A stretch of 62,502 nt of DNA from Patescibacteria group bacterium (GTDB lineage: Bacteria; Patescibacteriota; Microgenomatia; UBA1400; UBA1449). The DNA is taken from NCBI GenBank assembly GCA_050942955.1, contig JBMNOG010000007.1, forward strand, positions 1 through 62,502, in the 5' to 3' direction. Both the position numbers and the translations under genes were made by a program. Position 1 is the stretch's first letter. The number at the start of each line of letters is the position of its first letter. The notes under the pieces were generated by a model. That model was not told the DNA's origin. It worked only from the letters and a program-made list of their open reading frames with translations, and did not search any database. Shown here piece by piece: positions 1-62,502 of this stretch.

Positions 1-10
1 TCATCTTCTT

Positions 11-268
11 TTAAGTAATCATATTCATTTTGCAGATAATCCAAAACCCTCTGAGCGGCTGAGGTTCGTTCGTTGGTATCATGATGATCAAACATCCCAC
101 CACCAGTATCAACGTGAGCAATATCAGAATCTCCATCTGCCGGTTGATCCTTGTAAGTGTTTCCTGCCAAAACAAAGGCAACTCCTGCCTCACTCCATTC
201 GGGATCAAAGCGGCGCAAAAGCCACACACTGGTAATAGCATCAGGATCGGGATTAATGTGGGTAACAA
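11..268 (-). CDS. small hypothetical membrane protein
   Basis: 85-aa ORF with two hydrophobic stretches, co-oriented downstream of proS; no recognised motif. Confidence 0.35.
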   Translation of the reverse strand: MLPTLIPILMLLPVCGFCAALIPNGVRQELPLFWQETLTRINRQMEILILLTLILVVGCLIIMIPTNEPQPLRGFWIICKMNMIT

Positions 269-364
269 TAAGTTTAGACATAAATACGTTAAATCGCTAA
301 GTTAGTAACACACACTTTCGAGAAACTAACCTCGCCTTCCATACAGATAATACTTTAATAGCTA

Positions 365-1603
365 CTAAGAAAGTCTTTTTACTATTTCTTCTAAACTAAT
401 CAGTTCCGTCTTTTCCTCATCTCTTCGCTTCCACTCAATTTTACCTCCAGTTCTAGGTGAAACCACAAGGCGGACAGGGTTACCGATAAGATCAGCGTCA
501 GCAAATTTCTGTCCCGCACCTACATCAGCTCTATCATCAAATAAAACTTCAATGTTAGCTTCGAGCATTTTTTCATAGACATTGTTGGCTTGAGTTTTAA
601 GCTCAGGATCATTACCCAGCCCTATGAGATGAGTCTGGAACGGCGCCACGCTCTCTGGCCAAATAATACCTTTACTATCTGAGTGTTTTTCTACAATTAC
701 TCCTAAAAGACGGGAGATGCCAATACCATAACACCCCATAATCGGGTAAAACTTCTTACCATTTTCGTTAATAAGTTCGAGTCCGAAGTCTTTGCTGTAC
801 TTTTGACCCAAGTCAAATACATTCCCAACTTCTGAGGCCCTGGCTTTACCAAGTACACCCTGGCCGCATTTTTTGCAAATACCGCCTTCCGCTAAGTCTG
901 TAATCTCTACATTTACACAGTAATCACAGTTGTCGCAAAAGAGGATGTCATCCTCACCAGCCGGAGTCAGCACCATAAACTCATAAGAAATCTTTTGGGT
1001 GAAAGCTCCACCTGAAGCTTCTGTTGATTTTGCTGTCAATCCACAGCGCTCAAACACTTTCAAGTAGGCTCTCTTAACAGTGTCGTAAAACCGTTCAAAG
1101 TCCGCCTGATCTCTGTGCCAGCTGTACATGTCCTTCATTAAAAACTCCCGACCACGCAAAATGCCCGACTTTGCCCTTAGTTCATCTCTAAACTTACTCT
1201 GGATCTGATAAACTGCCACCGGTAAATCTTTGTAACTTTTAATATACTCTTTCGCTAACGGGGTAATAACCTCTTCATGGGACTGACCCAGAGCATATTG
1301 TTTGCCGGTACGGGACTCCAACTTAAACAGAACATCAATTGAATCCCATCCTCCACTCTGTTTCCAAATTTCCGAAGGATGTAAAGCCGGCAATAACACT
1401 TCCTGACCTCCAACAGCATTCATTTCCTCACGAACAATTCTACTGATTTTGTTTAGAACCCGTAACCCTAAGGGCAAGTAGCTATATACTCCAGCCATGA
1501 GCTTATTAACATACCCGGCTTGCACCAGAAGCTGTGCATTTCTGGTTACTTCATCTTTCGGAGGATTTTTTTGAGTTTTTGCAAATAAGTTTGAATATCG
1601 CAT
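365..1603 (-). CDS. proS: proline--tRNA ligase (short form, no editing insertion)
   Basis: Class II aaRS motifs (FRDELRAKSGILRGREFLMKDMYS, MGCYGIGISR), C-terminal anticodon-binding domain (DDR...GQKFADADLIG); 412 aa. Confidence 0.95.
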   Translation of the reverse strand: MRYSNLFAKTQKNPPKDEVTRNAQLLVQAGYVNKLMAGVYSYLPLGLRVLNKISRIVREEMNAVGGQEVLLPALHPSEIWKQSGGWDSIDVLFKLESRTGKQYALGQSHEEVITPLAKEYIKSYKDLPVAVYQIQSKFRDELRAKSGILRGREFLMKDMYSWHRDQADFERFYDTVKRAYLKVFERCGLTAKSTEASGGAFTQKISYEFMVLTPAGEDDILFCDNCDYCVNVEITDLAEGGICKKCGQGVLGKARASEVGNVFDLGQKYSKDFGLELINENGKKFYPIMGCYGIGISRLLGVIVEKHSDSKGIIWPESVAPFQTHLIGLGNDPELKTQANNVYEKMLEANIEVLFDDRADVGAGQKFADADLIGNPVRLVVSPRTGGKIEWKRRDEEKTELISLEEIVKRLS

Positions 1604-1689
1604 AAAATTAGTTGGAAATTCCTTAATGAGTTATGATAGCACAATTTTACAGAGAAGAAGTTAGCTATTGGAAAAATGATAGCTTTTCA

Positions 1690-2364
1690 TCATTTTTCCG
1701 GATGATCATACCATCTTCGAAACGTTAAAGCTCCTTGAACATCTTTATCATCCTCTCCCCAGTTCAACTCTGCCTCTAAAAACAAAGTTAAAGCTTTCCC
1801 TTCTACTCTGTTCATTCTTTCAACATCTCCTTCTTCTCTTAACCTTATCGCATTTTCATAAAGAAACCTAATTCGCATAAATACTAGCTTTCTCAACTCT
1901 TTGGCTTCAATTCGATTTTCCTCTTGAATCTCAGCTCTTAATAGTGCTTTCCAGAAATAATCATCTACTAGTTTCATATTATTTATGGTATTCCAGACAC
2001 TCACTTCAGAGGGTTTGGCTGAAGCATGTCTTACAAAATAGGAGTCTACTACTCCGTAGTGCATCGCAAACTTTACAGCTGTGTTGGTTGTAAAATCTCT
2101 ATGAGAATCACCAGGAAGGTAATAGTGGGCTTCATTAGGAGAGATTAATGGACTATCTTCAAGCTCCAGCCAAAAAAGTTCGTTGAAAATTTCCTCAAAC
2201 TCACTATCAGAATCACTAGATTTTGACTGACGTTGATTCCCACACTCGTAATCATGCTCTTGTTTCACGCTATGCTTCAAGGGCAGGTGTGAAGAAATAA
2301 TTTGTGGAGTAATTATAACACTTCTACTTACTGAAAAGTTACTTTCTCTATAAGTAAGCTTCAA
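1690..2364 (-). CDS. hypothetical protein
   Basis: Long ORF with no recognised motif; TTG start doubtful, GTG at 2268 is plausible because a TGTTATAAT promoter-like motif lies inside the predicted N-terminus. Confidence 0.55.
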   Translation of the reverse strand: MKLTYRESNFSVSRSVIITPQIISSHLPLKHSVKQEHDYECGNQRQSKSSDSDSEFEEIFNELFWLELEDSPLISPNEAHYYLPGDSHRDFTTNTAVKFAMHYGVVDSYFVRHASAKPSEVSVWNTINNMKLVDDYFWKALLRAEIQEENRIEAKELRKLVFMRIRFLYENAIRLREEGDVERMNRVEGKALTLFLEAELNWGEDDKDVQGALTFRRWYDHPEK

Positions 2365-2413
2365 TACAAAAAAACTTAACTTGCAAAGAATTTGGAAATG
2401 AAGTTACAGCGAT

Positions 2414-3475
2414 TTATCCACCACGAACTATCCGCAAAATATCCCCAATGGTAATTAAAACCATCAAAGCAATAAGGATAGCCATGCCTGCCATATTTAT
2501 GTAGGCTTCAAGTTTGGGACGCATTTTCTTGCCAATCACCTTTTCGAGCAGAATAAAGACGAAGCGGCCTCCATCAAGAGCCGGAAAAGGCAAGATATTA
2601 ATAACTGCCAAATTTAAGGACAGAATACCAACAAATTTTATAATTGGTAGAATTCCTTCCTGAGCTACCGTTGAGGTAATCTGATAAATACCAACCACAC
2701 CGGCGACTTCGGGCCTGACTCCTTCAAAAATTCCGGCAATAGTTGAGACAAGGCCTTCAACCATCATCCTTGTCCAACCATAGGCCTCCTGAACACCTAC
2801 AACAGAAGCCCTAAAGGGCATCTGCCACCATGGGTAAAACTTGTTGTCATAGTTGGATACTACTACCCCAACCGCACCTTCACCCTCCGGAGGATTTTCT
2901 CTAGGAGTTAAGTTAATTTGCTTGAACTCACTGTTTCTTACCACTTGAATTCGTACCTGTTCACCCTTTTTATCCTCAAGATATTCCACAAAGTCTCTGA
3001 CCTCGTCCATGTTGTTTCCATTTATTGCCACAACCTTATCTCCTCTTTCCAAACCAGCACTTTCTGCAGGTGAGTTTGGAGCAATAGCCTCAATAGTAAT
3101 GTAATCAACCTGCTCAGGAATACCGGTAACAGAATAAATAAACGAAAAAGCTGCAACCCCCAGAAGAATGTTCATAGCGACACCTGCCAGAATAATCACA
3201 GACCGCTGTTTCTTGGATTTATTGGCAAAAGATCGAGGGTTTTTGCTTTCTTCAACACTCTGCTCACCAAGAAGACGCACGAAACCGCCAAAAGGTAGAA
3301 GATTTAGAGAATAAATGGTTTCACCGATTTTTCTGCCGATGACTTTCGGAGGGTAGCCAAAACCAAACTCTTCTACTCTTACTCCGGTAAGTCTGGCCGC
3401 CAAGTAATGTCCCAACTCATGAATAAGAACAACAACAGATAAAACAATGAGAAAAATGACAATTGTTGGAAGCAC
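2414..3475 (-). CDS. rseP: RIP metalloprotease RseP (M50 with PDZ domain)
   Basis: HELGH zinc motif, GFGYPP, NLLPFGGFVRL, PDZ (SPAESAGL..GD), NILPFPALDGG. Confidence 0.92.
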   Translation of the reverse strand: MLPTIVIFLIVLSVVVLIHELGHYLAARLTGVRVEEFGFGYPPKVIGRKIGETIYSLNLLPFGGFVRLLGEQSVEESKNPRSFANKSKKQRSVIILAGVAMNILLGVAAFSFIYSVTGIPEQVDYITIEAIAPNSPAESAGLERGDKVVAINGNNMDEVRDFVEYLEDKKGEQVRIQVVRNSEFKQINLTPRENPPEGEGAVGVVVSNYDNKFYPWWQMPFRASVVGVQEAYGWTRMMVEGLVSTIAGIFEGVRPEVAGVVGIYQITSTVAQEGILPIIKFVGILSLNLAVINILPFPALDGGRFVFILLEKVIGKKMRPKLEAYINMAGMAILIALMVLITIGDILRIVRGG

Positions 3476-3589
3476 AGATATCTCTTAAACCCCAAACCTT
3501 TATATCTTTGTGTAAAGATTCAGGATTTATACAATAAAAATCGTAACTACTTACTATACTATAAAGTTACTACTGAAAATACTGTGAAA

Positions 3590-4144
3590 CTAGACCCTCA
3601 TTACCTCGGCCTCTTTCTCTTTAGCTAAAGTTTCAAGCCTTTCAATGGTTTTATCAGTAGTCTTCTGTAACTTTTCCAAATCGGCTTTTATGTCATCTTC
3701 ACTGACTCCACTCTCACCTTTTTGATCTTCAATCTCTTGTTTGGCATGAACCCTTTCTTGACGAACCATAGTTTTGTGTGACTCCAATTTTTGGCCAATA
3801 AGTTTTACCAACTCTTTTCTGGATTCTTCAGTCAGAGCCGGAATAGTAATGCGAATTAGTTCTCCCTGAACCACCGGATTAACTCTTGCCTCAGATGTAG
3901 CCAAACCTTTAGCAATATCTTTAATGATCGACTTATCCCAGGGGCTTATCTCGATTGTTTGTGCATCAGGAGCTGAAATTGATGCTAGTTCCCGAACCTC
4001 CATCCAGGTTCCATAAGCATTGACTTTAATATGCTCAACCAAGCTTGGCCTGGCTCTACCGGTTTTAACCGTATTCAAATCTTCGGTAAAAAGCGTTATT
4101 ATTTTCTCACATTTTTGTTCAAAATCCTGCAGTGGTTGACTCAT
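3590..4144 (-). CDS. frr: ribosome recycling factor
   Basis: KTGRARPSL, I.I.PWD, IRITIPALTEESRKELVK; synteny with rpsB-tsf. Confidence 0.95.
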   Translation of the reverse strand: MSQPLQDFEQKCEKIITLFTEDLNTVKTGRARPSLVEHIKVNAYGTWMEVRELASISAPDAQTIEISPWDKSIIKDIAKGLATSEARVNPVVQGELIRITIPALTEESRKELVKLIGQKLESHKTMVRQERVHAKQEIEDQKGESGVSEDDIKADLEKLQKTTDKTIERLETLAKEKEAEVMRV

Positions 4145-4155
4145 AATGTCAATAA

Positions 4156-4202
4156 GTCAAAACGGTATGTCACTCAAATACTTGGGTTTGTACTGTTTTG
4201 AC
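4156..4202. promoter_or_regulatory. imperfect hairpin immediately upstream of frr
   Basis: GTCAAAACGGTA ... TACTGTTTTGAC inverted repeat 11 nt upstream of the frr start. Confidence 0.4.
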
Positions 4203-4377
4203 AGTCAAATTTTTTCGCTAATTAAACATATACATCTTATCAGGGTTAGGTTGAAATTTAAACATGAAATCTGATTACCTACTTAACTTCAATAATTTTG
4301 GTAAGGAAATCAGTTTGCAATTTAGTAGGTAATTTGCATATACTGGATTTAGCTTATTAAAACCATCTTTCCTGCCT

Positions 4378-5043
4378 ATGTCCTTTTTTAATCAAAATCC
4401 CAAACAACCAGATCCCGCTATTACACAAGACTCTACTGCTGCCCAGACTGCACCTTCTAGTCAGCTTGTTCAAGAAGTAGAGACGCTACCAGAAACACAG
4501 CTGCCAGAAACACCTACGCCAGAGGTACAAACACCCACTCCTCAACCTCAACAAGAAAATGCTGTTACTAATCAGTTGAATGGAAATCAATTAAATGAAA
4601 CGCCTCAAGCAACTCTCAATAACATCTCACTTTCACCAGACACAGTCGCTGCGGTTTCTCCGGAACAAAATAGTGATCTTATTACTCAACTCGAAGCCTT
4701 AAAAAAAGTCCCGGTAGATGAGGTTAGTGGAAAAATTGATGAGATTATTAGCTCTATGCGTGGTAGTACCCCCGAACCAGTTATCGAATCACCGCAACAG
4801 GCACCAACGCCTGTACCTCAAACACCGCAAACAGCAGAAGCGCCAACAGCTCCTTCGATGGACTTATCTGCACAAAATGATTTGAATATGACTACAGAAA
4901 CCCAACCGGCTCAATCCCAAATATCTCAAACAAGCCCTGATATGGCACAGGGCGGGGTAACTCAAGAAGCTGCCGCTGTAAATCCTGATTTTAATACTAA
5001 CCAACCGAATGATTCAGAAATGGTACCACCTACCAAGCTTTAG
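4378..5043 (+). CDS. Pro/Gln/Thr-rich low-complexity hypothetical protein
   Basis: 221-aa ORF, upstream TTGCAA-18-TATACT promoter (4315-4344), followed by a terminator. Confidence 0.7.
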   Translation: MSFFNQNPKQPDPAITQDSTAAQTAPSSQLVQEVETLPETQLPETPTPEVQTPTPQPQQENAVTNQLNGNQLNETPQATLNNISLSPDTVAAVSPEQNSDLITQLEALKKVPVDEVSGKIDEIISSMRGSTPEPVIESPQQAPTPVPQTPQTAEAPTAPSMDLSAQNDLNMTTETQPAQSQISQTSPDMAQGGVTQEAAAVNPDFNTNQPNDSEMVPPTKL

Positions 5044-5062
5044 TAAACTTTAAATAATACTT

Positions 5063-5090
5063 AAAAACCCACTGTTTCCAGTGGGTTTTT
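5063..5090. terminator. bidirectional intrinsic terminator
   Basis: Perfect 12-bp inverted repeat AAAAACCCACTG-tttc-CAGTGGGTTTTT between convergent genes. Confidence 0.85.
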
Positions 5091-5110
5091 TATTTTATAG
5101 TGTTTCGAAA

Positions 5111-5581
5111 CTAGCAAGTAGAAGTCTGTTCAATTGCTAAGCGGGTAAAAGAATCAACCTTTATATTTTCACCCAGTTTAGCAATCGCTTCTTTAACAAG
5201 GTCCTCAATGGTTCTTTTTGCGTCTCTGATATAGGTTTGCTTAAACAGTTCCTCTACATTTTCAGGATTCATTGAAGCTACCTGCATCGCAATTTCCCGA
5301 GCCAATTTTTGAAATTCTTCTGTTCTGGCTACAAAATCTGTTTCACAGGTCAATTTTACCAAAGCTCCAACCTTACCGCCTGTGTGGACATATGCTTCAA
5401 CTAAACCATCTCCGGTTTCTCTATCTGATTTTTTAGCCGCTTTATCTAAACCTTTTTGTCTCAACCATTCTTTGGCTTTTTCCATATCACTGTTTGACTC
5501 TGTAAGAGCTTGTCTTACTTCCATAACCCCGGCTCTGGTTTCTATCCTGAGTTTTTTGATCTGGTCAATGGTAACTTTCAT
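5111..5581 (-). CDS. tsf: elongation factor Ts (short form)
   Basis: IKKLRIETRAGVME, KAAKKSDR, CETDFVAR, LGENIKV; directly downstream of rpsB. Confidence 0.95.
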   Translation of the reverse strand: MKVTIDQIKKLRIETRAGVMEVRQALTESNSDMEKAKEWLRQKGLDKAAKKSDRETGDGLVEAYVHTGGKVGALVKLTCETDFVARTEEFQKLAREIAMQVASMNPENVEELFKQTYIRDAKRTIEDLVKEAIAKLGENIKVDSFTRLAIEQTSTC

Positions 5582-5670
5582 GGTTTAAGTGGGTTGCGCA
5601 TCCAGGACAAAAAGTTCTTTTTGTTTCCAGATACCAACCTGCTTATCATCTTATAACTTCAGTGTGTAAT

Positions 5671-6405
5671 CTACTTTGTTTCTTTTTTCTCTTCTTTTCT
5701 CTGTGCTAAAGCTTTGCCTTCAATAACTGCATCGGTGAAAATACTGGTTAGCAGTTTTATTGACCGAACCGCATCGTCATTTCCGGGAATCGGATAGTCA
5801 ACCAGTTCGGGGTTAGCGTTAGTATCAAGCAAAGCATACATTTTTATTCCAGCCGCTTTTGCCTCCTTAACCGCTGCTTTTTCTCTGGTTATATCCACAA
5901 TGTAAAGCATGTCAGGAGGGGTTTCCATTCCTTCCAAGCCAGCAAAAAGGCGTTCGAGCCTGGTTACTTCTTTATCCAAAAGCACTCTCTCTTTTTTAGT
6001 AAGATGCTGGAATTTCTTTTCAGCCAAACCCTTCTTAAGCTCAGTTAAGCGCTTGATACTGACTTTAATCTGATCCCAATTGGTAATTGTTCCACCTGCC
6101 CACCGGGAAGTAACATAGTGGACTCCGGCTCTTTCAGCCTCTTCTTTAACAATCGGAGCAGCCTGGCGTTTTGTACCGACAAAAACAATACTTTTGCCTG
6201 CTTTAATGTCCTGCTTCACTGACTCACAAGCTTTTTGCAATGCCTCGACAGTTTTAATCAAGTCAAAAATGTGAACACCATCACGTTCCTGCCAAATAAA
6301 CCGGCTCATTTTGGGGTGCCAGCGGCGAGACTGATGACCGAAGTGAACTCCGGCTTCCAGAAGCTTGGTTAAATCAACAGAAAAATTCCCTGTGTCTTGG
6401 GACAT
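5671..6405 (-). CDS. rpsB: 30S ribosomal protein S2
   Basis: LLEAGVHFGHQSRRWHPKM, RWAGGTITN, DTNANP, PIPGNDDAVRSI. Confidence 0.97.
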   Translation of the reverse strand: MSQDTGNFSVDLTKLLEAGVHFGHQSRRWHPKMSRFIWQERDGVHIFDLIKTVEALQKACESVKQDIKAGKSIVFVGTKRQAAPIVKEEAERAGVHYVTSRWAGGTITNWDQIKVSIKRLTELKKGLAEKKFQHLTKKERVLLDKEVTRLERLFAGLEGMETPPDMLYIVDITREKAAVKEAKAAGIKMYALLDTNANPELVDYPIPGNDDAVRSIKLLTSIFTDAVIEGKALAQRKEEKKETK

Positions 6406-6498
6406 AGTTCCTCCTTTTTTTCCTCCATACCTATTTTGTTAGTAATAAAAATAATCCCAAAGGGATTACTCAAGGAGTGCATAGGTATGTGTGTGATA
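6406..6498 (-). promoter_or_regulatory. rpsB leader RNA (S2 autoregulatory structure)
   Basis: Minus strand ACACAC-ATACCTAT ... ATAGGTAT-GGAGG stem and flanking motifs typical of rpsB leaders; extended -10 TGGTATATT at 6505-6513. Confidence 0.6.
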
Positions 6499-6549
6499 GT
6501 GGAAATATACCATAGCACAGGGAAAAATGCAAAAACCTTTTTTTTGATT

Positions 6550-6571
6550 TTTGCTGCTAATTAGCAGCAAA
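6550..6571. promoter_or_regulatory. perfect 22-bp palindrome
   Basis: TTTGCTGCTAATTAGCAGCAAA in the divergent rpsB / ATPase intergenic region. Confidence 0.6.
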
Positions 6572-6755
6572 TGTCGGGTTCTTTCGTTCAAACAGCAAAA
6601 AGTATATAATACCAGTATAAGTTAAAAAGGTTTTAGTAACAATACTTTTGCTTGGTTATATATTTATTGGCTTAACAAATTCCTAAGAATTTCTTTCATC
6701 CGTTTTGTCTGATACCTGTTATCCGGCGCGTAAAGAAAGTATAATATAATCGTAT

Positions 6756-9338
6756 ATGTCCGAAAGTAAATCTGCTTCTAATTTGAGTTTTTTTGAGATT
6801 AGAGTTCCCAAATATTCAGAGGTTTCACCAGAAGCCATGGCGGCTTGTTTTCAGGCTTTACCTCAAATCAAAAACTCTATTTTTGATTCTCTTTTAGGTA
6901 AAGAGGAGGCTCTGACTTTTGAGTTAGTCACCTGGAACCAGCGTATTTACTTTATGGCTGCAGTACCGGCTAGCATTACCAGCTACTTTACAAGCCAGCT
7001 AACAGCCCAGTACCCCCAAGCTTTAATCTCACCAGTTGGGGACTATCTCCCCTTCTTTTTTCCGGAAAATAGCGACCAAAAAACTCAAATGCAAGTCAGC
7101 ACCTTTGGGAAAATCATCATGGCCAACCCTTTCTATCTACCGCTTAAAACTTACAAAGATTTTACTGACATTGATCCGCTCTCAACCATTTTAGGGACAC
7201 TAGCCAAAGCCGATCCTGATGATAAAATTCTGGTACAGTTTGTTGTTACCGCTGCTCCAAAAAGTTGGCAAAAACAAGGGTATTCTGTTGCTAATAAGCT
7301 TATACCCACCAGTGATCCTGAGAAGGTCATCCCTCACCCCCAAAAATCTCTCATTGAACAAAAAATCGCCCAGATAGGTTTTAATGTTGATATTAGAGCT
7401 TTGGTCGTTAGCTCAGACAAACACCATGCAGAAGCTGTATTAGCTAATCTAGCTGGCTCATTTGCCAGTGTCAGCCATGGTGACAGCAATCACTTAAAAT
7501 TAAAAATCCCGCTGCTTAGTAAAAGATCTTTGTTTGCTGAAATTATTGAGAGAAAACCTTCATTTAGTTTGAGTCCCCACGTACTGACTGCTGCCGAACT
7601 AGCTACGCTATACCATCTCCCTAACCAGGATTTGGTTTCAATTAAAAACATTGCCTGGGGCGGAACTTTAAAAGGTGAACCACCTGAGAACTTACCAATT
7701 GCCGCCGGACTTTCTGATAAAGAGAAGCAGGAAATCAACTTTTTAGCTAGGACTGAATTTAAGAATCAGGACACTGTTTTTGGTATTAAAAGAGTTGATC
7801 GAAGGAAACATATTTATATTATCGGGAAAACGGGTACCGGGAAATCAACACTTATTGCTAACATGGCAATTAATGATATGCGCAATGGCGAAGGTGTAGC
7901 TATTATTGATCCTCATGGAGATTTATGTGAAATAGTCCTTGATTACATCCCTAAACACCGACTCAATGACGTCGTCTACCTTGACCCAAATAGAGTCGAT
8001 AGTCCTTTCAGAATGAATCCTCTGGAATTAACTCAACCTGAGCAGGCAGAGTTGGTTGCTTCAGGGATTGTAGCTATTTTCCATAAGCTTTTCTCCTATT
8101 CCTGGGGACCTAGGCTGGAATACATTCTCAGAAACACTATTCTCACTTTAACAGCAATGCCCAATTCTACCCTACTTGATGTGCCAACAATCCTGACTAA
8201 CACTTCTTTCCGCAACCGCGTAACTGAGAAACTGAAAGATCAGACCCTTAAAAAATTTTGGACAGATGAGTTTAATCAACTTGACAACCGCGGCCGGACA
8301 GAAGCTATTTCTCCGATTTTAAATAAGGTCGGCCAGTTTATTACTTCTCCTAAAATTCGGGCTATTCTGGAACGACCCCATTCAAGCGTCAGTCTTGAAG
8401 ATGTTATGGATACAGGCAAGATTCTCCTCTTAAATCTTTCCCAAGGTAGAATTGGCGAGGATAACGCAGCCCTGCTTGGAGCAATGTTTATTACCAAGAT
8501 GCAGCTGGCAGCTATGAATCGGGTAAATGTACCCGAAGAACAGCGCAGAGATTTTTATTTATATGTTGATGAGTTTCAGAACTTCGCTACTTCATCATTT
8601 GTCAAAATCCTGTCTGAAGCAAGGAAATACCGTCTCAACCTGACAGTTGCTAACCAGTATACTGCCCAGGTTCAAGAGGATGTTCAAAAGGCAATTTTCG
8701 GCAATATTGGAACTCTTATTTCCTTTCTTGTCGGTTCAAGCGATGCTCGTTTGCTCAATCTTGAATTCGGGAATATTTATGAAGAATCAGATCTCGTTCA
8801 CTTAAACAATTACGAGATTATTACTAAGTTATCAATTGATAACCACACCTGTAGCCCGTTTGCCGCTAAGACTCTGCCTCTCCCTCGGTCAAAAAACAGT
8901 AACCGCGAAAAGGCTATAAGACTTTCTCTTGAGCGCTACGGAAAACCGAATAAACAAAAAAATCAACCGGACAAAATTCCATCTGAACCATCTAGAGAAA
9001 AACTCCAAGAAAAGATTCCAGAAGATCACTTAGAACGAAGAAAACAAGCTGAGGCAGCTGTACACAAACTTACACAACAAGGTATCGCTAGATACCCCAG
9101 TAACATAGCAAAACACAAAAGCAACCCACAATCCAAGAAAGAAGCTGGTGTGAATGCGTCAAAAGCGGAAAAATTTAAACATAATAATAAAATAGGTTAT
9201 GAAAACAAGAAAGAAGCTAATCGTTCACAAAAAATTGGTACAGAATCTCAAATCCATGACACCCAAATAAATTCCAAAAATGAACCGCATAATAAAGTCT
9301 CAAGGAGACCGATTTATGTAGTTGAAGAGGAAAAGTAA
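6756..9338 (+). CDS. VirD4/TraG-like (HerA/FtsK superfamily) coupling-protein-type ATPase
   Basis: Walker A GKTGTGKS, IIDPHGDL, Walker B LYVDEFQNF, SEARKYRL, ANQY; extra N-terminal domain and charged low-complexity tail typical of CPR homologs. Confidence 0.85.
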   Translation: MSESKSASNLSFFEIRVPKYSEVSPEAMAACFQALPQIKNSIFDSLLGKEEALTFELVTWNQRIYFMAAVPASITSYFTSQLTAQYPQALISPVGDYLPFFFPENSDQKTQMQVSTFGKIIMANPFYLPLKTYKDFTDIDPLSTILGTLAKADPDDKILVQFVVTAAPKSWQKQGYSVANKLIPTSDPEKVIPHPQKSLIEQKIAQIGFNVDIRALVVSSDKHHAEAVLANLAGSFASVSHGDSNHLKLKIPLLSKRSLFAEIIERKPSFSLSPHVLTAAELATLYHLPNQDLVSIKNIAWGGTLKGEPPENLPIAAGLSDKEKQEINFLARTEFKNQDTVFGIKRVDRRKHIYIIGKTGTGKSTLIANMAINDMRNGEGVAIIDPHGDLCEIVLDYIPKHRLNDVVYLDPNRVDSPFRMNPLELTQPEQAELVASGIVAIFHKLFSYSWGPRLEYILRNTILTLTAMPNSTLLDVPTILTNTSFRNRVTEKLKDQTLKKFWTDEFNQLDNRGRTEAISPILNKVGQFITSPKIRAILERPHSSVSLEDVMDTGKILLLNLSQGRIGEDNAALLGAMFITKMQLAAMNRVNVPEEQRRDFYLYVDEFQNFATSSFVKILSEARKYRLNLTVANQYTAQVQEDVQKAIFGNIGTLISFLVGSSDARLLNLEFGNIYEESDLVHLNNYEIITKLSIDNHTCSPFAAKTLPLPRSKNSNREKAIRLSLERYGKPNKQKNQPDKIPSEPSREKLQEKIPEDHLERRKQAEAAVHKLTQQGIARYPSNIAKHKSNPQSKKEAGVNASKAEKFKHNNKIGYENKKEANRSQKIGTESQIHDTQINSKNEPHNKVSRRPIYVVEEEK

Positions 9339-9357
9339 AATCGTTAGACTTGTATAT

Positions 9358-9639
9358 ATGGCATCCATTCAGTCAACACCGGAAAGCGTTAGCAAATCCC
9401 ATACTATCCAACCTGAGTCAGTCAGCTCTAAATACACGCAACAAGAAAATTTATGTTCTCCTGAAAGAGCAAAACAACAATTAAAAGAGATGGGGTTCCC
9501 CCATTGGACAAATGTTCCCCTTGGAAAATCTGATTACCTTAATGCGCTAGTCAGAGCGGCAACATCTTCAGAGCCACAGGATCTGAATAAACTAATAATT
9601 GAATCAAGGCGAGATATTACACAACAACGTAACAGGTAA
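9358..9639 (+). CDS. hypothetical protein
   Basis: ORF after the ATPase; ATG at 9358 preferred over the overlapping TTG at 9322. Confidence 0.5.
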   Translation: MASIQSTPESVSKSHTIQPESVSSKYTQQENLCSPERAKQQLKEMGFPHWTNVPLGKSDYLNALVRAATSSEPQDLNKLIIESRRDITQQRNR

Positions 9640-9698
9640 AGATATTGGGGGCTCTACTCTTCTCGAGGACGTTAAACAATTTCCCCAGCATAGAAGTG

Positions 9699-10316
9699 TC
9701 AATCTATAGTATTTCCTAAAAAATCAAAGTATTTAAGCCACTCCTTTTTAAATCCTAGGGTAATAAACCGCTTTTCGCATTCCTCTTTGCTTACCCCGGC
9801 TTCGCACCATTTTTTGCCTAACATTATCATTGTCTCCCTGAATTCATAAGGGAAAATAATCCAGGCATCCGTTTCTTCAGCGTAGTAGTCTGGCTTGATA
9901 ACCGAATGAGGTTTGTAAAAAAGCGTCGCAGTAGCTATGTCTTCTATTCCGAGAGAATTTAGGTAGTCTTTGGCAAATGAAAGCGAGCCACCGGTATCGG
10001 CCACATCATCAAACAGCAGTATCCTCTCCCCTGATACAGAAACAGGCAAGTCCTGGTAAATTTCAGGTTTTTCCAGACGCTTATTTATCCCACCGTAGAA
10101 TTTTACCCCCATGCTGGCTACTTCTTTTATACCTAAAAAATCAACTAAAGAACGGGTAAACGGCCAACCGCCTTTGGCTAAAGTCACAATCCGGTCAAAT
10201 TTACGACCATCTTCAAGAATTTTTTGTGAAACTGTAAACGCTAGCTCATTTAGATCGTTAAGAGTTGGAGTAATAAAGTTAAGACTATCTCCAAAACAAA
10301 TATTGTTAAGCTTCAT
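9699..10316 (-). CDS. type I phosphoribosyltransferase (probable purine/xanthine salvage)
   Basis: DRIVTLAKGG, PRPP-binding ILLFDDVADTGGSL, ETDAWIIFPYE. Confidence 0.85.
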   Translation of the reverse strand: MKLNNICFGDSLNFITPTLNDLNELAFTVSQKILEDGRKFDRIVTLAKGGWPFTRSLVDFLGIKEVASMGVKFYGGINKRLEKPEIYQDLPVSVSGERILLFDDVADTGGSLSFAKDYLNSLGIEDIATATLFYKPHSVIKPDYYAEETDAWIIFPYEFRETMIMLGKKWCEAGVSKEECEKRFITLGFKKEWLKYFDFLGNTID

Positions 10317-10403
10317 AATACTTCAAGTTTACAGCTGTTACTTAAATAGCGAAAGTGCCAGGGATTTGTTTATGCTAATCTACTCTGTTATAATATCACG
10401 CTT

Positions 10404-11150
10404 ATGAGTAACTGCATTGAAAAAACTGCAGAAAGACCTGTTTACACCCTCCCCACCCTCTTTGTGTCTTCAAGCGAGCAAAAAGTCGGTATGTTAGTCT
10501 CTCTAGGAGTAGATATCCAAAGTCTTCCCTTATCCATAACGCCCTCAGAAGAAGAATGGCAGAGTTTACTTGGTAAAAGCCCAGTTTCACTTTACGGTTA
10601 TAACCCAGAGTTGCTTGCTTACATAAAAGCCGAGTATGCACACCACCGCTACCCGGAAAGAAAAATCGTTGCCTCAGATACAATTAAGCTAGTACAACAG
10701 AGAGAAAGAAATCTACCGCTTGAGAAACCAAAGTCACCTGAGGAGGCAGTAGAACAAGTACTTCTCCAAGCTGGTAACACCATTATCCAAAAAGGTGCTC
10801 TTGCTTTTTGGAACGGCAGGGTTTGGCAGATTGGCACTATAGAAACTGCTATGAGAATAAAACCTACAACTAAACTAAGAGCGCAAGAATACGTAAGGCA
10901 AAACTATCAAGATATACAACATATTCCTGGATCTTTACCCATACTAAATGATGTAGTAAGGAATGAATTCTACGAAGACAACTTCCCAGTTACTCTAAGA
11001 CACTATTCAGCTTTAGATAATAGCAACACACCTATTATTTGGGAAGAAACAATATCAATAAAGAATATGGGAATAGAGAAGGTGTTTGAGTATATTAACG
11101 GCTTCGCTCCATCTCTTTTGTCCAAAATGGGATTGAGAACAGAAGAATAG
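10404..11150 (+). CDS. divergent Maf-like nucleotide pyrophosphatase
   Basis: LFVSSSEQK..L..LG (cf. ILASxSPRR..L), IVASDT (cf. ADT), LEKPKSPEEA....L..AG (cf. LGKP....EA...L..LSG), C-terminal INGF. Confidence 0.55.
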   Translation: MSNCIEKTAERPVYTLPTLFVSSSEQKVGMLVSLGVDIQSLPLSITPSEEEWQSLLGKSPVSLYGYNPELLAYIKAEYAHHRYPERKIVASDTIKLVQQRERNLPLEKPKSPEEAVEQVLLQAGNTIIQKGALAFWNGRVWQIGTIETAMRIKPTTKLRAQEYVRQNYQDIQHIPGSLPILNDVVRNEFYEDNFPVTLRHYSALDNSNTPIIWEETISIKNMGIEKVFEYINGFAPSLLSKMGLRTEE

Positions 11151-11151
11151 T

Positions 11152-11610
11152 TTATTCTTTCAAGCTAATGACTTTTATCCCATTTTTCTTAAGTAGCGCA
11201 GCAAAAACTCCATCTCCCTTTATTAAATCTGTACCACTATAAATGATGCCATATCCACAAGATGGGCTTTTTTCTCTTAGGTACGCATGAGTAATACCTT
11301 TTTCTAAAGCAATCTTACAGGCTCTTCTTGCTCCTTTTATAAACGCTTTGGTGTAGTCTTTTCCATCTTCACCCATAACTTTTGCCTTACCCTCTAAAAC
11401 ATCATGACCGTCACCGCCAACAATCTGACAAGGAGTGCGAGGTGTTGACAAGCCCGCTAATACTTCCGGACATACTATTAATAGTTCTCCTTCAGAAAGA
11501 AGATCAACTACTGTTTTATGGGCTTTATTCTTTCCATCATACCTGCAGTTTGCTCCGGCAACACAGGCACTTACCAATATCACTTTCCCCTTAGTAGTAT
11601 GCATATTCAT
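11152..11610 (-). CDS. DUF523 family protein (TudS-like thiouracil/thiouridine desulfidase, Fe-S)
   Basis: ILVSACVAGANCRYDG, CPEVLAGL.TPR, LREKSPSCG, G.GVFAALL. Confidence 0.88.
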   Translation of the reverse strand: MNMHTTKGKVILVSACVAGANCRYDGKNKAHKTVVDLLSEGELLIVCPEVLAGLSTPRTPCQIVGGDGHDVLEGKAKVMGEDGKDYTKAFIKGARRACKIALEKGITHAYLREKSPSCGYGIIYSGTDLIKGDGVFAALLKKNGIKVISLKE

Positions 11611-11625
11611 AATTAAAATCTTAGC

Positions 11626-12654
11626 TTAGTAAGTGTTCTCCATAAAACTAGAGTCACCTTTGAAACTAAGTACTGTGTCTCCATAATCCTGTTCTGGTTG
11701 TACAACTCTACTCGACATAGTCATATTCCCTTGTTTACCAGGAAGTTCTCCTAGCTTGCTTTCTACAAATCTTTTCAGCCTATCCGTATCAATATCCCGA
11801 GGGTTAGTTCCGGCAGCCTTGCACTTCATCTCATCCTTATGTATCTCTAAAGGGAAACCAAGCCTACCAAGAACCAAAACAGGGTCTACTGGTGACTCAA
11901 AAACTCGATAAAAAGGCGATCCTACATGAGATTCAGGATACTTCTCCTTAAAATAATGCTGCATTTGTTCTATTTGAACAGGTGACTGTTCTGGCCATTG
12001 TTGCCTACCTTGGTACTCATTATACCCTAGTGCAATATGCGTAGCTCCCAAGTAACGAGCAAGCCGGACTAAAGTGTCTTCCATTCCAATTTTACAGGCT
12101 GAACAAAAAGAAGGATAGCCTAGATCCTCCCTATCCTTTTCAGCAGTTTGCATGATAAAGTCCCCATTGAAGGTCGATATATCAATATATAAATGACCAA
12201 TATCTGGATCAAATGTACTATTTACAGTTCTCCCCATATGCTCCGCTATTCGCAGAGCTTGTCTACGAGGAGCTTCGATTTGAGTAGAAAAGCCGTTTAA
12301 AACAGTAACAAGGTGAATTCTTCTCTCATTTGCTCTTTCTCCGCTAAAAAGTCCAAGCGTAAGAGCAGCAATGGAAGAAGAGTCTCTCCCTCCGGAAAAC
12401 GGAATAATTATGTTACCTTCTTGTCCATAGAAATTATCCAACTCATCGAGTGAAGCTTCTAAAAGTTCTAGAGATCTTCTTTCCATTGCTTCCGGGGAAC
12501 TTACAAGTGAAAGGGTTTTTTCCAAATCATCTGGAGGAAGATTTTTTTTGAGTAAATGTTCTCGATACTCATCTGTCCCTAAATACTGTAAGGTTTGTGT
12601 AAAGGTAGCATCTGTTTGAATAAAAGTTTCTACTCTTCTTTCAGGTGTATTCAT
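11626..12654 (-). CDS. PP-loop adenine nucleotide alpha-hydrolase, ThiI/TtuA-like with CxxC plus distal Cys, no THUMP domain
   Basis: PFSGGRDSS PP-loop, CSACK..M....A..LGA..IALG...Q....PEQS, third Cys in MKCK about 90 aa later; ATG at 12654 preferred over TTG at 12666. Confidence 0.7.
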   Translation of the reverse strand: MNTPERRVETFIQTDATFTQTLQYLGTDEYREHLLKKNLPPDDLEKTLSLVSSPEAMERRSLELLEASLDELDNFYGQEGNIIIPFSGGRDSSSIAALTLGLFSGERANERRIHLVTVLNGFSTQIEAPRRQALRIAEHMGRTVNSTFDPDIGHLYIDISTFNGDFIMQTAEKDREDLGYPSFCSACKIGMEDTLVRLARYLGATHIALGYNEYQGRQQWPEQSPVQIEQMQHYFKEKYPESHVGSPFYRVFESPVDPVLVLGRLGFPLEIHKDEMKCKAAGTNPRDIDTDRLKRFVESKLGELPGKQGNMTMSSRVVQPEQDYGDTVLSFKGDSSFMENTY

Positions 12655-12664
12655 TTTATGTAAC

Positions 12665-12910
12665 AAAAAAACTTTTTCCTGCTGTATAACGTTTCCAGAA
12701 AAAGTTCTTGTTTTAACTATAAAAAACCCGGCGCTATATGGCCGAGTTAATCCAAATTATTAGCAACATAAGTGTGTTGCTTTATATATGTTTTTGCTAT
12801 AAAAAAGCCCGCTAAAACAGTGCGGGTTACAGAAATTCCTATACGTGTTGGGGAAATATATATTTCCAACCATATGTAATTATTACATATCTTACCTCCG
12901 CTTGTCAAGC
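12665..12910 (-). promoter_or_regulatory. promoter, operator-like palindrome and three tandem terminator hairpins (candidate attenuator)
   Basis: TTGACA at 12908-12903; palindrome ATATGTAAT-T-ATTACATAT at 12872-12890; hairpins plus U-tracts at about 12826-12801, 12747-12721 and 12706-12665. Confidence 0.7.
12760..12873 (-). CDS. putative leaderless Cys-rich leader peptide (37 aa)
   Basis: ATG 5-6 nt after the -10 element; translates MVGNIYFPNTYRNFCNPHCFSGLFYSKNIYKATHLCC-stop; below the ORF-track length cutoff. Confidence 0.45.
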   Translation of the reverse strand: MVGNIYFPNTYRNFCNPHCFSGLFYSKNIYKATHLCC

Positions 12911-12931
12911 AGCTGTTTCAAAGAAGGAATT

Positions 12932-13232
12932 CTATCCATTAATGCTTCTGACAGTCATACATTCTTCATATATTGCTTCTAGTGCCTCTACAGTTTTATC
13001 AAGTTCTCCCGTTCTGTTTATTATTAAAAAATGGGCATGATTCAGATAACTTAGATCACTAACCAGTTGCTCAAGTCTCTTCTCTACAGTTTGTAAGCCA
13101 TCTAACTTTTTATCTTCAGATCTCCATTCGACTTCTCTTCTACACAACCCATGAGCAAGATCGAAGCTTAATTTCTGGAGTTAAGATAGTAGATGATAAT
13201 TTAAGTACCTCCGGCATATCAAAGGAGTACAT
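12932..13232 (-). pseudogene. possible frameshifted remnant of a guanylate-kinase-like C-terminal half
   Basis: ATG at 13232 in one frame joins the 12932-13147 frame; EKRLEQ...HFLIINRTGELDKTVEALEAIY resembles the Gmk C-terminus; no P-loop. Confidence 0.35.
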
Positions 13233-13249
13233 CCCTCTTTACCGCTATG

Positions 13250-13891
13250 TTACAGGATTTTTTTCTTTTGAAGACTATTGACAATGGCTTCGTGAACCGC
13301 CTCAATTGACTTTGAGGCATCGATAACTATCCAACGATCATGGTCATTTTTCTTGGCTAGCTTCAGATATCCGGCTCTCACTTTTTCATGGAAATCTTTT
13401 TGCTCCATATCAAGTCTGTCCATTTTACCTGTCTCAGCTCGGCGGGATAAACCTACTTCTACTGGTACATCAAGCAGAATTGTCACATCAGGGTAGGTAT
13501 TTTGGGTAGAAATAGTGTTGAGTTGCTCAATAAGTTCCTCACCAAAACCACGGACAATCCCTTGGTAAACAAGGCTTGAATCTCGGGTGCGGTCACATAA
13601 AACTACTTTTTCAGCTTTAAGAGAAGGAAGGATTAGCTCTCTGTAAATCTGGGCCCTGGCAGCCTGAAAAAGGAGCACTTCTGTTGTAAACGCCATACCT
13701 ATGTTTTTAGCGCTTAATACTACCTCCCGGATTTGCTCAGAGATAACGGTTCCACCAGGTTCTCTGGTGATAACAACATCTTTTCCTTTTTTTCTAAACT
13801 CGTCTGCCAGACGGGCAATCTGGACTGATTTACCTCCACCCTCTCCTCCTTCGAAACTGATTAGCAGCCCCTTTTTTTCGTTTTTTTTCAT
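13250..13891 (-). CDS. tmk: thymidylate kinase
   Basis: LISFEGGEGGGKS, TREPGGT, LFQAARAQ, LCDR, YQG, PDVTILLDV; SD GGAGGAGG and TATAAT upstream. Confidence 0.95.
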   Translation of the reverse strand: MKKNEKKGLLISFEGGEGGGKSVQIARLADEFRKKGKDVVITREPGGTVISEQIREVVLSAKNIGMAFTTEVLLFQAARAQIYRELILPSLKAEKVVLCDRTRDSSLVYQGIVRGFGEELIEQLNTISTQNTYPDVTILLDVPVEVGLSRRAETGKMDRLDMEQKDFHEKVRAGYLKLAKKNDHDRWIVIDASKSIEAVHEAIVNSLQKKKIL

Positions 13892-13927
13892 AGCCTCCTC
13901 CCGATGTTTTTCTTATTATAGACAAGA

Positions 13928-14081
13928 AAGTACTAGGTACCAAGAGCTAAGTACTAAGAACCGTGGGCTAGGCGCTAAGAACTAGGTGCGAAGAACCAAG
14001 TGTTAGGTGCAAGGTACGAAAATCTAAGCACTGAGAACCAAGTGTGAAGAACGAAGAGCAAAGTGTTAGGTGCGAGGTAGT
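13928..14081. repeat. degenerate 7-bp tandem array (22 units)
   Basis: Unbroken 7-nt register: aagtact aggtacc aagagct aagtact aagaacc gtgggct aggcgct aagaact aggtgcg ... aggtagt. Confidence 0.85.
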
Positions 14082-14186
14082 AATAGCAAGAAGTAAGAAA
14101 TTAGCAGGGAGTAGTTAGAATACAAAGATCTTATTTCCACCCTTCCCTTTTCTTTTCTTGTTATAACAAACCATCAAGAAGGTGAT

Positions 14187-14657
14187 TTAGCACAGGAGGT
14201 CATTCCATATACTGGAAGGAATGCTGATGGTTACAGCTGTGGGATCAGGACGGTCAAGGCAACAAGGCTCGACTCGAACTTCTTCGATAGAAGAGGCAAA
14301 ACCCTGTCCAGACACCAACCGGAAGTACCCCCAATATTGGGTAGTGTACTCCCCCTGGAAATAGAAGGGATCGAAGACCCCCTCATAGATAACTCGGCCA
14401 TCCTCAACCGCCTCAGTCTTGTGAAGCAGAACCGTAATAGGATCAATGAAGACCCAAACTTCTTGAAGTTCCACGTTCTGGTCAATCGCCACTCGAACCA
14501 TCATCCGATCAGCGATGACCTCACCAGGCTGAGGACTTAAAATCTCAGCTAAGTCTTCAAATGCAACGGGGTTTACCACTTCCTGCGCTTCACTTCCTGG
14601 CGCCCACGCGACTACGACCAACAGCATACACACGACCAACATCTTCACCCTGTTCAT
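14187..14657 (-). CDS. secreted hypothetical protein (possible Ig-like fold)
   Basis: Signal peptide (MNRVKMLVVCMLLVVVAWAPGSEA), ILSPQPGEVI motif typical of Ig-like domains; SD GAGGAG; visibly GC-richer than flanks. Confidence 0.65.
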   Translation of the reverse strand: MNRVKMLVVCMLLVVVAWAPGSEAQEVVNPVAFEDLAEILSPQPGEVIADRMMVRVAIDQNVELQEVWVFIDPITVLLHKTEAVEDGRVIYEGVFDPFYFQGEYTTQYWGYFRLVSGQGFASSIEEVRVEPCCLDRPDPTAVTISIPSSIWNDLLC

Positions 14658-14876
14658 GATCCCTCTCCTCTGATGTAGTAAGTATTCGGCTCAGCGTATA
14701 TTAAATGGGCTTTTGTTTTAACCCATATTCATGTCCAACTAAAAATCTATACCAAGAGTCTGCTTTCGCAAAGTACGTAACTGTTGCTTCAAAAACAGGC
14801 TCCGGCATAGAACATTCGTCCTTTTAAAGAACAAAGGTAAATTTCACTGCTCAAACTGGTAAAGCTACCTAAAAAT

Positions 14877-14898
14877 AAAAAAGACAGCCGAAACTGTC
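14877..14898 (-). terminator. intrinsic terminator
   Basis: Minus strand GACAG-TTTCGG-CTGTC followed by a T-tract, downstream of the AmmeMemo gene. Confidence 0.55.
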
Positions 14899-14949
14899 AA
14901 TCAAATATTATAGGATTAATATCAGCAAAAATCAAGACGCAGGTTATTA

Positions 14950-16503
14950 TCACCCTTCTTTGAAGACTTGAGCAGAAAAGGTATACAATGAAACTTCCGG
15001 ATCAAGGTAACAAGCGTTTGGCAGACCGGCTTTTTGGCTGCAAAGCTCTCCTAAAAACTCCTCCAAGTTCCACCCAGTTTCTGTTGCTACTTGAGGTAAA
15101 AAGGTACCTGATTGGGATCCTTTTTGTACAACCACACCATCTTTCCCAAGATTTATTTCTCTCCAGTTGGAGATTTTCTTTTTGGGTGTCATGACAGAAA
15201 TTTCGATCTCAATTTCAGGCAGTTCATCTTTTGTTACCGGTTGAAAGCGGGTGTCTTTTGTAGCCGCCGCAACAGCCATATTCTGGATAACTTTATATAA
15301 AGGCCTACTTGGTTCAAACTCACCAATACAGCCACGAAGCTCTCCATGTTTGTGTAATGTCACAAAAGCTCCCAAGTTACGGGAAAGTTCTAAATTGGTA
15401 GAAGTAACTTCCGTAACTTTTCCGTCTTCAAAATAACTTTCCAGAGTTTTTCTGGCAATATCTAGAGCTTCATATTTTGCTAGCTCAGAAAGCTCGTCGT
15501 TTTTCTCTATCTTTCCCTTTATCCCGATAGCTCCATATCCAACTACCCGGGACACATCCCCTGTCACATCTCCCGAATTCTCATACCCGAGCTGAATATA
15601 GTCATTAAAACCCAATAGTTCACTCACTCTTAAACCAACCTCAACCGCTTTCGCTCCGCACGCAAATGTATCAACGTTTGAGTACTGAGTCGTTAACTGA
15701 GTCAGCTTCTGCTTAAACTGACTCTGCTTGCCTGTCAGTATCGCTTCTATCGTCTCTCCATCAACTTGTCTGGCAGTATCTGCATCAGGATAGTGGGAAA
15801 GATCCGTACTCACCACCAACAGAGTTTCTTCATCAAAATTTTTAGCAATTCTTTGAGCCAAGTCACTTATTAGTTGCTCCGAAGAATTACTCACTAAAAC
15901 CGGTACAATCGTGAAATTTTTCAACACTTTCTGCAAAAAAATAAGTTCTACCTCAAGTGAATGTTCTTTCTCATGAGGATTTACATCAGCACGGATGTTC
16001 TGATCCGTACTCACTAAAGCTTGGGCTAAAGTTTTATTCACTTCAACTTCCCCCAACGGAGTTTGCCATGAACCTTCTGCATAAATAGCCGCATGGTCAA
16101 AATATACCTGATGGCTAACACCTAAAAGAATTACTTTTTTGTAGTTTTCTCCCTTGATTTGCTTAAATGCACGAGCTGCCATTTGTCCGGAATACTCAAT
16201 ACCAGCATGGGGAACAAACAGAATTCGGTAAGTCCCGTCACCTGCGACCTTATCAGCTTTATTAAGAAATGCATCAAGCTGATTACTAAGTTCGTCGACG
16301 TTTTTTGGATAAAAACTACCTGCAACAGCTGCCTGCCTTACCATTCTCTCTTGAACAATAGATGTTACCTCTGGAGAAGTGGGTGTTTGTGAAGAAGGGG
16401 TATTATCTTTCCGGCTTAGTAGGATTACTGTAGCTACCCCAATGAGAACAAGATTTATGAAGAGAAACATGACGATGGGAATGATTTTACTGCCTGTACT
16501 CAT
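14950..16503 (-). CDS. membrane-anchored AmmeMemoRadiSam protein B (Memo) / protein A (AMMECR1) fusion
   Basis: Memo: RQAAVAGSFYP, PHAGIEYSG, EHSLEV, STDLSHY, CG; AMMECR1: GAFVTL...LRGCIG, TFLPQVA, KAGL; N-terminal TM helix. Confidence 0.92.
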   Translation of the reverse strand: MSTGSKIIPIVMFLFINLVLIGVATVILLSRKDNTPSSQTPTSPEVTSIVQERMVRQAAVAGSFYPKNVDELSNQLDAFLNKADKVAGDGTYRILFVPHAGIEYSGQMAARAFKQIKGENYKKVILLGVSHQVYFDHAAIYAEGSWQTPLGEVEVNKTLAQALVSTDQNIRADVNPHEKEHSLEVELIFLQKVLKNFTIVPVLVSNSSEQLISDLAQRIAKNFDEETLLVVSTDLSHYPDADTARQVDGETIEAILTGKQSQFKQKLTQLTTQYSNVDTFACGAKAVEVGLRVSELLGFNDYIQLGYENSGDVTGDVSRVVGYGAIGIKGKIEKNDELSELAKYEALDIARKTLESYFEDGKVTEVTSTNLELSRNLGAFVTLHKHGELRGCIGEFEPSRPLYKVIQNMAVAAATKDTRFQPVTKDELPEIEIEISVMTPKKKISNWREINLGKDGVVVQKGSQSGTFLPQVATETGWNLEEFLGELCSQKAGLPNACYLDPEVSLYTFSAQVFKEG

Positions 16504-16513
16504 TAAAACAGAT

Positions 16514-17539
16514 CTACTTTTCTTCTTCTAACGCTTTTTTGAAAAATTTCAAGTCTCTCTCAACTACTGTATCCCAATTACCGACCATATGGTGGTCAGC
16601 TCCGGGATACACGAAGTACTCCATATCAATTTCAAGCTCTTCCATTTTTTGGGCAAATTCATTTGACCACTCAACCGGAACAGCATCATCTGCTGTTCCC
16701 TGGTGCAACTGAAGCGGGGCTTTAATTCGGTCCAGATGCTTGGTAATACAGAAGTCATAAACATCATAATCCTTTTCCAATCTGCTAATTTCTGCCCGTA
16801 AAGCTTTGCCTTCATCCTCAAACTCATCTGTAAAGTAAAGAATTGAGTACGGGAAAGGCTTGGTTACGGGTGCCCAAAGAGTGGTCGGAATCGGTTTTTG
16901 GGTAATCTCCAGAACAGACAAAGCAATCTGGCCGCCATTTGAGTGCGCCCAGATAGCAATTTTATTAGCATCTGCTTGAGGCAAGGTTTTAATTGATTCA
17001 AGTAAGTTTAAAACAACTACCGGGTTATTGAATCGTTCCCACCAAACATCATTTTCAGGCATATCAGAGCCGCCGTACCCTAAAAAATCAGGTGCAATCG
17101 TGATATATCCATTTTTTGCAAAGAAACCTGCTGCCCGTTCTGTACCAATACCTGTCCGGTACATTGACTGATCAACATACCCGCGAAGCATAATAACTAC
17201 CGGCATTTTATGAGAAAAAGGGGTAAGAGGAATATTTAGCATTCCGGTAACCTTTTTCCCATCGGAAGTGAAAGAAAACAAGTGGGATTCAAAACCATCT
17301 TCCTCTTCACTTTCCTCATTCAGCTTTTCTTCAAGAGTAATTGTACTGGCTTGATACGTTCTTTGGGAAAGAGCATCAAACGTAAAGGCAAGAAGAGGTT
17401 TTGGTGTTGGTTCAGGGGTAACTGTGGGAACGTCTGAATCTGAAGAAGTATATTCTGACCGGGTTTGCAAAACATATGCCGCTCCCCCTCCAATAAACAG
17501 ACAAACGATACCGGCAATAGCTAGCAAGACTTTATTCAT
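16514..17539 (-). CDS. membrane-anchored alpha/beta hydrolase (S9-like)
   Basis: APDFLGYGGSD, nucleophile AHSNGG, LHQGTADDAVP, YPGADH; N-terminal TM helix. Confidence 0.88.
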   Translation of the reverse strand: MNKVLLAIAGIVCLFIGGGAAYVLQTRSEYTSSDSDVPTVTPEPTPKPLLAFTFDALSQRTYQASTITLEEKLNEESEEEDGFESHLFSFTSDGKKVTGMLNIPLTPFSHKMPVVIMLRGYVDQSMYRTGIGTERAAGFFAKNGYITIAPDFLGYGGSDMPENDVWWERFNNPVVVLNLLESIKTLPQADANKIAIWAHSNGGQIALSVLEITQKPIPTTLWAPVTKPFPYSILYFTDEFEDEGKALRAEISRLEKDYDVYDFCITKHLDRIKAPLQLHQGTADDAVPVEWSNEFAQKMEELEIDMEYFVYPGADHHMVGNWDTVVERDLKFFKKALEEEK

Positions 17540-17609
17540 AAAGGTAAAGCCAGGCTATTATAGCAGGCATCGTCTTTTTTAGATGAAAGATAAGAAGCAA
17601 CCGAAAAGA

Positions 17610-18041
17610 TCAAGCGGCTTGAACTGTTTTTTGTTGAGAAAACTCTCGGCAAGCAACACAAAGCCAGGTGGTATCAAAAGGCTTGGCTCCTACAGCCAGA
17701 GCATCATCTAAAAAGTAGTACTGAGCTGTCCGGATAAGTTCTTTGTCTTTTCCCCATTTGCCGACAATAAACGGCATATGGTAGCGGGCAATCTTTTGAT
17801 TTTTACGTAAACTCGGACAAAAAACAACTACCGTATCCCCTTCTTTGGGTTCTTTTGACATCTGAGCTAAACGTACTCGGTCAGCCTGGAAAGCATACAT
17901 TTGTTTCTCTACTTCCTGCACTGCTACCGTTTCTACCGGCAGCAAGCGTTCCTCTTTTGTTGAGGGAAAATTCCTTCTCTCCTCAGCTTTTGAGATAAGA
18001 AGAAGTAGATAAAATACAAACAAAAAGAAAGCAGCTAACAT
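17610..18041 (-). CDS. hypothetical protein with N-terminal hydrophobic segment
   Basis: 143-aa ORF; TATAAC 9 nt before the ATG. Confidence 0.55.
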   Translation of the reverse strand: MLAAFFLFVFYLLLLISKAEERRNFPSTKEERLLPVETVAVQEVEKQMYAFQADRVRLAQMSKEPKEGDTVVVFCPSLRKNQKIARYHMPFIVGKWGKDKELIRTAQYYFLDDALAVGAKPFDTTWLCVACREFSQQKTVQAA

Positions 18042-18131
18042 ACTCTTTATGTTATATCCTTTACCAGTAAGAATGCAGTCACGTGCAGGTAATAAAAAGG
18101 TGAGAACAGTAATTAAAATCTATGAGAAAGG

Positions 18132-18536
18132 CTAAGCAGTCTTTGGAACACCAGCAGTACTAGGGAAAATACCAACTAATCTGGTTTCCTCTCTGTTTTG
18201 ATGATCATGTGCCACAATCCCAACAAAAGAGGTGTTCTCTGTAAAGAGACTAACGATAGATACTGGTGTGTGGCGGGTAATACCATACCCCTCTAAATCT
18301 TCCGGCGATATTCCATGAGAGAATAGGGCTTCTTTCACTAAACTATTTTCGTCACTTATCTTCTCTCCGGTTTGTCCCAAAATGTGGTTTAGAATATTTT
18401 CCTCAACGCTTTCAGGTAAAAAACTTCGCCAGTCTACTAAACCATTTTTTGCTTCTTCGACCTCAATAGGTTCCTCCCAATCTATAGTTGGGGCAACCGT
18501 AAATATTGTTGGTCTTAGTAATTCAGCTATTGCCAT
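18132..18536 (-). CDS. hypothetical protein
   Basis: 134-aa ORF with SD AAGGAG and TGGTATAAT upstream. Confidence 0.65.
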   Translation of the reverse strand: MAIAELLRPTIFTVAPTIDWEEPIEVEEAKNGLVDWRSFLPESVEENILNHILGQTGEKISDENSLVKEALFSHGISPEDLEGYGITRHTPVSIVSLFTENTSFVGIVAHDHQNREETRLVGIFPSTAGVPKTA

Positions 18537-18613
18537 AAACTCCTTAAACGTAATAAATTTACAGAAACGGAATTATACCATCCAATCAATCAATTTTCAA
18601 GCAGGAAGAAGAT

Positions 18614-19121
18614 CTAAATTTTAACTGAGCCAGACTGAGGTTTAAGCAGCAGCATATCAAAACGGTCTGTTTTCTGAGACAAATGGTGGAAAATGATACC
18701 CGGGTAAACCATACTTTTTAACATTCTTGTTACCCCTCCATCTTCACCTACTTCATCTACTTCAAAGTTAGTAGCCCCAGTAATAATGGTTACAACTGAA
18801 TCTCCCCTAACTATCCCTTTCTCCCTTAGTCTATTAAGGGTTTCATCGATATCTTCGTACTCTTGCACTCCACGCAGGTAAAACTCCCCCAACAGCGCTT
18901 CATCCCCTCTCGCCTACCGCTACCGTTGCAAGATCAGAAGCATAGGTATACATCTGAGTAATAAAGTTTTCTTGCGGCAGTTCTTCTTTTTCTCCCAAAA
19001 ACCCAAAAGTGATTGTCTTTTTTTCTGTGCGGGAAGTTTGGGCTTCAATACTACCTGAGATAATCTCAAGCTCGCTCTCTTGCTCTGGTACGTGATTTTC
19101 ACTTTCTTGAATGTTTGGCAT
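18614..19121 (-). pseudogene. hypothetical gene split by a 1-nt frameshift
   Basis: ORFs 18900-19121 and 18614-18892 join seamlessly (..GER-DEALLGEFYLRG..) if one C is removed from the C4 run at 18904-18907. Confidence 0.55.
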
Positions 19122-19252
19122 ACCCTAACCGCCTCATTGTGTGTTTTAATGCACAAAGGCAATAAGTAAGTTAAGAAACGGTAAGGGAATGGTGAGAAGC
19201 AACTTAGGTAAAGTCCAAGCTTACAGTTTTTTATGCCTTTAATGCCTAGTAC

Positions 19253-21022
19253 TTAGTTTACTTTGAAGTGTATTTCGTTTGACCAGGGAAGGTTATTAGT
19301 TCCAACTCTTTTTTCCCATTCAATCTTCTCATTTGGTATCCATACTCTAAACTTACTGATAACCTCAACCCCACCTGCCAATGAAGCAATATCTCTATAT
19401 GGAACAATAACTTCTCCTTTTTCATCTGCCCAGTACCATTTATTGACACTGCTTACGTTACCATGGTTAGGAAATCTTCCACTTGCCTCCAGATAACCGG
19501 TATAAGGCAGTGTTTTACCCCCTTGCTTGTAAACCGCTCTTAGCACATATCCCTTACCACGATCAGTAGAAACAGTCGTTCCAAAGGAGCTGCTCCCCTC
19601 TTTTGCAGCAGAAACTATCAGAGTTGGGTTCTGGAAGTACCTATCCAGAGTAACTTCAAAGTCCGGATTCTCTATGTGGTCGTTAAAGCAGTCACTGTTA
19701 TTCTTGCAAGCTGGAGCCCCGCTATGGTTGTAGTTATTAAAGTGAACCCCTACAATTTTGGCTAAACCAATTCCCTTAATAAAGTACCAGGTCTCCCGAA
19801 GCAATGGCTCTTTTTCAAGTGTGCCGCTACCTTCAAAGTGATCAAGCCTTAGAGCTTCTCCATCGTACTTAAAATTCGGGTTATCAATTTTTAACCTGTC
19901 TTTTTCGATTCTGACTTTCCAGGTACTGTTGCTCCCCAGTGTTTGCGGTGTTTTCATGCCATTGGTAGGACATTTGCTGCTAGTAAGATATTGAGAAAAC
20001 TCTGATTTTAGAGCATCCATATAGTAGGACTGTTTTTCAGCTACATGCATATATTGATTTCCGGTGATTGTTTTTGGAGCAAGGTTATAAGCTGGAGTAT
20101 CACCTTTGCTTAAGAATAGTAAATACCTTCCAAGAGGATCAGAGGTAAGGTTTCTGCTAGTTCTGAAAAACTCCGGATCACCAGGGTTTTGGTACGTCTT
20201 ATCACCAAAAACCCAAAAGTGGTTATTGTACTTTGCGTTAGCTGTGTAGTTAAAATCAGGTGAAACTACAAACCAGCGTAAATTTCTGTTTCCCCAGTAA
20301 TCAGCAAAGGAAAACATGAGCGGATTCCAATAAGCCTCAGGCTTATCTTTTGTAAATCTCCAAGGCCTCACACGAACTCCGCAAATTTCCGTTTCCTGCT
20401 CTATTTGAATTCTGGTGTTGCCGGTAACAGTTGTAAACTCTTTTCCGTCTTTTACTCTATGGTTTTTTGAAATGTACATCCACGTATAGCCTGGCTCATA
20501 AATGAGGTAGTCTGCAATCGAGGTAACCGAGGAACTTGAAGGTTGTGCCTGGCTACTGACAACCACTTCAACGGTGTCACTCCATTTTTCATTAGAATTA
20601 TAAGGTCGAAATCGGCTGGTGTAAGTCCCTGCTGCCAGTTTGTAGTCAATTCTAGCTATACCCTCTGAGTTTGTTCTGTATGAAAACCAAGGTCTGTGGT
20701 GGACATCACGGACACAGTTATTTTTAGTATCACAAGCACTTCCTATAGCTTCAAGATTTTTATTTGGCCAGGGAGTTTTTAAGTAATATTTGCCGTATCC
20801 TGAAGGAACTGTTACTTTTAGCGAAAATATTTTTCCATCTGCTGAGACTTTAACACCTGAATCGCCACTGATATCCCCATAAAAAACTTCCGGTACTGCC
20901 AGGTCACTATTCTTTTGGGTAACGTTAAGATAAAGATCTGCTCCACTAAGGAGGAGGGTTAGGACGCTTAGGACAATGTAGGGAATACCGATGTGAAGAA
21001 TATGTTTTTGTTTACTATCCAT
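19253..21022 (-). CDS. membrane-anchored extracellular hypothetical protein (589 aa, beta-rich)
   Basis: N-terminal TM helix, SD GGAG, aromatic-rich sequence with ETWYFIKGIGLAKI motif. Confidence 0.8.
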   Translation of the reverse strand: MDSKQKHILHIGIPYIVLSVLTLLLSGADLYLNVTQKNSDLAVPEVFYGDISGDSGVKVSADGKIFSLKVTVPSGYGKYYLKTPWPNKNLEAIGSACDTKNNCVRDVHHRPWFSYRTNSEGIARIDYKLAAGTYTSRFRPYNSNEKWSDTVEVVVSSQAQPSSSSVTSIADYLIYEPGYTWMYISKNHRVKDGKEFTTVTGNTRIQIEQETEICGVRVRPWRFTKDKPEAYWNPLMFSFADYWGNRNLRWFVVSPDFNYTANAKYNNHFWVFGDKTYQNPGDPEFFRTSRNLTSDPLGRYLLFLSKGDTPAYNLAPKTITGNQYMHVAEKQSYYMDALKSEFSQYLTSSKCPTNGMKTPQTLGSNSTWKVRIEKDRLKIDNPNFKYDGEALRLDHFEGSGTLEKEPLLRETWYFIKGIGLAKIVGVHFNNYNHSGAPACKNNSDCFNDHIENPDFEVTLDRYFQNPTLIVSAAKEGSSSFGTTVSTDRGKGYVLRAVYKQGGKTLPYTGYLEASGRFPNHGNVSSVNKWYWADEKGEVIVPYRDIASLAGGVEVISKFRVWIPNEKIEWEKRVGTNNLPWSNEIHFKVN

Positions 21023-21161
21023 AGCAACTCCAAGAATGTTTTAGTAAGTAAATGCAAGTATATTCATAGTAGCACTACTGGGAAAAGAGGTTCAACAGTA
21101 AGACCTTTTATTAGTCATCTGATAACCTCAACAGACTGTATCAAGATAAAAGGGGGAAGAG

Positions 21162-21560
21162 TTATTTCTCAGATTTTTTAAAATACTCATTTTTCAATTT
21201 TATACAGGAAGTGCACATGGTTGCACTATCGTATAAAATGGGAGCTGGACTTCCTTGTTCTTCAGCAATTCTATTACAAGTTTCCTCAGCCTCTTCTAAG
21301 GTACGAAATTCTGATATTTTTTCGTCCCACGGAGAACCTTTTTCTTTCTTCTCTTTAGCTCTTGTACGAACTACAAAATCCTTATGTCCAGCTCCAAACT
21401 GCTTGTTAAATCCAATACACCAGGAAATTGCCATCTGTCCCGGCTCTGGATCTATAAGTTCTGTTTTTTTTATTCGTTCTATCCCTTTTTCAATTTGCTC
21501 CCGCAAGCTTTTTCCTTCTTCTTGAGATTGATTGAGAGATTCAGAAGTAATGAGAGCCAT
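21162..21560 (-). CDS. hypothetical protein
   Basis: 132-aa ORF starting 1 nt after the stop of the thymidylate synthase fusion (probable operon). Confidence 0.6.
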   Translation of the reverse strand: MALITSESLNQSQEEGKSLREQIEKGIERIKKTELIDPEPGQMAISWCIGFNKQFGAGHKDFVVRTRAKEKKEKGSPWDEKISEFRTLEEAEETCNRIAEEQGSPAPILYDSATMCTSCIKLKNEYFKKSEK

Positions 21561-21561
21561 A

Positions 21562-23100
21562 TTACAAATCCGCTGTATTGGGCGCGGGATCTTGGTGATA
21601 TTTGAGGTTGTGTTTCAGACAGTATTCTGCCCTTTGAAGTTCTGTACCAACATACATAGCGTGAGATGGCATAGAGATATAGTTCCAGTCAGAAAGTTTC
21701 CAGATCATTTCTGTCGCTGTTTTACCGGTCCATTCTTTTATCGGCGGACCGCCATTTGGTTCAAAAAGAGTAGCTTTGATAAGCTTTTCTTTGGGTAAAA
21801 TGTCAATAACCACATTACCCCTGGGATCAAATTCAAAATGGACTGCCGGCGTAAATCCAAGTTCTTTCTCATAGTTATCCATCAGAATCGTTTCCACTAA
21901 TTTAAAGTCATCGCTATAGATATGAGCTGAGTGAGTAATGAGGCTCAGCTTTCCCATTTCATATCCGCCATAGTCTGCAATTTGCTTTTGCAGTTTCCGC
22001 AAACCAAATGCATTCCTCGGCCAACCGTGTACCATATCCTGGGACCTAAAATGGGCTGTAAAGAAAAACTTATTATCCTGAACGCTACCTAAAGCCATCA
22101 CTAAGCAAGGTGTATCGCCATTGTTGGCATTGGACCAATCCAAAGCCGGGTCGGTCGTTATAGCCAGCATTTTTTTAGAATCTGGCCGGTTTTTGAGAAG
22201 TTTTTTCATCATCTCAATCTGGTCTAAACCAAAATGAGACATCATCCTATGGCCATAGTTATAGGCTGTACCGGGGATACGGCGCGGGCTCGTCATTTCA
22301 GGATAGTAGGCAGTAAGTTCAGCCCGGTCAAACGGCAAATAAGCCGGGAAGTATTCGTTATCAGGATCTTCGCCATCAACTACCGCTACCATATTCAACA
22401 CTTCTTTAAGCTCATTTTGCTGAGTATAGCGAGTGTGCTTGTAACGACCGTATTTATAGATTTCATTGATAACTTTAAGCCAAGTCTGGGCAACAGTCGG
22501 CCCTTCAACCCTAAACCCAACCTGCTCAGAAGGCAGAGGTTTTACTACCGGCTGAGATGGCGGGAAAGTTCGTACCTTATTTGCAAACGGTGGTTTTTGC
22601 GGCAGGCTTTCAAGAACTTTTGTTAGTTCTGTAGCCGGCTTACCACGCAAGTCGATAATTTCAATATTTTTTCTAAATGCCTCAATCGCTTTTCCATCAA
22701 TTTCTTTCTCAATCTCCCCCCTTGCTTGAATAATCTTATTTTCCTTATCAATACCTTCTTTAACAAACTGCAAAAGGGAGTGGCCGGACAAAGATAACTC
22801 AGCCCCCCACAAAACAATTGTCCTAATCCGAGGATTAGCCATGACATTCCTGATAATAGCGTTAACACCCTGGCCGGAATACAAATTGCCGATAACGGAG
22901 TAAAGCTTGGGATTTTTAATAAGTTTAGCCACTGCTTCCCGCTCCGTCCAGAGCGTACAAACAGCAATTGAGGATTCGAGATTACCTTTTATCAAAATGT
23001 CTTTATATAAGAGCGGCCAGTTTGATAAGTCGAGAGTAGGGACTTTTGTTTGTGTTTTTTTGGAAGCAGGTTTTTTGGAGGTTTTTTTCGTTTTTTGCAT
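21562..23100 (-). CDS. thyA: MtrA-like domain / archaeal-type thymidylate synthase / DUF4346 fusion
   Basis: N-terminal IAVCTLW...N.Y...GV..IIRNVMANPRIR..VLWG (MtrA-like); middle YGHR, TPC, RSQD, WPRN (ThyA catalytic motifs); C-terminal DPRGN...HAMYVGTELQRAE...YHQD (DUF4346). Confidence 0.82.
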   Translation of the reverse strand: MQKTKKTSKKPASKKTQTKVPTLDLSNWPLLYKDILIKGNLESSIAVCTLWTEREAVAKLIKNPKLYSVIGNLYSGQGVNAIIRNVMANPRIRTIVLWGAELSLSGHSLLQFVKEGIDKENKIIQARGEIEKEIDGKAIEAFRKNIEIIDLRGKPATELTKVLESLPQKPPFANKVRTFPPSQPVVKPLPSEQVGFRVEGPTVAQTWLKVINEIYKYGRYKHTRYTQQNELKEVLNMVAVVDGEDPDNEYFPAYLPFDRAELTAYYPEMTSPRRIPGTAYNYGHRMMSHFGLDQIEMMKKLLKNRPDSKKMLAITTDPALDWSNANNGDTPCLVMALGSVQDNKFFFTAHFRSQDMVHGWPRNAFGLRKLQKQIADYGGYEMGKLSLITHSAHIYSDDFKLVETILMDNYEKELGFTPAVHFEFDPRGNVVIDILPKEKLIKATLFEPNGGPPIKEWTGKTATEMIWKLSDWNYISMPSHAMYVGTELQRAEYCLKHNLKYHQDPAPNTADL

Positions 23101-23151
23101 ATGAGCTATGAAACCAAATTATGCCTACTTTTGCAAGGAGGAAAGAAAAGA

Positions 23152-23280
23152 AAGTGCTAAGTACCAGGTACCAAGTACTAAGTAGAAAGAATGATAAATT
23201 GCTTAATTGTTGAATGGGTTACGAGTTGCAAGTTACGAGTAACGGGGGAATAAGATTTAAGTATGAGGAAAGGGAACAAC
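23152..23280. repeat. degenerate 7-bp arrays
   Basis: aagtgct aagtacc aggtacc aagtact, then aattgct/taattgt and gttacga/gttgcaa units. Confidence 0.7.
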
Positions 23281-23367
23281 CGTCATTCTGGAGCAATAAC
23301 AATGCCCTTCGATCTTGTGAAAATTACTCTGTTCTCAATTGCACTCGAACAGTAAACAGTTACGCTA

Positions 23368-23486
23368 CGAGCGAAGTCGAGAAGTAGGCCGTTATCCTTA
23401 GACCTTGTGGAGAAGAATACTATTACCCTTCGAGCTTGTCGAGAAGTACTACCACATAGTTCTCGACTTGCTACGCTCGCTCGAAC
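23368..23486. repeat. REP-like palindromic element (GAGCGAAGTCGAGAA type)
   Basis: GAGCGAAGTCGAGAAGT ... TTCTCGACTTGCTACGCTCGCTCGAAC inverted arms. Confidence 0.6.
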
Positions 23487-23549
23487 CGTAATACATTCCG
23501 TTTTGCTTGAGGATTACAAGGAGCAAGGAGACAAAGGAGTCTCCTTTAT

Positions 23550-23704
23550 GTCATTGCGAGGAGTAAAAGACGAAGCAATCCCTTTCATTAGTCAGTGCGG
23601 GCGAGTCTTTTTAAACAAATGCGGCAATCTCCTGCTTCCCTTGAGATTGCCACTCCCGCAAAGCGGGATCGCAACGACCGTCTACTAACTACTGAATACT
23701 ATCT
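23550..23704. repeat. REP-like element copy A (GTCATTGCGAG type)
   Basis: GTCATTGCGAGGAG..GACGAAGCAATCC ... GATTGCCACTCC.GCAAAGCGGGATCGCAA.GAC plus CTACTGAATACTATCT tail; near-copy at 26261-26424. Confidence 0.8.
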
Positions 23705-23719
23705 ACTTGATTCTTGTTT

Positions 23720-25927
23720 CTATACCGAGCACGCCGAAAACCCACAGGAAGAACAGCTCTTACAGCCTTCATGGATTTGAAGCGGGCCACCGCATTGAGG
23801 ACAAGACTCAGATTTCTTGGCTTTTATTTTATTGACTATCGCTCTCCCCTTCTCGCTCCCTAAAATACCAGAGGTGAAGTTAACTTTTCTCTTTTTACTT
23901 ACCTGGCCTACATTCAAAACCTGCTCTGACCTTGAAGTATCGCGGTAGACTGTAATTCCCTTACACTTAATTTTCCAAGCTAGGATGAATGCTTGGGCTA
24001 CATCCTCAACTGTTGCATTAGAATTAAGGTTAATAGTTTTAGAAACAGCATTGTCTGTGAATTTTTGCCAGGCAGCCTGCATTTTTATATGGTCTTGAGC
24101 TTTAAGGTCATGAGCTGTGACAAATATCTTTCTAACTGACTCAGGAATTTCTTCAATGTGCTGGATTGATCCCTCTTCCATAATTGTCTCAACCAACCCA
24201 TTCTCAGATAGGTGCAGTTTCTGCAAGTGCCGCATAAGGTCTTTATTGATTTCCGGCAGCTTGTACCCACCCATTGCTTGTTTGTAAAATGCCAAAGCAA
24301 AATGCGGTTCAATTCCGTATGAACAACCGGCTGCCATTGCAATTGAGCCTGTGGGAGCAATTGTGGTAATGGTTGCATTTCTCTGGGGCTTTCGTCCTTG
24401 TTTATCCCAAAGGCTTCCTTTCCAGTTAGGGAACGCACCTTTTTCTTTAGCCAGAACCTGGCTTTCTAATAACCCTTCTGTTTGAATAAACTGAGAAAGC
24501 CTTTCTGCTAGTTTATAAGCTTCTTGAGAATTGTACGGGATTTCCAATCTCACCAGCATATCTGCCCATCCCATTACACCCAGACCGATTTTCCGATTCG
24601 CTTTAACTGTTTTCTCTACTTTTTCCAAAGGATAGGTGCAGATAGTAACTACATCATCAAGCATTCTCACTGCCAAATGAACAGTTTCTTTGAGCTTCTC
24701 CCAGTCGATTTCAAATTTTCTATCCCCGTTTGTGCCAGTAATTTTAAGGTGCTGAGCTAAATTAATACTACCCAAGTTGCAGGCTTCATATGGCAAAAGC
24801 GGCTGTTCTCCACAGAGATTGACTGATTCAATCACTCCCACATGAGGAGTTGGGTTGTACTTATTGATTTCATCTAAAAAGATAATACCAGGATCACCAT
24901 TCTTCCAGGCCATTGTAACCGCTAGATCAAAAATTGACCGAGCATCGACAGTGTTAACAATCTCACCTGTACGGGGATTAATGAGATCCCACGGCCTATC
25001 AGTCTCAACCGCCCGCATAAACTTGGAAGTTACTCCAAGGGAAAAGTTGATGTGGTTTAAGGCACTCTCCTCTTCTTTGCAAGTCAAAAACTCAAAAATA
25101 TCCGGATGAGAAACAGGTAAGACGATCATATTCCCTGAACGTCTACCGCCAGCCTGAAGAAGCATGTCTGAGGCTTTATTTAAGATATGCATAATCGCTA
25201 CCGGTCCGCAAGCTCTCCCGGTTGTTGTAGCTACTAAATCCCCTTTCGGTCTAATCTTTCCCAAGGAAAAACCCACCCCTCCGCCATTCTTTTTCAAAAT
25301 TGATGACTCTTTAACTACTTCAAACACACCCTCAACGCTATCCGGCATCGGCAGGACAAAGCAATTAGCCAGCTGATTATTGACTGTACCGGCGTTAGCC
25401 AGAGTCCTTCCTCCGGGGAAAAACCTCAGCTGCGACATAACTTCGTAAAACTTAGTTTGCCACGTCTTTTTGGCCTTAGGTTCTGCACTAGCAAGAGCGC
25501 GAGCCACTCTTTCAAACATTTCCTTCGGTGTTTCAACAATTGCTCCCTGATCATCTTTTCTCAGATACTTGTTGGCAATTACGACTAGTTGGTTATAGGA
25601 GAGTCCTAAATCATCTTTTACCCCCAAACCCCGACCGGCTCTAGCTTCCTGGCGCTGCTTTTCCCGAGCGATGATATAGGCTTTGGCTATCTGGTATAAG
25701 CTCTCATCAATTAAAATTCTTTCTACCGTATCTCCAATATCATTTGTGCCAATCACTGTTTCTTTACCGTGTTTTTTTTTAAGGTCCTTATACACCAACC
25801 CAGTGACACGTTTAGCTAAATCTTTGTTCACCTGATTAATATTCTCCTGGGCACGAATAATGGAAGACAGGATTTTTTCCTGGGAAAAAGGTTGAAGACT
25901 ACCTGATCGTTTATTTACTTGCCACAT
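23720..25927 (-). CDS. nrdJ: class II (adenosylcobalamin-dependent) ribonucleotide reductase with ATP-cone
   Basis: N-terminal ATP-cone (V.KRSG...F...KI), PGGRTLANAG, LANCFV, NLCGEQPL, CNLGSINL, TTIAPTGSI, C-terminal CPQCG..L...EGC..C..CGFSAC. Confidence 0.93.
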   Translation of the reverse strand: MWQVNKRSGSLQPFSQEKILSSIIRAQENINQVNKDLAKRVTGLVYKDLKKKHGKETVIGTNDIGDTVERILIDESLYQIAKAYIIAREKQRQEARAGRGLGVKDDLGLSYNQLVVIANKYLRKDDQGAIVETPKEMFERVARALASAEPKAKKTWQTKFYEVMSQLRFFPGGRTLANAGTVNNQLANCFVLPMPDSVEGVFEVVKESSILKKNGGGVGFSLGKIRPKGDLVATTTGRACGPVAIMHILNKASDMLLQAGGRRSGNMIVLPVSHPDIFEFLTCKEEESALNHINFSLGVTSKFMRAVETDRPWDLINPRTGEIVNTVDARSIFDLAVTMAWKNGDPGIIFLDEINKYNPTPHVGVIESVNLCGEQPLLPYEACNLGSINLAQHLKITGTNGDRKFEIDWEKLKETVHLAVRMLDDVVTICTYPLEKVEKTVKANRKIGLGVMGWADMLVRLEIPYNSQEAYKLAERLSQFIQTEGLLESQVLAKEKGAFPNWKGSLWDKQGRKPQRNATITTIAPTGSIAMAAGCSYGIEPHFALAFYKQAMGGYKLPEINKDLMRHLQKLHLSENGLVETIMEEGSIQHIEEIPESVRKIFVTAHDLKAQDHIKMQAAWQKFTDNAVSKTINLNSNATVEDVAQAFILAWKIKCKGITVYRDTSRSEQVLNVGQVSKKRKVNFTSGILGSEKGRAIVNKIKAKKSESCPQCGGPLQIHEGCKSCSSCGFSACSV

Positions 25928-25943
25928 AAAATTGGTTAAAAAA

Positions 25944-25969
25944 GAAAGTTTACTGCTCAGTAAACTTTC
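25944..25969. promoter_or_regulatory. perfect 12-bp inverted repeat upstream of nrdJ
   Basis: GAAAGTTTACTG-ct-CAGTAAACTTTC, 16 nt upstream of the start codon. Confidence 0.6.
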
Positions 25970-26059
25970 ACATTAATTGCTTCCTTTTTATACTATAAAG
26001 TTTTCACACGATTCAACTGGAAAATAGGCATTCAAACCCGATCAGACATAAGTAATTAA

Positions 26060-26250
26060 CAAAGTGCAATGAGTAACAGGTAACGAATAACAGGTTAGGG
26101 GTTGCGGGGAACAGTTAATGTTCAATTATCAATACGCAATGAACAGTGAAAAAAACTTTAGTGATAAATTGTTTAATTGCTAAATGGGTTACAGGTTACA
26201 GGAAAAACAAGAAGTAACTAGTAAAAATTCAGTAGACGGTCATTAGTAAA
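26060..26250. repeat. degenerate 7-bp arrays
   Basis: gtaacag/gtaacga/gttacag-type and aattgtt/aattgct-type units; 26162-26192 nearly identical to 23192-23222. Confidence 0.65.
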
Positions 26251-26260
26251 TAGAAGACAC

Positions 26261-26424
26261 GTCATTGCGAGGAGTGTAGCGACGAAGCAATCCCTTCTAT
26301 TTGTCATTCCGAGCAAGTTCTATAACGAGCGTGACAATCTCTTCCCACTTCCCTTGGGATTGCCACTCCTGCAAAGCGGGATCGCAATGACTTTCTACTC
26401 TCTACCGTCTACTGAATACTATCT
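26261..26424. repeat. REP-like element copy B (GTCATTGCGAG type)
   Basis: Direct-orientation near-copy of 23550-23704. Confidence 0.8.
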
Positions 26425-26437
26425 GCTTTCTACTTCT

Positions 26438-28459
26438 TTACAGTCTTCTTTTTTTTGTGGAAGACTTTGAAGTAGTTTTTTTCGGAGATTTTGCCTGGAC
26501 CTTTTCCCTTGGTTTGGGCTTATTCCAGCTTGCCCATTTACAGTTAGGATAAGCACTACAGCCATAAAATTGCCTGCCCTTTTTCGTTCTTCGGATAATT
26601 ACATCCCCTTTGCCACAGTCAGGGCACTTCATGTCTACTTTTTCAACATAGTTTTGAGTGTACTTGCAGTCTGGGAAACGGGAACATGAAAGAAACTTTC
26701 CAAACCTTCCCACCCGGATAACCACATCTCCCTCTTTACACTCCGGACACTTTTTCCCAGTCTTTTCAACCTCAATCTTTACCCTTTCGGCATTTTTCTC
26801 CACTAACTTAACCTTTTTACTGAAAGGGTTAAAAAAGTTAGCAATCACCGGTTCCCACTTGCGGGTACCATTGGCAATCTCATCCAAATCCTCTTCAATA
26901 CTGGCTGTAAAGTCATAGTCCATCACTTTATCAAAATTCTTATTAAGAAACTCCGTAACTGCAATCCCTACTTGAGTTGGCTGGAACCTTTTTTCGACTT
27001 TCTCTACATATCTTCGTGCTTGAATTGTAGAAATAGTCGGGGCGTAAGTTGAAGGTCTACCAATTCCTCTTTTTTCCAGAGCTTTAATCAGCGTGCTTTC
27101 AGAGTACCGAGCTGGTGGCTGGGTAAACTTCTGCTCTGACAAGACTTGCAACAAATCCAAAACTTCGCCAGTTTCAAGCTCAGGTAGAAGATTAAACTCC
27201 TGCTGTTTACCATACACTTTCCGCCAACCATCAAATAACTGGATCTCACCTGTAGTTTTAAGAAGATATCTGCCGGTAGAAACCACTACATCAGTTTTGG
27301 CAACTCGGGCTTCAGCCATTTGACTGGCAAGAAAGCGGTTGTAAATGAGCTGGTATAGTCTTCTGCCATTTACTCCACAGTTTTTCTCAACTATTTCAAA
27401 AGAGCGTTTAAGACTGGTAGGCCTGATAGCCTCATGAGCTTCCTGGGCTAGCTTTGAGTTAGTCTTAAAAACACGGGGTTTTTCAGGTTTATACTCTTTG
27501 CCATAATTAGTCTGGATGTACTCAGCAGCCATAACTAGAGCCTCTTTAGAAAGAGAGAGCGAGTCAGTACGGTGGTAGGTTATGTACCCATGCTCATAAA
27601 GCTGCTGAGCCTGGCGCATTGTGTTTTTTGAAGACCAGCCAAATAGGTTGGCAGCGCTGCGCTGCAAGGTTGAGGTAATAAACGGAGGCATAGGGCCTTG
27701 TTTAACTTCTCGTTTCTGAATATCCTCAACTGTGTAACTGGCTTTTTTAAGGTCAGCTACAATTGTTTTTGCAGTTTTGCCGTTCGAAACTTTTGCAGTT
27801 TTGCCATCAATTTTGTAAAGGTCAATAATAAACGTATCTTTCTTCTTTCTTTTTTTGCTAACCTCAGCTTTAATTTCCCAATATTCTTCGGGCTTAAAGG
27901 CTTCGATCTCTTTTTCGCGGTCAACAATGAGCTTGACGGCTACCGACTGTACACGACCAGCTGAAAGACCCCGACGCACCTTTTTCCAAAGTACCGGAGA
28001 TAGTTTGTACCCTACCAACCTATCCAATACCCTCCTTGCCTGCTGGGCATCAACTAAGTCCATATTAATAGTTGTTGGATTTTCCAAAGCATGAAGAATG
28101 GCTGATTTAGTTATTTCATGGAATGTAGCTCTTACAAATTTGGGTTTTTTAACTTTTTTAAGAGCTTCTTCAATAAGATATTGTACATGGAATCCAATAG
28201 CTTCCCCTTCTCGGTCAGGGTCGGTAGCAATCACAATTCTTCCGGCTTTTTTACTGGCACTTTTAAGCTGGTTTAGAATTTTTTCTTTACCTTCAACAAT
28301 CTCGTATGTAGGTTTAAAGTTGTTTTCGATATCTATTCCAATCTTACTTTTAGGTAAATCCCGGATATGCCCCATTGAAGCCATAACCTCATAGCCATTA
28401 CCCAAATAACGGCTTAAGGTCTTTGCTTTTGTCGGTGATTCAACAACGATCAACTCCAT
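26438..28459 (-). CDS. topA: DNA topoisomerase I
   Basis: LIVVESPTKAKT, GHIRDLP, ATDPDREGE, SAGRVQS, LYEHGYITYHRTDS, GIGRPSTY, C-terminal zinc ribbons; ATG at 28459 or 28465. Confidence 0.97.
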   Translation of the reverse strand: MELIVVESPTKAKTLSRYLGNGYEVMASMGHIRDLPKSKIGIDIENNFKPTYEIVEGKEKILNQLKSASKKAGRIVIATDPDREGEAIGFHVQYLIEEALKKVKKPKFVRATFHEITKSAILHALENPTTINMDLVDAQQARRVLDRLVGYKLSPVLWKKVRRGLSAGRVQSVAVKLIVDREKEIEAFKPEEYWEIKAEVSKKRKKKDTFIIDLYKIDGKTAKVSNGKTAKTIVADLKKASYTVEDIQKREVKQGPMPPFITSTLQRSAANLFGWSSKNTMRQAQQLYEHGYITYHRTDSLSLSKEALVMAAEYIQTNYGKEYKPEKPRVFKTNSKLAQEAHEAIRPTSLKRSFEIVEKNCGVNGRRLYQLIYNRFLASQMAEARVAKTDVVVSTGRYLLKTTGEIQLFDGWRKVYGKQQEFNLLPELETGEVLDLLQVLSEQKFTQPPARYSESTLIKALEKRGIGRPSTYAPTISTIQARRYVEKVEKRFQPTQVGIAVTEFLNKNFDKVMDYDFTASIEEDLDEIANGTRKWEPVIANFFNPFSKKVKLVEKNAERVKIEVEKTGKKCPECKEGDVVIRVGRFGKFLSCSRFPDCKYTQNYVEKVDMKCPDCGKGDVIIRRTKKGRQFYGCSAYPNCKWASWNKPKPREKVQAKSPKKTTSKSSTKKRRL

Positions 28460-28564
28460 AGTCATCTACTATAACGTAAAAATAAAAATTGCAAAATACC
28501 AAAAACAGAGAGATTATATCAATGACAAGAAGAGGCCTTTCACAGCAAATCTGTACACTGCCAT

Positions 28565-29668
28565 TTACACTACCATGTAGTTGCCATCTCCAAGGTTTTT
28601 GACAAGTCCTTTAATTTCCATCAGCGTAAGGCAGGTAGTAACAGTCGCAATAGGTAAACGGGTTTCCCGGGTAATAACATCTATGTGCTGGGTCCCCTTT
28701 TGTAAATACTGCCAGATTTTTTTATGTTTTTTATCTGAAAATGACGGCTGGGACTGAGAAAACGGAGCACATTTTTCTGGGACATCATTAAACAAGGTAA
28801 GATTTAGCTCATCAATAATATCTTTTTCACTCATAACCAGTTTGGCTCCCAATTGGATAAGTTCTGCTGGACCGGTAGACATTGGACTGGTAATTGAACC
28901 AGGAACTGCAAAAACGTCGCGGTTTTGGTCAAGCGCCAACATAGCTGTTATCTTACTCCCTGATTTGCTGGCTCCCTCTGTGACTAACACCCCCAAAGAC
29001 ATTCCCGAGATAATTCTATTACGGGCTGGGAAATTTCCAGGAGAAGGCTTTGTCTGGGGTGGATACTCTGAAAGTAAAGCTCCGTTTTTTAGAATATCCT
29101 GGGATAATTGCCTGTGTTCGGGTGGGTAGATTTGATCTAGACCAGAACCTAAGACTGCAATCGTCCTCCCTCCATTTTCTAAAGCTGTGCGGTGGGCAAT
29201 GCCGTCAACTCCTCGGGCAAGCCCTGAAATAATCGTAAGATTGTGAAGCACAAGCCCAGCAACCAGTCGCTGGGTCACTTCCCTGCCATAGGGTGTAACT
29301 TTGCGAGTACCTACTACCGCCAGTGTGTTCACATCTTGGGGTAACATCGCACCTTTTAAAAACAAGCCAATTGGACAATCCGGAATTTGTTTTAGCAGTT
29401 GCGGGAATTGAGGATTATTGGAGGGCAAGTACGATATTCCCAATTTTGCCAGAAGTTCTTTTTCTTTCGAAATATCAAATTCCTGTTTATGCTGAGCTAC
29501 TTCAACAGTGATGTTCCGGGGAAAACCTAGTTTTTGCCAAGTCCCTATCGGACTGTTCCAGGCTTTTTCTGCTGTACCAAACACCTGCAAAATTTGAGTA
29601 AACCTTTTCGGTCCAATGCCATTACAGTAGTGAAATGCTAAGTAATAATCTGGCTCAGAAAGCACCAT
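28565..29668 (-). CDS. dprA: DNA-processing protein DprA
   Basis: AVVGTR..TPYG, IISGLARGVDG.AH, FPARNRIISG, SGSKITA, FAVPG, C-terminal winged helix; ATG at 29668 preferred. Confidence 0.95.
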   Translation of the reverse strand: MVLSEPDYYLAFHYCNGIGPKRFTQILQVFGTAEKAWNSPIGTWQKLGFPRNITVEVAQHKQEFDISKEKELLAKLGISYLPSNNPQFPQLLKQIPDCPIGLFLKGAMLPQDVNTLAVVGTRKVTPYGREVTQRLVAGLVLHNLTIISGLARGVDGIAHRTALENGGRTIAVLGSGLDQIYPPEHRQLSQDILKNGALLSEYPPQTKPSPGNFPARNRIISGMSLGVLVTEGASKSGSKITAMLALDQNRDVFAVPGSITSPMSTGPAELIQLGAKLVMSEKDIIDELNLTLFNDVPEKCAPFSQSQPSFSDKKHKKIWQYLQKGTQHIDVITRETRLPIATVTTCLTLMEIKGLVKNLGDGNYMVV

Positions 29669-29789
29669 AATCTGGCTAAAGTTAAGGTTCAGAATAACAG
29701 TAATACATAACAAATCAATCTAGTTCTGCTGCCTAGTGCCTGCTCAAAGCTGTTTCACAACTTACAATCTGTTGCCAATTACACATCAC

Positions 29790-31430
29790 TTATTGCTTAC
29801 CTTCAAACCATGTCTTCAATACTTCTCTTGCAACCGGCGCAGCTTCATCCGAACCCTGTCCGGCATCTTCTAAAAGGACAGTTACTATAATCTCTGGATT
29901 TTCAGCCGGGGCAAAAACCGTAAACCATGCATGAGTTTTCTGCTCCATTTTCCTATGGTTTTCAAAGGTCCCTGTTTCAGCAGTACCCGTTTTACAGGCT
30001 ACAGGAATTTTTACCAGTGAAGCAGAACTGCTATCTTGCCTGAAATAGTTTGTATCATCAGGTATAAGGTTAGGGTTATTAACAGCAAAGTTAAACAGCG
30101 GCCAGCCTGTACCTCCAGGCTCGCAAGCCTTAATTAAGCCTTTCTTTACTGTATTTAAGGTTTTGGTTTTAACTGTAAGTTGCCTACAGCGGTTTTTTTC
30201 AAAGGTGCTAACAGGATCAAGTGTATGAGAAGGCTCGTCTACCACAGCGCTGACTAAACTCGGCTCGCACACCCACCCATCATTGGCTACTGCCGTCATC
30301 ATCATGTGAACCTGTAGAGGCGTCACCTGCAAGTTTCCCTGTCCAATAGAAGTGATGTAAGTATCACCCAAGTACCAGTCTTCTCCCAGCGTTTCTTGTT
30401 TCCATTGCTTATCAGGAACCAGTCCCTTGGCTTCACCGGTTAAAGTAATGCCTGTAACACTACCAAAGCCAAACTGGCGAGCCCATTCTGCTAAACTGGT
30501 TATTTCTAGCTTTTCACCAATTTCATAAAAATAAATATCATTAGACCTCTGCAAAGCTTTGGTAACATCAACCATGCCATCAGTTTTCCCCTGCTGAGAA
30601 TAGTACCAGTTACCAAAAGTCGAGCCGCCAACTGAAATTTGTCCAGTATCTTCAATGAGTGTTTTTTCAGTGATTACCTCATTTTCCAAAGCAGCCACTG
30701 AAGTAACAATTTTAAATGGCGACGCCGGAGGGTAAAGACCGGAAATTGCCCTATTGAACATAGGTTTATCAGGATCTGTAAACAAGTTAGTGATGTAAGA
30801 GTTAATTTCGGGATTGTCTTCTCCAGCAAGAAGTTTAGTAAAGGCATTAGGATCAAAGGAGGGATGAACTGCCAAAGCTAAAAGTTTACCGTCGATAGTC
30901 CCGGCTACAACTGCTCCGCGGTAATTACCTTTTTTTAAAGCTTCATAAGCACTGTGCTGAACCTTTTGGTCAAGCGTAAGTTGAATATGTCTCCCAGGAA
31001 CCGGAGGTTTTTTTGAAAAAACCCGAACTTTTTCTCCACTAGCTGAAAACTCTTCTACCATCCCCCCATCAATCCCACGAAGCAAACTATCCTCAGACCT
31101 TTCTAAACCCATCTTACCAACATGTCGTCCCATTTCTACTCCGAACAAGCTCAGCTCTTCCGCATCAGCTTCACCAATGTAGCCAATAACGTGAGCCATC
31201 TTTTCGGCAAAAGGGTATGTTCTTACTCCATTGTTTTCTTCAGTTAGTGCTATACCGCGCACATCGTAAAACAACCCCCTGGGAGCTTCCAATGTTTTAA
31301 TTCTGAACCGATTTTGTTCAGAGCGCCTAACTTGTTCTCTGCCCTGAACTACCTGTAACCTAAAAGCCTGGGCAAGAAGCACTAAGCTAGTACCTAACAA
31401 AAAAAACCAGGAGAAGTAGATAGTCTTCAT
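29790..31430 (-). CDS. mrdA: penicillin-binding protein 2 (class B transpeptidase)
   Basis: N-terminal TM helix, APRG..YD, R.YP, GKMGLE, YPPASPFK (SxxK), SND (SxN), KTGTAE. Confidence 0.9.
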   Translation of the reverse strand: MKTIYFSWFFLLGTSLVLLAQAFRLQVVQGREQVRRSEQNRFRIKTLEAPRGLFYDVRGIALTEENNGVRTYPFAEKMAHVIGYIGEADAEELSLFGVEMGRHVGKMGLERSEDSLLRGIDGGMVEEFSASGEKVRVFSKKPPVPGRHIQLTLDQKVQHSAYEALKKGNYRGAVVAGTIDGKLLALAVHPSFDPNAFTKLLAGEDNPEINSYITNLFTDPDKPMFNRAISGLYPPASPFKIVTSVAALENEVITEKTLIEDTGQISVGGSTFGNWYYSQQGKTDGMVDVTKALQRSNDIYFYEIGEKLEITSLAEWARQFGFGSVTGITLTGEAKGLVPDKQWKQETLGEDWYLGDTYITSIGQGNLQVTPLQVHMMMTAVANDGWVCEPSLVSAVVDEPSHTLDPVSTFEKNRCRQLTVKTKTLNTVKKGLIKACEPGGTGWPLFNFAVNNPNLIPDDTNYFRQDSSSASLVKIPVACKTGTAETGTFENHRKMEQKTHAWFTVFAPAENPEIIVTVLLEDAGQGSDEAAPVAREVLKTWFEGKQ

Positions 31431-31546
31431 ATGACAATGATAATCTGAGGCAAGAAATTAGTAAATAGCAAGAAAGATTAAAATCCAGCGAGTAAGCGGT
31501 AAAAAATTATCGGAAATTCCTATCCCAAGCCACGTATTTTCCGTCT

Positions 31547-34480
31547 TTATGGTGCCACTTCTCTCCAGGAGTAGCTGAATACCTTCATCTGATTTATAGT
31601 TCTTAGCGTGTTGGCAATATCGATCCTGGGAACTAGGGTTTCTGCAGGGGTATTTATATTGTCGCTTGATCCCAAATTTCTGTTTAGTCGTATACCAGAC
31701 CAACCAACAAAACTTCCCTGCATGCTAAGTGGCAAAGAAATATGGTTAATATCATCTGCAGTAATAATCAAACCATTAGCTATATAGAAACCGTCTATTC
31801 TAGTAACAACATCGTCAACAGCAATATCTCCTGAAGCAACAACCAGTAAAGCACTTCCTGAAACAATTTCAATGTTCCCAGCAATTTCAACATCTCCATG
31901 ATGAATAAGGGCAAATTTTTTACTACCGTTCACCACCAGTGGGCCAATTACTAAAGGTGATTCACTAGGATTTTCGTTATCTATAGCCCAACCGGTAGCA
32001 TATATATGAAAATTAGTATTAGCAGGCAGATTTCCCTCCCACACTTCCAGGTCGCTGTCAAACTTCTGCCGCCAATAGCTATAATCAAAGCGCCTGGCCT
32101 CATATCTACCGCTTCGGGTTCTGACTACCGGTCCTGGATTATAAAACCTTCCGAGGTTAATGTCATTTTCCTCTGTCCTTGTAGCAAAACCGGACTGAGT
32201 AAAGAAATTAACCGCATTAGTCGGCAACTCTGAAGTAATACCGCCATCGTCAGCGTGGATCCCCCCACCTCCCAACTGGTACCAAGGCCTGGTTTCGAAA
32301 GTGAACTGCTCAACATCAGAATCCTTGCTTATAAGCCCATTGGTAGCCCTAGCCCAAATATCATAAGTAACATTGTTTTCAAAAGAAACCCCAAGAGGAC
32401 AACTCCAAGTACCGCTTCCAGTTTCACTTCCCCCGATGTTGCTACAACCAACTACCGTGTATGATCCCGTGCCCTCTTTTTTGTAAAATAGAATCACTCT
32501 GTTGTTAACTGCTCCATCATAACAATCGTTCATATGTACATCAAGCTGAGGAACATAGTTTTCCGGTACAAAACCGCCAGCAGGCACGTTAATTACCGGC
32601 TTACTGGGAAGGCAAACTGTTCCTGTAGTTGAGCTTGAACAGCTTGGGCCAGCATTCGAGACTGTGAGAGTTACTGTTCTATTCTGATGTGTGGCACTAT
32701 CATTGTTATAGGTATGGGTAGATGTACTAACCGGACTGTTTGAAAGAGTTGTTCCGTCCCCAAAATTCCAAGAGTAGGTTGAGGTAAACTGAGATGCGGA
32801 AGCGTCAAATTCTACTGTATCCATCTCTTGATTTCCAAGCTGGCTGCTATCATATTCGGGACTCAATGTAAAACTAGCTACTGGCCGATTATACACAGTG
32901 ATACGCCGGGAAGTTGCTGCAGTAGTTCCGCCAGGACCGCTACAGCTTAAGGCAATATCATGGTACTGACTAATTGCTGTCCCGGAACTATTGTTAAAAC
33001 TCCGAGTAAAAGAAGCTGATGAGTCTCTGATTTGAGTAGTTACTCCTCCTCCTTCCCGGGTATATGTCCAGGTAAAACTAGTTGCATTTGTAGAAGCACT
33101 GGCATCCAAAGTAAAGCTGGCTGATCCTGCCGTTTCACAAGCACTGGAAGGAGCTACAGTAAAACTGCAGGTAGGAATAGGTTCACATCTTCCGGTAGTG
33201 CTATTGTAGGCGTATCCAGCATTACAGGCATACTCACACTTCCTGGTAGAAGTGCAAGCAGGCACAATAACATTTGACAGGTTATGAGTCGGGACACTGG
33301 TATTATCACCTGAACATAATGTTGCATTAGTAGGAATACCGGTGGTACTGCACGTATTAGCTGCACAGATATTACTCTCTCGATGATAGTAGGCATTGCA
33401 AAAATACTCGCATTTGGGAACGCCACAGCTATCAACTAAAGTAACGGCAGTATCACTTGTTAAGCCTGTATTGTCATTGCTGCACATAGTTGAGTTAGCT
33501 GGAGCACCCCCAACACACTGGAATGGTGTGTAATGCCACCACAAATCAGCATACCCTCCAGATGGGCAGTTTATAGTTATGGGTGTAGTCTGACCCCCGC
33601 TAATTGGGGGGTATATAGGAGGATCACCGTGACAGTCAGTTCTATTAGCACAGTACGTGTACCCAGCCTTATACCCCGAAGGCACAGAAACATGAACCTT
33701 TCTGTCTCCAGCAGTGATATTACTAAAAAAGTAGGGATTAGCAGTAGTAGTGTGGTAACTAATTACTCCTGGAGATGGATTATATTCCAAATAAACTGTC
33801 TGCCCCCCAATAGTAGGATTACTTGAGGGTTGTTTGTATCCCTGGATAGTACACTGCGGCGAAATTGTAAAAAGTACGTTATACCTCCAATCCACACCAG
33901 TATTCATAAGAAATTCAGCCGTACAACCAGACCCACTTGCAATTACTTCATAGTTGTTATGAGCATCACGCAGATACCACTCTTTACAAATGTATCCGCA
34001 TTCTGAGGGTGGCGTCAGAGTTAAGGTTACATTTTTGTCTTTGATAGCATCCATAACATCGAAGTGTCTATCTATCCATATTACTTCCCCTATCGAAGAA
34101 GTTACCTCCATTTCGTGAGATAAGGCAGCCCCACAGTCTGTGCTATCTGTATGCATCCAGTCTCTACTCCCATCCCACACTGTACCGTTAAAATCTGCAT
34201 AATCAGTATCATCTCCTCCGCCGCCGCCAGGACAGCCACATAAACAACATTCCCCTGCTACGCAGTTATCAAACTCATCTCTACTGCAACACTCATGCCA
34301 GCCACAGCTATCATATTCTGCTTTGCAGTAGTTGCCATCAACTACACAGTCGTGATCATCGGCCCAGCCTTCACAAGGACAAGAGCCACAGGTAGCACAG
34401 GCAAATACCTCCGTAGGTTTTACCCCTTTTATAGCCACTAATAAAGCAAGTGCCAGGAATGCAATAAGTATTTTTTTCAC
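31547..34480 (-). CDS. large secreted Cys-rich surface protein with PKD domains and a conserved C-terminal domain ending WREVAP
   Basis: Signal peptide ending VFA, Cys-rich repeats, PKD (FDASAS...YSWNFGDG...HTY...VTLTVSN), C-terminal region paralogous to 36695-40672. Confidence 0.85.
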   Translation of the reverse strand: MKKILIAFLALALLVAIKGVKPTEVFACATCGSCPCEGWADDHDCVVDGNYCKAEYDSCGWHECCSRDEFDNCVAGECCLCGCPGGGGGDDTDYADFNGTVWDGSRDWMHTDSTDCGAALSHEMEVTSSIGEVIWIDRHFDVMDAIKDKNVTLTLTPPSECGYICKEWYLRDAHNNYEVIASGSGCTAEFLMNTGVDWRYNVLFTISPQCTIQGYKQPSSNPTIGGQTVYLEYNPSPGVISYHTTTANPYFFSNITAGDRKVHVSVPSGYKAGYTYCANRTDCHGDPPIYPPISGGQTTPITINCPSGGYADLWWHYTPFQCVGGAPANSTMCSNDNTGLTSDTAVTLVDSCGVPKCEYFCNAYYHRESNICAANTCSTTGIPTNATLCSGDNTSVPTHNLSNVIVPACTSTRKCEYACNAGYAYNSTTGRCEPIPTCSFTVAPSSACETAGSASFTLDASASTNATSFTWTYTREGGGVTTQIRDSSASFTRSFNNSSGTAISQYHDIALSCSGPGGTTAATSRRITVYNRPVASFTLSPEYDSSQLGNQEMDTVEFDASASQFTSTYSWNFGDGTTLSNSPVSTSTHTYNNDSATHQNRTVTLTVSNAGPSCSSSTTGTVCLPSKPVINVPAGGFVPENYVPQLDVHMNDCYDGAVNNRVILFYKKEGTGSYTVVGCSNIGGSETGSGTWSCPLGVSFENNVTYDIWARATNGLISKDSDVEQFTFETRPWYQLGGGGIHADDGGITSELPTNAVNFFTQSGFATRTEENDINLGRFYNPGPVVRTRSGRYEARRFDYSYWRQKFDSDLEVWEGNLPANTNFHIYATGWAIDNENPSESPLVIGPLVVNGSKKFALIHHGDVEIAGNIEIVSGSALLVVASGDIAVDDVVTRIDGFYIANGLIITADDINHISLPLSMQGSFVGWSGIRLNRNLGSSDNINTPAETLVPRIDIANTLRTINQMKVFSYSWREVAP

Positions 34481-34947
34481 AGGCTTCTAGTTTCAATCAC
34501 TGTAATAGTTTTCACAAAATTACACATATCATCGGTGCAGAGCGAAGTTATTCTAGTAGCACCAGGTTTTAAATCAGATAAGGAAGTTGGTTCTTGTACA
34601 ATCTTCCCCTTATCATTTCGGTATATTCTACGCACCAATACAGTATCATCAAAATATGTTGTTTTTTCATGCTCTACAGTTTCGAGCACCATTTGTTTTG
34701 ATCTCTCATCAATAGATTTGATCCATCCAGTAATTTCGTATACCTTTTCCCCTTCTATTGTGTAATTCCTAACACCACCTGCCTTTTTAACTCCCAGAAG
34801 TTCATCTCCGGGAGACATTCCTTCTTCTTTTGGGGCAATCTCTTTAGCAGCATTCATATTATTTCTTTGTGTAAGGAAATAAAGTGCTGCAGCACTTATG
34901 AGAAAGGCAGTAAAGAAAAGGATAATTATACTAGTCTTTTCCATCAT
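34477..34947 (-). CDS. membrane-anchored hypothetical protein
   Basis: N-terminal TM helix; 4-nt overlap with the downstream gene; TATCAT 7 nt before the ATG. Confidence 0.7.
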   Translation of the reverse strand: MMEKTSIIILFFTAFLISAAALYFLTQRNNMNAAKEIAPKEEGMSPGDELLGVKKAGGVRNYTIEGEKVYEITGWIKSIDERSKQMVLETVEHEKTTYFDDTVLVRRIYRNDKGKIVQEPTSLSDLKPGATRITSLCTDDMCNFVKTITVIETRSL

Positions 34948-35043
34948 TAGACTAATGATATGCGAAGTTGGAACAAAAAAGCAAGTACAGTTAAAGGTGG
35001 TAATATCGAAGACTCAGTGCAAACAGGCAAAATAACCTACCTA

Positions 35044-36453
35044 CTACCAGTTTTGAGAACTTCTTCTCAGCACTTGAATTACATTATAAGGTGGGGTTCC
35101 ATACCCTGAATAATCATAGGATCGTAAAATTAGAATTACTTGCCCACTATTTGGTTGTACCCAGTTATCTCTAGATAAAATTGCGTATATTTCCTCAGGA
35201 CTTGAAGTCTCATAAATCCTACTAGCACCTTGCATAGCTCGTATAACCTGGAAGATTGTGTTTTGAGGTGGCAAACTGACCTCGGCAATGTTTTCTCCAT
35301 CTTTTGAAATATTCACCCTAATCTTAACATTCCCTTGCTCATCAATCCCTTCCACACCCAAAAAATAGCCGTTCCAAACACTCGCCTGGCGTCCCGGTTC
35401 GGTTGAATGGAACTCTCTCCAGTTATTCCCCTCTGGCCAGACATTACTCTCATCCATAGAACCGGAAAATGGGGGAATGCGGTCAAAAATCTCTGGCAGT
35501 GGGATAGTTGACACATCTGGTCTGCGTAAGCCTCCAGTTGCTTCTGGTGTAGGAACTGGAGCCTGGGTAGCCGTCGGTGCTTCAGTTAGAGCCTCAGGCG
35601 TAGCCTGGAAAACTACTCCCTCAGTGGGTGTTACTTCAATAGTTGGTGTTGGTTGAGGAGTTACAGTTGGAGGTTCCGGTGTTGGGGTTGGTGGTAATTC
35701 ATCTAAGGATAAAGCCTGCAATTCTTCGACTTTCTCATTAGTAGTAATGTAGTCAGAAGCTCCACTCACCCAGGCAGACTGTTCAACTCCTTTACCATCA
35801 ACAAAGCGGACTTGTAACCAGCCGTTAGGAGCTTTGGCCACTACTTCAACCGATGTCCCTTTAGGGATACCTCCAATCCGGTCATACTCTATACCAGGAC
35901 CAATACGCATATTAAGATTTACCTTTGTTACCGCCCCGGGAGTTTCTTCTGCTGTTGGGGTAGGAACTGCTTCAGAGGTCAAGTGAGCCTGCTGAGCTTC
36001 CATATAGGCATTCCAAGTCGCTATGTCGGCTTCAGTAGCTTCAGATTCATTAGTTTGATCTTCTGGCTGTGGAACAAGCTTATCAAATAGCGGCTGAATT
36101 TCTTCAGGTAAACCTTCTCTAAACTCTTCACTTCCTCCCGCTGGCCAGGGTGTGATTGTAGGTCTAGGAGTATCTGTTGGCAGAGGTGTAGCAGTAGATT
36201 CAGAGGTTTCAGACGGAGATACAGTAGGTGTTTCACTAATTGCAGACAAAGACCCTGGATCAGGTGTAATACCTACCTCAGGCGTTATCATTTCTTCCGG
36301 AATTACTGGTGTAGTTATTGGTGTTTCGCTGCCTTTTGAAACTCCTTCAGCTGAAGGAGTTGTTCTTTCACATCCTGCACCACCAAAAGCTAGAGCTGTA
36401 AGCAGAGCTATTCTGGCAGCAATGTTTCTAGGACTTTTTTCTATGTTAGCCAT
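35044..36453 (-). CDS. Pro/Thr-rich putative lipoprotein with SH3b domain
   Basis: Lipobox-like GAGC, SH3b NLNMRIGPGIEYDRIGGIPKG..VEV....NGWLQV, PT linkers. Confidence 0.85.
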   Translation of the reverse strand: MANIEKSPRNIAARIALLTALAFGGAGCERTTPSAEGVSKGSETPITTPVIPEEMITPEVGITPDPGSLSAISETPTVSPSETSESTATPLPTDTPRPTITPWPAGGSEEFREGLPEEIQPLFDKLVPQPEDQTNESEATEADIATWNAYMEAQQAHLTSEAVPTPTAEETPGAVTKVNLNMRIGPGIEYDRIGGIPKGTSVEVVAKAPNGWLQVRFVDGKGVEQSAWVSGASDYITTNEKVEELQALSLDELPPTPTPEPPTVTPQPTPTIEVTPTEGVVFQATPEALTEAPTATQAPVPTPEATGGLRRPDVSTIPLPEIFDRIPPFSGSMDESNVWPEGNNWREFHSTEPGRQASVWNGYFLGVEGIDEQGNVKIRVNISKDGENIAEVSLPPQNTIFQVIRAMQGASRIYETSSPEEIYAILSRDNWVQPNSGQVILILRSYDYSGYGTPPYNVIQVLRRSSQNW

Positions 36454-36694
36454 AAGTATCCTTTTTTTGAAATTAAAATCCTATAATTATCTTGAATTAT
36501 ACCAAAAAAACTAATCTTATATGATACATACCTATTACATACAATATATTATTGTCCGATAGTATTTGTAAGGCAAAAGGTATTATGGGGAAAAATTTGC
36601 AATTAAGATACGAAGAAGTGACTTATTTCTGATACCATTCTCAATAAGTCTTACACTCAAAAGTTTTACATTTGAGAAGCTGCACGCATTCTCT

Positions 36695-39600
36695 CTACGG
36701 CGCCACTTCCTGCCAGGTATACTTAAAGACCTTGAGCTGATCTATCGTGCGCAGTTTTCTAAAAATATCTACCCTATAAACAAATTCTTCGGCAGGATCA
36801 CGGTGATTGCTTAAGCCAACTAACCTTGTACCCAAATCTCTTCCAAGACTGACACCTCCCCAAGCAACCACTCCACCTTCTAAGGTAAACTGCTTATCTG
36901 TTCCTTCATGATTAGCATCAGGCTCTCCATTTGATTTAACTATGAATTCACTATCAGAAAAATAGAAGCCGTGCAGCTCTTTTACCTCAGACCCTACAGT
37001 TATGGTACCACTTGCAATAAGGAGTAAGGCTCCGTTTGGTGCAACAGTTATATCCCCATCAATACTGACATCTCCGTCAACAAGTACAACATAGTACTTG
37101 CCTGCGCTCACTGTAAACTCACCAATATCTGGACCGGTAAGTTGATAAAAGCCAGATTCTCCGGGAAGTGTCTCTCCATTCCAAACGGTTAATTCATCTT
37201 CAAGTTTGTCGTACCAGAAGGAAAAATCGGGGCGATTGGTGGCATACTTTCCAGCATTTGCTGAAACCACCCGATCACCATAACTCCCCTTTCCTAAAGC
37301 AGCTGGCACACTGTGTGTCCGGGTAGCTACTCCGCTACCAGTAAAGAGATTGCTTGGAGCCGCGGTACTGGGAATCTCTGATTTAATATTACCGTTATCG
37401 GCATGGATGGATCCGGTTTGTATCTGATACCATGGATCTGAAGAGAATGTAAATTCGGTTACATCTGACTCTGTCCAGTGGTAACCATTGTGTGCCCTTC
37501 CTTGAATTTCATAGGTTTCTCCGGGAGTATACGCCATGCCAAACTGACACTTATACTCATCAAAATCACCAGTCTTTCCAGTACTAGGGCCACAAGATAC
37601 ATAATCGTTTGGCCAATCACCTTCTCCCTTCTCTCGATACCTGTACTGGAATTCATTTGGATTATCACGGCTTTGCGCACAAATGTCATCATTCATATCA
37701 ACCTGATAAATGATTTTTCCGCTGTCATGAGATTCCTCGGACACAAACTGGCCATTCATAGGAAAAATGACTTCAGGTTTTTCCGGAGCCAGACATGCCT
37801 GGCAGTAATACACTCGCAGGTTGTCAAATGCTGACTGCGGGACTCTGTCTACATTTGTTTTATCGTAAACAGTTTTGCTATAGAGGTATATATCTAAAGA
37901 GTTGTTCCCATTTTGAACCAGGGTTTTAATTCTGCCTTTTTGCCACTGACAGAAATCTTCTGAAACAGAATAGTAGTTAGTCATAAGGCCGCCCGTAATA
38001 GTCTGAAAGTGAGGCATACTCTTTCCCTCATGGTCATCAGAGTGTCCTGCGAGTTTTGCACTTATGCCATGCCCTACTAGTTCTACTAAATACTCACCTT
38101 CCTCCAGGCCGGAAATTGTCCGCGACACAACGTAGTCAGTGTATCGTTTTGACGTATCCCCTTCAATATTAACAACATGAAGGAAGGGGTTATAGTCACT
38201 TTGAATAGTTGCACAGTTACCATAGCAACCATCCCTATTTCGCAAATTACAGTCTCCATAATATGCTACTATTTCAGGGTATCCTTGGTGTATAGCCCAT
38301 CCATCTAAAGTTTGAAACTCTATCGTTTGAGTAGTCAGTACCTGGTCAGTAATATCAATTTCCTCTTTATCAGGCGAACAACTTTGATTAGATGGCTCGT
38401 ATGGCTCATAGATAGCTCGAGGATCTTCTCCTGAGAGTGTTGTGCTATCTGTGGAAGAAGTTTGTCCATCATCACACCCGGACCCAGGATCATGCCCCCC
38501 ATAGTCGACCTTGGCTTCGTAATACCCTTCAGGGTACGGCATAACCGGCATTGTTTCGTACCCGGAACCTTCAACATGGTGGGTGTTTTTTGTTTCCCAG
38601 ATACATTCCTGTGTCCGGCTGTCAGGCCCAAACCCTTTTGCCGTACACACATGGTACCCTCCCGAAACGCGGTGATCAGGAGCAGTCACTAACTTCACTT
38701 CAATTTCTTTATAGTAACAGTGATGGTCATCTTCGTGTGCGGGTTTCTGGTACACCTGCATACGCACCGGCTCGCCGACCTTTGTATTTTTATTAAGGAT
38801 TTTTAACTTGATTTCCGGATTTTTGGGATCTTCTTCCTCGCTTTTTGCACAGCACCATACATCACCATCAACCTCGCAGGCGTCTGCCGGAGTTGGAATA
38901 GTATAACCTCCCACCTGTGCACTGTAACAGTAATCTGTGTTAGTACAAAAACGGGATTCATCAGGAGCACACACACCTTCCAGCTGACAAACTGAAGAAC
39001 AACCATCGCCACTTATGGTGTTACCGTCGTCACAGCCTTCATCGCCTTCTTTTTTTCCGTCACCACAAATAGTAGTGTCTTCCAGCTGACAAACTGAAGA
39101 ACAACCATCACCACTTACAGTGTTGCCGTCGTCACAACCTTCACCAGTTTCGAGAATTCCATTACCGCAAATCGGACCCGTACTGCACGTACAATCACTT
39201 TCACTGGGACAAGCACTGTTGCGGCAATAGGCATAGTGACAATAGCCTGTTGTACAGTCGCTGTTATCAGTGCAATGTTCATTACACTGAGCAGATCCAG
39301 GTGTGCAAACTAAATAAAAATCGTGGGTAACAGTAGCTCCATTTGCTAAGTTAATAGTTGCTGTTTGCGACGTACATTCAGGATGAGTAGCAGTAAAGGT
39401 ATGTGGATTACGGCAACAGTCAAACTGTCCTTGCTCATAATTTCCGTCAGCTGTAAAAATAGCAGTCCAACTAAGCGATCCGCATCCTCCACTTCCGCTG
39501 TCGGAAATACTTATTGAGGCACCGGTAACTAACTGTCCTGTTACGCTATCAATCACTCTTCCCTTAATCGTTGCAGGGATATAGCACAAAAAAGGTTTGT

Positions 39601-40672
39601 CTGCAGGACAACCAGCATTTGAAGTACACATAATTCCACCACCTGCGAAACAGTCATCATAGTTATCGTAGCATCCTGCCGTAGAACATGATTGGGCATA
39701 TGCGGTATTTGAAAACAGGTTCAACATTTTTTCGAATAAAGATAAATTTTTTGAACTCTTTTCCTCTAACCATTTCTCGAAAGATGTATTAATTGCGGCC
39801 TTTTGTTTATCAAATACTCGAAGAACTATTACTACACTAGAGTTGTTCTGTTTAACAATAGTCTGTATCCACTTATTTTGCTCTGCGTTTTTAATAGCGT
39901 CTAAGATATCTTTATTCCAACCAACATCGTCATAAGAAAGAGGAATTTTTTCTGAAAATGCGTGAGGCGCGGGAAAATCTCCCTTTTTCACTTCTTGAAG
40001 GTTTCTTAGCGCCTCTACAACTTCTTCAAATGATTCACCACTTTGAAGCTGATTTAAAGCTAGAGAAGAATGTTCTATAATTTCTATATTCCTAGCTTTA
40101 TTACTGGATTCATCCATTAAAAAATAGAAAAAACCTTTCGCATCTACATATCCTTCTAGGTAACTTCTTGTTTTTTCTTCAAGTATTTGACTTTTTATTT
40201 TCTCTTTTGCATCATCGATTGTCCATCCGTATCTCGATATTAGAGTAAGATACTGACTTTCTCCTCCTGTAGTAGTTATTCTGTCTTTAATCACTTTTTC
40301 AATTTCTTCATTTGTGACTACCAAATTATATGCTGAGGCAGTTTCTTCAATAATTTTATTTCGCAGCAAATCTTTTTCCGTAATTTTTATTATTTCATTG
40401 TCATCATTAATCTTATTAATCTTGGTCTGGAATTTCCTCTGAAATTCTAATTCTTTCTGATACTCTTCCTTTGGCACCACATAATTACCCACGTGGACAT
40501 TTTTTCTAAAGTTATCAAGAATTGAAGGAAATTTATTGTCGATAAATTCATTGAAAAACAGCGAAACAAGGGCTAGGCCGCACACTAAAATAGCCAGCAC
40601 AGCAATGGCAATGTATTTTTTGGGGTATGTGTTTTGATTTTGCTGAACAGCAGAGAGTGTTTTCACTTCCAT
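36695..40672 (-). CDS. SurA-N-like domain fused to a Cys-rich surface protein (Myxococcus-type Cys repeats) with C-terminal domain ending WQEVAP
   Basis: TM helix, [21 protein letters not shown] (SurA N-terminal-like), two CG.G.....[18 protein letters not shown] repeats, shared C-terminal region with 31547-34480. Confidence 0.85.
38977..39143. repeat. intragenic direct repeat, 102-bp period
   Basis: CTTCCAGCTGACAAACTGAAGAACAACCATC.CCACTTA... at 38977 and 39079, encoding the Cys-rich repeats. Confidence 0.85.
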
Positions 40673-40842
40673 AGCAATCCCGAAATGGTCTCTTTAGTCA
40701 GTATAGGAGAGGCAGAACTGGCAAGTCAATAGCGGATTAAGTATCGAAACTATTATAAAAAATAACTATATATTAGTAACTTTTTTAGTTTGAGAAACTA
40801 AGTTGGAGTATTTGTGAAAAATACGAAGCAGAAAGATCGTAA

Positions 40843-40889
40843 CCGGTGGGGTCTATGCATGCTCAGAGAGCAAAACATGACCCCACCGG
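40843..40889. other. GC-rich hairpin downstream of the lipoprotein gene
   Basis: CCGGTGGGGTC ... GACCCCACCGG perfect 11-bp arms with inner TGCTC/GAGCA; no clear U-tract. Confidence 0.6.
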
Positions 40890-40907
40890 CCACAGCGACA
40901 GGAAACG

Positions 40908-41621
40908 TCAGTCAGTCGAGAAACCAATTCCTTTCAAAGGACAGCCCGGCATAACTGTCATGTCGGTCCACGTGAGGGTGTAAACAACCTCCCCTGGGTT
41001 TGTCCGACAGACAAGGTCGGCGAAAGCAGCACGAATGCTGCTTTGCCGGGCTATCTCCAATTCCGCCACCATGAGGTCTTTTACCTCAAGACCGGACAAG
41101 AGATCAGTCCGGATCTCCCTTGTCACTGTGTTAACAGCGACAAGGAGGTGAGGTTGGTACGAATCCTGAGGTTTCCATCGCAACAGGGCGGTGTAAACCC
41201 TTCCCTGTTCGAGGACGACTCCTTCGACTGGAGTCCAAGTGACCTCCGAGCTACAAACAACACCTTCCTCAGGTACCAGAAACTCCAGAGGGATCTCCTC
41301 CCCGACCGTAAGCGTCGGTTTGTGCTCCGCAGCCGTTGGCTCGGAGGTTGCCGTGGGTTCCGATGTAGCAGTCCACTCCGGCGTTGCTGTCGGAACAGAT
41401 GTTGCGGTTGGCTCGGGCGTTACTGTTGCTACAGCCGTAGCCGTAGCGGTCGGAACAAACGTTGCAGTGGGTTCGGGCGTTACTGTTGCTACAGCCGTAG
41501 CCGTAGCGGTCGGCTCGGGCGTCGCCGTCAACTCAACAGCTTGCGCTACCTGAGTTGGTGTCTGCGAGCACCCCGTAACCAACAGGACCAATACCACGAT
41601 GACGAACATTTTCGCTTTCAT
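40908..41621 (-). CDS. GC-rich Pro/Thr/Ala-repeat lipoprotein
   Basis: SD AAGGAG before ATG 41621, MKAKMFVIVVLVLLVTGC lipobox, TPEPTAT repeats. Confidence 0.75.
   Translation of the reverse strand: MKAKMFVIVVLVLLVTGCSQTPTQVAQAVELTATPEPTATATAVATVTPEPTATFVPTATATAVATVTPEPTATSVPTATPEWTATSEPTATSEPTAAEHKPTLTVGEEIPLEFLVPEEGVVCSSEVTWTPVEGVVLEQGRVYTALLRWKPQDSYQPHLLVAVNTVTREIRTDLLSGLEVKDLMVAELEIARQSSIRAAFADLVCRTNPGEVVYTLTWTDMTVMPGCPLKGIGFSTD
41401..41513. repeat. intragenic direct repeat, 60-bp period
   Basis: TCGGGCGTTACTGTTGCTACAGCCGTAGCCGTAGCGGTCGG present twice. Confidence 0.85.
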
Positions 41622-41964
41622 GATCTTCTCCTTCTTGTGTGTATAAGCGGTTACCCAGCCACGATGTAGGCCATCTTCCATTTTTTCCTCCCTAAGTGTG
41701 ATGGGCGGCAATCGAAGAAGAAAAAAGTAAAAGTAATTCTTCTCCCATTGCCACCCCTTAAAGAGGAATATTTCCTGTGCTGTGTTAAAGAGCTCCAGAA
41801 AGCAAAACACAAACGCTCTGTTTAGTCTGCTTTAAGGAATCCAATAGGATAAATCCTATAGTATCAATATTATATAATAATAGTCAAATTATAGGACATA
41901 TGCTTAAGAAGTATCCTCTACTCTAGTCCTCCTCCGGAGAGTAGCGAGAAAACTAGTATTGCTG

Positions 41965-43677
41965 TTAATTCATTTGCTCTACACTCTCATTATTAGCACC
42001 GGTTACTGTCCACACCACCCTTGAAGTGAGTAGATTTCTATCAGGGTGATCCTCACGCACCATCTCTGTAGGGTCGGTAACAATACACTCTAAGGTGTGG
42101 GTTCCAGAAAGACCCGTAAAATTATATGCAGGATTTCCCACAGATACAGTTTCCCCGTCAACCCGCCATTCAACATTAAGTGAGGGACCATCACTAGTTT
42201 TGGGAAGGGTAACAAAGAACTCGCTTTCTGTACCTGGAACCACAGCGATTGGCTCATTATTAGGAGTACTTTCGTAAATTAGGTTAAGGTCTTTGTTTTT
42301 CAGCAGTTCTAAAAGGGTAGCTTCCACAACAAGGGAACTAGGATCTCTGTAATTTTCTCCCATTATGCAGTCCCAGGTGTACTCTACTGCTCGATAATAT
42401 CCATCTCCTATTTCATATTTTGGGCCTTCCCATTTAGTTGAGTTCGGATCATCAGTAATATTAGGCGCACATGGAGGAAGTCCTTTTTCCGGAAAATCTG
42501 AGCACCCCCTAAGTTCAGAATAGGAATATATTTCTGTAACTTCTCCAATAGGTTCATAATATGGGTATATGTCTGCAACTTTTCCAAGTAAATGGAAGGC
42601 TTCATGTTCAGCTATAGCTGGTAGATCTGAGGTACACCCGGAAGCAATTGCATAGCTTATCGGAGCATGTTTCTCTCCAGGAACATTTACACCCTCATAA
42701 ACACAAGCCCCTCCAGGTGATAGGTCATATACTAAAATCACAGTCTTCATTGCTTTGATATTCCTGTGATAATCTGCTTCTGATACAACTTCAAGAAGTG
42801 GTATTAACTCTTCTTCAATAAGCTCAGAGTCAGCACTCATCCTGTGTTCTACAGTATCCCCACCCCCCGCAAATGACGACCCAAGACGGTTGTTTACCAG
42901 AGTTCCTTGTCGGTAACTATCAAAATCATTCCGGTTACATTCTCGAGAATCATCTGCGCAGTTTGGATTATAAGGAGGGTGACTAGCGCCTTCTTCCATA
43001 GAAGGAAGCGCAATAAGAGTCCACTTAATGTTGTCCCTGTACCGACTAAAGGGCTGGGTTATTGAAGTCTTTACTATAAATTCCCTGGCATACCGGTAGA
43101 ATTCATCTATCTTTTCCGCCGTAAATCCGTCACAAACAATTACCATTCTAATATCTTCTGGAAGTCCCTCTTGGTGTAATATCCGTGATTCATGCCCCTT
43201 TTCATTATTTTCATAAATTAAGCGCATGGAGTATTCAGCTTGTAAAAGTTTTTCATAATCTATCGGAGCTGACTCATGGTAACTCGGTGGAGTTTCCGGG
43301 TTTTGGTCAGAAGCGGAACTTAACACAGTGCTACTGTTTCTGGAAGCAATGATCTGGGAAATAAACGGAGAGTCCTCAACAGGAGGATTTGGCGGGGATT
43401 GATCACCTGGTAACACACCTTCATCTTCTGAAGGAGTACTTTTCTGTAGATTAGGTTCACCAATAGCCGAATTGGGGACTTCAGGCACAACAATACCATT
43501 GTCTACATCCGCAAAAATATCAGGGTAGTAATGAGTAGTAATCTTCTTTTCAGGGTTAAGAGCCTGGGCAACAACTTCAGGGGTAATAGGCATGCCGCTA
43601 GAACCAGCAGATATTATAGTTCCTGCAAGAGCTGCCCTACTAATATCCCCAATTTTCTGCCAAATTTCTTTTGACAT
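41965..43677 (-). CDS. M64 family (IgA peptidase-like) metallopeptidase with C-terminal Ig/PKD-like domain
   Basis: DIRMVIVCDGFTAEKIDEF, PFSRYRDNI, zincin HEAFHLLGKVADIY, CIMG, terminal EWRVDG...H.LECIVTDPT..VR. Confidence 0.75.
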   Translation of the reverse strand: MSKEIWQKIGDISRAALAGTIISAGSSGMPITPEVVAQALNPEKKITTHYYPDIFADVDNGIVVPEVPNSAIGEPNLQKSTPSEDEGVLPGDQSPPNPPVEDSPFISQIIASRNSSTVLSSASDQNPETPPSYHESAPIDYEKLLQAEYSMRLIYENNEKGHESRILHQEGLPEDIRMVIVCDGFTAEKIDEFYRYAREFIVKTSITQPFSRYRDNIKWTLIALPSMEEGASHPPYNPNCADDSRECNRNDFDSYRQGTLVNNRLGSSFAGGGDTVEHRMSADSELIEEELIPLLEVVSEADYHRNIKAMKTVILVYDLSPGGACVYEGVNVPGEKHAPISYAIASGCTSDLPAIAEHEAFHLLGKVADIYPYYEPIGEVTEIYSYSELRGCSDFPEKGLPPCAPNITDDPNSTKWEGPKYEIGDGYYRAVEYTWDCIMGENYRDPSSLVVEATLLELLKNKDLNLIYESTPNNEPIAVVPGTESEFFVTLPKTSDGPSLNVEWRVDGETVSVGNPAYNFTGLSGTHTLECIVTDPTEMVREDHPDRNLLTSRVVWTVTGANNESVEQMN

Positions 43678-43929
43678 AAGGATTTCTCGAAATGAGATAT
43701 TATCCTATAATACTTACTATTATAGCAGAATTGTCAATCCTATGGGATATGTAGCGTATATGTATGGTTTACGGGAGAAATAAGAAGATGAACACTAAAT
43801 ACGTAAATAGTATTTACATATCAGTAATTATATAAATGTATTCCTATAATTTATTTTTTTGGGAATATCTAAAAAACTTGAATTGAAAGCTTTTTTTGTC
43901 TTCTTAGGCGCTAACACCAACTTCTTCTT

Positions 43930-45018
43930 TTACCTTAGTCCCCCAACCACTTTCACTTTTTGCAGAAGTTGCTCATTACTCAAAACTTTGCCACAGCCAC
44001 GGGCAACACAGGTTAAGGGGTCATCAGCTATCCAAACAGGCATCTTTGTCGCTTCTGAAACTGCTTTGTCGATACCATAAAGCAAAGAGCCTCCCCCGGC
44101 CATGACAATGCCGTTTTTAAGAATATCTGCAACCAACTCCGGAGGAGTTTCTTCAAGGGTATCGGCAATAGCTGTAATGATCTGGGTAATAACGGGTGCC
44201 AACGCCTCCCTGATTTCTGTACTTGTCAGCTTCACTGACTGGGGTAAGCCTTTTTCAAGACTCCTACCCCGGGCAACATGCTGCTTTTCATTAGGAAAAG
44301 GCACAGCTGAACCAATAGCGATTTTAATTTCCTCTGCCGTTAAGCTGCCGATAATTAGTCCATGTTTGAGGCGGACAAAGTTCATAATAGCCTCATCAAG
44401 TTCATCTCCAGCCACTCTCAAACACCGCTCAATCACAATTCCTCCAAGGGAAATAACAGATATCTCTGTGGTTCCGCCACCAACATCTACAATCAGCTGT
44501 CCCTGGGGATCAAGAATTGGAATACCGGCCCCAATTGCCGCAGCCATTGGTTCTTCAATTAGGTAAGCTTTGCGCGCTCCGGACATTAAAGCTGCTTCCT
44601 GGACAGCTCTTCGCTCTACTTCAGTCACGCCCGAAGGAATGCCAATAACTACTCTGGGTCGGGGAATTTTAGGAACAACTCCATTCGTCTGGTGAATTTT
44701 TTCAACATAATACTTAATCATTGCCTGGGCAGCATCAAAATCTGAGATAACTCCGTCTCTTAGAGGCCGTATAGCTTCAATTGTGTCCGGCGTTTTGCCC
44801 AACATCTTCTTAGCCTCGGTGCCAATTGCAATGACTTTACCGATGTTGTTTCCTTGGGGAGTTACTTTGCGTTTGCGGGCAACTACAGATGGCTCCCTGA
44901 TCATAATCCCCTTGTTTTTAATAAACACCAGGGTGTTTGAGGTACCAAGGTCGATGCCAAGATCGTATGTCACAAAATCCCAGAAGTTGAAAGGGTTCAT
45001 ACTTTTCAATTCTATCAA
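43930..45018 (-). CDS. mreB: rod shape-determining protein MreB
   Basis: DLGIDLGTSNT, EPSVVA, RPLRDGVI, TEVERRAV, EEPMAAAIG, DVGGGTTE, AGGGSLL. Confidence 0.96.
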   Translation of the reverse strand: MIELKSMNPFNFWDFVTYDLGIDLGTSNTLVFIKNKGIMIREPSVVARKRKVTPQGNNIGKVIAIGTEAKKMLGKTPDTIEAIRPLRDGVISDFDAAQAMIKYYVEKIHQTNGVVPKIPRPRVVIGIPSGVTEVERRAVQEAALMSGARKAYLIEEPMAAAIGAGIPILDPQGQLIVDVGGGTTEISVISLGGIVIERCLRVAGDELDEAIMNFVRLKHGLIIGSLTAEEIKIAIGSAVPFPNEKQHVARGRSLEKGLPQSVKLTSTEIREALAPVITQIITAIADTLEETPPELVADILKNGIVMAGGGSLLYGIDKAVSEATKMPVWIADDPLTCVARGCGKVLSNEQLLQKVKVVGGLR

Positions 45019-45098
45019 ACTCTTGGTTTAATTTTGTAAGCAATGCCGTTATACTTAGTTTTTGTACAAGCAGTTACAGACTCTATATAATAGTAGTT

Positions 45099-47564
45099 AT
45101 GCCAGTTTCCAAGTTTCTTTCTAAAGTAATATACTTTTCCTACCTTTTACTGTTTTTTGTTACTCCATTTTTAATCAGCACTAAAAGCTACGAACTTTTT
45201 GAGTTTCCCAAAATGCTCTTTGTTTATGGGCTTACTGTAGTTGTAATCGGAGCCTGGGTAGGCAAGATGTTTCTAAAAGGTAAACTGTGGTGGCGGAAAT
45301 CCTGGGTTGACCCCATTTTTATCCTGATCATTGTGACTCAACTGGTTTCTACTCTTCTTTCCCTCCACCCTCACACCAGCTGGTTCGGGTACTACTCACG
45401 GTTCCATGGAGGTATGTTTTCTACTCTTTGCTATACCTTACTTACCTGGGGTTTTATTCAGAATGCTAAAAAGGAATGGGTACAGAACATTTTCCTTGCC
45501 AGTTTAGCTTCTGCAAGTATTGTCTGTTTGTACGCAGTGGCTGAACACTTTGGTATTGATGCCCATATGTGGGTTCAGGATGTGCAAAACCGGGTTTTCT
45601 CGACCTTGGGACAGCCAAACTGGCTTGCCGCCTGGGTAGGAGCACTCCTACCTATAGCTATAGCCTGGACCCTCAATCCCCCGAAAACCATTTTAACCAC
45701 CATTATTCCCCTAAACCTTCTAACAATTTCTTTAAGTTACGCTATAACCTACTTCCTTACTAAGAACCCTCTCCCTTTTTCTGGATGGAACTTGGCAGTC
45801 TTGACTGCTAACTTACTTGTATTTAACGCTTTGGTCTTTCCAAAATTAAAGATCATCCACCAGAAGCTCGAAAAGTATAGAAGTTTTACGTTTTTACTCT
45901 TGTTTGTTTTATTTGTGGCTACGATTTTTTTCACCAAATCCCGCTCAGGTATCTTGGCTCTTTTTGCCAGCACTATTATCTTTGCGGTTAGCTGGGGAAT
46001 AAACTCTTCAAAAGTAACCGCAGCTAAATCAAGGACTGCGTTAACGACTTTAGTTGGAAGCTTGGTTTTGCTTTTACTTATTATTGGCACCGAGTGGACT
46101 CCGACTTTTTCCCAATTACTTGGCAAAGATGAGCGCAAAATTAAAAACCCTTTAGCTCAAACTGTTCAAAAATCCAGCCTGCCTCATGCTGAAACAATTT
46201 CTGATAGCACAGATATCCGTAAAGTCGTCTGGAAAGGGGCATTGAAAGTAATGCAAAGGTATCCCATCTTTGGCTCCGGTACAGAGACGTTTGCCTACGC
46301 CTACTACAATGTAAGACCCCAGGAACACAACCATCTTTCTGAATGGGATTTTCTCTATAACAAAGCCCATAACGAGTACTTAAACTACCTGGCCAATAAT
46401 GGTATTGCCGGCACTACTGCTGTTCTTTTGCTCATTACTGCCATTGTCTGGATAGTAGTACGATCTCAATGGCAATTCTGGACAAAAATGGGCGGAGTCG
46501 GTCTTGCTATTGCTGTAATCCTGGCTTTAATCTTCCCTTCACTTGTTCAAAAAATCAGTAGCAAACTTCTCATTTACCCTCCTCTGGTAATACCTTTGGG
46601 GATTTGTCTTTTCATAGCTTTACTCCTCTGGTTATTTATCGCCAAAAAATATTTAAAAGGTATGGAGGTACAAAAAACCCAGCTTAATAGTATTCTTCTA
46701 GCGTCACTGACAAGTATCATTATTACAAATTTTTACGGATTTTCCGTGGTAACTGTAGCGCTGTGGTTCTTTTTCCTGCCAGTATTTTTCATTGTCACTC
46801 AGAAACAATGGGTACTTTTAGAAAGAAAACTTTATAATCCCTTAACTTCAGGAAGTGTTAATCTCATTCATATCAGTTTCGGCACATTCATCCTATTCCT
46901 CTGCTTTTTCATGCTTATCAACATTTTCTTTTACTACAAAGCAGACCAATACTATTCTCTTTCAAGAACATACCTTAGCCAGGGCGGAATTCTGGAAGCA
47001 AGTAAGAACATTGATAAAGCTCTTGAATTAAGAGGCTTTGAAGCAGACTACAATATGCAAAAGGCACTAGTTGCTTCACAAACAGCCTTCACCTTGTGGT
47101 ACAAGGATTCAAGCGACAGTACAGATCTTATAAAAACCCTTTCCCAACAAGCAGAACAAAGCACAGTAAAAGCTCTAAAGGCAAATCCGGTTCACCTTAA
47201 CATCTATAAATCCGCACTTAAGGTGTACCTAACCCTTGCTGCCATAGACAAGCAGTACTACCCTAAAGCCATTCAGGTACTGGAAACTGCTACAACACTC
47301 TCACCTACTGATCCGCAGCTCATTATTAATCTGGGAATGCTTCTTGAACAGCAAGGACAAATAGAACAGGCTGAAGCCTACCTGCAAAAAGCAGTCGCCC
47401 TCAAGCCTAACTACCGAAGAGGCTGGATTTACTTGGCTCAGTTCTATCAAAACCAAGAAATGCCTGAAAAGGCTAGTGAAGCTTATAGGTTTATCCTAGA
47501 AAACATTGATCCAACAGATAAAACCAGCTTGGAATACTTTGAGGAAACAAGAAAAGAAAGCTGA
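45099..47564 (+). CDS. O-antigen ligase-like membrane protein with C-terminal TPRs
   Basis: R.FSTLGQPNWLA, FTKSRSG, R..VWKGAL......PIFGSG.ETF, AHNEYL, many TM helices, TPR tail. Confidence 0.88.
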   Translation: MPVSKFLSKVIYFSYLLLFFVTPFLISTKSYELFEFPKMLFVYGLTVVVIGAWVGKMFLKGKLWWRKSWVDPIFILIIVTQLVSTLLSLHPHTSWFGYYSRFHGGMFSTLCYTLLTWGFIQNAKKEWVQNIFLASLASASIVCLYAVAEHFGIDAHMWVQDVQNRVFSTLGQPNWLAAWVGALLPIAIAWTLNPPKTILTTIIPLNLLTISLSYAITYFLTKNPLPFSGWNLAVLTANLLVFNALVFPKLKIIHQKLEKYRSFTFLLLFVLFVATIFFTKSRSGILALFASTIIFAVSWGINSSKVTAAKSRTALTTLVGSLVLLLLIIGTEWTPTFSQLLGKDERKIKNPLAQTVQKSSLPHAETISDSTDIRKVVWKGALKVMQRYPIFGSGTETFAYAYYNVRPQEHNHLSEWDFLYNKAHNEYLNYLANNGIAGTTAVLLLITAIVWIVVRSQWQFWTKMGGVGLAIAVILALIFPSLVQKISSKLLIYPPLVIPLGICLFIALLLWLFIAKKYLKGMEVQKTQLNSILLASLTSIIITNFYGFSVVTVALWFFFLPVFFIVTQKQWVLLERKLYNPLTSGSVNLIHISFGTFILFLCFFMLINIFFYYKADQYYSLSRTYLSQGGILEASKNIDKALELRGFEADYNMQKALVASQTAFTLWYKDSSDSTDLIKTLSQQAEQSTVKALKANPVHLNIYKSALKVYLTLAAIDKQYYPKAIQVLETATTLSPTDPQLIINLGMLLEQQGQIEQAEAYLQKAVALKPNYRRGWIYLAQFYQNQEMPEKASEAYRFILENIDPTDKTSLEYFEETRKES

Positions 47565-47566
47565 GC

Positions 47567-47812
47567 TTACTTCTCGCTCTTCTGTGAGGCTTGAGCTTTT
47601 TTAGCTGCTTCTTGGGCAGCGAATTCCTTCACCATCCGAAGACACTTGGTACAAAGCAGCATCTTTATTCTTGTGCCATCAGGTTGAAGAATTCTGGCTG
47701 AATGAAGGTTTGGTTTAAATACTTTTGGTGATCGGTAGGTTAGTTCCTGACGGGCACGGGTAACTTTTCTACCCATCATTGCTCCCTTACCACAGTTTTG
47801 ACAGACTTTCAT
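47567..47812 (-). CDS. rpmB: 50S ribosomal protein L28
   Basis: C..CGKG...G, R..KVFKPNL, LCTKCLR. Confidence 0.88.
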   Translation of the reverse strand: MKVCQNCGKGAMMGRKVTRARQELTYRSPKVFKPNLHSARILQPDGTRIKMLLCTKCLRMVKEFAAQEAAKKAQASQKSEK

Positions 47813-47933
47813 ACGTTTTGAGATTACAATTAATTTTGGACTGTAATATCTTATCAGATAATCTTAAAATTGCAATCTGTAGACTTTTCCCAATTGCTCT
47901 ATTTGCTGGATTCGCCGCACCTTTTCCCTTATA

Positions 47934-48557
47934 ATGTCACTCATACAAGCTATGATTGATTTCTTATTCACTAATCCGGTTACATTTGTTATCTGGGCGG
48001 TTTCTCTCCTTATTGCCGTAACTATCCATGAATTTTCCCACGCGTTTGTTGCTGACAAACTGGGCGATCCGACCCCGAGAGTTTTAGGCAGGGTAACCTT
48101 AAACCCTCTAGCTCACCTGGATCCTTTGGGAACTATTGCTCTGCTTATTGCTCACATCGGCTGGGGCAAACCTGTACCTTTTGACCCCTACAATCTCCAA
48201 AACCCCAAGCGCGATTCTCTATTTATCGCCTTAGCCGGGCCGGCGAGTAACTTTATTCTAGCCGGAATTCTGGCTTTGTTTGTGCGCTTCCTCCCTGGTA
48301 TTTCATTTTTTATCATACCCTTGCTTATCATTAATATCGGTTTAGGGGTTTTTAACCTTATGCCCGTACCGCCTTTGGACGGGTCAAAAATCCTGGCAGG
48401 CATTCTTCCTAAAATGCAGGCTCTTGAGTGGGAGCAGTTTTCTACACGCTACAGTATGATTTTACTCTTGATTTTTGTGTTTCCTTTTAGCGGAAGGTCG
48501 CTGGCTTCAATGATTGTTTCTCCTATCATCAACACAATTCTTAATTTTCTCCTCTAG
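47934..48557 (+). CDS. site-2 protease family (M50) membrane protease
   Basis: HEFSHA, GDPTP...GR.TLNPLAHLDPLG, GWGKPVP, AGPASN, FNLMPVPPLDGSKI. Confidence 0.92.
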   Translation: MSLIQAMIDFLFTNPVTFVIWAVSLLIAVTIHEFSHAFVADKLGDPTPRVLGRVTLNPLAHLDPLGTIALLIAHIGWGKPVPFDPYNLQNPKRDSLFIALAGPASNFILAGILALFVRFLPGISFFIIPLLIINIGLGVFNLMPVPPLDGSKILAGILPKMQALEWEQFSTRYSMILLLIFVFPFSGRSLASMIVSPIINTILNFLL

Positions 48558-48613
48558 CTTCTGCTTCAAATTTAGCTCATGAATTATTCAGAAAAATACG
48601 TTACTATAAAAGC

Positions 48614-48794
48614 AATGCTCTTCTTGAAAGACGCTATGTGCGAGAAATTCTTCCTCCACAAAGCTCTTTGTACGGGAAGCGTAAGCTCTCTTAAAGAGAG
48701 TGTCAGTTAAAGACAATGTCTTTAATAGCAGCTACCCACCTGGAATTATCCGGGGGACAAAGACCTCGCACAAAATGTTGGAGAGAAGGGCAGT
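48614..48794 (+). ncRNA. ssrS: probable 6S RNA
   Basis: About 180 nt rod: TGCTCTTCT/AGAAGGGCA closing stem, TGTGCGAG/CTCGCACA, central bubble, GGGAAGC/GCTACCC inner stem followed by CCCACCTG as in 6S RNAs; TACTAT -10 at 48602-48607. Confidence 0.7.
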
Positions 48795-48909
48795 TTTTCT
48801 ATTTTGAGAAATTTGTCCTTGACGATAAAACCGACGTTTTGCCCAATTTCCAAATAAATACCCATTTTCACACATTTAGATATCTCATATTTTTTGGTAC
48901 AATATCTCA

Positions 48910-49040
48910 GTTAATCGGACAGTTTAACAGTCAGATTTACCAAGGTGGGCAGTGCATATTGTTAAACAGGCCGTCCTGAAAGCAAAGCGACCAGGATCAG
49001 TTCGGAGACAGTGGTACTAATAACGGAAGATTGGTTTAGA
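48910..49040 (+). ncRNA. candidate structured RNA upstream of tRNA-Thr
   Basis: Follows extended -10 TGGTACAAT; stems GGAC/GTCC, GTTTAACAGT/ATTGTTAAAC, TCCTG/CAGGA; no family recognised. Confidence 0.35.
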
Positions 49041-49053
49041 AGTGAATATATTT

Positions 49054-49127
49054 GCCGAGGTAGCTCAGTTGGTTAGAGCGCCTGTTTTGTAAACAGGAGG
49101 TGGCGGGTTCGAGTCCCGCCCTCGGCT
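49054..49127 (+). tRNA. tRNA-Thr(TGT)
   Basis: GCCGAGG/CCTCGGC acceptor stem, CCTGT-TTTGTAA-ACAGG anticodon arm, GGTTCGAGTCC T-arm. Confidence 0.96.
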
Positions 49128-49197
49128 CACAACGCGCTTATATATCCTGTTTCGGTTAAAACACCTGCAGGTTACTGATATAATAAGGCGTGTATTT

Positions 49198-49281
49198 GCT
49201 GGGGTGGTGGAGCGGTCAATCACAGCAGTCTGTAAAACTGTTGCCATAACGGCTACGAAGGTTCGAATCCTTCCCCCAGCA
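49198..49281 (+). tRNA. tRNA-Tyr(GTA)
   Basis: GCTGGGG/CCCCAGC acceptor stem, CTGTAAA loop, long variable arm, GGTTCGAATCC. Confidence 0.95.
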
Positions 49282-49286
49282 CAAAC

Positions 49287-49311
49287 AATCCTGCTTTTTG
49301 CGGGGTTTTTT
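49287..49311 (+). terminator. intrinsic terminator after tRNA-Tyr
   Basis: AATCCTGC-TTTTT-GCGGGGTT followed by a T-tract. Confidence 0.7.
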
Positions 49312-49457
49312 GTGCTAAGAGATAAGAACCTGGGTGAGAATCTAAAGACATGACCGAACAAAGTGAGCTTAGCCGGATCCCTTTAGGGACTTTCCCAGCA
49401 CACGGAAAGAATACGTACCTCCAATCTTTTACATATCTTCTGTTACAATAACCCTCT

Positions 49458-50291
49458 ATGGAGCGAAGTGAACAAAAACCCTATCTCCCAGAGCACGAAC
49501 AAGTACCGGAAACCCTTTCTAAAACAGATATTATTGCAGCCTTTGACCTTGATGGGACAATTCTAAAAGGACCTTATTCTATAGGACACGTGGTTTCTGA
49601 AGTTACTTCCACCCAACAGCACGGAATAATTTTTGATCCGGCAGCAGTAGACAGTTTTCCCGAGCATCAACTTACAGCACTTGAAAAGACAAGTAATGCT
49701 GTTGCCAGAATACTTCATCGAGGAAGAAAGCCCTACCCTGGAATTCACCGAGTACTTGAGACTATAGGAATGATCTCTCAGCAATACGGACTTACTACTA
49801 AAATTGCAGTTATTTCAGGCAGAAGTGAAGAACTATTGGGAAATCTTTCCCGGAGAGAGCTTGATAGACATAACTTAACCAAGTTTCTTAAAAACGGAAA
49901 TGAGGAACCGAATATTTTCCTTAAACCTGATGGAATAAGTTCATGGAAATGGAAGTGCTTCAAGCTTTGGGAGCTTACGCATCCGGAAAACGGCTCGTTT
50001 AAGCAGGCAATTTTTTATGAGAATGATCCTGTCACGGCCAAAAAAATTGCCGAGGTTACCCTTGAGCTACAGATGCCTGTTACAGTAGTATTACACAAGC
50101 GCCTGGAGACAAGCCCTTTGGTACTGCAAGCACTGGGAATGCAGTGTGATCCACGAACAGGGAGTTGTTTCAGTTTAAAACCTGATCCGAAGACAGGCAA
50201 ATACCAGGAGTTACCAATTTTTCTGGCATCAGTCAGTGAATTCGCCGAGCAGTTTGAAGCTTTCTCCCTAGGAAGACCGGTTAATAGTTAG
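49458..50291 (+). CDS. HAD-superfamily-like hypothetical protein
   Basis: Motif I IAAFDLDGTIL, motif II ISGR, K, FYEND; TGTTACAAT 8 nt before the ATG. Confidence 0.6.
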   Translation: MERSEQKPYLPEHEQVPETLSKTDIIAAFDLDGTILKGPYSIGHVVSEVTSTQQHGIIFDPAAVDSFPEHQLTALEKTSNAVARILHRGRKPYPGIHRVLETIGMISQQYGLTTKIAVISGRSEELLGNLSRRELDRHNLTKFLKNGNEEPNIFLKPDGISSWKWKCFKLWELTHPENGSFKQAIFYENDPVTAKKIAEVTLELQMPVTVVLHKRLETSPLVLQALGMQCDPRTGSCFSLKPDPKTGKYQELPIFLASVSEFAEQFEAFSLGRPVNS

Positions 50292-50367
50292 CAGATATCC
50301 TTCCCGCTAAATAATATAACCTTGTCTTGCCCCCTTAAACTGGTAAAATATTCTGGTTATACCAACT

Positions 50368-50440
50368 GCCCGGATAGCTCAGTTGGCAGAGCGCAGTCTT
50401 GGTAAGACTGAGGTCTCGGGTTCGATTCCCGATCCGGGCT
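50368..50440 (+). tRNA. tRNA-Thr(GGT)
   Basis: GCCCGGA/TCCGGGC acceptor stem, CAGTC-TTGGTAA-GACTG, GGTTCGATTCC. Confidence 0.96.
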
Positions 50441-50540
50441 CACATATTTATAAAAATTTTTCCAAACTTCAATCAAACACCCCTAACAATCGCTCCTTTC
50501 TCCTTGCCTCAATTCCGTTGTTTTCGCTACAATAAACATA

Positions 50541-51878
50541 ATGCCCACAACGTACAATCCTCTTACCGATCCTCATAACCTGATTATTTTTACTACCGCA
50601 CCGGCCGGCCTCGGGCATCTGCGGGTTACTCAGGCATTAAGGGACGGTTTGCCGAAAGGGCTTCACAATTTTACTCTGGGAGCTACAGATAAAACCTTAA
50701 ACTATTTGCATCGTCTCGGGAGTATTAACCCGTTTTTGCGAAGAGTTCAGTACCTGGTTCAGTACCAACCATTTTTTGAACAGGTTTTTACTAACAACTA
50801 CCGAGATTACCTGCGAACTAATTCCGAAGATATCTCATACCAGCTGAAAACCCTTTTATCCTCACACCACCCCAGAATTCGCAAAGCTGTCATTGTGGCT
50901 ACTCATTTCAGTCTCGCCCACCAGATTGCTGCCGTTAAAACAAAGATTGCCGAAGAGACTGGCGTAAGCCTTAAACTGTGCGTGATTGTCACTGATGACA
51001 CGTTCCAGAAAATTTGGGCGGTGGACGGAGCTGATCTTCTTTTAGTTCCCAGTGTCAAAATAAAAACAAAATACTCCAAGTACTTTACCAAGCATAAGCT
51101 ACCCAAACCCAAAATCCTTGTAAACCCCTACCCTGTTTCACCCAACTTAGCTGTCAAAGATGGTGATTTTCTAAAAAGACGGAAAATGCAATTAGATAAC
51201 CAGAACCCTGCACCAACTCATGTCCTCGTTCCTGTAAGTGGTGCTGCCGTACAACTTGAGTACTTGCAAACTGTTATTGAAAATCTTTCCAGTGAAAACA
51301 CAAAACCCTATAAAGTTACAGTAGTTGCCAAAAAAGCACCGTTTACCCAGTCTTTCCTTAATGTAGTGCAGTTTTACCCGCAAGTTGAGACAAAAATAGG
51401 CAGCACCAGCGACGAAACGGTTGCCGCTTATGAAAAAGCTTTTGAAGTAGATGATATTCCCAGTCTTGAGATCACTAAACCTTCCGAGCAGGCGTTTAAG
51501 GCTCTGCTGACCCCATCACAGCGCGGCGGGGTTATTTTCCTTTTCTCTGAACCCGTCGGCCGCCAGGAAGTAGATAACATTAAGTTTTTAAAACGACACT
51601 TGCTCCTACCCAACCGTATTGATCAGAATTACCTCAACAATCTCCTAGTGAGCCACAATCCAAAAGTTGAGGAACACTTTTTAAGGAAAGTTAAAAAATG
51701 GCGGGGTCTAGTTTTACCTGCAAACCCCCATATGGCTGTTAAATTTATTAAAATCTGCCGGAAAGAGGGTATTTTCCAGATGATGCTTCAGTACAAGAGA
51801 AAGCGCTCTTCAGAAGTAGCTGACACTGGTGTCATTCAGTTCTGGAAGTTGGTTAAAGAAGAGCTGACAAAGGCTTAG
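50541..51878 (+). CDS. GT-B glycosyltransferase-like protein (MGDG synthase/UgtP-like)
   Basis: PAGLGHLR, IVATHF, VIVTD, ITKPSE, PVGRQEVDN. Confidence 0.55.
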   Translation: MPTTYNPLTDPHNLIIFTTAPAGLGHLRVTQALRDGLPKGLHNFTLGATDKTLNYLHRLGSINPFLRRVQYLVQYQPFFEQVFTNNYRDYLRTNSEDISYQLKTLLSSHHPRIRKAVIVATHFSLAHQIAAVKTKIAEETGVSLKLCVIVTDDTFQKIWAVDGADLLLVPSVKIKTKYSKYFTKHKLPKPKILVNPYPVSPNLAVKDGDFLKRRKMQLDNQNPAPTHVLVPVSGAAVQLEYLQTVIENLSSENTKPYKVTVVAKKAPFTQSFLNVVQFYPQVETKIGSTSDETVAAYEKAFEVDDIPSLEITKPSEQAFKALLTPSQRGGVIFLFSEPVGRQEVDNIKFLKRHLLLPNRIDQNYLNNLLVSHNPKVEEHFLRKVKKWRGLVLPANPHMAVKFIKICRKEGIFQMMLQYKRKRSSEVADTGVIQFWKLVKEELTKA

Positions 51879-51950
51879 TATCTCCATAGACTTATTGTTA
51901 ATTTATTGGTACAATTACCCCTATTGTTTAAGTTACTAACAAAAAAACAT

Positions 51951-52127
51951 ATGGCAAAAGCTAAAGGTTCACGGATCATGGTCGGGTTAGTCTGCACCAA
52001 GTGCAAACGCCGCAACTATGTCACCGAGAGAAACAAAATTAACACCGAAGAAAAACTCAAGCTTTTGAAGTTCTGCCGACAGTGTAAAACCAGAACTGAA
52101 CACAAAGAAGTAGCTAAGCTTAAGTAA
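51951..52127 (+). CDS. rpmG: 50S ribosomal protein L33 (zinc-binding type)
   Basis: L.CTKCKRRNY.T.RNK.N..EKL.L.KFC..C...T.HKE; ATG at 51951. Confidence 0.95.
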   Translation: MAKAKGSRIMVGLVCTKCKRRNYVTERNKINTEEKLKLLKFCRQCKTRTEHKEVAKLK

Positions 52128-52155
52128 GCTATTGAATTGAACTTATTGTTATCTT

Positions 52156-52188
52156 AAAATCCCGCACTGTTTGGTGATGGGATTTTTT
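52156..52188 (+). terminator. intrinsic terminator after rpmG
   Basis: AAAATCCC...GGGATTTTTT hairpin. Confidence 0.75.
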
Positions 52189-52199
52189 GCAATAAAAAT

Positions 52200-52346
52200 A
52201 TGAAAAATAAAGCTAAATTTCAACTGTCAAAAAACTGGAAAAGCTCTTTTCCACAGCAGCATAAGTTTGGCAAGCAGTTTGGCATGCAAGGAAAAGTCGC
52301 TGCTATGCACAATACTCAAAGAGCTTCAGGCAGAAGAGGCAACTAA
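52200..52346 (+). CDS. small basic protein (48 aa), not in the ORF track
   Basis: MKNKAKFQLSKNWKSSFPQQHKFGKQFGMQGKVAAMHNTQRASGRRGN-stop; fills the intergenic gap and its stop overlaps the MFS stop. Confidence 0.5.
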   Translation: MKNKAKFQLSKNWKSSFPQQHKFGKQFGMQGKVAAMHNTQRASGRRGN

Positions 52347-53572
52347 CGTAGCACTCCATCTAAAAACGAGCGTTTGCGAGGACCCCAAAGCCAATAAGCA
52401 GCAAAGGTAATAAGGTAAAAGAGTCCAAAAATCCCATAGGCCACTCCAAATCCTATTTTACTCGCCAATACTCCGGCAAGCATTGTTCCGGCTACAAACC
52501 CGATATTGTAAAAAATGCCGCTTTCCCCAACAATTTCACTTTCACGGCTATGGTGCTTTTCAATATACTTGCTTTCTTCCGAAAGTAGTGCCGGCGCCAG
52601 AGTACTTAATCCAACCCCGTGAAGAAAGGCAAGTATAACTGCTGAAACAGGCTCTCTGGAAAAACCAAAAAAAAGCAGTGAAACTGCGGATAGGAGCATG
52701 CCTATGAGGATATACTTCTTCTCTCCTTCTCTATCAGCCAGATGCCCAAAATAACCGGAAAACAAGACTGTGGGCAAGAAGAAACTTGCAAAAATCAATC
52801 CTCCAAAAACTTGCAAACTGTCATGATTCCTAGTGAAAATTGGTGTAAAACTGGTAATCGTTCCTTCTGCCATCCCAACAGCCAGAAAAACCAGAAAGAC
52901 TGGAAACACCTTCTTGCATATTGTCCTCCAAACTTTCAATTCTGCTAAAGCATGCATTCGCCGTCTGACTACCGAAACAGGATTGGGTAGATTTTTCAAA
53001 CGCTGGTTCATAGCCAGATAAATCAGCATACTACCGACAAAGAAAATACCAGTTGAAACGGTCAGTTGGTGACTAATAAAGAATAAAGAGCTGGCAAGAA
53101 TTGGAGCAATAACACTCCCAAAAGAAAAGGAGTTATTAAGCATTCCAAAGTGAAGCGCGTGGTCTGCTTTTTCAGGAATAGCTTCAATGAAATCAAACCG
53201 GGCAAAATTGTAAAGTTCGGAGTAAATTCCCCAGAGACATGCAGCTAAAATGAGCATTTCCCCTCTCTGTGGAAATAGCATACTAATAAACACTAGAAAA
53301 GCGAAAAAGCCGGTTAATCTGATAGCAGTCAAGTAATGAGGTGGCCGGCGCATACTTCCTACTATTACATCAGTAACAATATTAAACAGTGAAGAAGAGG
53401 CCAAGATAATCCCCACAATCGTAAATGAGATAAAACGTTCTTCTAAGATGAGCGGTAAAATATAGGCAGTTATCCCGTTTATCAGAGCATACAACAAGGT
53501 AATGACGGCAAACCGATACACAGGTTTTTTGTTAAAACCAAATCGTTTCCAGTGTCTGTAGAAGTGGAACAT
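52343..53572 (-). CDS. MFS transporter
   Basis: About 12 hydrophobic segments, GHLADREGEKK loop motif; TATAGT 7 nt before the ATG. Confidence 0.9.
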   Translation of the reverse strand: MFHFYRHWKRFGFNKKPVYRFAVITLLYALINGITAYILPLILEERFISFTIVGIILASSSLFNIVTDVIVGSMRRPPHYLTAIRLTGFFAFLVFISMLFPQRGEMLILAACLWGIYSELYNFARFDFIEAIPEKADHALHFGMLNNSFSFGSVIAPILASSLFFISHQLTVSTGIFFVGSMLIYLAMNQRLKNLPNPVSVVRRRMHALAELKVWRTICKKVFPVFLVFLAVGMAEGTITSFTPIFTRNHDSLQVFGGLIFASFFLPTVLFSGYFGHLADREGEKKYILIGMLLSAVSLLFFGFSREPVSAVILAFLHGVGLSTLAPALLSEESKYIEKHHSRESEIVGESGIFYNIGFVAGTMLAGVLASKIGFGVAYGIFGLFYLITFAAYWLWGPRKRSFLDGVLR

Positions 53573-53730
53573 ACTTTTTACTATAAAGAAAAAGTGAAGA
53601 GTAAGTAAGTAGCTGCTGCAAAGACTCTACCGCGCCTTGCCTTATACCCAAAATCCAGTAAAATATAATAGTCAATTAGGAACGCTTCATTAGCATTGGT
53701 AATTGAGAATTGTTAATTGAACATTGATTA

Positions 53731-53804
53731 GGGCCGGTAGCTCAGTTGGCTAGAGCGCTTGTATGGCATACAAGAGGTCAGGGGTTCAACTCCCCTTCGG
53801 TCCA
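53731..53804 (+). tRNA. tRNA-Ala(GGC)
   Basis: GGGCCGG/TCGGTCC acceptor stem with G3:U70, CTTGT-ATGGCAT-ACAAG, GGTTCAACTCC. Confidence 0.95.
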
Positions 53805-53921
53805 CAAGTAACTTCTCCTACTAACCTCATTTCCTTAATCTGGCTAGTTCAATATAGCTCTGTCTTGTTTTACTAATAATCGTTATAATTTTATACTTAA
53901 TAAATAGGTTACATAACCATT

Positions 53922-54582
53922 ATGGCTTATTCTGTAACAACAAAAGTAAAAGCTGCTACTTTAAGAAAAAAGGGGTTTTCTCTTGGTGATATATCTAGAA
54001 ATTTAAAAGTCTCAAAAGCAACACTATCTCTTTGGTTAAGAGAGCTTAATCTAGATAGAAAAGCAAAGAAAAGATTGATAATCAAAATTCAAACAGCACA
54101 AAAGAGAGGCAGAAATACAATAAAAGAAAAAGAGAAGGTTTGCTCATCAAACTTAAACAAAGAGCACACAAAGATCTTGAAAAGATTAGGTTTAGTAAGG
54201 AATTAAACAAGCTTCTTTGTGCAATGTTATTCTGGACAGAGGGAAATAAGAGTACTACAAATGTTTCTTTTATAAACTCTGATCCAAAATGGTACGGAGT
54301 TTTATGTTTTTGCTAAGAAACACGTTTATGCTAGACGAAGATAAGTTTAGAGGATTAGTTCATATGCACGAGTACCATAATGAGAAGGAAATAACAGAGT
54401 ATTGGTCAAGAGTTTCAGGGATTCCAACTAAGCAGTTCACCAAACCTTATAAAAAGCCTCATACTGGGAACAGGATTAAAAAGGATTATATGGGTAGCTT
54501 TCGTATTAGGTATTATGATGCTAAAATAGCCAAAGAATTAACTCAAGTGTACTTGCAGTTTGCAGATTTCTTGACAAAGTAA
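53922..54582 (+). pseudogene. HTH + LAGLIDADG-like protein, two frameshifts
   Basis: N-terminal HTH (LRKKGFSLGDISRNLKVSKATLSLW); middle frame LLCAMLFWTEGNKS...FINSDP; C-terminal EYWSRVSGIP..QF.KPY; adding one A at 54122-54125 and one at 54286-54289 restores a single ORF. Confidence 0.75.
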
Positions 54583-54586
54583 GCTT

Positions 54587-54658
54587 AGGGCCGTGATGTC
54601 AATGGTAGCATAGCCGTCTCCAAAACGGCTCGTGGGGGTTCGAATCCCTCCGGCCCTG
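54587..54658 (+). tRNA. tRNA-Trp(CCA)
   Basis: AGGGCCG/CGGCCCT acceptor stem, GCCGT-CTCCAAA-ACGGC, GGTTCGAATCC. Confidence 0.95.
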
Positions 54659-54688
54659 CAAACACTCTAGTTCAACTCTTAACCAACT

Positions 54689-55402
54689 CTACTTTTCAGT
54701 GTAAGCCAGAAGTTCAGATACTGTTACGAATCGATACCCCTTTGTCTGCAATCCATCAACTATCTTGCTAATTGCTTCTTTTTGGCTACTGCAGGATTCA
54801 CAAAATGGATGAAGTAATATGATAGAACCTGGCTTTGTATTTTCTACTGTGTAATCAATAAGAAAATCTGCATTAGATCCATATGTATCAGGTTCTACAT
54901 CCCAAGTAACTGTCTTAATATTATGTTGCTTCAAATACCAAGGCAGTCCAATAAGTTTTTTCCCGTATGGTGGACGAAAATGAATGTCTCCTTGGTAGCC
55001 TGCTTCTTGTATTAATTTATTGGTGCTTTCTATCTCATTTAATATATAAGATGGAGATTTAAACCACATCCGCTCATGTGAATATGAATGATTACCCAAC
55101 TCATGACCAGCAGATGCGATAGCTTCACCGATTTGAGGTTTCTTTTCCAATTCACTACCTATTACAAAAAATGTAGCTTTGACATTTTTTTCTTGGAGAA
55201 TTTTTAATACATCTTGCGTATATTCGGTGGGGCCATCATCAAATGTTAAAGCCACAACCTTTTCGTTTGTTTCCACCCGCGGCACAATTTCACCAAAAAA
55301 CTGAAATGTTCGTGATCTGCTGACTTGAAATAGACTGTACCCAGCAATCAAGAATACAAGAATAAGTGTAAATGGTGCGATTATCACTTTTTTTCTGTTC
55401 AC
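54689..55402 (-). CDS. polysaccharide (peptidoglycan) deacetylase, NodB family
   Basis: ALTFDDGP, HELGNHSYSH, FRPPYG, W.V, GSIILLH. Confidence 0.93.
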   Translation of the reverse strand: MNRKKVIIAPFTLILVFLIAGYSLFQVSRSRTFQFFGEIVPRVETNEKVVALTFDDGPTEYTQDVLKILQEKNVKATFFVIGSELEKKPQIGEAIASAGHELGNHSYSHERMWFKSPSYILNEIESTNKLIQEAGYQGDIHFRPPYGKKLIGLPWYLKQHNIKTVTWDVEPDTYGSNADFLIDYTVENTKPGSIILLHPFCESCSSQKEAISKIVDGLQTKGYRFVTVSELLAYTEK

Positions 55403-55530
55403 TTTTTCATTATATCAATAGGTAACACCAATCAAACCATTTAATAATGCTTGCTATTTTTGGATTTCAGCAGTGGTTGTTTAGCCAAAATTGTTCGAAT
55501 TTTGGATGCTAATGCCTACAAACGAAGTTC

Positions 55531-57144
55531 TCATATATCAATTTTATTCTCACTAGCTTTTTCAGCAGATATTGGTACAGCTTTATACACAACCATATGA
55601 GGACTAATAGGAATTTCTTCAATAACTTTGTGCGGTAACTGTTGTCTCCACCACTGGTTCCGCAGTTCCTCAAACAACAACTCTTCTTCTTCAAATTTTG
55701 CCGGTTGTTTTTCGACGATAAAAAAAATTAATTCAGGCTTGTGATTTTCTTGCGTTTCAAATCTTGCCAAAAGCTCAGGTTTTTCAGGAATATACGCAAC
55801 TTCCCCAGGTTTATAACTAAACTCCACAGGCAGTGTTTTCCCTCTCCAGGCTTCAATAAAGTATAGGTGCTGATAGGTGTAGTCATAGACCGAAGGCGTG
55901 TAGTGGTATGAGGCAAAAGGTTTGTCCTCGGCTTCTTGCCTAACTACTTCCAAAGCTTTCAGTTTTGCGGGCAGGTAATCGTTGTGCCCTAGAAACCAAT
56001 CTCTTTCATTCAAAAAGTAATTTACTTGGAATGTTAGAGGCGAGAGAATCAGTAAAAGTACTACAAGTCTTTGAAACAGCTTTGGCGAATTTTCTATGAG
56101 TTTACTAACGAGAATAACTGCTGCCGGCAGCATAGGGTATGTGTACCACAAACTAAAGTGCAGAAAAAAATAACCAAAAGTGGGAATGACTATAAACAGC
56201 AAGGCTTCACCAAGTAATGGAAAATCCAGTTTTTTGTGGTTTTTAACGGTATACCAAACTAAAATTGCTAAAAACGCCAGCACTAAAGTGGTGGCAAGTT
56301 TTGGTGCAACTTCACTTGGTAGCCAAATTTCAGGCAAAGAACTGGACGTAAGTTGATCAAAAACTGTCATCACTACCCTACCGATTTTACCGTCTTCACT
56401 TTCATGTACGTTTCCTTGAGTAACGTAAGCAATTACTCCCCTAACTTCAGGAAAGTTATGCTTAATTTCAAACAAAATCTGCGGTATAAGCGGCACGATA
56501 AAGCCCAAAAACACCAATACTAAAACTGACGCCCTCACTTTTATCTTTTGCAAAAAAAGTGCAATCGCAATAATAACCGGATAAAAAATGGCATACGCGG
56601 TTGAGAAGTGAAATCCAAATGAGGCAGTTATTCCCATTAATAATCCCTGTTTTGAGGTAAGTGTTCCAGTCTCTTTGGTTTTTTTAAAAAGAATGAGTAG
56701 TATGAGGGTCAGAAGCGGCATAGGAAAAGGATTCCAGGCACTGACAGCTAGTGACATAAAGGCGTGTGAGGCAGCTATGATCAGCGCAGCAAATTTCCCA
56801 AAATATCGGTAGGCTAAATACACTTCAATTAGGGAAAGTAAGACCATGGCAAACACCGGAAATACAGGATTACCTAGGCCGACTAAGTAAAATGGCGCAA
56901 TAAGGTAGTACCAGCCGGGTCCAAAGAAAAGCCCCTGAAGACTCGCGGCCGGACCGACAAATTTTGGCGAGCAGGTCAGGAGCATATGCAAAACCGCAAT
57001 ACCATCCCGGCCGTGGTCGTACATAAAGGGAATAGTGTTGCCAATAAGGTACGGTATACGGACAAGGAGTGTGAAGGCAAGTATGGTAAGAAGGCAACAG
57101 TCCAACTTGTACGGTAGTAGGGGGTCTATTTTTGTTTTAATCAT
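55531..57144 (-). CDS. GT-C membrane glycosyltransferase (GT39/ArnT-like)
   Basis: F.YDHGRD, GP.....GLFFGPGWYYL..P, WNP, PQILFE, multiple TM helices; typical CPR family. Confidence 0.75.
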   Translation of the reverse strand: MIKTKIDPLLPYKLDCCLLTILAFTLLVRIPYLIGNTIPFMYDHGRDGIAVLHMLLTCSPKFVGPAASLQGLFFGPGWYYLIAPFYLVGLGNPVFPVFAMVLLSLIEVYLAYRYFGKFAALIIAASHAFMSLAVSAWNPFPMPLLTLILLILFKKTKETGTLTSKQGLLMGITASFGFHFSTAYAIFYPVIIAIALFLQKIKVRASVLVLVFLGFIVPLIPQILFEIKHNFPEVRGVIAYVTQGNVHESEDGKIGRVVMTVFDQLTSSSLPEIWLPSEVAPKLATTLVLAFLAILVWYTVKNHKKLDFPLLGEALLFIVIPTFGYFFLHFSLWYTYPMLPAAVILVSKLIENSPKLFQRLVVLLLILSPLTFQVNYFLNERDWFLGHNDYLPAKLKALEVVRQEAEDKPFASYHYTPSVYDYTYQHLYFIEAWRGKTLPVEFSYKPGEVAYIPEKPELLARFETQENHKPELIFFIVEKQPAKFEEEELLFEELRNQWWRQQLPHKVIEEIPISPHMVVYKAVPISAEKASENKIDI

Positions 57145-57277
57145 TTTAAAAGCTTTCCAATCTATTGTAGCTTATTAAAGTGCCGGTGCATAAAACCGAC
57201 ACAAGTAATGAAGCTTTCACTTCTCTTACTTCTTCTTTACGCGCTTCTCACACTAGTTTTGTATATTACCGAGAATT

Positions 57278-58444
57278 ATGAGGAAACTGCTTTCCGGTTT
57301 AGTTATTTTTCTTGCTTCGACTCTATTATTTTCACCTGTTTTCGCCCAGCAAGAAAACCAACAGCCCCAGGATATACTTTTGGAGCCGGAACAAACGCAT
57401 GAAGGCAACTACTTTGCTGCTGCCCCCTCAGTTACTGTATCTGGTGTTGTTAATGGCGATGCATATGTTGCCGGCGGCACCATTATTATCGAAGGCATTA
57501 TCAATGGTGATCTTCTGGCTGCTGGTGGCACAATTTACATCAACGGTACAGTGACTGAAGATGTGCGGATTGCAGCTGGTCAGGTTGTGGTTTCCGGTAG
57601 TGTCGGAGATAGCGTAACCGCAGCAGCCGGAACAGTGGAGGTAACAAACAGTGGCCAAGTTGGCGATGGCATAGTTACAGCTGCCGGCAATGTACGTACG
57701 TTTGGACCTGTTAACCAAGATATAACTGCCGCTGCTGGGCAAATTACTGTTGGTGACTTCGTCGGTGGTGACATTAATACTTATACCGAACAACTAACTC
57801 TGACTCCAAGCGCTGTAGTAAACGGTAATATAGAGTATTGGAGCAAGACAGAAGCAGATATCCAACCTGGCGCACAGGTTTTTGGCACAACTGAAAGAAA
57901 TGAACCTCAGAAAATAGCCAGACCACCACTTACTGAAGAAGTCGGCCGGGCTCTGACTCAGGCCGGTCTGGTTGCCAAACTTATTTCCCTACTCTCCTAT
58001 CTTGTAGTCGGCCTTATTCTTCTGGCACTGTTTCCTGTCTTTACGAGACAAACAGTAAATACCATCTACGAGCAGGCACTACTAAGCCTGGGAATTGGCT
58101 TTTTAACAGTGATTCTTTTCCCAATACTTTTTGTTATTCTACTTATTACCGTTGTTGGCATTCCGATTGCCTTTATCCTCCTGGCTTTATTTCTCATATT
58201 TTGGTATTTGTCAGTAATTTTTGTGTCTTTAGTTATCGGAGCAAAGGTTTTGGGACTACTGCTTGATAGGCACAAGCTCAATGGCTGGACTCTTCTGGTT
58301 GGCTTAATTATCTACGGCCTACTGACACTCATCCCTGTAGTTGGGTGGATCATCATGTTTCTGGCCGGGCTAATCGGGTTAGGGGGACTACTTATAGAAG
58401 AAAGACATTACTATAGCGCTCTTCACTCAGAAGAAGTTATTTAG
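57278..58444 (+). CDS. bactofilin/FapA-like beta-helix repeat protein with C-terminal membrane domain
   Basis: Signal peptide ending VFA, repeated V.G.V.GD...AGG...I.G units, five C-terminal TM helices. Confidence 0.8.
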   Translation: MRKLLSGLVIFLASTLLFSPVFAQQENQQPQDILLEPEQTHEGNYFAAAPSVTVSGVVNGDAYVAGGTIIIEGIINGDLLAAGGTIYINGTVTEDVRIAAGQVVVSGSVGDSVTAAAGTVEVTNSGQVGDGIVTAAGNVRTFGPVNQDITAAAGQITVGDFVGGDINTYTEQLTLTPSAVVNGNIEYWSKTEADIQPGAQVFGTTERNEPQKIARPPLTEEVGRALTQAGLVAKLISLLSYLVVGLILLALFPVFTRQTVNTIYEQALLSLGIGFLTVILFPILFVILLITVVGIPIAFILLALFLIFWYLSVIFVSLVIGAKVLGLLLDRHKLNGWTLLVGLIIYGLLTLIPVVGWIIMFLAGLIGLGGLLIEERHYYSALHSEEVI

Positions 58445-59004
58445 TCAAAAAGATATACATAAACTTTGCCCGATTTTTTCACCCATTTTTTCTCTGGAAA
58501 CTCGTAACGGTTTGAAATAACTATTAATGGGTGAGATGTTTTTGTTTGAATTAGTTTCTGCAACCGCTTCATGTAGCTGGGAAACTGGTAAAGGATAACC
58601 ACAGAAGCTTTACTAAAATCAGCCTTCCAAAAACTTTCAAATTTAACCTGAACCAAATGAGAAAACCCAAGTTTTTCGATGTGTTTTCTTGATTGCCAAA
58701 CTAAAAAGGGATTAATTTCATAGCCAATAGCTTTTGCGCCTTTTTGTGCTGCTGCCACCAGTATCCGTCCATCACCCGAACCCAAATCAACAACTGTGTC
58801 CTTTTCGCTTACATTTGCCAGGTCGATCATGGTCTTAACAGTTCTATCAGATGACGGAAAGTACACCGCACCTCTATGAAAAATCCGAAAGTATAAAACC
58901 CATCCAAGAATAAGCAGAGCCAGCAGAAGAAGGGCAAGAGAAATTAGGATTGAAAACACAATAAAACCATTGTACCAAACCTCCATCTTCAAAACCTTAC
59001 CCAA
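58441..59004 (-). CDS. membrane-anchored class I SAM-dependent methyltransferase
   Basis: GA.YFPS, VVDLGSGDGRI, GYEINP.L, SFWKADFS. Confidence 0.9.
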   Translation of the reverse strand: MGKVLKMEVWYNGFIVFSILISLALLLLALLILGWVLYFRIFHRGAVYFPSSDRTVKTMIDLANVSEKDTVVDLGSGDGRILVAAAQKGAKAIGYEINPFLVWQSRKHIEKLGFSHLVQVKFESFWKADFSKASVVILYQFPSYMKRLQKLIQTKTSHPLIVISNRYEFPEKKWVKKSGKVYVYLFD

Positions 59005-59056
59005 GACTTACAGGAGTCTAAATTTTATCTAACTTCCTCATCGTATTCTGTAAATA

Positions 59057-59578
59057 ATGAAAGGGAAAGAAATGAATCTTAGACAGGTAGTTCTGAAAGT
59101 AATAATTGGCGCATCGCTGCTGCTTTTTACCAATATACCGGCAAAAGCTACAGATAAAAAGCGGGTACACATTGATCTGACTAACCAGAAACTTTACGCC
59201 TATGAGGACAACAACTTGATGTTTGCTTTCACCATTTCAACCGGCAAAACGGCCACCCCTACTCCTATTGGCGGTTTCTGGCCCTGGATTAAGCTAAGAT
59301 ACGACAGAATGCAGGGCGGTAGCTGGGCACGGGGTGATTACTATGATCTGCCAAATGTTCCTTATGTTATTTACTTTTACAATGAAAACTATTCTAAATG
59401 GAAAGGATACGCCATTCATGGTACCTACTGGCATAACAATTTTGGGTACCCCATGTCTCATGGCTGTGTAAACCTCAAAGCTCCTGACATAGCACAACTT
59501 TACCCTTGGATTAGCCTACCAACTGAAACTGAGCGGGGAACTCTCATTATCATTACCGGCCAAACACCGCCAAGCTAA
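59057..59578 (+). CDS. L,D-transpeptidase (YkuD family)
   Basis: IDLTNQKLYAYE, ISTG....TP.G, AIHGTYWH..FG.PMSHGCVNL. Confidence 0.93.
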   Translation: MKGKEMNLRQVVLKVIIGASLLLFTNIPAKATDKKRVHIDLTNQKLYAYEDNNLMFAFTISTGKTATPTPIGGFWPWIKLRYDRMQGGSWARGDYYDLPNVPYVIYFYNENYSKWKGYAIHGTYWHNNFGYPMSHGCVNLKAPDIAQLYPWISLPTETERGTLIIITGQTPPS

Positions 59579-59617
59579 ACTCTTGCTACCGACTCACCCA
59601 CCCTGTACACTCAGAGC

Positions 59618-60348
59618 GTGAAAGCAACTACGCAACAATTCACCTCAATAACCGCAGAAAGAGGGAAAAGATTTAAATGCTCTTGCCAACCCTCAAAAAG
59701 CACAAATTTTTCTCCGTTTTTTTAAAACCGGCAAAGGTGAGTACGGTGAAGGTGATCAGTTTTTAGGACTCACTGTCCCCCAGCAGCGTTCAATTTCTAA
59801 AAAGTTAAAACTCTTGAGCTAAAGGAGGTAGCCAAACTTTTGAAAAGCCCCTTTCATGAACACAGGCTGGTAGCTCTGCTTATTTTAGTTGAGCAGTACC
59901 AAAAAGGTGACGAGACAGCCAAGACAAAGACATATAAGTTTTACCTCACAAACATGCAGTACATAAACAACTGGGATCTGGTGGATTTGTCGGTGTATAA
60001 GATTGTAGGTGACTATCTTTATCATCATTCCCAAAAGCAATTTCTCCTAAACCAGCTGGCTGTATCTTCGAATTTATGGGAGCGGCGCATTGCCATCATT
60101 GCCGCTTTTACATTTATTAAAAACAAAAACCTCACCAAAACTTTTAAAATTGCCAGCATTCTTGTTAATGATTCTCATGATCTTATCCATAAAGCTGTCG
60201 GCTGGATACTGAGAGAAGCCGGAAAGGTCGACCAAAAGGCTGAAGAAAAATTTTGCAAAAGCACTATAAAACTATGCCTAGAACTAGGCTGCGCTACGCC
60301 ATTGAAAAGTTTAATGACCAAAAACAGAAGTACTACCTTGGGAAATAA
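59618..60348 (+). pseudogene. DNA alkylation repair protein (AlkD-like), three frameshifts
   Basis: Fragments [10 protein letters not shown]...[70 protein letters not shown] spread over frames; breaks near 59660, 59805 and 60252. Confidence 0.85.
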
Positions 60349-60351
60349 ATA

Positions 60352-61986
60352 CTAGCGGCTTACTGGAACGGTATTACTGCTTTCCAAACCTGGGTTTTTG
60401 AGCTGGGAAAGATATTGAGGCTTAAGTTCATAAATTTCAGCAAAGGGGTAAGAGTCCACCAGGGAATACTTCTCTTCCCAGCCCGAACCTTCTAAAGTTA
60501 CAAATGTAAGATCAGTTGCATCCTGAGTACGCAACACTATCCAGCGGACCCACCGGTCAGGCGTTTCTGTTGCGCTTTCCCAATATTCCCCTGTTCCCTC
60601 ATGAATAAAGCGCTTCATAGGTAGTCCTGAAGAGAAAATAATGGCATCATGGGAAGCAGCAGAGATAAGAATAAATTCATCCCGGTTTTTGGCATTCTCT
60701 TCTAACCAGCCAGCCACTTCAGTCACGTTTTTCTGGCTGGAACCCACTCTGGCATCATCAATGGTCACTGCATCAAAACTGACAAAAGCCATGGCAGTAG
60801 TAAAAAACAGCAAACCAAGAATCGTCCACCGGACGGCTTTCAGCTTCTCAATTAAATAGCCGATAAAGACAGCAATGGAAGGCATGAGCATGACACCGTA
60901 ACGGATGTTGAACCAAGTATCTCCGGAAATGCCTTGGACAAACAGCACCGAGTGTCCCATGTAAAGCGCTAAGATATTAAAAACCAGAGGTGCAAGCAGA
61001 GCTAAACTTACAATCCTAACTTTTGAAGAGATTTTTTTATCAATATAGAAAATGATACTTCCCAAAAAAGCCAGAAGGGCTGTAAAGGTATTGGAGTTGT
61101 AAAACAAAGCGTACAGATATGTACGGATAGACCTTGTAGCATCCCATTTTGTATCCAACACCCCTGCTACCTCCATGCGCTGCTGCTGGGCATGAGCTGA
61201 AAAAGGGCCAAAAATAAAATATAAGGCATCTTTAAAAATAAGCTGGTTCCACAAGAACCACATCACAATCCCAAACCCGGCTAGAGTTGAGAACAGCGTC
61301 ACCATGCTTAATGATACTTTTAACCCACTCTCCTTCCAAACTTTATAAGCTACCAATACAGCCGCCACCACAAACAGGAACCAGCCGTCATAACGGATTA
61401 AGGTTGAGAGCATAATCCAGAAAGAAGCAGTAATAAGATTGAGTAGTTTGTTATTTTGATACCAGTTAAGCAGCTCATAAACACCGGCAGTCATAGTAGC
61501 GAGAAGCAGTAGTTCGGTCATCGCTGTGGATTGGAGATAGAGAATATTAATGTTAGCAGCAAAGACCAGAACCCCAATAATTTTACCTAACAACCCCACT
61601 CCGATTTTTTCGAGGAACTTGAAAATAAGTATGCCGGTAATAACAAACGCGGCCATCGACTGAATTGAACCAGACAAACCCGAGTGCCACATAAAATCAT
61701 TCCAGATAGTGGGAATCATTAAGATATGCGTTAACGGCAACCATACTGATCCCAGCTGAGCCAAACCCGGTTTTAGCCCTTCAACCACCCTCCTGCCAAT
61801 GTCAAGGTGGGATCTGGCATCGTTATACGCTAAACTTAGACCGGTATGGTGGAAATGGATAAAAGAACCAATAGAAATTACAGATAAAAAGGCAATGATT
61901 AAAAACAGAGCATATTTCTCCAGCCAATTTCTTACTTTACAAAATACTTCTCTGTTAATAAAAAGTTTTACAACAAGTATAGACAT
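60352..61986 (-). CDS. GT-C membrane glycosyltransferase (GT39/PMT-like)
   Basis: YNDARSHL.I.RRV, QLGSVWLPL, NILYLQSTAMTE, RYDGW, multiple TM helices. Confidence 0.8.
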   Translation of the reverse strand: MSILVVKLFINREVFCKVRNWLEKYALFLIIAFLSVISIGSFIHFHHTGLSLAYNDARSHLDIGRRVVEGLKPGLAQLGSVWLPLTHILMIPTIWNDFMWHSGLSGSIQSMAAFVITGILIFKFLEKIGVGLLGKIIGVLVFAANINILYLQSTAMTELLLLATMTAGVYELLNWYQNNKLLNLITASFWIMLSTLIRYDGWFLFVVAAVLVAYKVWKESGLKVSLSMVTLFSTLAGFGIVMWFLWNQLIFKDALYFIFGPFSAHAQQQRMEVAGVLDTKWDATRSIRTYLYALFYNSNTFTALLAFLGSIIFYIDKKISSKVRIVSLALLAPLVFNILALYMGHSVLFVQGISGDTWFNIRYGVMLMPSIAVFIGYLIEKLKAVRWTILGLLFFTTAMAFVSFDAVTIDDARVGSSQKNVTEVAGWLEENAKNRDEFILISAASHDAIIFSSGLPMKRFIHEGTGEYWESATETPDRWVRWIVLRTQDATDLTFVTLEGSGWEEKYSLVDSYPFAEIYELKPQYLSQLKNPGLESSNTVPVSR

Positions 61987-61990
61987 AGTT

Positions 61991-62500
61991 TTATGAACCC
62001 TCCTTTGCTAAGAGGATAAGCAGGATTGCCATCACGCTCGTAATACCGAAAATCAGAGCCAAATAGTAATTCAAGGAAGAAACTTGGTTATGGGCATAAG
62101 CTTGGAATACATATGTTTTTAAAGGGTCAGTTTTCAATGTATCAAAGTTGCGCTCATAGGTGTACTTTTCTTCCTTACCGGACTTAGCCTCTAGGCTTAA
62201 AACCTGAACCTGAGGCGGATTAGAGCTGGTGGTAATGGCTCCAAGCGTATTGACTGCCACAGAATAACCCATAACTAAAAGGAAAATACCGTAAAAAAGA
62301 AAGTGGTGTTTTTGGTGGGATAAAACATATGCAATCAGAATAGAAAACAATGCGTAAGAAGGGATAAGATAGCGGGATCCAAAAGCCCAACCTCCCCAGG
62401 GATCACCCCATAATGAGTACACTAAGACATTTAGGCCGATAATACTAAGAAAAAAGTTTGAAACAGCTGGTTTAACTTTGGCTAGAACAAACAAACCCAT
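61991..62500 (-). CDS. membrane protein, 3' part only (runs off window; glycosyltransferase-associated)
   Basis: W.DPWGGWAFGSRYLIP motif and TM helices; true start lies beyond the window edge. Confidence 0.7.
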   Translation of the reverse strand: MGLFVLAKVKPAVSNFFLSIIGLNVLVYSLWGDPWGGWAFGSRYLIPSYALFSILIAYVLSHQKHHFLFYGIFLLVMGYSVAVNTLGAITTSSNPPQVQVLSLEAKSGKEEKYTYERNFDTLKTDPLKTYVFQAYAHNQVSSLNYYLALIFGITSVMAILLILLAKEGS

Positions 62501-62502
62501 CA

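Follow-up and report, generated by a model that had tools for sequence, protein, structure and literature searches.

The window, i.e. the whole stretch of 62,502 nucleotides from a Patescibacteria group bacterium that was analyzed here, carries a two-gene operon on its minus strand, to which all coordinates in the following refer. The first gene (11626-12666, starting with TTG at 12666 or ATG at 12654) encodes a PP-loop ATPase that carries an SGGRDS motif along with three invariant cysteines. The protein has no match in Pfam and belongs to a rare family with approximately 32 representatives among 1.84 billion proteins; its structural model (pLDDT 93) finds its best match in the PDB in YcfA, a 6-thioguanine thioamide synthase (E = 6e-9). 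The second gene (11152-11610) encodes a TudS-type [4Fe-4S] 2-thiouracil desulfidase (Pfam PF04463, E = 8.7e-41), and it directly follows the PP-loop gene on its 3' side in every locus with an identifiable downstream gene. The pair lies within a nucleotide-salvage cluster; elsewhere, it is found near genes for a PRTase, PNP, Maf and kinases. The YcfA-like PP-loop protein and TudS probably act on thiolated nucleotides.

Promoter, short ORF and hairpins of the leader

The operon is preceded by a sigma-70-type promoter (12879-12908), in which TTGACA (12908-12903) is separated by an 18-nt spacer containing TG from the -10 hexamer AATAAT (TG-n-AATAAT at 12886-12879). In our promoter scan, it agrees with the consensus at 11 of 12 positions, carries the TG of an extended -10 element in addition, and is the top match within the 8 kb scanned (9000-17000). 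An ATG (12873-12871) located 5 nt past the -10 hexamer opens a short ORF of 37 codons (MVGNIYFPNTYRNFCNPHCFSGLFYSKNIYKATHLCC; 12760-12873), which ends with a TAA at 12762-12760 and contains four Cys codons: Cys15 (12831-12829), Cys19 (12819-12817), Cys36 (12768-12766) and Cys37 (12765-12763). The arrangement TTGACA-N28-30-ATGGT occurs once in the window, where 0.05 occurrences are expected. Transcription is predicted to start at or next to the A of this AUG, so that the RNA would be leaderless for the short ORF. A search of RNA-seq data returned no run covering the locus. Leaderless genes look common in this genome; a Shine-Dalgarno-like motif is present at 9 of 45 genes, and a -10-like hexamer lies 5-10 nt ahead of the start codon at 11 of 45.

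The leader of 231 nt is predicted to fold with a z-score of -3.4 into five hairpins, which we refer to as H0, H1, Hm, H2 and H3. H0 (12841-12875; GGUUGG...CCAAC, -5.5 to -8 kcal/mol) is located at the 5' end, has the AUG at its base and represents a candidate pausing or synchronizing hairpin. H1 (12801-12826) consists of a 5-bp GC stem (CCCGC at 12826-12822, GCGGG at 12812-12808), a 9-nt loop and a U6 stretch (12806-12801), has a predicted energy of -8.6 kcal/mol and thereby fits the definition of an intrinsic terminator. Hm (12762-12781; AGCAACA/UGUUGCU, with GCAACA at 12780-12775 and TGTTGC at 12768-12763; -7.0 kcal/mol) lies at the end of the short ORF, and its 3' arm is made up of the codons for Cys36 and Cys37 plus the stop codon's first base. 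H2 (12721-12748; AACUCGGC...GCCGGGUU, -10.9 kcal/mol) was found in the terminator scan as a second putative terminator, comprising a hairpin at 12748-12725 and a T6 run at 12726-12721, the first two T of which are part of the stem. Finally, H3 (12665-12704; CUUUUUCUG...CAGCAGGAAAAAG followed by U7, hairpin at 12704-12672) is A/U-rich and weak (-5.7 kcal/mol), and it holds the only Shine-Dalgarno-like sequence, AGGA, upstream of the TTG start of the PP-loop gene. Promoter, ATG, the 37-codon ORF with its four Cys codons and the hairpins H1, Hm, H2 and H3 all lie where an earlier note, made from the sequence alone, had placed them; H0 was absent from its description.

None of these elements corresponds to a known RNA family in Rfam 15: the region matched no family at E-values up to 10, with the best scores at noise level (Trp_leader, 19.8 bits against a threshold of 41; VqmR, 22 against 76), and at the gathering score the whole window yielded five tRNAs and no leader RNA family. 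The proposal that H1 and H2 are a duplicated unit did not hold up: two copies of the TTTTTTATAG common to both are present in the window, a count that is matched or exceeded in 20 of 100 shuffled sequences, and the frame is not retained in the related leaders L004 and L017 described below. A duplication is a possibility, albeit an unproven one. Likewise, a 12-mer (CCCGCACTGTTT) shared with a terminator near 52183, which emerged from a permissive terminator census too noisy for quantitative use, lies within chance for a 250-nt query by a rough estimate.

A module shared by seven lineages

We compared the leader across seven independent lineages, namely that of the window together with its closest strain (L004), and L017, L019, L015, L011, L014 and L022. 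The PP-loop protein of L004 is 95% identical to that of the window, those of the other lineages 31-42%. Relatives in GTDB were retrieved with an alignment of five sequences, as an alignment of 19 was too diverse, and a scan of the GTDB genomes with the single PP-loop protein gave no match.

All seven lineages share the same module, in which TTGAC(A/G) is separated by 17-18 nt from a -10 hexamer and ATGGT follows after exactly 5 nt, with a 5' hairpin and then a G+C-rich hairpin and its U-run behind it. It sits directly 5' of the PP-loop gene, and the window and the compared loci contain no other copy; among the family members, it is missing in L006 and L007 (both Levyibacteriota), L020 and L021. 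Throughout the seven lineages, a short ORF of 12-54 codons without a Shine-Dalgarno motif begins with the ATGGT at this offset. Two Levyibacteriota paralogs have a TGTTG/CAACA hairpin past the -10 box, which resembles Hm with reversed arm order and which we treat as a coincidence.

Between the window and L004, the promoter is 100% identical, and two stretches of the leader, 100 nt that include the promoter and 74 nt of the 3' part, are unchanged, while fourfold degenerate sites differ by 8.7%, a sign of selection on the flanks. For the 74 nt of the 3' part (12732-12659), this compares with a divergence of 6-9% in the adjacent gene (P ~0.001-0.008). The diverged L004 allele folds into the same five hairpins (z = -3.3), and the pairing of H0 and Hm is preserved by compensatory changes: in H0, one pair changes from U:A to G:C, and in Hm, which reads ACAACA/UGUUGU in L004, an A:U pair takes the place of a G:C pair and the 5' arm has moved by 1 nt. 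Equivalents of H0 with the 5' arm GUUGG are found in L017, L019, L015 and L022, and one with the arms AUGGUUUA/UAAACCAU in L011; the hairpin is followed by U4-U8 in L017, L019, L015, L011 and L014, and by no such run in the window, L004 and L022.

The first terminator is the more widespread one. The stem CCCGC/GCGGG of H1 recurs in L004, L017, L011 and L014, so that it is present in four lineages including that of the window, and at the same position the remaining three, L019, L015 and L022, have the stem CGGUC/GGCCG with a U-run instead; these pairing changes were read by hand, since MAFFT misaligned the three types of H1 stem. The function of H1 as a predicted terminator is thus preserved across sequence change, and over the seven lineages the terminator hairpins, with U6-7 behind them, have predicted energies of -8 to -14.6 kcal/mol. 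The arms of H2 recur in L017 (AACUCGGC/GCCGAGUU, -12.8 kcal/mol) and, weakened by a G-to-U mismatch, in L004 (-5.8 kcal/mol), whereas H3 is missing in L017 and the remaining lineages among the leaders compared.

In L011, the start codon of the PP-loop gene directly follows the U-run of H1, and in L014, L019 and L022 it lies within ~20 nt, which leaves no room for another promoter between H1 and the gene in these four lineages. Given this proximity, and as no other promoter is present, the operon should be expressible there only by read-through of H1, which would make H1 an attenuator. These observations also bear on a more conventional explanation, according to which the hairpins only serve as terminators in tandem for tmk/gmk upstream, or terminate a separate small RNA made from the promoter, and the operon has a promoter of its own. 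The window offers some grounds for it: no terminator separates the gmk remnant, which ends at 12932, from the promoter, H1-H3 are the first that upstream transcripts would encounter, and promoter, H0 and H1 together would yield an RNA of ~70 nt. However, the promoter scan of the window revealed no promoter-like site between H1 and the gene either, and the module stays with the PP-loop gene even though the genes upstream are unrelated, namely a transposase fragment (L011), a divergently transcribed AAA ATPase (L014), an ABC transporter (L015) and a HEPN protein (L022). We therefore regard this explanation as extremely unlikely.

The short ORF and the terminators

The ATG frame reaches the terminator in every lineage: in four it crosses H1, and in the other three its stop codon lies 7-8 nt before the stem (7/7; product of the shuffle probabilities 0.0015, for a reach threshold of 10 nt that was picked after inspection of the data). 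The short ORFs are also longer than those in shuffled sequences (Fisher P = 0.011, with weak P-values of 0.02-0.57 for single lineages), and the three leaders that bear H2 have longer ORFs of 37, 41 and 54 codons. In these, the stop codon is found 11 nt before H2 (window), at its base (L004) or inside its loop (L017). In E. coli, terminators that lie inside an ORF or up to ~27 nt past its stop codon are repressed by a coupled ribosome, with a very steep distance dependence in the case of pyrBI (PMC4824070). H3, which starts 56 nt past the stop codon of the short ORF, could hence not be masked in this manner.

The encoded peptide, on the other hand, is not conserved, and the frames that run through H1 differ among the lineages. 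Between the window and L004, the short ORF shows 39 differences, which are spread over the three codon positions as 15/10/14, and the frame would stay open in both by chance with a probability of ~0.13, which is weak evidence for its maintenance. The lack of peptide conservation and the even spread over codon positions fit a leader ORF that is valued for its translation rather than for its product. A RiPP precursor or a type I toxin peptide was considered and rejected, given the non-conserved sequence and the variable frame through H1.

The same lack of conservation is compatible with a translation-independent attenuator, in which read-through would be decided by a protein or small ligand that binds H0 and the linker of the RNA, or by a response of the polymerase itself to NTP levels at the U-runs, and in which the ATG would merely be part of the initial transcribed sequence and of a hairpin arm. 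In favor of this, H0 has ATGGTTGG as its 5' arm in most lineages, with the AUG partly paired; H0 is retained by compensatory change; and the neighboring genes belong to nucleotide metabolism, for which NTP-sensing leaders are known. Indeed, the conserved ATGGTTGG could be retained as a hairpin arm or an initial transcribed sequence, and not for its codons. Yet the leader has no counterpart in Rfam even at the most permissive cutoff mentioned above, its stems are conserved while loops and linkers vary, which is the reverse of a ligand aptamer, and none of the folds offers an alternative antiterminator pairing. Moreover, this reading leaves unexplained why the ATG frame constantly reaches the terminator and lengthens with H2. 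We consider it possible, albeit doubtful. PyrR-type control through the nearby PRTase was rejected separately, as there is no match to a PyrR-binding RNA in Rfam and the PRTase looks HGPRT-like.

Cysteine codons in the window leader

The earlier note had interpreted the leader as a candidate cysteine-sensing attenuator, in which stalling of the ribosome at the Cys codons may gate the downstream operon; in such a model, a scarcity of Cys-tRNA would cause the stall and thereby gate the terminators. Attenuation as such is in line with the layout of short ORF and terminators before a sulfur-related operon in seven lineages; cysteine as its signal is not. While the hairpins recur in the upstream regions of the orthologs, no Cys codon is present in the short ORFs of L017, L019, L015, L011, L014 and L022, and hence in six of the seven lineages bearing the module, and even in the closest strain, L004, Cys15 and Cys19 are replaced by Ile and Tyr, so that only Cys36-Cys37 are retained. 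Likewise, the mutually exclusive antiterminator and terminator structures that the note had proposed to look for are absent from the MFE and centroid folds of the seven leaders, in which the hairpins form independently.

The Cys content of the window ORF does stand out, with four codons against a mean of 1.16 in comparable spurious ORFs, and no other among 156 spurious ATG-initiated ORFs of the window with 30-60 codons ends in Cys-Cys; still, eight of these 156 (5%) also have at least four Cys codons. The retention of Cys36-Cys37 in L004 is similarly suggestive, considering that the surrounding 130 nt are only ~65% identical, but the chance that two adjacent Cys codons are retained at such divergence is ~0.1, and the six bases concerned double as the 3' arm of Hm, itself retained by compensatory change, making the two causes of retention inseparable. 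Two consecutive Cys codons are enough in the leaderless short ORFs of mycobacteria (10.1101/834739), where, unlike here, the Cys codons pair with the gene's ribosome-binding site: in the window, UGUUGC pairs with GCAACA within the short ORF to form Hm, and AGGA lies in the separate H3. As for physiology, YcfA, which among proteins of solved structure is nearest to the PP-loop enzyme, takes its sulfur from free L-cysteine (PMC12494993), but the operon contains no gene for cysteine biosynthesis or uptake. A variant of the idea has the better geometric fit, in that a stall at Cys36-Cys37 would keep the ribosome off H2 and the operon would be ON only when cysteine is plentiful. Taken together, we judge a cysteine sensor to be very unlikely; cysteine is not the conserved signal, and the Cys codons of one leader, over-read in this way, do not constitute evidence for cysteine sensing.

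A putative translation-coupled attenuator

We propose that the leader is a translation-coupled transcription attenuator that works in the manner of pyrBI, where the ribosome on a leaderless short ORF would mask intrinsic terminators. The sequence comparison shows the module, where it lies and how the end of the ORF relates to the terminators; the start of transcription, translation of the ORF, termination at the hairpins and the physiological signal are inferred. We would give this interpretation an even chance of being correct. In such a mechanism, the strong promoter would start the RNA at or next to the A of the AUG, and the polymerase would then meet one or more G+C-rich hairpins with U-runs, H1 in all lineages and H2 in addition in the sub-lineage of the window, the folding of which would halt transcription ahead of the gene. 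A ribosome that initiates at the 5' AUG and follows closely behind the polymerase would cover the 5' arm of each terminator, either by translating through the hairpin or by sitting on a stop codon 7-8 nt ahead of it, and so permit read-through; if no ribosome is closely coupled, the hairpins would fold and transcription would end. The output of the operon would thus be set by the ability of leaderless initiation and of elongation to keep up with the polymerase.

H0, with the AUG at its base and, in several lineages, a U-run behind it, may serve as a pausing or synchronizing element comparable to those of pyrBI, trpL and hisL. Its position also counts against the proposed mechanism, since an AUG at the base of H0 should hinder the binding of 70S ribosomes to the 5' end. 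Candidate signals are UTP-sensitive pausing at the U-runs or the general capacity for translation initiation. A UTP sensor of the pyrBI type would need the U-runs after H0 that are missing in the window, L004 and L022. Extending the idea of translation-initiation capacity, the leader could represent a so far undescribed class of attenuators in CPR-like bacteria that sense translation-initiation capacity, where the competition between leaderless 70S initiation and H0 folding decides on the masking of one to three terminators and thereby sets PP-loop/TudS expression, and where the Cys-Cys codons might add a cysteine-replete ON condition in the lineage of the window. This extended form is speculative, and we think it rather improbable.

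To our knowledge, regulatory RNA in CPR/Patescibacteria-like organisms has hardly been studied, as they have not been cultivated and few transcript data exist. Here, comparison alone reveals a cis-regulatory module across seven lineages, which is probably a leaderless short ORF coupled to intrinsic terminators. If this holds true, ribosome-mediated attenuation would operate in reduced genomes without a Shine-Dalgarno motif or an antiterminator structure. The module would then also provide a handle on an uncharacterized pair of enzymes, the YcfA-like PP-loop protein and TudS.

Comparison with known attenuators

In E. coli pyrBI, a leader ORF likewise runs into or through an intrinsic terminator just 5' of the structural gene (Turnbough, Roland and colleagues, as cited in PMC4824070). 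In both cases, a coupled ribosome would block the terminator directly, so that an antiterminator is not needed, the controlled genes belong to pyrimidine or nucleotide metabolism, and a hairpin with a U-rich stretch precedes the attenuator, the latter in several of the lineages studied here. The pyrBI leader peptide has a ribosome-binding site, whereas the short ORF described here is predicted to be leaderless. Furthermore, the U-runs after H0 are not universal, two or three terminators are arranged in series in the sub-lineage of the window, and the organisms are CPR-like. Pausing in pyrBI is UTP-sensitive; here, UTP dependence is a candidate property.

The polycysteine leaderless short ORFs of mycobacteria, known as the 'Cys ribulon' (Canestrari et al., 10.1101/834739), resemble our leaders in that a leaderless short ORF forms the first cistron of the operon, as predicted here, that the short ORFs of the window and L004 end in two consecutive Cys codons, and that control of the downstream genes is proposed to depend on where the ribosome stands on the short ORF. 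They differ in that Cys codons are missing from six of the seven homologous leaders, in that the mycobacterial ribosome unmasks a downstream ribosome-binding site instead of masking terminators, as proposed here, and in the controlled operons, which are devoted to cysteine metabolism there and to thionucleotides and nucleotide salvage here.

Compared to the attenuators of trpL and hisL, the leaders lack a codon run for one amino acid that is common to all of them, as well as a mutually exclusive antiterminator/terminator pair, in place of which the ribosome would occlude the terminators directly. What they share with these systems is the combination of a short leader ORF with an intrinsic terminator before the operon, and possibly a pause hairpin, and leaderless variants of amino-acid leader-peptide attenuators have been reported in Corynebacterium.

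Leader architecture

On the minus strand, directly upstream of the PP-loop gene, the top match in 8 kb of a consensus scan is a promoter (TTGACA, 12908-12903; an 18-nt spacer ending in TG; AATAAT, 12884-12879) that scores 11/12 and has an extended -10. Five bases 3' of its -10 hexamer, an ATG at 12873 opens a short ORF, read from the sequence, of 37 codons ending in TGT-TGC-TAA (12768-12760). The hairpins H1 (CCCGC 12826-12822 with GCGGG 12812-12808, then U6), Hm (GCAACA 12780-12775 with TGTTGC 12768-12763), H2 (12748-12725, then a U-run) and H3 (12704-12672, A/U-rich, then U7) follow in this order ahead of the gene, which starts at TTG 12666 or ATG 12654; the codons for Cys15 and Cys19 lie on either side of the H1 5' arm. 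The earlier note had described the promoter, the short ORF with its four Cys codons and these four hairpins correctly; absent from its list was a fifth hairpin, H0 (12875-12841), which encloses the short-ORF ATG. The fold of the 231-nt leader beats 199 of 200 shuffles (z = -3.4), and no Rfam family matches it. Two further features are less distinctive: 20 of 100 shuffles attain the TTTTTTATAG frame common to H1 and H2, and Cys content alone is unremarkable, given that at least four Cys codons also occur in 8 of the window's 156 spurious ATG-ORFs (30-60 codons).

Recurrence in distant lineages

Loci of PP-loop family members were obtained by profile scans and exact look-ups. A homologous module is found directly 5' of the PP-loop gene in six further lineages (L017, L019, L015, L011, L014 and L022), whose PP-loop proteins are 31-42% identical to that of the window; L017 also shares the window's gene order (tmk, gmk, leader, PP-loop, TudS, Maf). 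In the module, TTGACA (TTGACG in L022) is separated by 17-18 nt from a -10 hexamer, and exactly 5 nt further on comes ATGGT (ATGGTTGG in five of the seven). A hairpin at the 5' end and, after it, a G+C-rich one with a U6-7 tail complete the module. Each locus has a single match to TTGACA-N28-30-ATGGT, always at the module site; 0.05 are expected per 62 kb. The H1 stem is CCCGC/GCGGG in the window, its closest diverged strain L004, L017, L011 and L014, and CGGUC/GGCCG in L019, L015 and L022. Since the gene start codon comes right after the H1 U-run in L011 and within about 20 nt of it in L014, L019 and L022, expression in these lineages should require read-through of H1, making it the predicted attenuator.

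A Shine-Dalgarno motif is absent ahead of the short ORF in every lineage carrying the module. The frame has 37 codons with four Cys in the window (ending 11 nt 5' of H2), 41 with two in L004 (ending at the H2 base) and, with no Cys at all, 54 in L017 (in the H2 loop), 30 in L019 (its TGA overlapping the gene ATG as ATGA), 42 in L015 (13 nt 5' of the gene GTG), 13 in L011, 12 in L014 and 16 in L022 (7, 8 and 7 nt 5' of H1, respectively). The peptides have only Met-Val(-Gly) in common, and H1 is read in differing frames. What is shared is reach: in 7/7 lineages the frame crosses H1 or ends 7-8 nt ahead of its stem, and in leaders with H2 it is extended to H2. The product probability for all seven coming within 10 nt of H1, a threshold picked post hoc, is 0.0015 in dinucleotide shuffles, and ORF lengths exceed those in shuffles with a Fisher P of 0.011. 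The first coupled ribosome in E. coli represses terminators that lie within an ORF or follow a stop codon by no more than roughly 10-27 nt, and in pyrBI this repression has a very steep distance dependence (PMC4824070).

Comparison of the regions upstream of PP-loop homologues thus bears out the hairpins but not the Cys codons, with none in the six further lineages; of the attenuator proposed in the earlier note, the architecture stands, as it recurs in distant lineages, but the cysteine signal does not, as its codons are not shared.

Other family members have different leaders. The module is missing from L006 (2836-2925) and L007 (2866-2931), which hold the two PP-loop paralogues from one Candidatus Levyibacteriota MAG. 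In both, TGCTATAAT precedes a hairpin, TGTTGTC...(G)ACAACA, just 5' of the ATG; its arms resemble Hm in reversed order. In the leader of family member P0005 (L016, 850-990), a long hairpin runs from AACACCC to GGGTGTT and U7, and its 5' arm is overlapped by a 9-codon frame initiated with GTGGTT. The same logic may be present here in degenerate form, but with a different spacing from the -10 box.

Comparison with the closest strain

Loci L002 and L003 come from the same strain as the window and are uninformative, while L004 and L005 represent one related strain with a 95% identical PP-loop protein. The PP-loop genes of the window and L004 are 6.3% divergent in nucleotide sequence, with changes distributed 11/8/46 over the three codon positions, and 8.7% divergent at 4-fold degenerate sites. 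The 100 nt containing promoter and ATG and the 74 nt from the H2 3' arm to the start codon are identical (P about 1e-4 to 8e-3), and H3, with the sole Shine-Dalgarno-like AGGA, is perfectly conserved. The middle 130 nt (window 12733-12862, L004 about 923-1050) are only ~65% identical (~35% diverged), which could reflect recombinational allelic replacement or a very fast hairpin-preserving turnover. The L004 leader nevertheless forms the same five hairpins (z = -3.3), with a double change from U:A to G:C in H0, a change from G:C to A:U in Hm, the 5' arm of which has moved by one base, and a mismatch in H2 that weakens it from -10.9 to -5.8 kcal/mol.

The short ORF of L004 is open without an indel through codon 37 (chance P about 0.13). 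Its 39 differences are spread 15/10/14 over codon positions, and the peptide is therefore not under purifying selection. Cys15 is replaced by Ile and Cys19 by Tyr; Cys36-Cys37 are retained (TGT TGC to TGT TGT) in bases that also form the Hm 3' arm. Stalling at Cys36-37 could, as a lineage-specific overlay, bar the ribosome from H2 and so leave the operon on when cysteine is replete, a state in keeping with the L-cysteine consumption of YcfA, a relative of the enzyme; we consider such an overlay very improbable.

Just 5' of the promoter, all that remains of a guanylate-kinase-like gene is its C-terminal part, a 71-codon ORF (12932-13147, minus). The gene is intact in L004 (36-854, 272 aa; TIGR03263, E = 3.5e-28) and L017; about 520 nt of it were lost in the window's strain.

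The downstream operon

The PP-loop gene (11626-12666, minus) encodes a protein of 342/346 aa with an SGGRDS motif and no Pfam match. Its family is very rare and lacks a Pfam model, with two clusters among 5.8 billion proteins in a word-indexed search and 32 representatives among 1.84 billion; the nearest homologues are in a Candidatus Levyibacteriota MAG. Among the invariant residues are SGG, PxxCxxCK and one more Cys, which makes three invariant Cys. The predicted structure is confident (pLDDT 93), and its top structural match is YcfA of Erwinia amylovora (E = 6e-9, target TM-score 0.8), followed by NcsA, TtuA, LarE, QueC and GMP synthase. YcfA catalyses GTP adenylation and L-cysteine addition en route to 6-thioguanine (PMC12494993). 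The second gene (11152-11610, minus) encodes a TudS-type desulfidase (PF04463, E = 8.7e-41), a pairing that recurs at every locus whose downstream gene was identifiable. Frequent neighbours are a phosphoribosyltransferase or UPRTase, PNP/UDP phosphorylase and Maf, and guanylate, thymidylate or deoxynucleoside kinases are also often nearby. Because of the likeness to YcfA, the presence of TudS and these neighbours, the label 'sulfur-related operon' is fair, but the cluster is of the thionucleotide/nucleotide-salvage type and not one for cysteine biosynthesis. The pair looks like an uncharacterised thionucleotide pathway.

Possible leaderless initiation and other leaders

In the window, 9/45 genes have a Shine-Dalgarno-like motif and 11/45 have a -10-like hexamer at 5-10 nt (peak, 7 nt) 5' of the start codon; examples are the starts at 45099, 50541 and 55402 (minus; listed 54689) and, also on the minus strand, 31430 (listed 29790) and 53572 (listed 52343). 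This combination suggests that leaderless mRNAs are widespread in this genome.

The ribonucleotide reductase gene (23720-25927; ATP-cone and RNR large subunit) has a leader (25928-26030, minus) with a promoter-like TTGAAT-18-TATAAA, a Shine-Dalgarno-like AAGGA and a start-stop ATG-TGA that adjoins the 5' arm of the hairpin GAAAGTTTAC...GTAAACTTTC, followed by U6 and, 10 nt on, the gene ATG. It may be another terminator gated by ribosome occupancy. A perfect bidirectional terminator, ACCCACTGGAAACAGTGGG (5048-5086), with T-runs on both strands, sits between the convergent genes 4378-5043 (+) and 5111-5581 (-).

A proposed translation-coupled attenuator

Judging from the sequences compared here, the best-supported reading of the leader is a translation-coupled attenuator. 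A ribosome starting on the 5' AUG would trail the polymerase closely and mask the H1 5' arm, and in leaders that have H2 its 5' arm too, allowing read-through; without it, the hairpins would fold and transcription would stop. A U4-8 run follows H0 in five lineages; H0 is a possible pause or synchronising hairpin and, as the AUG sits at its base, may compete with initiation. UTP-sensitive pausing is attractive as a signal, but the window, L004 and L022 lack the U-runs. H3, 3' of the short ORF, probably adds a separate translational layer.

Mycobacteria have a family of leaderless short ORFs with at least two consecutive conserved Cys codons ahead of cysteine-metabolic genes, in which a stalled ribosome unmasks a downstream ribosome-binding site (10.1101/834739). 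Here, by contrast, Cys codons are limited to one lineage, in whose nearest strain half of them are lost; their pairing partner lies inside the short ORF and is not a ribosome-binding site, and the genes controlled are not those of cysteine metabolism. The proposed mechanism would work like pyrBI, which likewise combines direct occlusion and the absence of an antiterminator structure with a nucleotide-metabolism operon. Unlike in pyrBI, the short ORF is predicted to be leaderless and, in the window's sub-lineage, the terminators are in tandem; by its predicted architecture, the module would be a variant of ribosome-mediated attenuation that CPR-like bacteria have kept in one rare operon.

Follow-up and report, generated by a model that had tools for sequence, protein, structure and literature searches.

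The stretch of DNA analysed here, called the window below, is a 62,502-nt contig (C7) of a Woesebacteria-like Patescibacteria genome that comprises 1.13 Mb in 45 contigs and has a G+C content of 40%. A tandem array of heptamers occupies much of the spacer (13892-14186) between tmk and an orphan ORF. Genes were called with a crude longest-ORF heuristic, and Pfam matches bore out the identities that a first-pass annotation had given to tmk, to a thyA-like fusion and to a class II ribonucleotide reductase (RNR) gene in the window. A Pfam search with the orphan ORF (14187-14657) gave no match. The features of the tmk locus are listed below.

13250-13891, minus strand: tmk, thymidylate kinase (PF02223, E=1e-47)
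13915-13943, minus strand: promoter-like site TTGGTA-17-TATAAT (10/12 matches), predicted, the best candidate for tmk
13928-14081, plus strand: core array, 22 in-phase heptamers (period-7 z=26; deviations per column are given in the text)
14082-14130, plus strand: seven degenerate units, AATAGCA ... AGAATAC AAAGATC, in the same phase as the core
14080-14168, unstranded: approximate hairpin between the final units of the array and a CT-rich tract that lies immediately beyond the orphan ORF stop
14187-14657, minus strand: orphan ORF with a hydrophobic, signal-peptide-like N-terminus, upstream of the array

Read on the plus strand, positions 13928-14081 form 22 heptamers with the consensus A-R-G-N-R-C-N (AAGTACT type). 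The run is free of indels, and the perfect 7-nt register claimed in the first-pass annotation holds. The mean column information is 0.97 bit at period 7 versus 0.10-0.22 at periods 3-13, and the period-7 signal reaches its z of 26 against 5000 shuffles. The phase is kept by the seven more degenerate units up to approximately 14130, which gives 29 units without a phase-breaking indel; Tandem Repeats Finder returned the array as fragments only. Deviations from the consensus are distributed unevenly over the seven columns (2, 8, 1, 11, 11, 4 and 11 for columns 1-7; p=0.0003). A1, G3 and C6 are conserved and columns 4, 5 and 7 are near saturation; by the consensus, columns 2 and 5 hold purines only, and columns 4 and 7 are near-random. 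Since the conserved columns are A, G and C, G/C columns have been retained in a genome of 40% G+C. Such column-specific conservation is not predicted by simple neutral decay and suggests constraint. The identity between units is about 0.5 at each multiple of 7 and stays flat with distance, which likewise does not fit simple decay. The best internal duplications all fall at multiples of 7, with 25 of 28 bases matching at a lag of 63 and 23 of 28 at a lag of 77, which points to growth by in-register block duplication.

The -35 of the predicted tmk promoter falls within units 2-3 of the array. The earlier proposal that the array supplies the TTGGTA -35 to tmk is thus in agreement with the best promoter-like site, itself a prediction. 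A phase-variation contingency repeat was considered and rejected because the array is degenerate and lies upstream of and over the -35, not between the -35 and the -10 or inside an ORF. The gene abutting tmk in the closest sampled relative is a different one, and the present genome has no orthologue of either tmk neighbour found there.

Could the array act as RNA? Read-through from the orphan gene would produce a pyrimidine-rich heptad tail, which might be bound by a protein or serve as a 3' processing or stabilising element. The array lies directly 3' of the orphan ORF, no intrinsic terminator is predicted, and the distal hairpin sits just past its stop codon. Paired arrays elsewhere form stems resembling the RNase III substrates of rRNA intervening sequences (PMC4990558), and a cold-shock protein, S1 or CsrA was proposed by MacGregor as the binder of TAACTGA repeats (PMC4679880). 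However, folding of the minus-strand spacer transcript does not exceed that of its shuffles (z=0.45, as against z=-1.95 for the plus strand), and a stable RNA fold was rejected for this reason. The hairpin at 14080-14168 is the sole inverted partner of the array, most of which is unpaired, and the covariance models of Rfam 15 gave no match to it. Taken together, a role of the array as RNA is quite unlikely.

Several other heptamer arrays and hairpins are present in the window.

23152-23193, plus strand: A-R-G-N-R-C-N family, 5-6 units, upstream of the thyA-like fusion (position-weight-matrix score 33.2; 0 matches in the shuffled genome)
23194-23244, plus strand: AATTG-type, then GGGTTAC/CGAGTTA-type heptamers, a family other than that of tmk
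23550-23678, unstranded: REP-like hairpins GTCATTGCGAG...GCAATCCC and an inverted copy
23682-23721, plus strand: inverted pyrimidine-rich CTACTRA-type heptamers abutting the RNR stop codon
26060-26250, plus strand: CAATGAG/TAACAGG, then AATTG, GGGTTAC and AAG/TAG heptamers, leading to a REP-like hairpin
26261-26391, unstranded: REP-like hairpin cluster between topA and the RNR gene
26390-26435, plus strand: inverted ACTNTCT heptamers that adjoin the topA stop and are homologous to those at 23682-23721
53695-53727, plus strand: short ATTGNNA heptamer run just upstream of tRNA-Ala

The unit types of the tmk array had been reported to recur upstream of thyA, and AAGTGCT, AAGTACC, AGGTACC and AAGTACT are indeed found at 23152-23186. 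The gene downstream of them, on the minus strand at 21562-23100, has an unusual architecture: the "thyA" is a 512-residue fusion of an MtrA-like domain, a partial thymidylate synthase (profile positions 96-224) and PterinBD-DUF4346. Related arrays had also been placed at 23190-23280, 26060-26250 and 53701-53728. A segment scan does detect period-7 segments in the window at 23152-23244, 26060-26150, 26187-26224 and 53695-53727, but the first two of the three reported arrays belong to other families (AATTG, GGGTTAC, AAG/TAG) and lead into REP-like hairpins. The statement that all arrays are purine-rich on the plus strand is not general, because those at 23682-23721 and 26390-26435 are pyrimidine-rich on that strand.

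The families follow a fixed order in this genome, AATTG, then GGGTTAC, then AAGNAAG/TAGTNAG, ending exactly at the REP-like hairpin GTCATTGCGAG...GCAATCCC. A stretch of 41 nt at 26150-26190 of the window is 90% identical to C15 138934-138974 (minus strand) and consists of an A-run, then TTTAGTGATAAATTG..., leading into the AATTG/GGGTTAC heptamers; as it is common to two spacers, the composite "leader" is itself a dispersed element. The hairpin family GTCATTGCGAG...GACGAAGCAATCCC is often clustered and also occurs at C8 9727-10024, C11 12728-12943, C43 18401-18487 and C15 138812-138843. The end of the tmk array at 14130 resembles the leader AGTAGAT AGAATAC AAAAACA that precedes the REP-like hairpin on C43, and the hairpin is absent after the tmk array. 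Among the 121 genomes of the order, 13 carry the REP-like hairpin, and 7 of 14 do so in one family. An obligatory linkage of arrays to the GTCATTGCGAG hairpin was rejected: it is seen in this genome, and the hairpins of relatives have no preceding arrays. No matching description of this hairpin was found in the literature searched, where a query with its sequence gave primer matches only.

Using a weight matrix built from the tmk units, we searched the whole genome and a shuffled genome for the A-R-G-N-R-C-N family. It occurs in 12 places at about nine loci, against none in the shuffled genome; the loci are tmk, thyA, an arm on contig C13, three inverted pairs and three solo runs. The inverted pairs (C9 22181/22218, C40 11568/11625 and C40 13913/13988) form short facing hairpins. 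Those on C40 (11568-11659 and 13913-14022) are heptamer-armed hairpins that lie in frame in two class II RNR paralogues and encode a low-complexity variable linker just before the C-terminal CPECG zinc ribbon. The RNR orthologues of the congeneric G004 (L170 2479-2555) and G005 (L178 170-250) carry different heptamer hairpins at the same mid-gene site, each giving about 20 extra residues in the loop after NLAKHI; the position is kept and the sequence is replaced.

Arrays of all families were located genome-wide by a match/mismatch segment scan run by period. There are 36 period-7 segments versus 2-8 for periods that are not multiples of 3, and in non-coding DNA the scan gives 37 versus 3-13 for the control periods. 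No locus has at least three exact tandem copies at period 7, and therefore every array in this genome is degenerate. The density of arrays per kb in tandem, divergent and convergent spacers is 0.21, 0.24 and 0.10 here and 1.58, 1.41 and 1.45 in the relative G015. A promoter- or terminator-specific placement was rejected on the basis of these similar densities. The purine-rich strand is antisense to the local genes in seven cases and sense in six, and strand polarity was rejected as well.

A link between the arrays and the supply of dNTPs had been suggested in the first-pass annotation. In such a regulon the arrays would be cis-elements of tmk, thyA and the RNR genes, and the A-R-G-N-R-C-N family does occur upstream of tmk and thyA and inside the two class II RNR paralogues on C40; other heptamer families flank the RNR gene of the window, and an array lies 734 nt downstream of ndk. 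Yet the copies on C40 sit in coding linkers rather than promoters, and the arrays at the RNR gene in the window belong to other families. About 17 further array-bearing spacers in this genome flank unrelated genes; arrays adjoin genes for superoxide dismutase (SOD), SerRS, CysRS, a Lon-like protease, GatA, ADP-forming acetyl-CoA synthetase, ATP synthase epsilon, and PEGA and Lcl_C surface proteins. At tmk loci of 64-81% identity, none of ten has an upstream array. Across the order (19 tmk loci), directly upstream arrays occur only in G015, as an inverted pair of another unit family, and the tmk locus of G021 has strong arrays just downstream. The RNR loci of relatives hold 24 arrays in 110 kb, or 217 per Mb. 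The pooled background of the seven relatives sampled first is about 137 per Mb, and the RNR loci do not clearly exceed it. What is left is an excess of arrays near tmk, thyA, RNR genes and ndk in this genome alone, for a gene set defined post hoc, and this excess is not conserved. Because arrays are found in all spacer classes, show no polarity, lie next to unrelated genes and are missing at the tmk loci of relatives, the tie to dNTP supply is unsupported. The genome-wide scan with its neighbour and strand tests thus shows essentially no functional or strand bias, the array at tmk shows no positional conservation in relatives, and the suggested connection to nucleotide metabolism or replication was abandoned. 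We consider a dNTP-supply regulon highly improbable and infer that the tmk array exerts no dNTP-specific control; whatever influence it has on tmk would be incidental, through the -35 box or as spacer DNA.

A different neighbour of the A-R-G-N-R-C-N family is found on contig C13. PF05635 (23S-rRNA-intervening-sequence protein, S23p, Avd-like) is represented in the genome by a single strong gene, which lies at C13:1907-2269 (minus strand) and scores 129.9 bits; the closest solved relatives of its protein are 2gsc and 2rld. The family is regarded as Avd-like (PMC10053308), and 2gsc is described as a homopentamer of four-helix bundles in an account that refers to Lin et al. 2006 (PMC4990558). The 5' arm, AGGTGCT AAGTGCC AAGAGCT AAGTACT AAGTAGT, runs straight into the ATG of the PF05635 gene, and inverted units (ACTTAGC ACATCGC ACTCAGC ACATCGC) follow its stop as the 3' arm. 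The two arms close a predicted fold (z=-2.4). The C13 arm and the tmk array have 19 consecutive identical bases in the same A-R-G-N-R-C-N units. The tmk array therefore belongs to the unit family of the arm, but neither a PF05635 gene between arms nor pairing inverted arms are found at tmk; the gene and its inverted arms are both present at C13, and pairing inverted arrays at three other family loci. Beyond the orphan gene there is no inverted partner arm, no longer inverted repeat was found for the tmk array, and no relic or pseudogene of PF05635 was detected in the spacers of the window.

How widespread are such arrays in relatives? We scanned samples of 100-400 kb per genome in 11 relatives, which carry the labels Candidatus Woesebacteria or Patescibacteria and none of which is of the same genus as this genome; periods 5, 8, 10, 11 and 13 served as controls for the array excess.

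G015, 293 kb: 99 period-7 arrays, controls 0-14
G033, 200 kb: 51 period-7 arrays, controls 0-15
G016, 100 kb: 27 period-7 arrays, controls 1-5
G004 (same family), 400 kb: 37 period-7 arrays, controls 1-3
G007, 200 kb: 12 period-7 arrays, controls 0-1
G019, 200 kb: 6 period-7 arrays, controls 0-10, not enriched
G029, G017, G036, G038 and G034, 100 kb each: 0 period-7 arrays, controls 0-4

Some of the sampled Microgenomates relatives thus carry 60-340 arrays per Mb, of many unit families, and others none, and in G015 arrays account for about 7-11% of spacer DNA. Loci with at least three exact tandem copies at period 7 number 17 in G015, 11 in G033, 5 in G004 and 3 in G007, against 0-3 at other periods in any genome. 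As exact and degenerate arrays are both found, young perfect and old degenerate arrays coexist in the order. In relatives many arrays come as inverted pairs, as where AAGTTAA runs precede AACTTTT runs or TAATGAG precedes CTCATTA. All long G015 arrays tested have a core plus variable columns (p from 6e-7 to 0.05), and A-T-R-G-C-N-N recurs at five G015 loci (p from 6e-7 to 0.01). Unit families common to several genomes were rejected, as the sharing is only 2-3 times the chance expectation and is confounded by A-richness.

The link to PF05635 extends to these relatives. There are seven PF05635 genes in G015, eight above the cut-off in G033, five in G016, three in G005 and one each in G007, G019 and G036; none was found in G004, G029, G038 or G034, and none above the cut-off in G017. 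Of the 17 genes examined in five relatives, most have period-7 arrays no more than about 130 nt away, and at about ten of them these arrays form inverted pairs. The arm units are among the top dispersed families of their own genomes; among some 1170 possible classes they rank 1, 2, 6 and 7 in G015 and 1, 3 and 4 in G033. Over 12 related genomes, the array excess per Mb correlates with the number of PF05635 genes (Spearman rho=0.76, p=0.004, uncorrected for phylogeny). The exceptions are G004, which has arrays without a PF05635 gene, and G036, which has a PF05635 gene without an array in its 100-kb sample. The PF05635 gene of G019 (L142) is preceded by six ACAGTGAC octamers and followed by an inverted copy, with a period of 8 rather than 7, and 200 kb of that genome hold 10 period-8 versus 6 period-7 arrays; cassette arms may thus have units of different length in different lineages.

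A PF05635 ORF is also found beside a reverse transcriptase. At C8 5428-9265 (L021) of the present genome, an ORF matching RVT_1 (64 bits) is directly followed by a weak Avd-like PF05635 ORF (6641-6943), and a convergent gene of Lcl_C/DUF1566 type on the minus strand (7427-9265) could be a variable target; this region is likely a diversity-generating retroelement (DGR). A reverse-transcriptase (DGR) origin of the arrays was rejected, as RVT_1 is absent from the array-rich G015 and G033.

Replication slippage alone would account for the arrays as microsatellites with no link to hairpin cassettes, as in the polymerase-footprint idea attributed to Mrazek et al. 2007 in later papers. According to those papers (PMC4679880, PMC4692102), heptamers are more frequent than any other type of long simple repeat in many prokaryotes, and the in-register block duplications in the tmk array fit such a process. 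A match to MutS domain V was not found in nine of the ten genomes tested (G000, which is this genome, G004, G005, G007, G015, G016, G017, G019 and G033); G029 is the one exception. In general the order seems to be without mismatch repair, which would favour slippage. However, loss of mismatch repair was rejected as a sufficient cause, as MutS-less genomes may be array-free too (G017, G019, G036). Because array-free genomes are also without MutS, its loss is permissive for slippage and not sufficient. Slippage leaves unexplained why few unit families recur at many loci and match the PF05635 arms, and the column-specific conservation also speaks against it. The tmk array is made of head-to-tail units of exactly 7 nt, without the near-perfect unit identity of simple sequences. 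Pure slippage is, all in all, about as unlikely as an action as RNA.

The conserved columns invite another explanation, in which the tmk array is a track of heptad binding sites. A cooperative protein would coat the DNA upstream of and over the -35, tuning transcription or chromosome structure, and the candidate readers are the PF05635 pentamer or a ribbon-helix-helix protein similar to the omega repressor of pSM19035. The omega-repressor operators of pSM19035 are contiguous, unspaced 7-bp units, direct or inverted, that overlap promoters; their WATCACW units, 7-10 in number, are well conserved and come with a cognate ribbon-helix-helix gene. In contrast, the core of the tmk array amounts to three conserved columns, no WATCACW-like consensus was identified, and no partner gene was identified among its neighbours, tmk and the orphan without a Pfam match. 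The position-specific conservation (A1, G3 and C6, purines in columns 2 and 5, near-random columns 4 and 7) speaks for such a track, and the same core-plus-variable pattern is present in every long G015 array tested. The 29 units without a phase-breaking indel, the predicted -35 inside the array and the bracketing of a PF05635 gene by the family, like sites that bracket their own gene, are also consistent with a reader. On the other hand, arrays are similarly dense in convergent spacers, which hold no promoter, their position is not conserved in relatives, each genome has many unit families and few regulators, and arrays far outnumber PF05635 genes. We regard a binding track at tmk as unlikely. 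Part of the protein-binding or structural scaffold proposed in the first-pass annotation stands: with columns 1, 3 and 6 conserved, a generic sequence-specific reader of heptads is conceivable. Its tie to nucleotide metabolism or replication does not stand.

Heptanucleotide arrays have been known since 1990 as short tandemly repeated repetitive (STRR) heptamers; since 2007 they have been recognised as the most frequent long simple repeat of prokaryotes. To our knowledge, there is no accepted account of their origin and function. As far as the STRR repeats of heterocystous cyanobacteria and the long simple sequence repeats of prokaryotes are described in the papers through which we compared them (Mrazek, Guo and Shah 2007, via PMC4679880 and PMC4692102), the arrays here share with them tandem 7-nt units, intergenic position, few families at many loci, a patchy phylogeny and the lack of an assigned function. 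By the same descriptions, they differ in that all arrays here are degenerate, without three exact copies, and have a conserved core with variable columns, and in that the host is an ultra-small genome of the Patescibacteria (CPR, candidate phyla radiation). No description of heptamer arrays in CPR was found in the literature searched. The GGGAATC arrays of Xanthomonas and the GGGGA(C/T)T arrays of Nostoc (Rehm et al. 2015, PMC4692102) are likewise intergenic heptamers, some in inverted pairs, that vary between close relatives and keep to no single gene class; they are G-rich and able to form quadruplexes, whereas the tmk units have no G-tracts. The TAACTGA direct repeats of Beggiatoaceae, Cyanobacteria and Bacteroidetes, for which an RNA-binding protein was proposed (MacGregor 2015, PMC4679880), are direct heptamers beside genes of all functions, as are the arrays here. 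Those repeats mostly lie a few nucleotides from start codons in 2-6 exact copies, whereas the tmk array lies upstream of the promoter with 22-29 degenerate units. The assignment of the tmk array to the STRR-type class, made in the first-pass annotation, can be retained: it is most likely a member of a known, still unexplained class of heptamer repeats.

The closest parallel for the C13 cassette comes from Coxiella. In the 23S rRNA intervening sequence of Coxiella, terminal inverted repeats form a stem that is cut by RNase III and holds an S23p ORF, and two or three tandem GACAGAT heptamers, depending on the strain, directly precede the start codon of this ORF (PMC4990558). The C13 cassette has the same layout, a PF05635 gene in an inverted-repeat stem with heptamers before the start codon. 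Unlike the Coxiella sequence, it lies between protein-coding genes and not in rRNA, and the tmk array has neither a gene nor a partner arm.

Based on these comparisons, we favour, with a probability of roughly 0.6, that the tmk array is a degenerate, partner-less copy of the dispersed A-R-G-N-R-C-N heptanucleotide family and not a dNTP control element. Arrays would begin as arms of hairpin-forming inserts, expand by in-register block duplication in a lineage without MutS, and decay by point substitution, such that none here keeps three exact copies. The tmk array would have come to lie between the orphan gene and tmk, where gene order departs from that of the closest sampled relative, and the tmk promoter would have come to use units 2-3 as its -35. 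A cassette-arm origin of the tmk array is inferred from the shared family only, as neither a partner arm nor a PF05635 relic is present near it.

A further reading draws on REPIN-RAYT systems (Bertels and Rainey 2011, PMC3116915), which serve as a working analogy only: in both cases a single-copy gene is flanked by a genome-dispersed family of hairpin-doublet repeats. By that analogy, PF05635 genes would stand to heptamer-armed hairpins as RAYT genes stand to REPINs, namely as "autonomous" partners, each with its cognate heptad family on either side. The much more abundant hairpins without a gene, and solo arrays like that at tmk, would be dispersed progeny, and the core columns (A-x-G-x-x-C) would be a recognition code of the protein. 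Unlike RAYT, PF05635 proteins have no known nuclease or transposase activity, and the mobility of heptamer hairpins is putative. We put this forward tentatively, as a possibility that is rather doubtful on present evidence.

For annotation, the consequence is that the tmk array should not be labelled a dNTP-supply regulatory element. The analysis extends heptamer arrays to ultra-small Patescibacteria, where spacer DNA is scarce; two further new points are that arm units match the dominant dispersed families and that the dNTP reading is rejected. In the genomes sampled here, arrays form arms around PF05635 genes, and the number of these genes tracks the array load. The link between PF05635 and the arrays poses a concrete question, namely whether PF05635 proteins bind their cognate heptads. 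If true, the view of PF05635 genes as partners of the arrays would account for the surplus of 7-nt repeats that has long been noted in prokaryotes.
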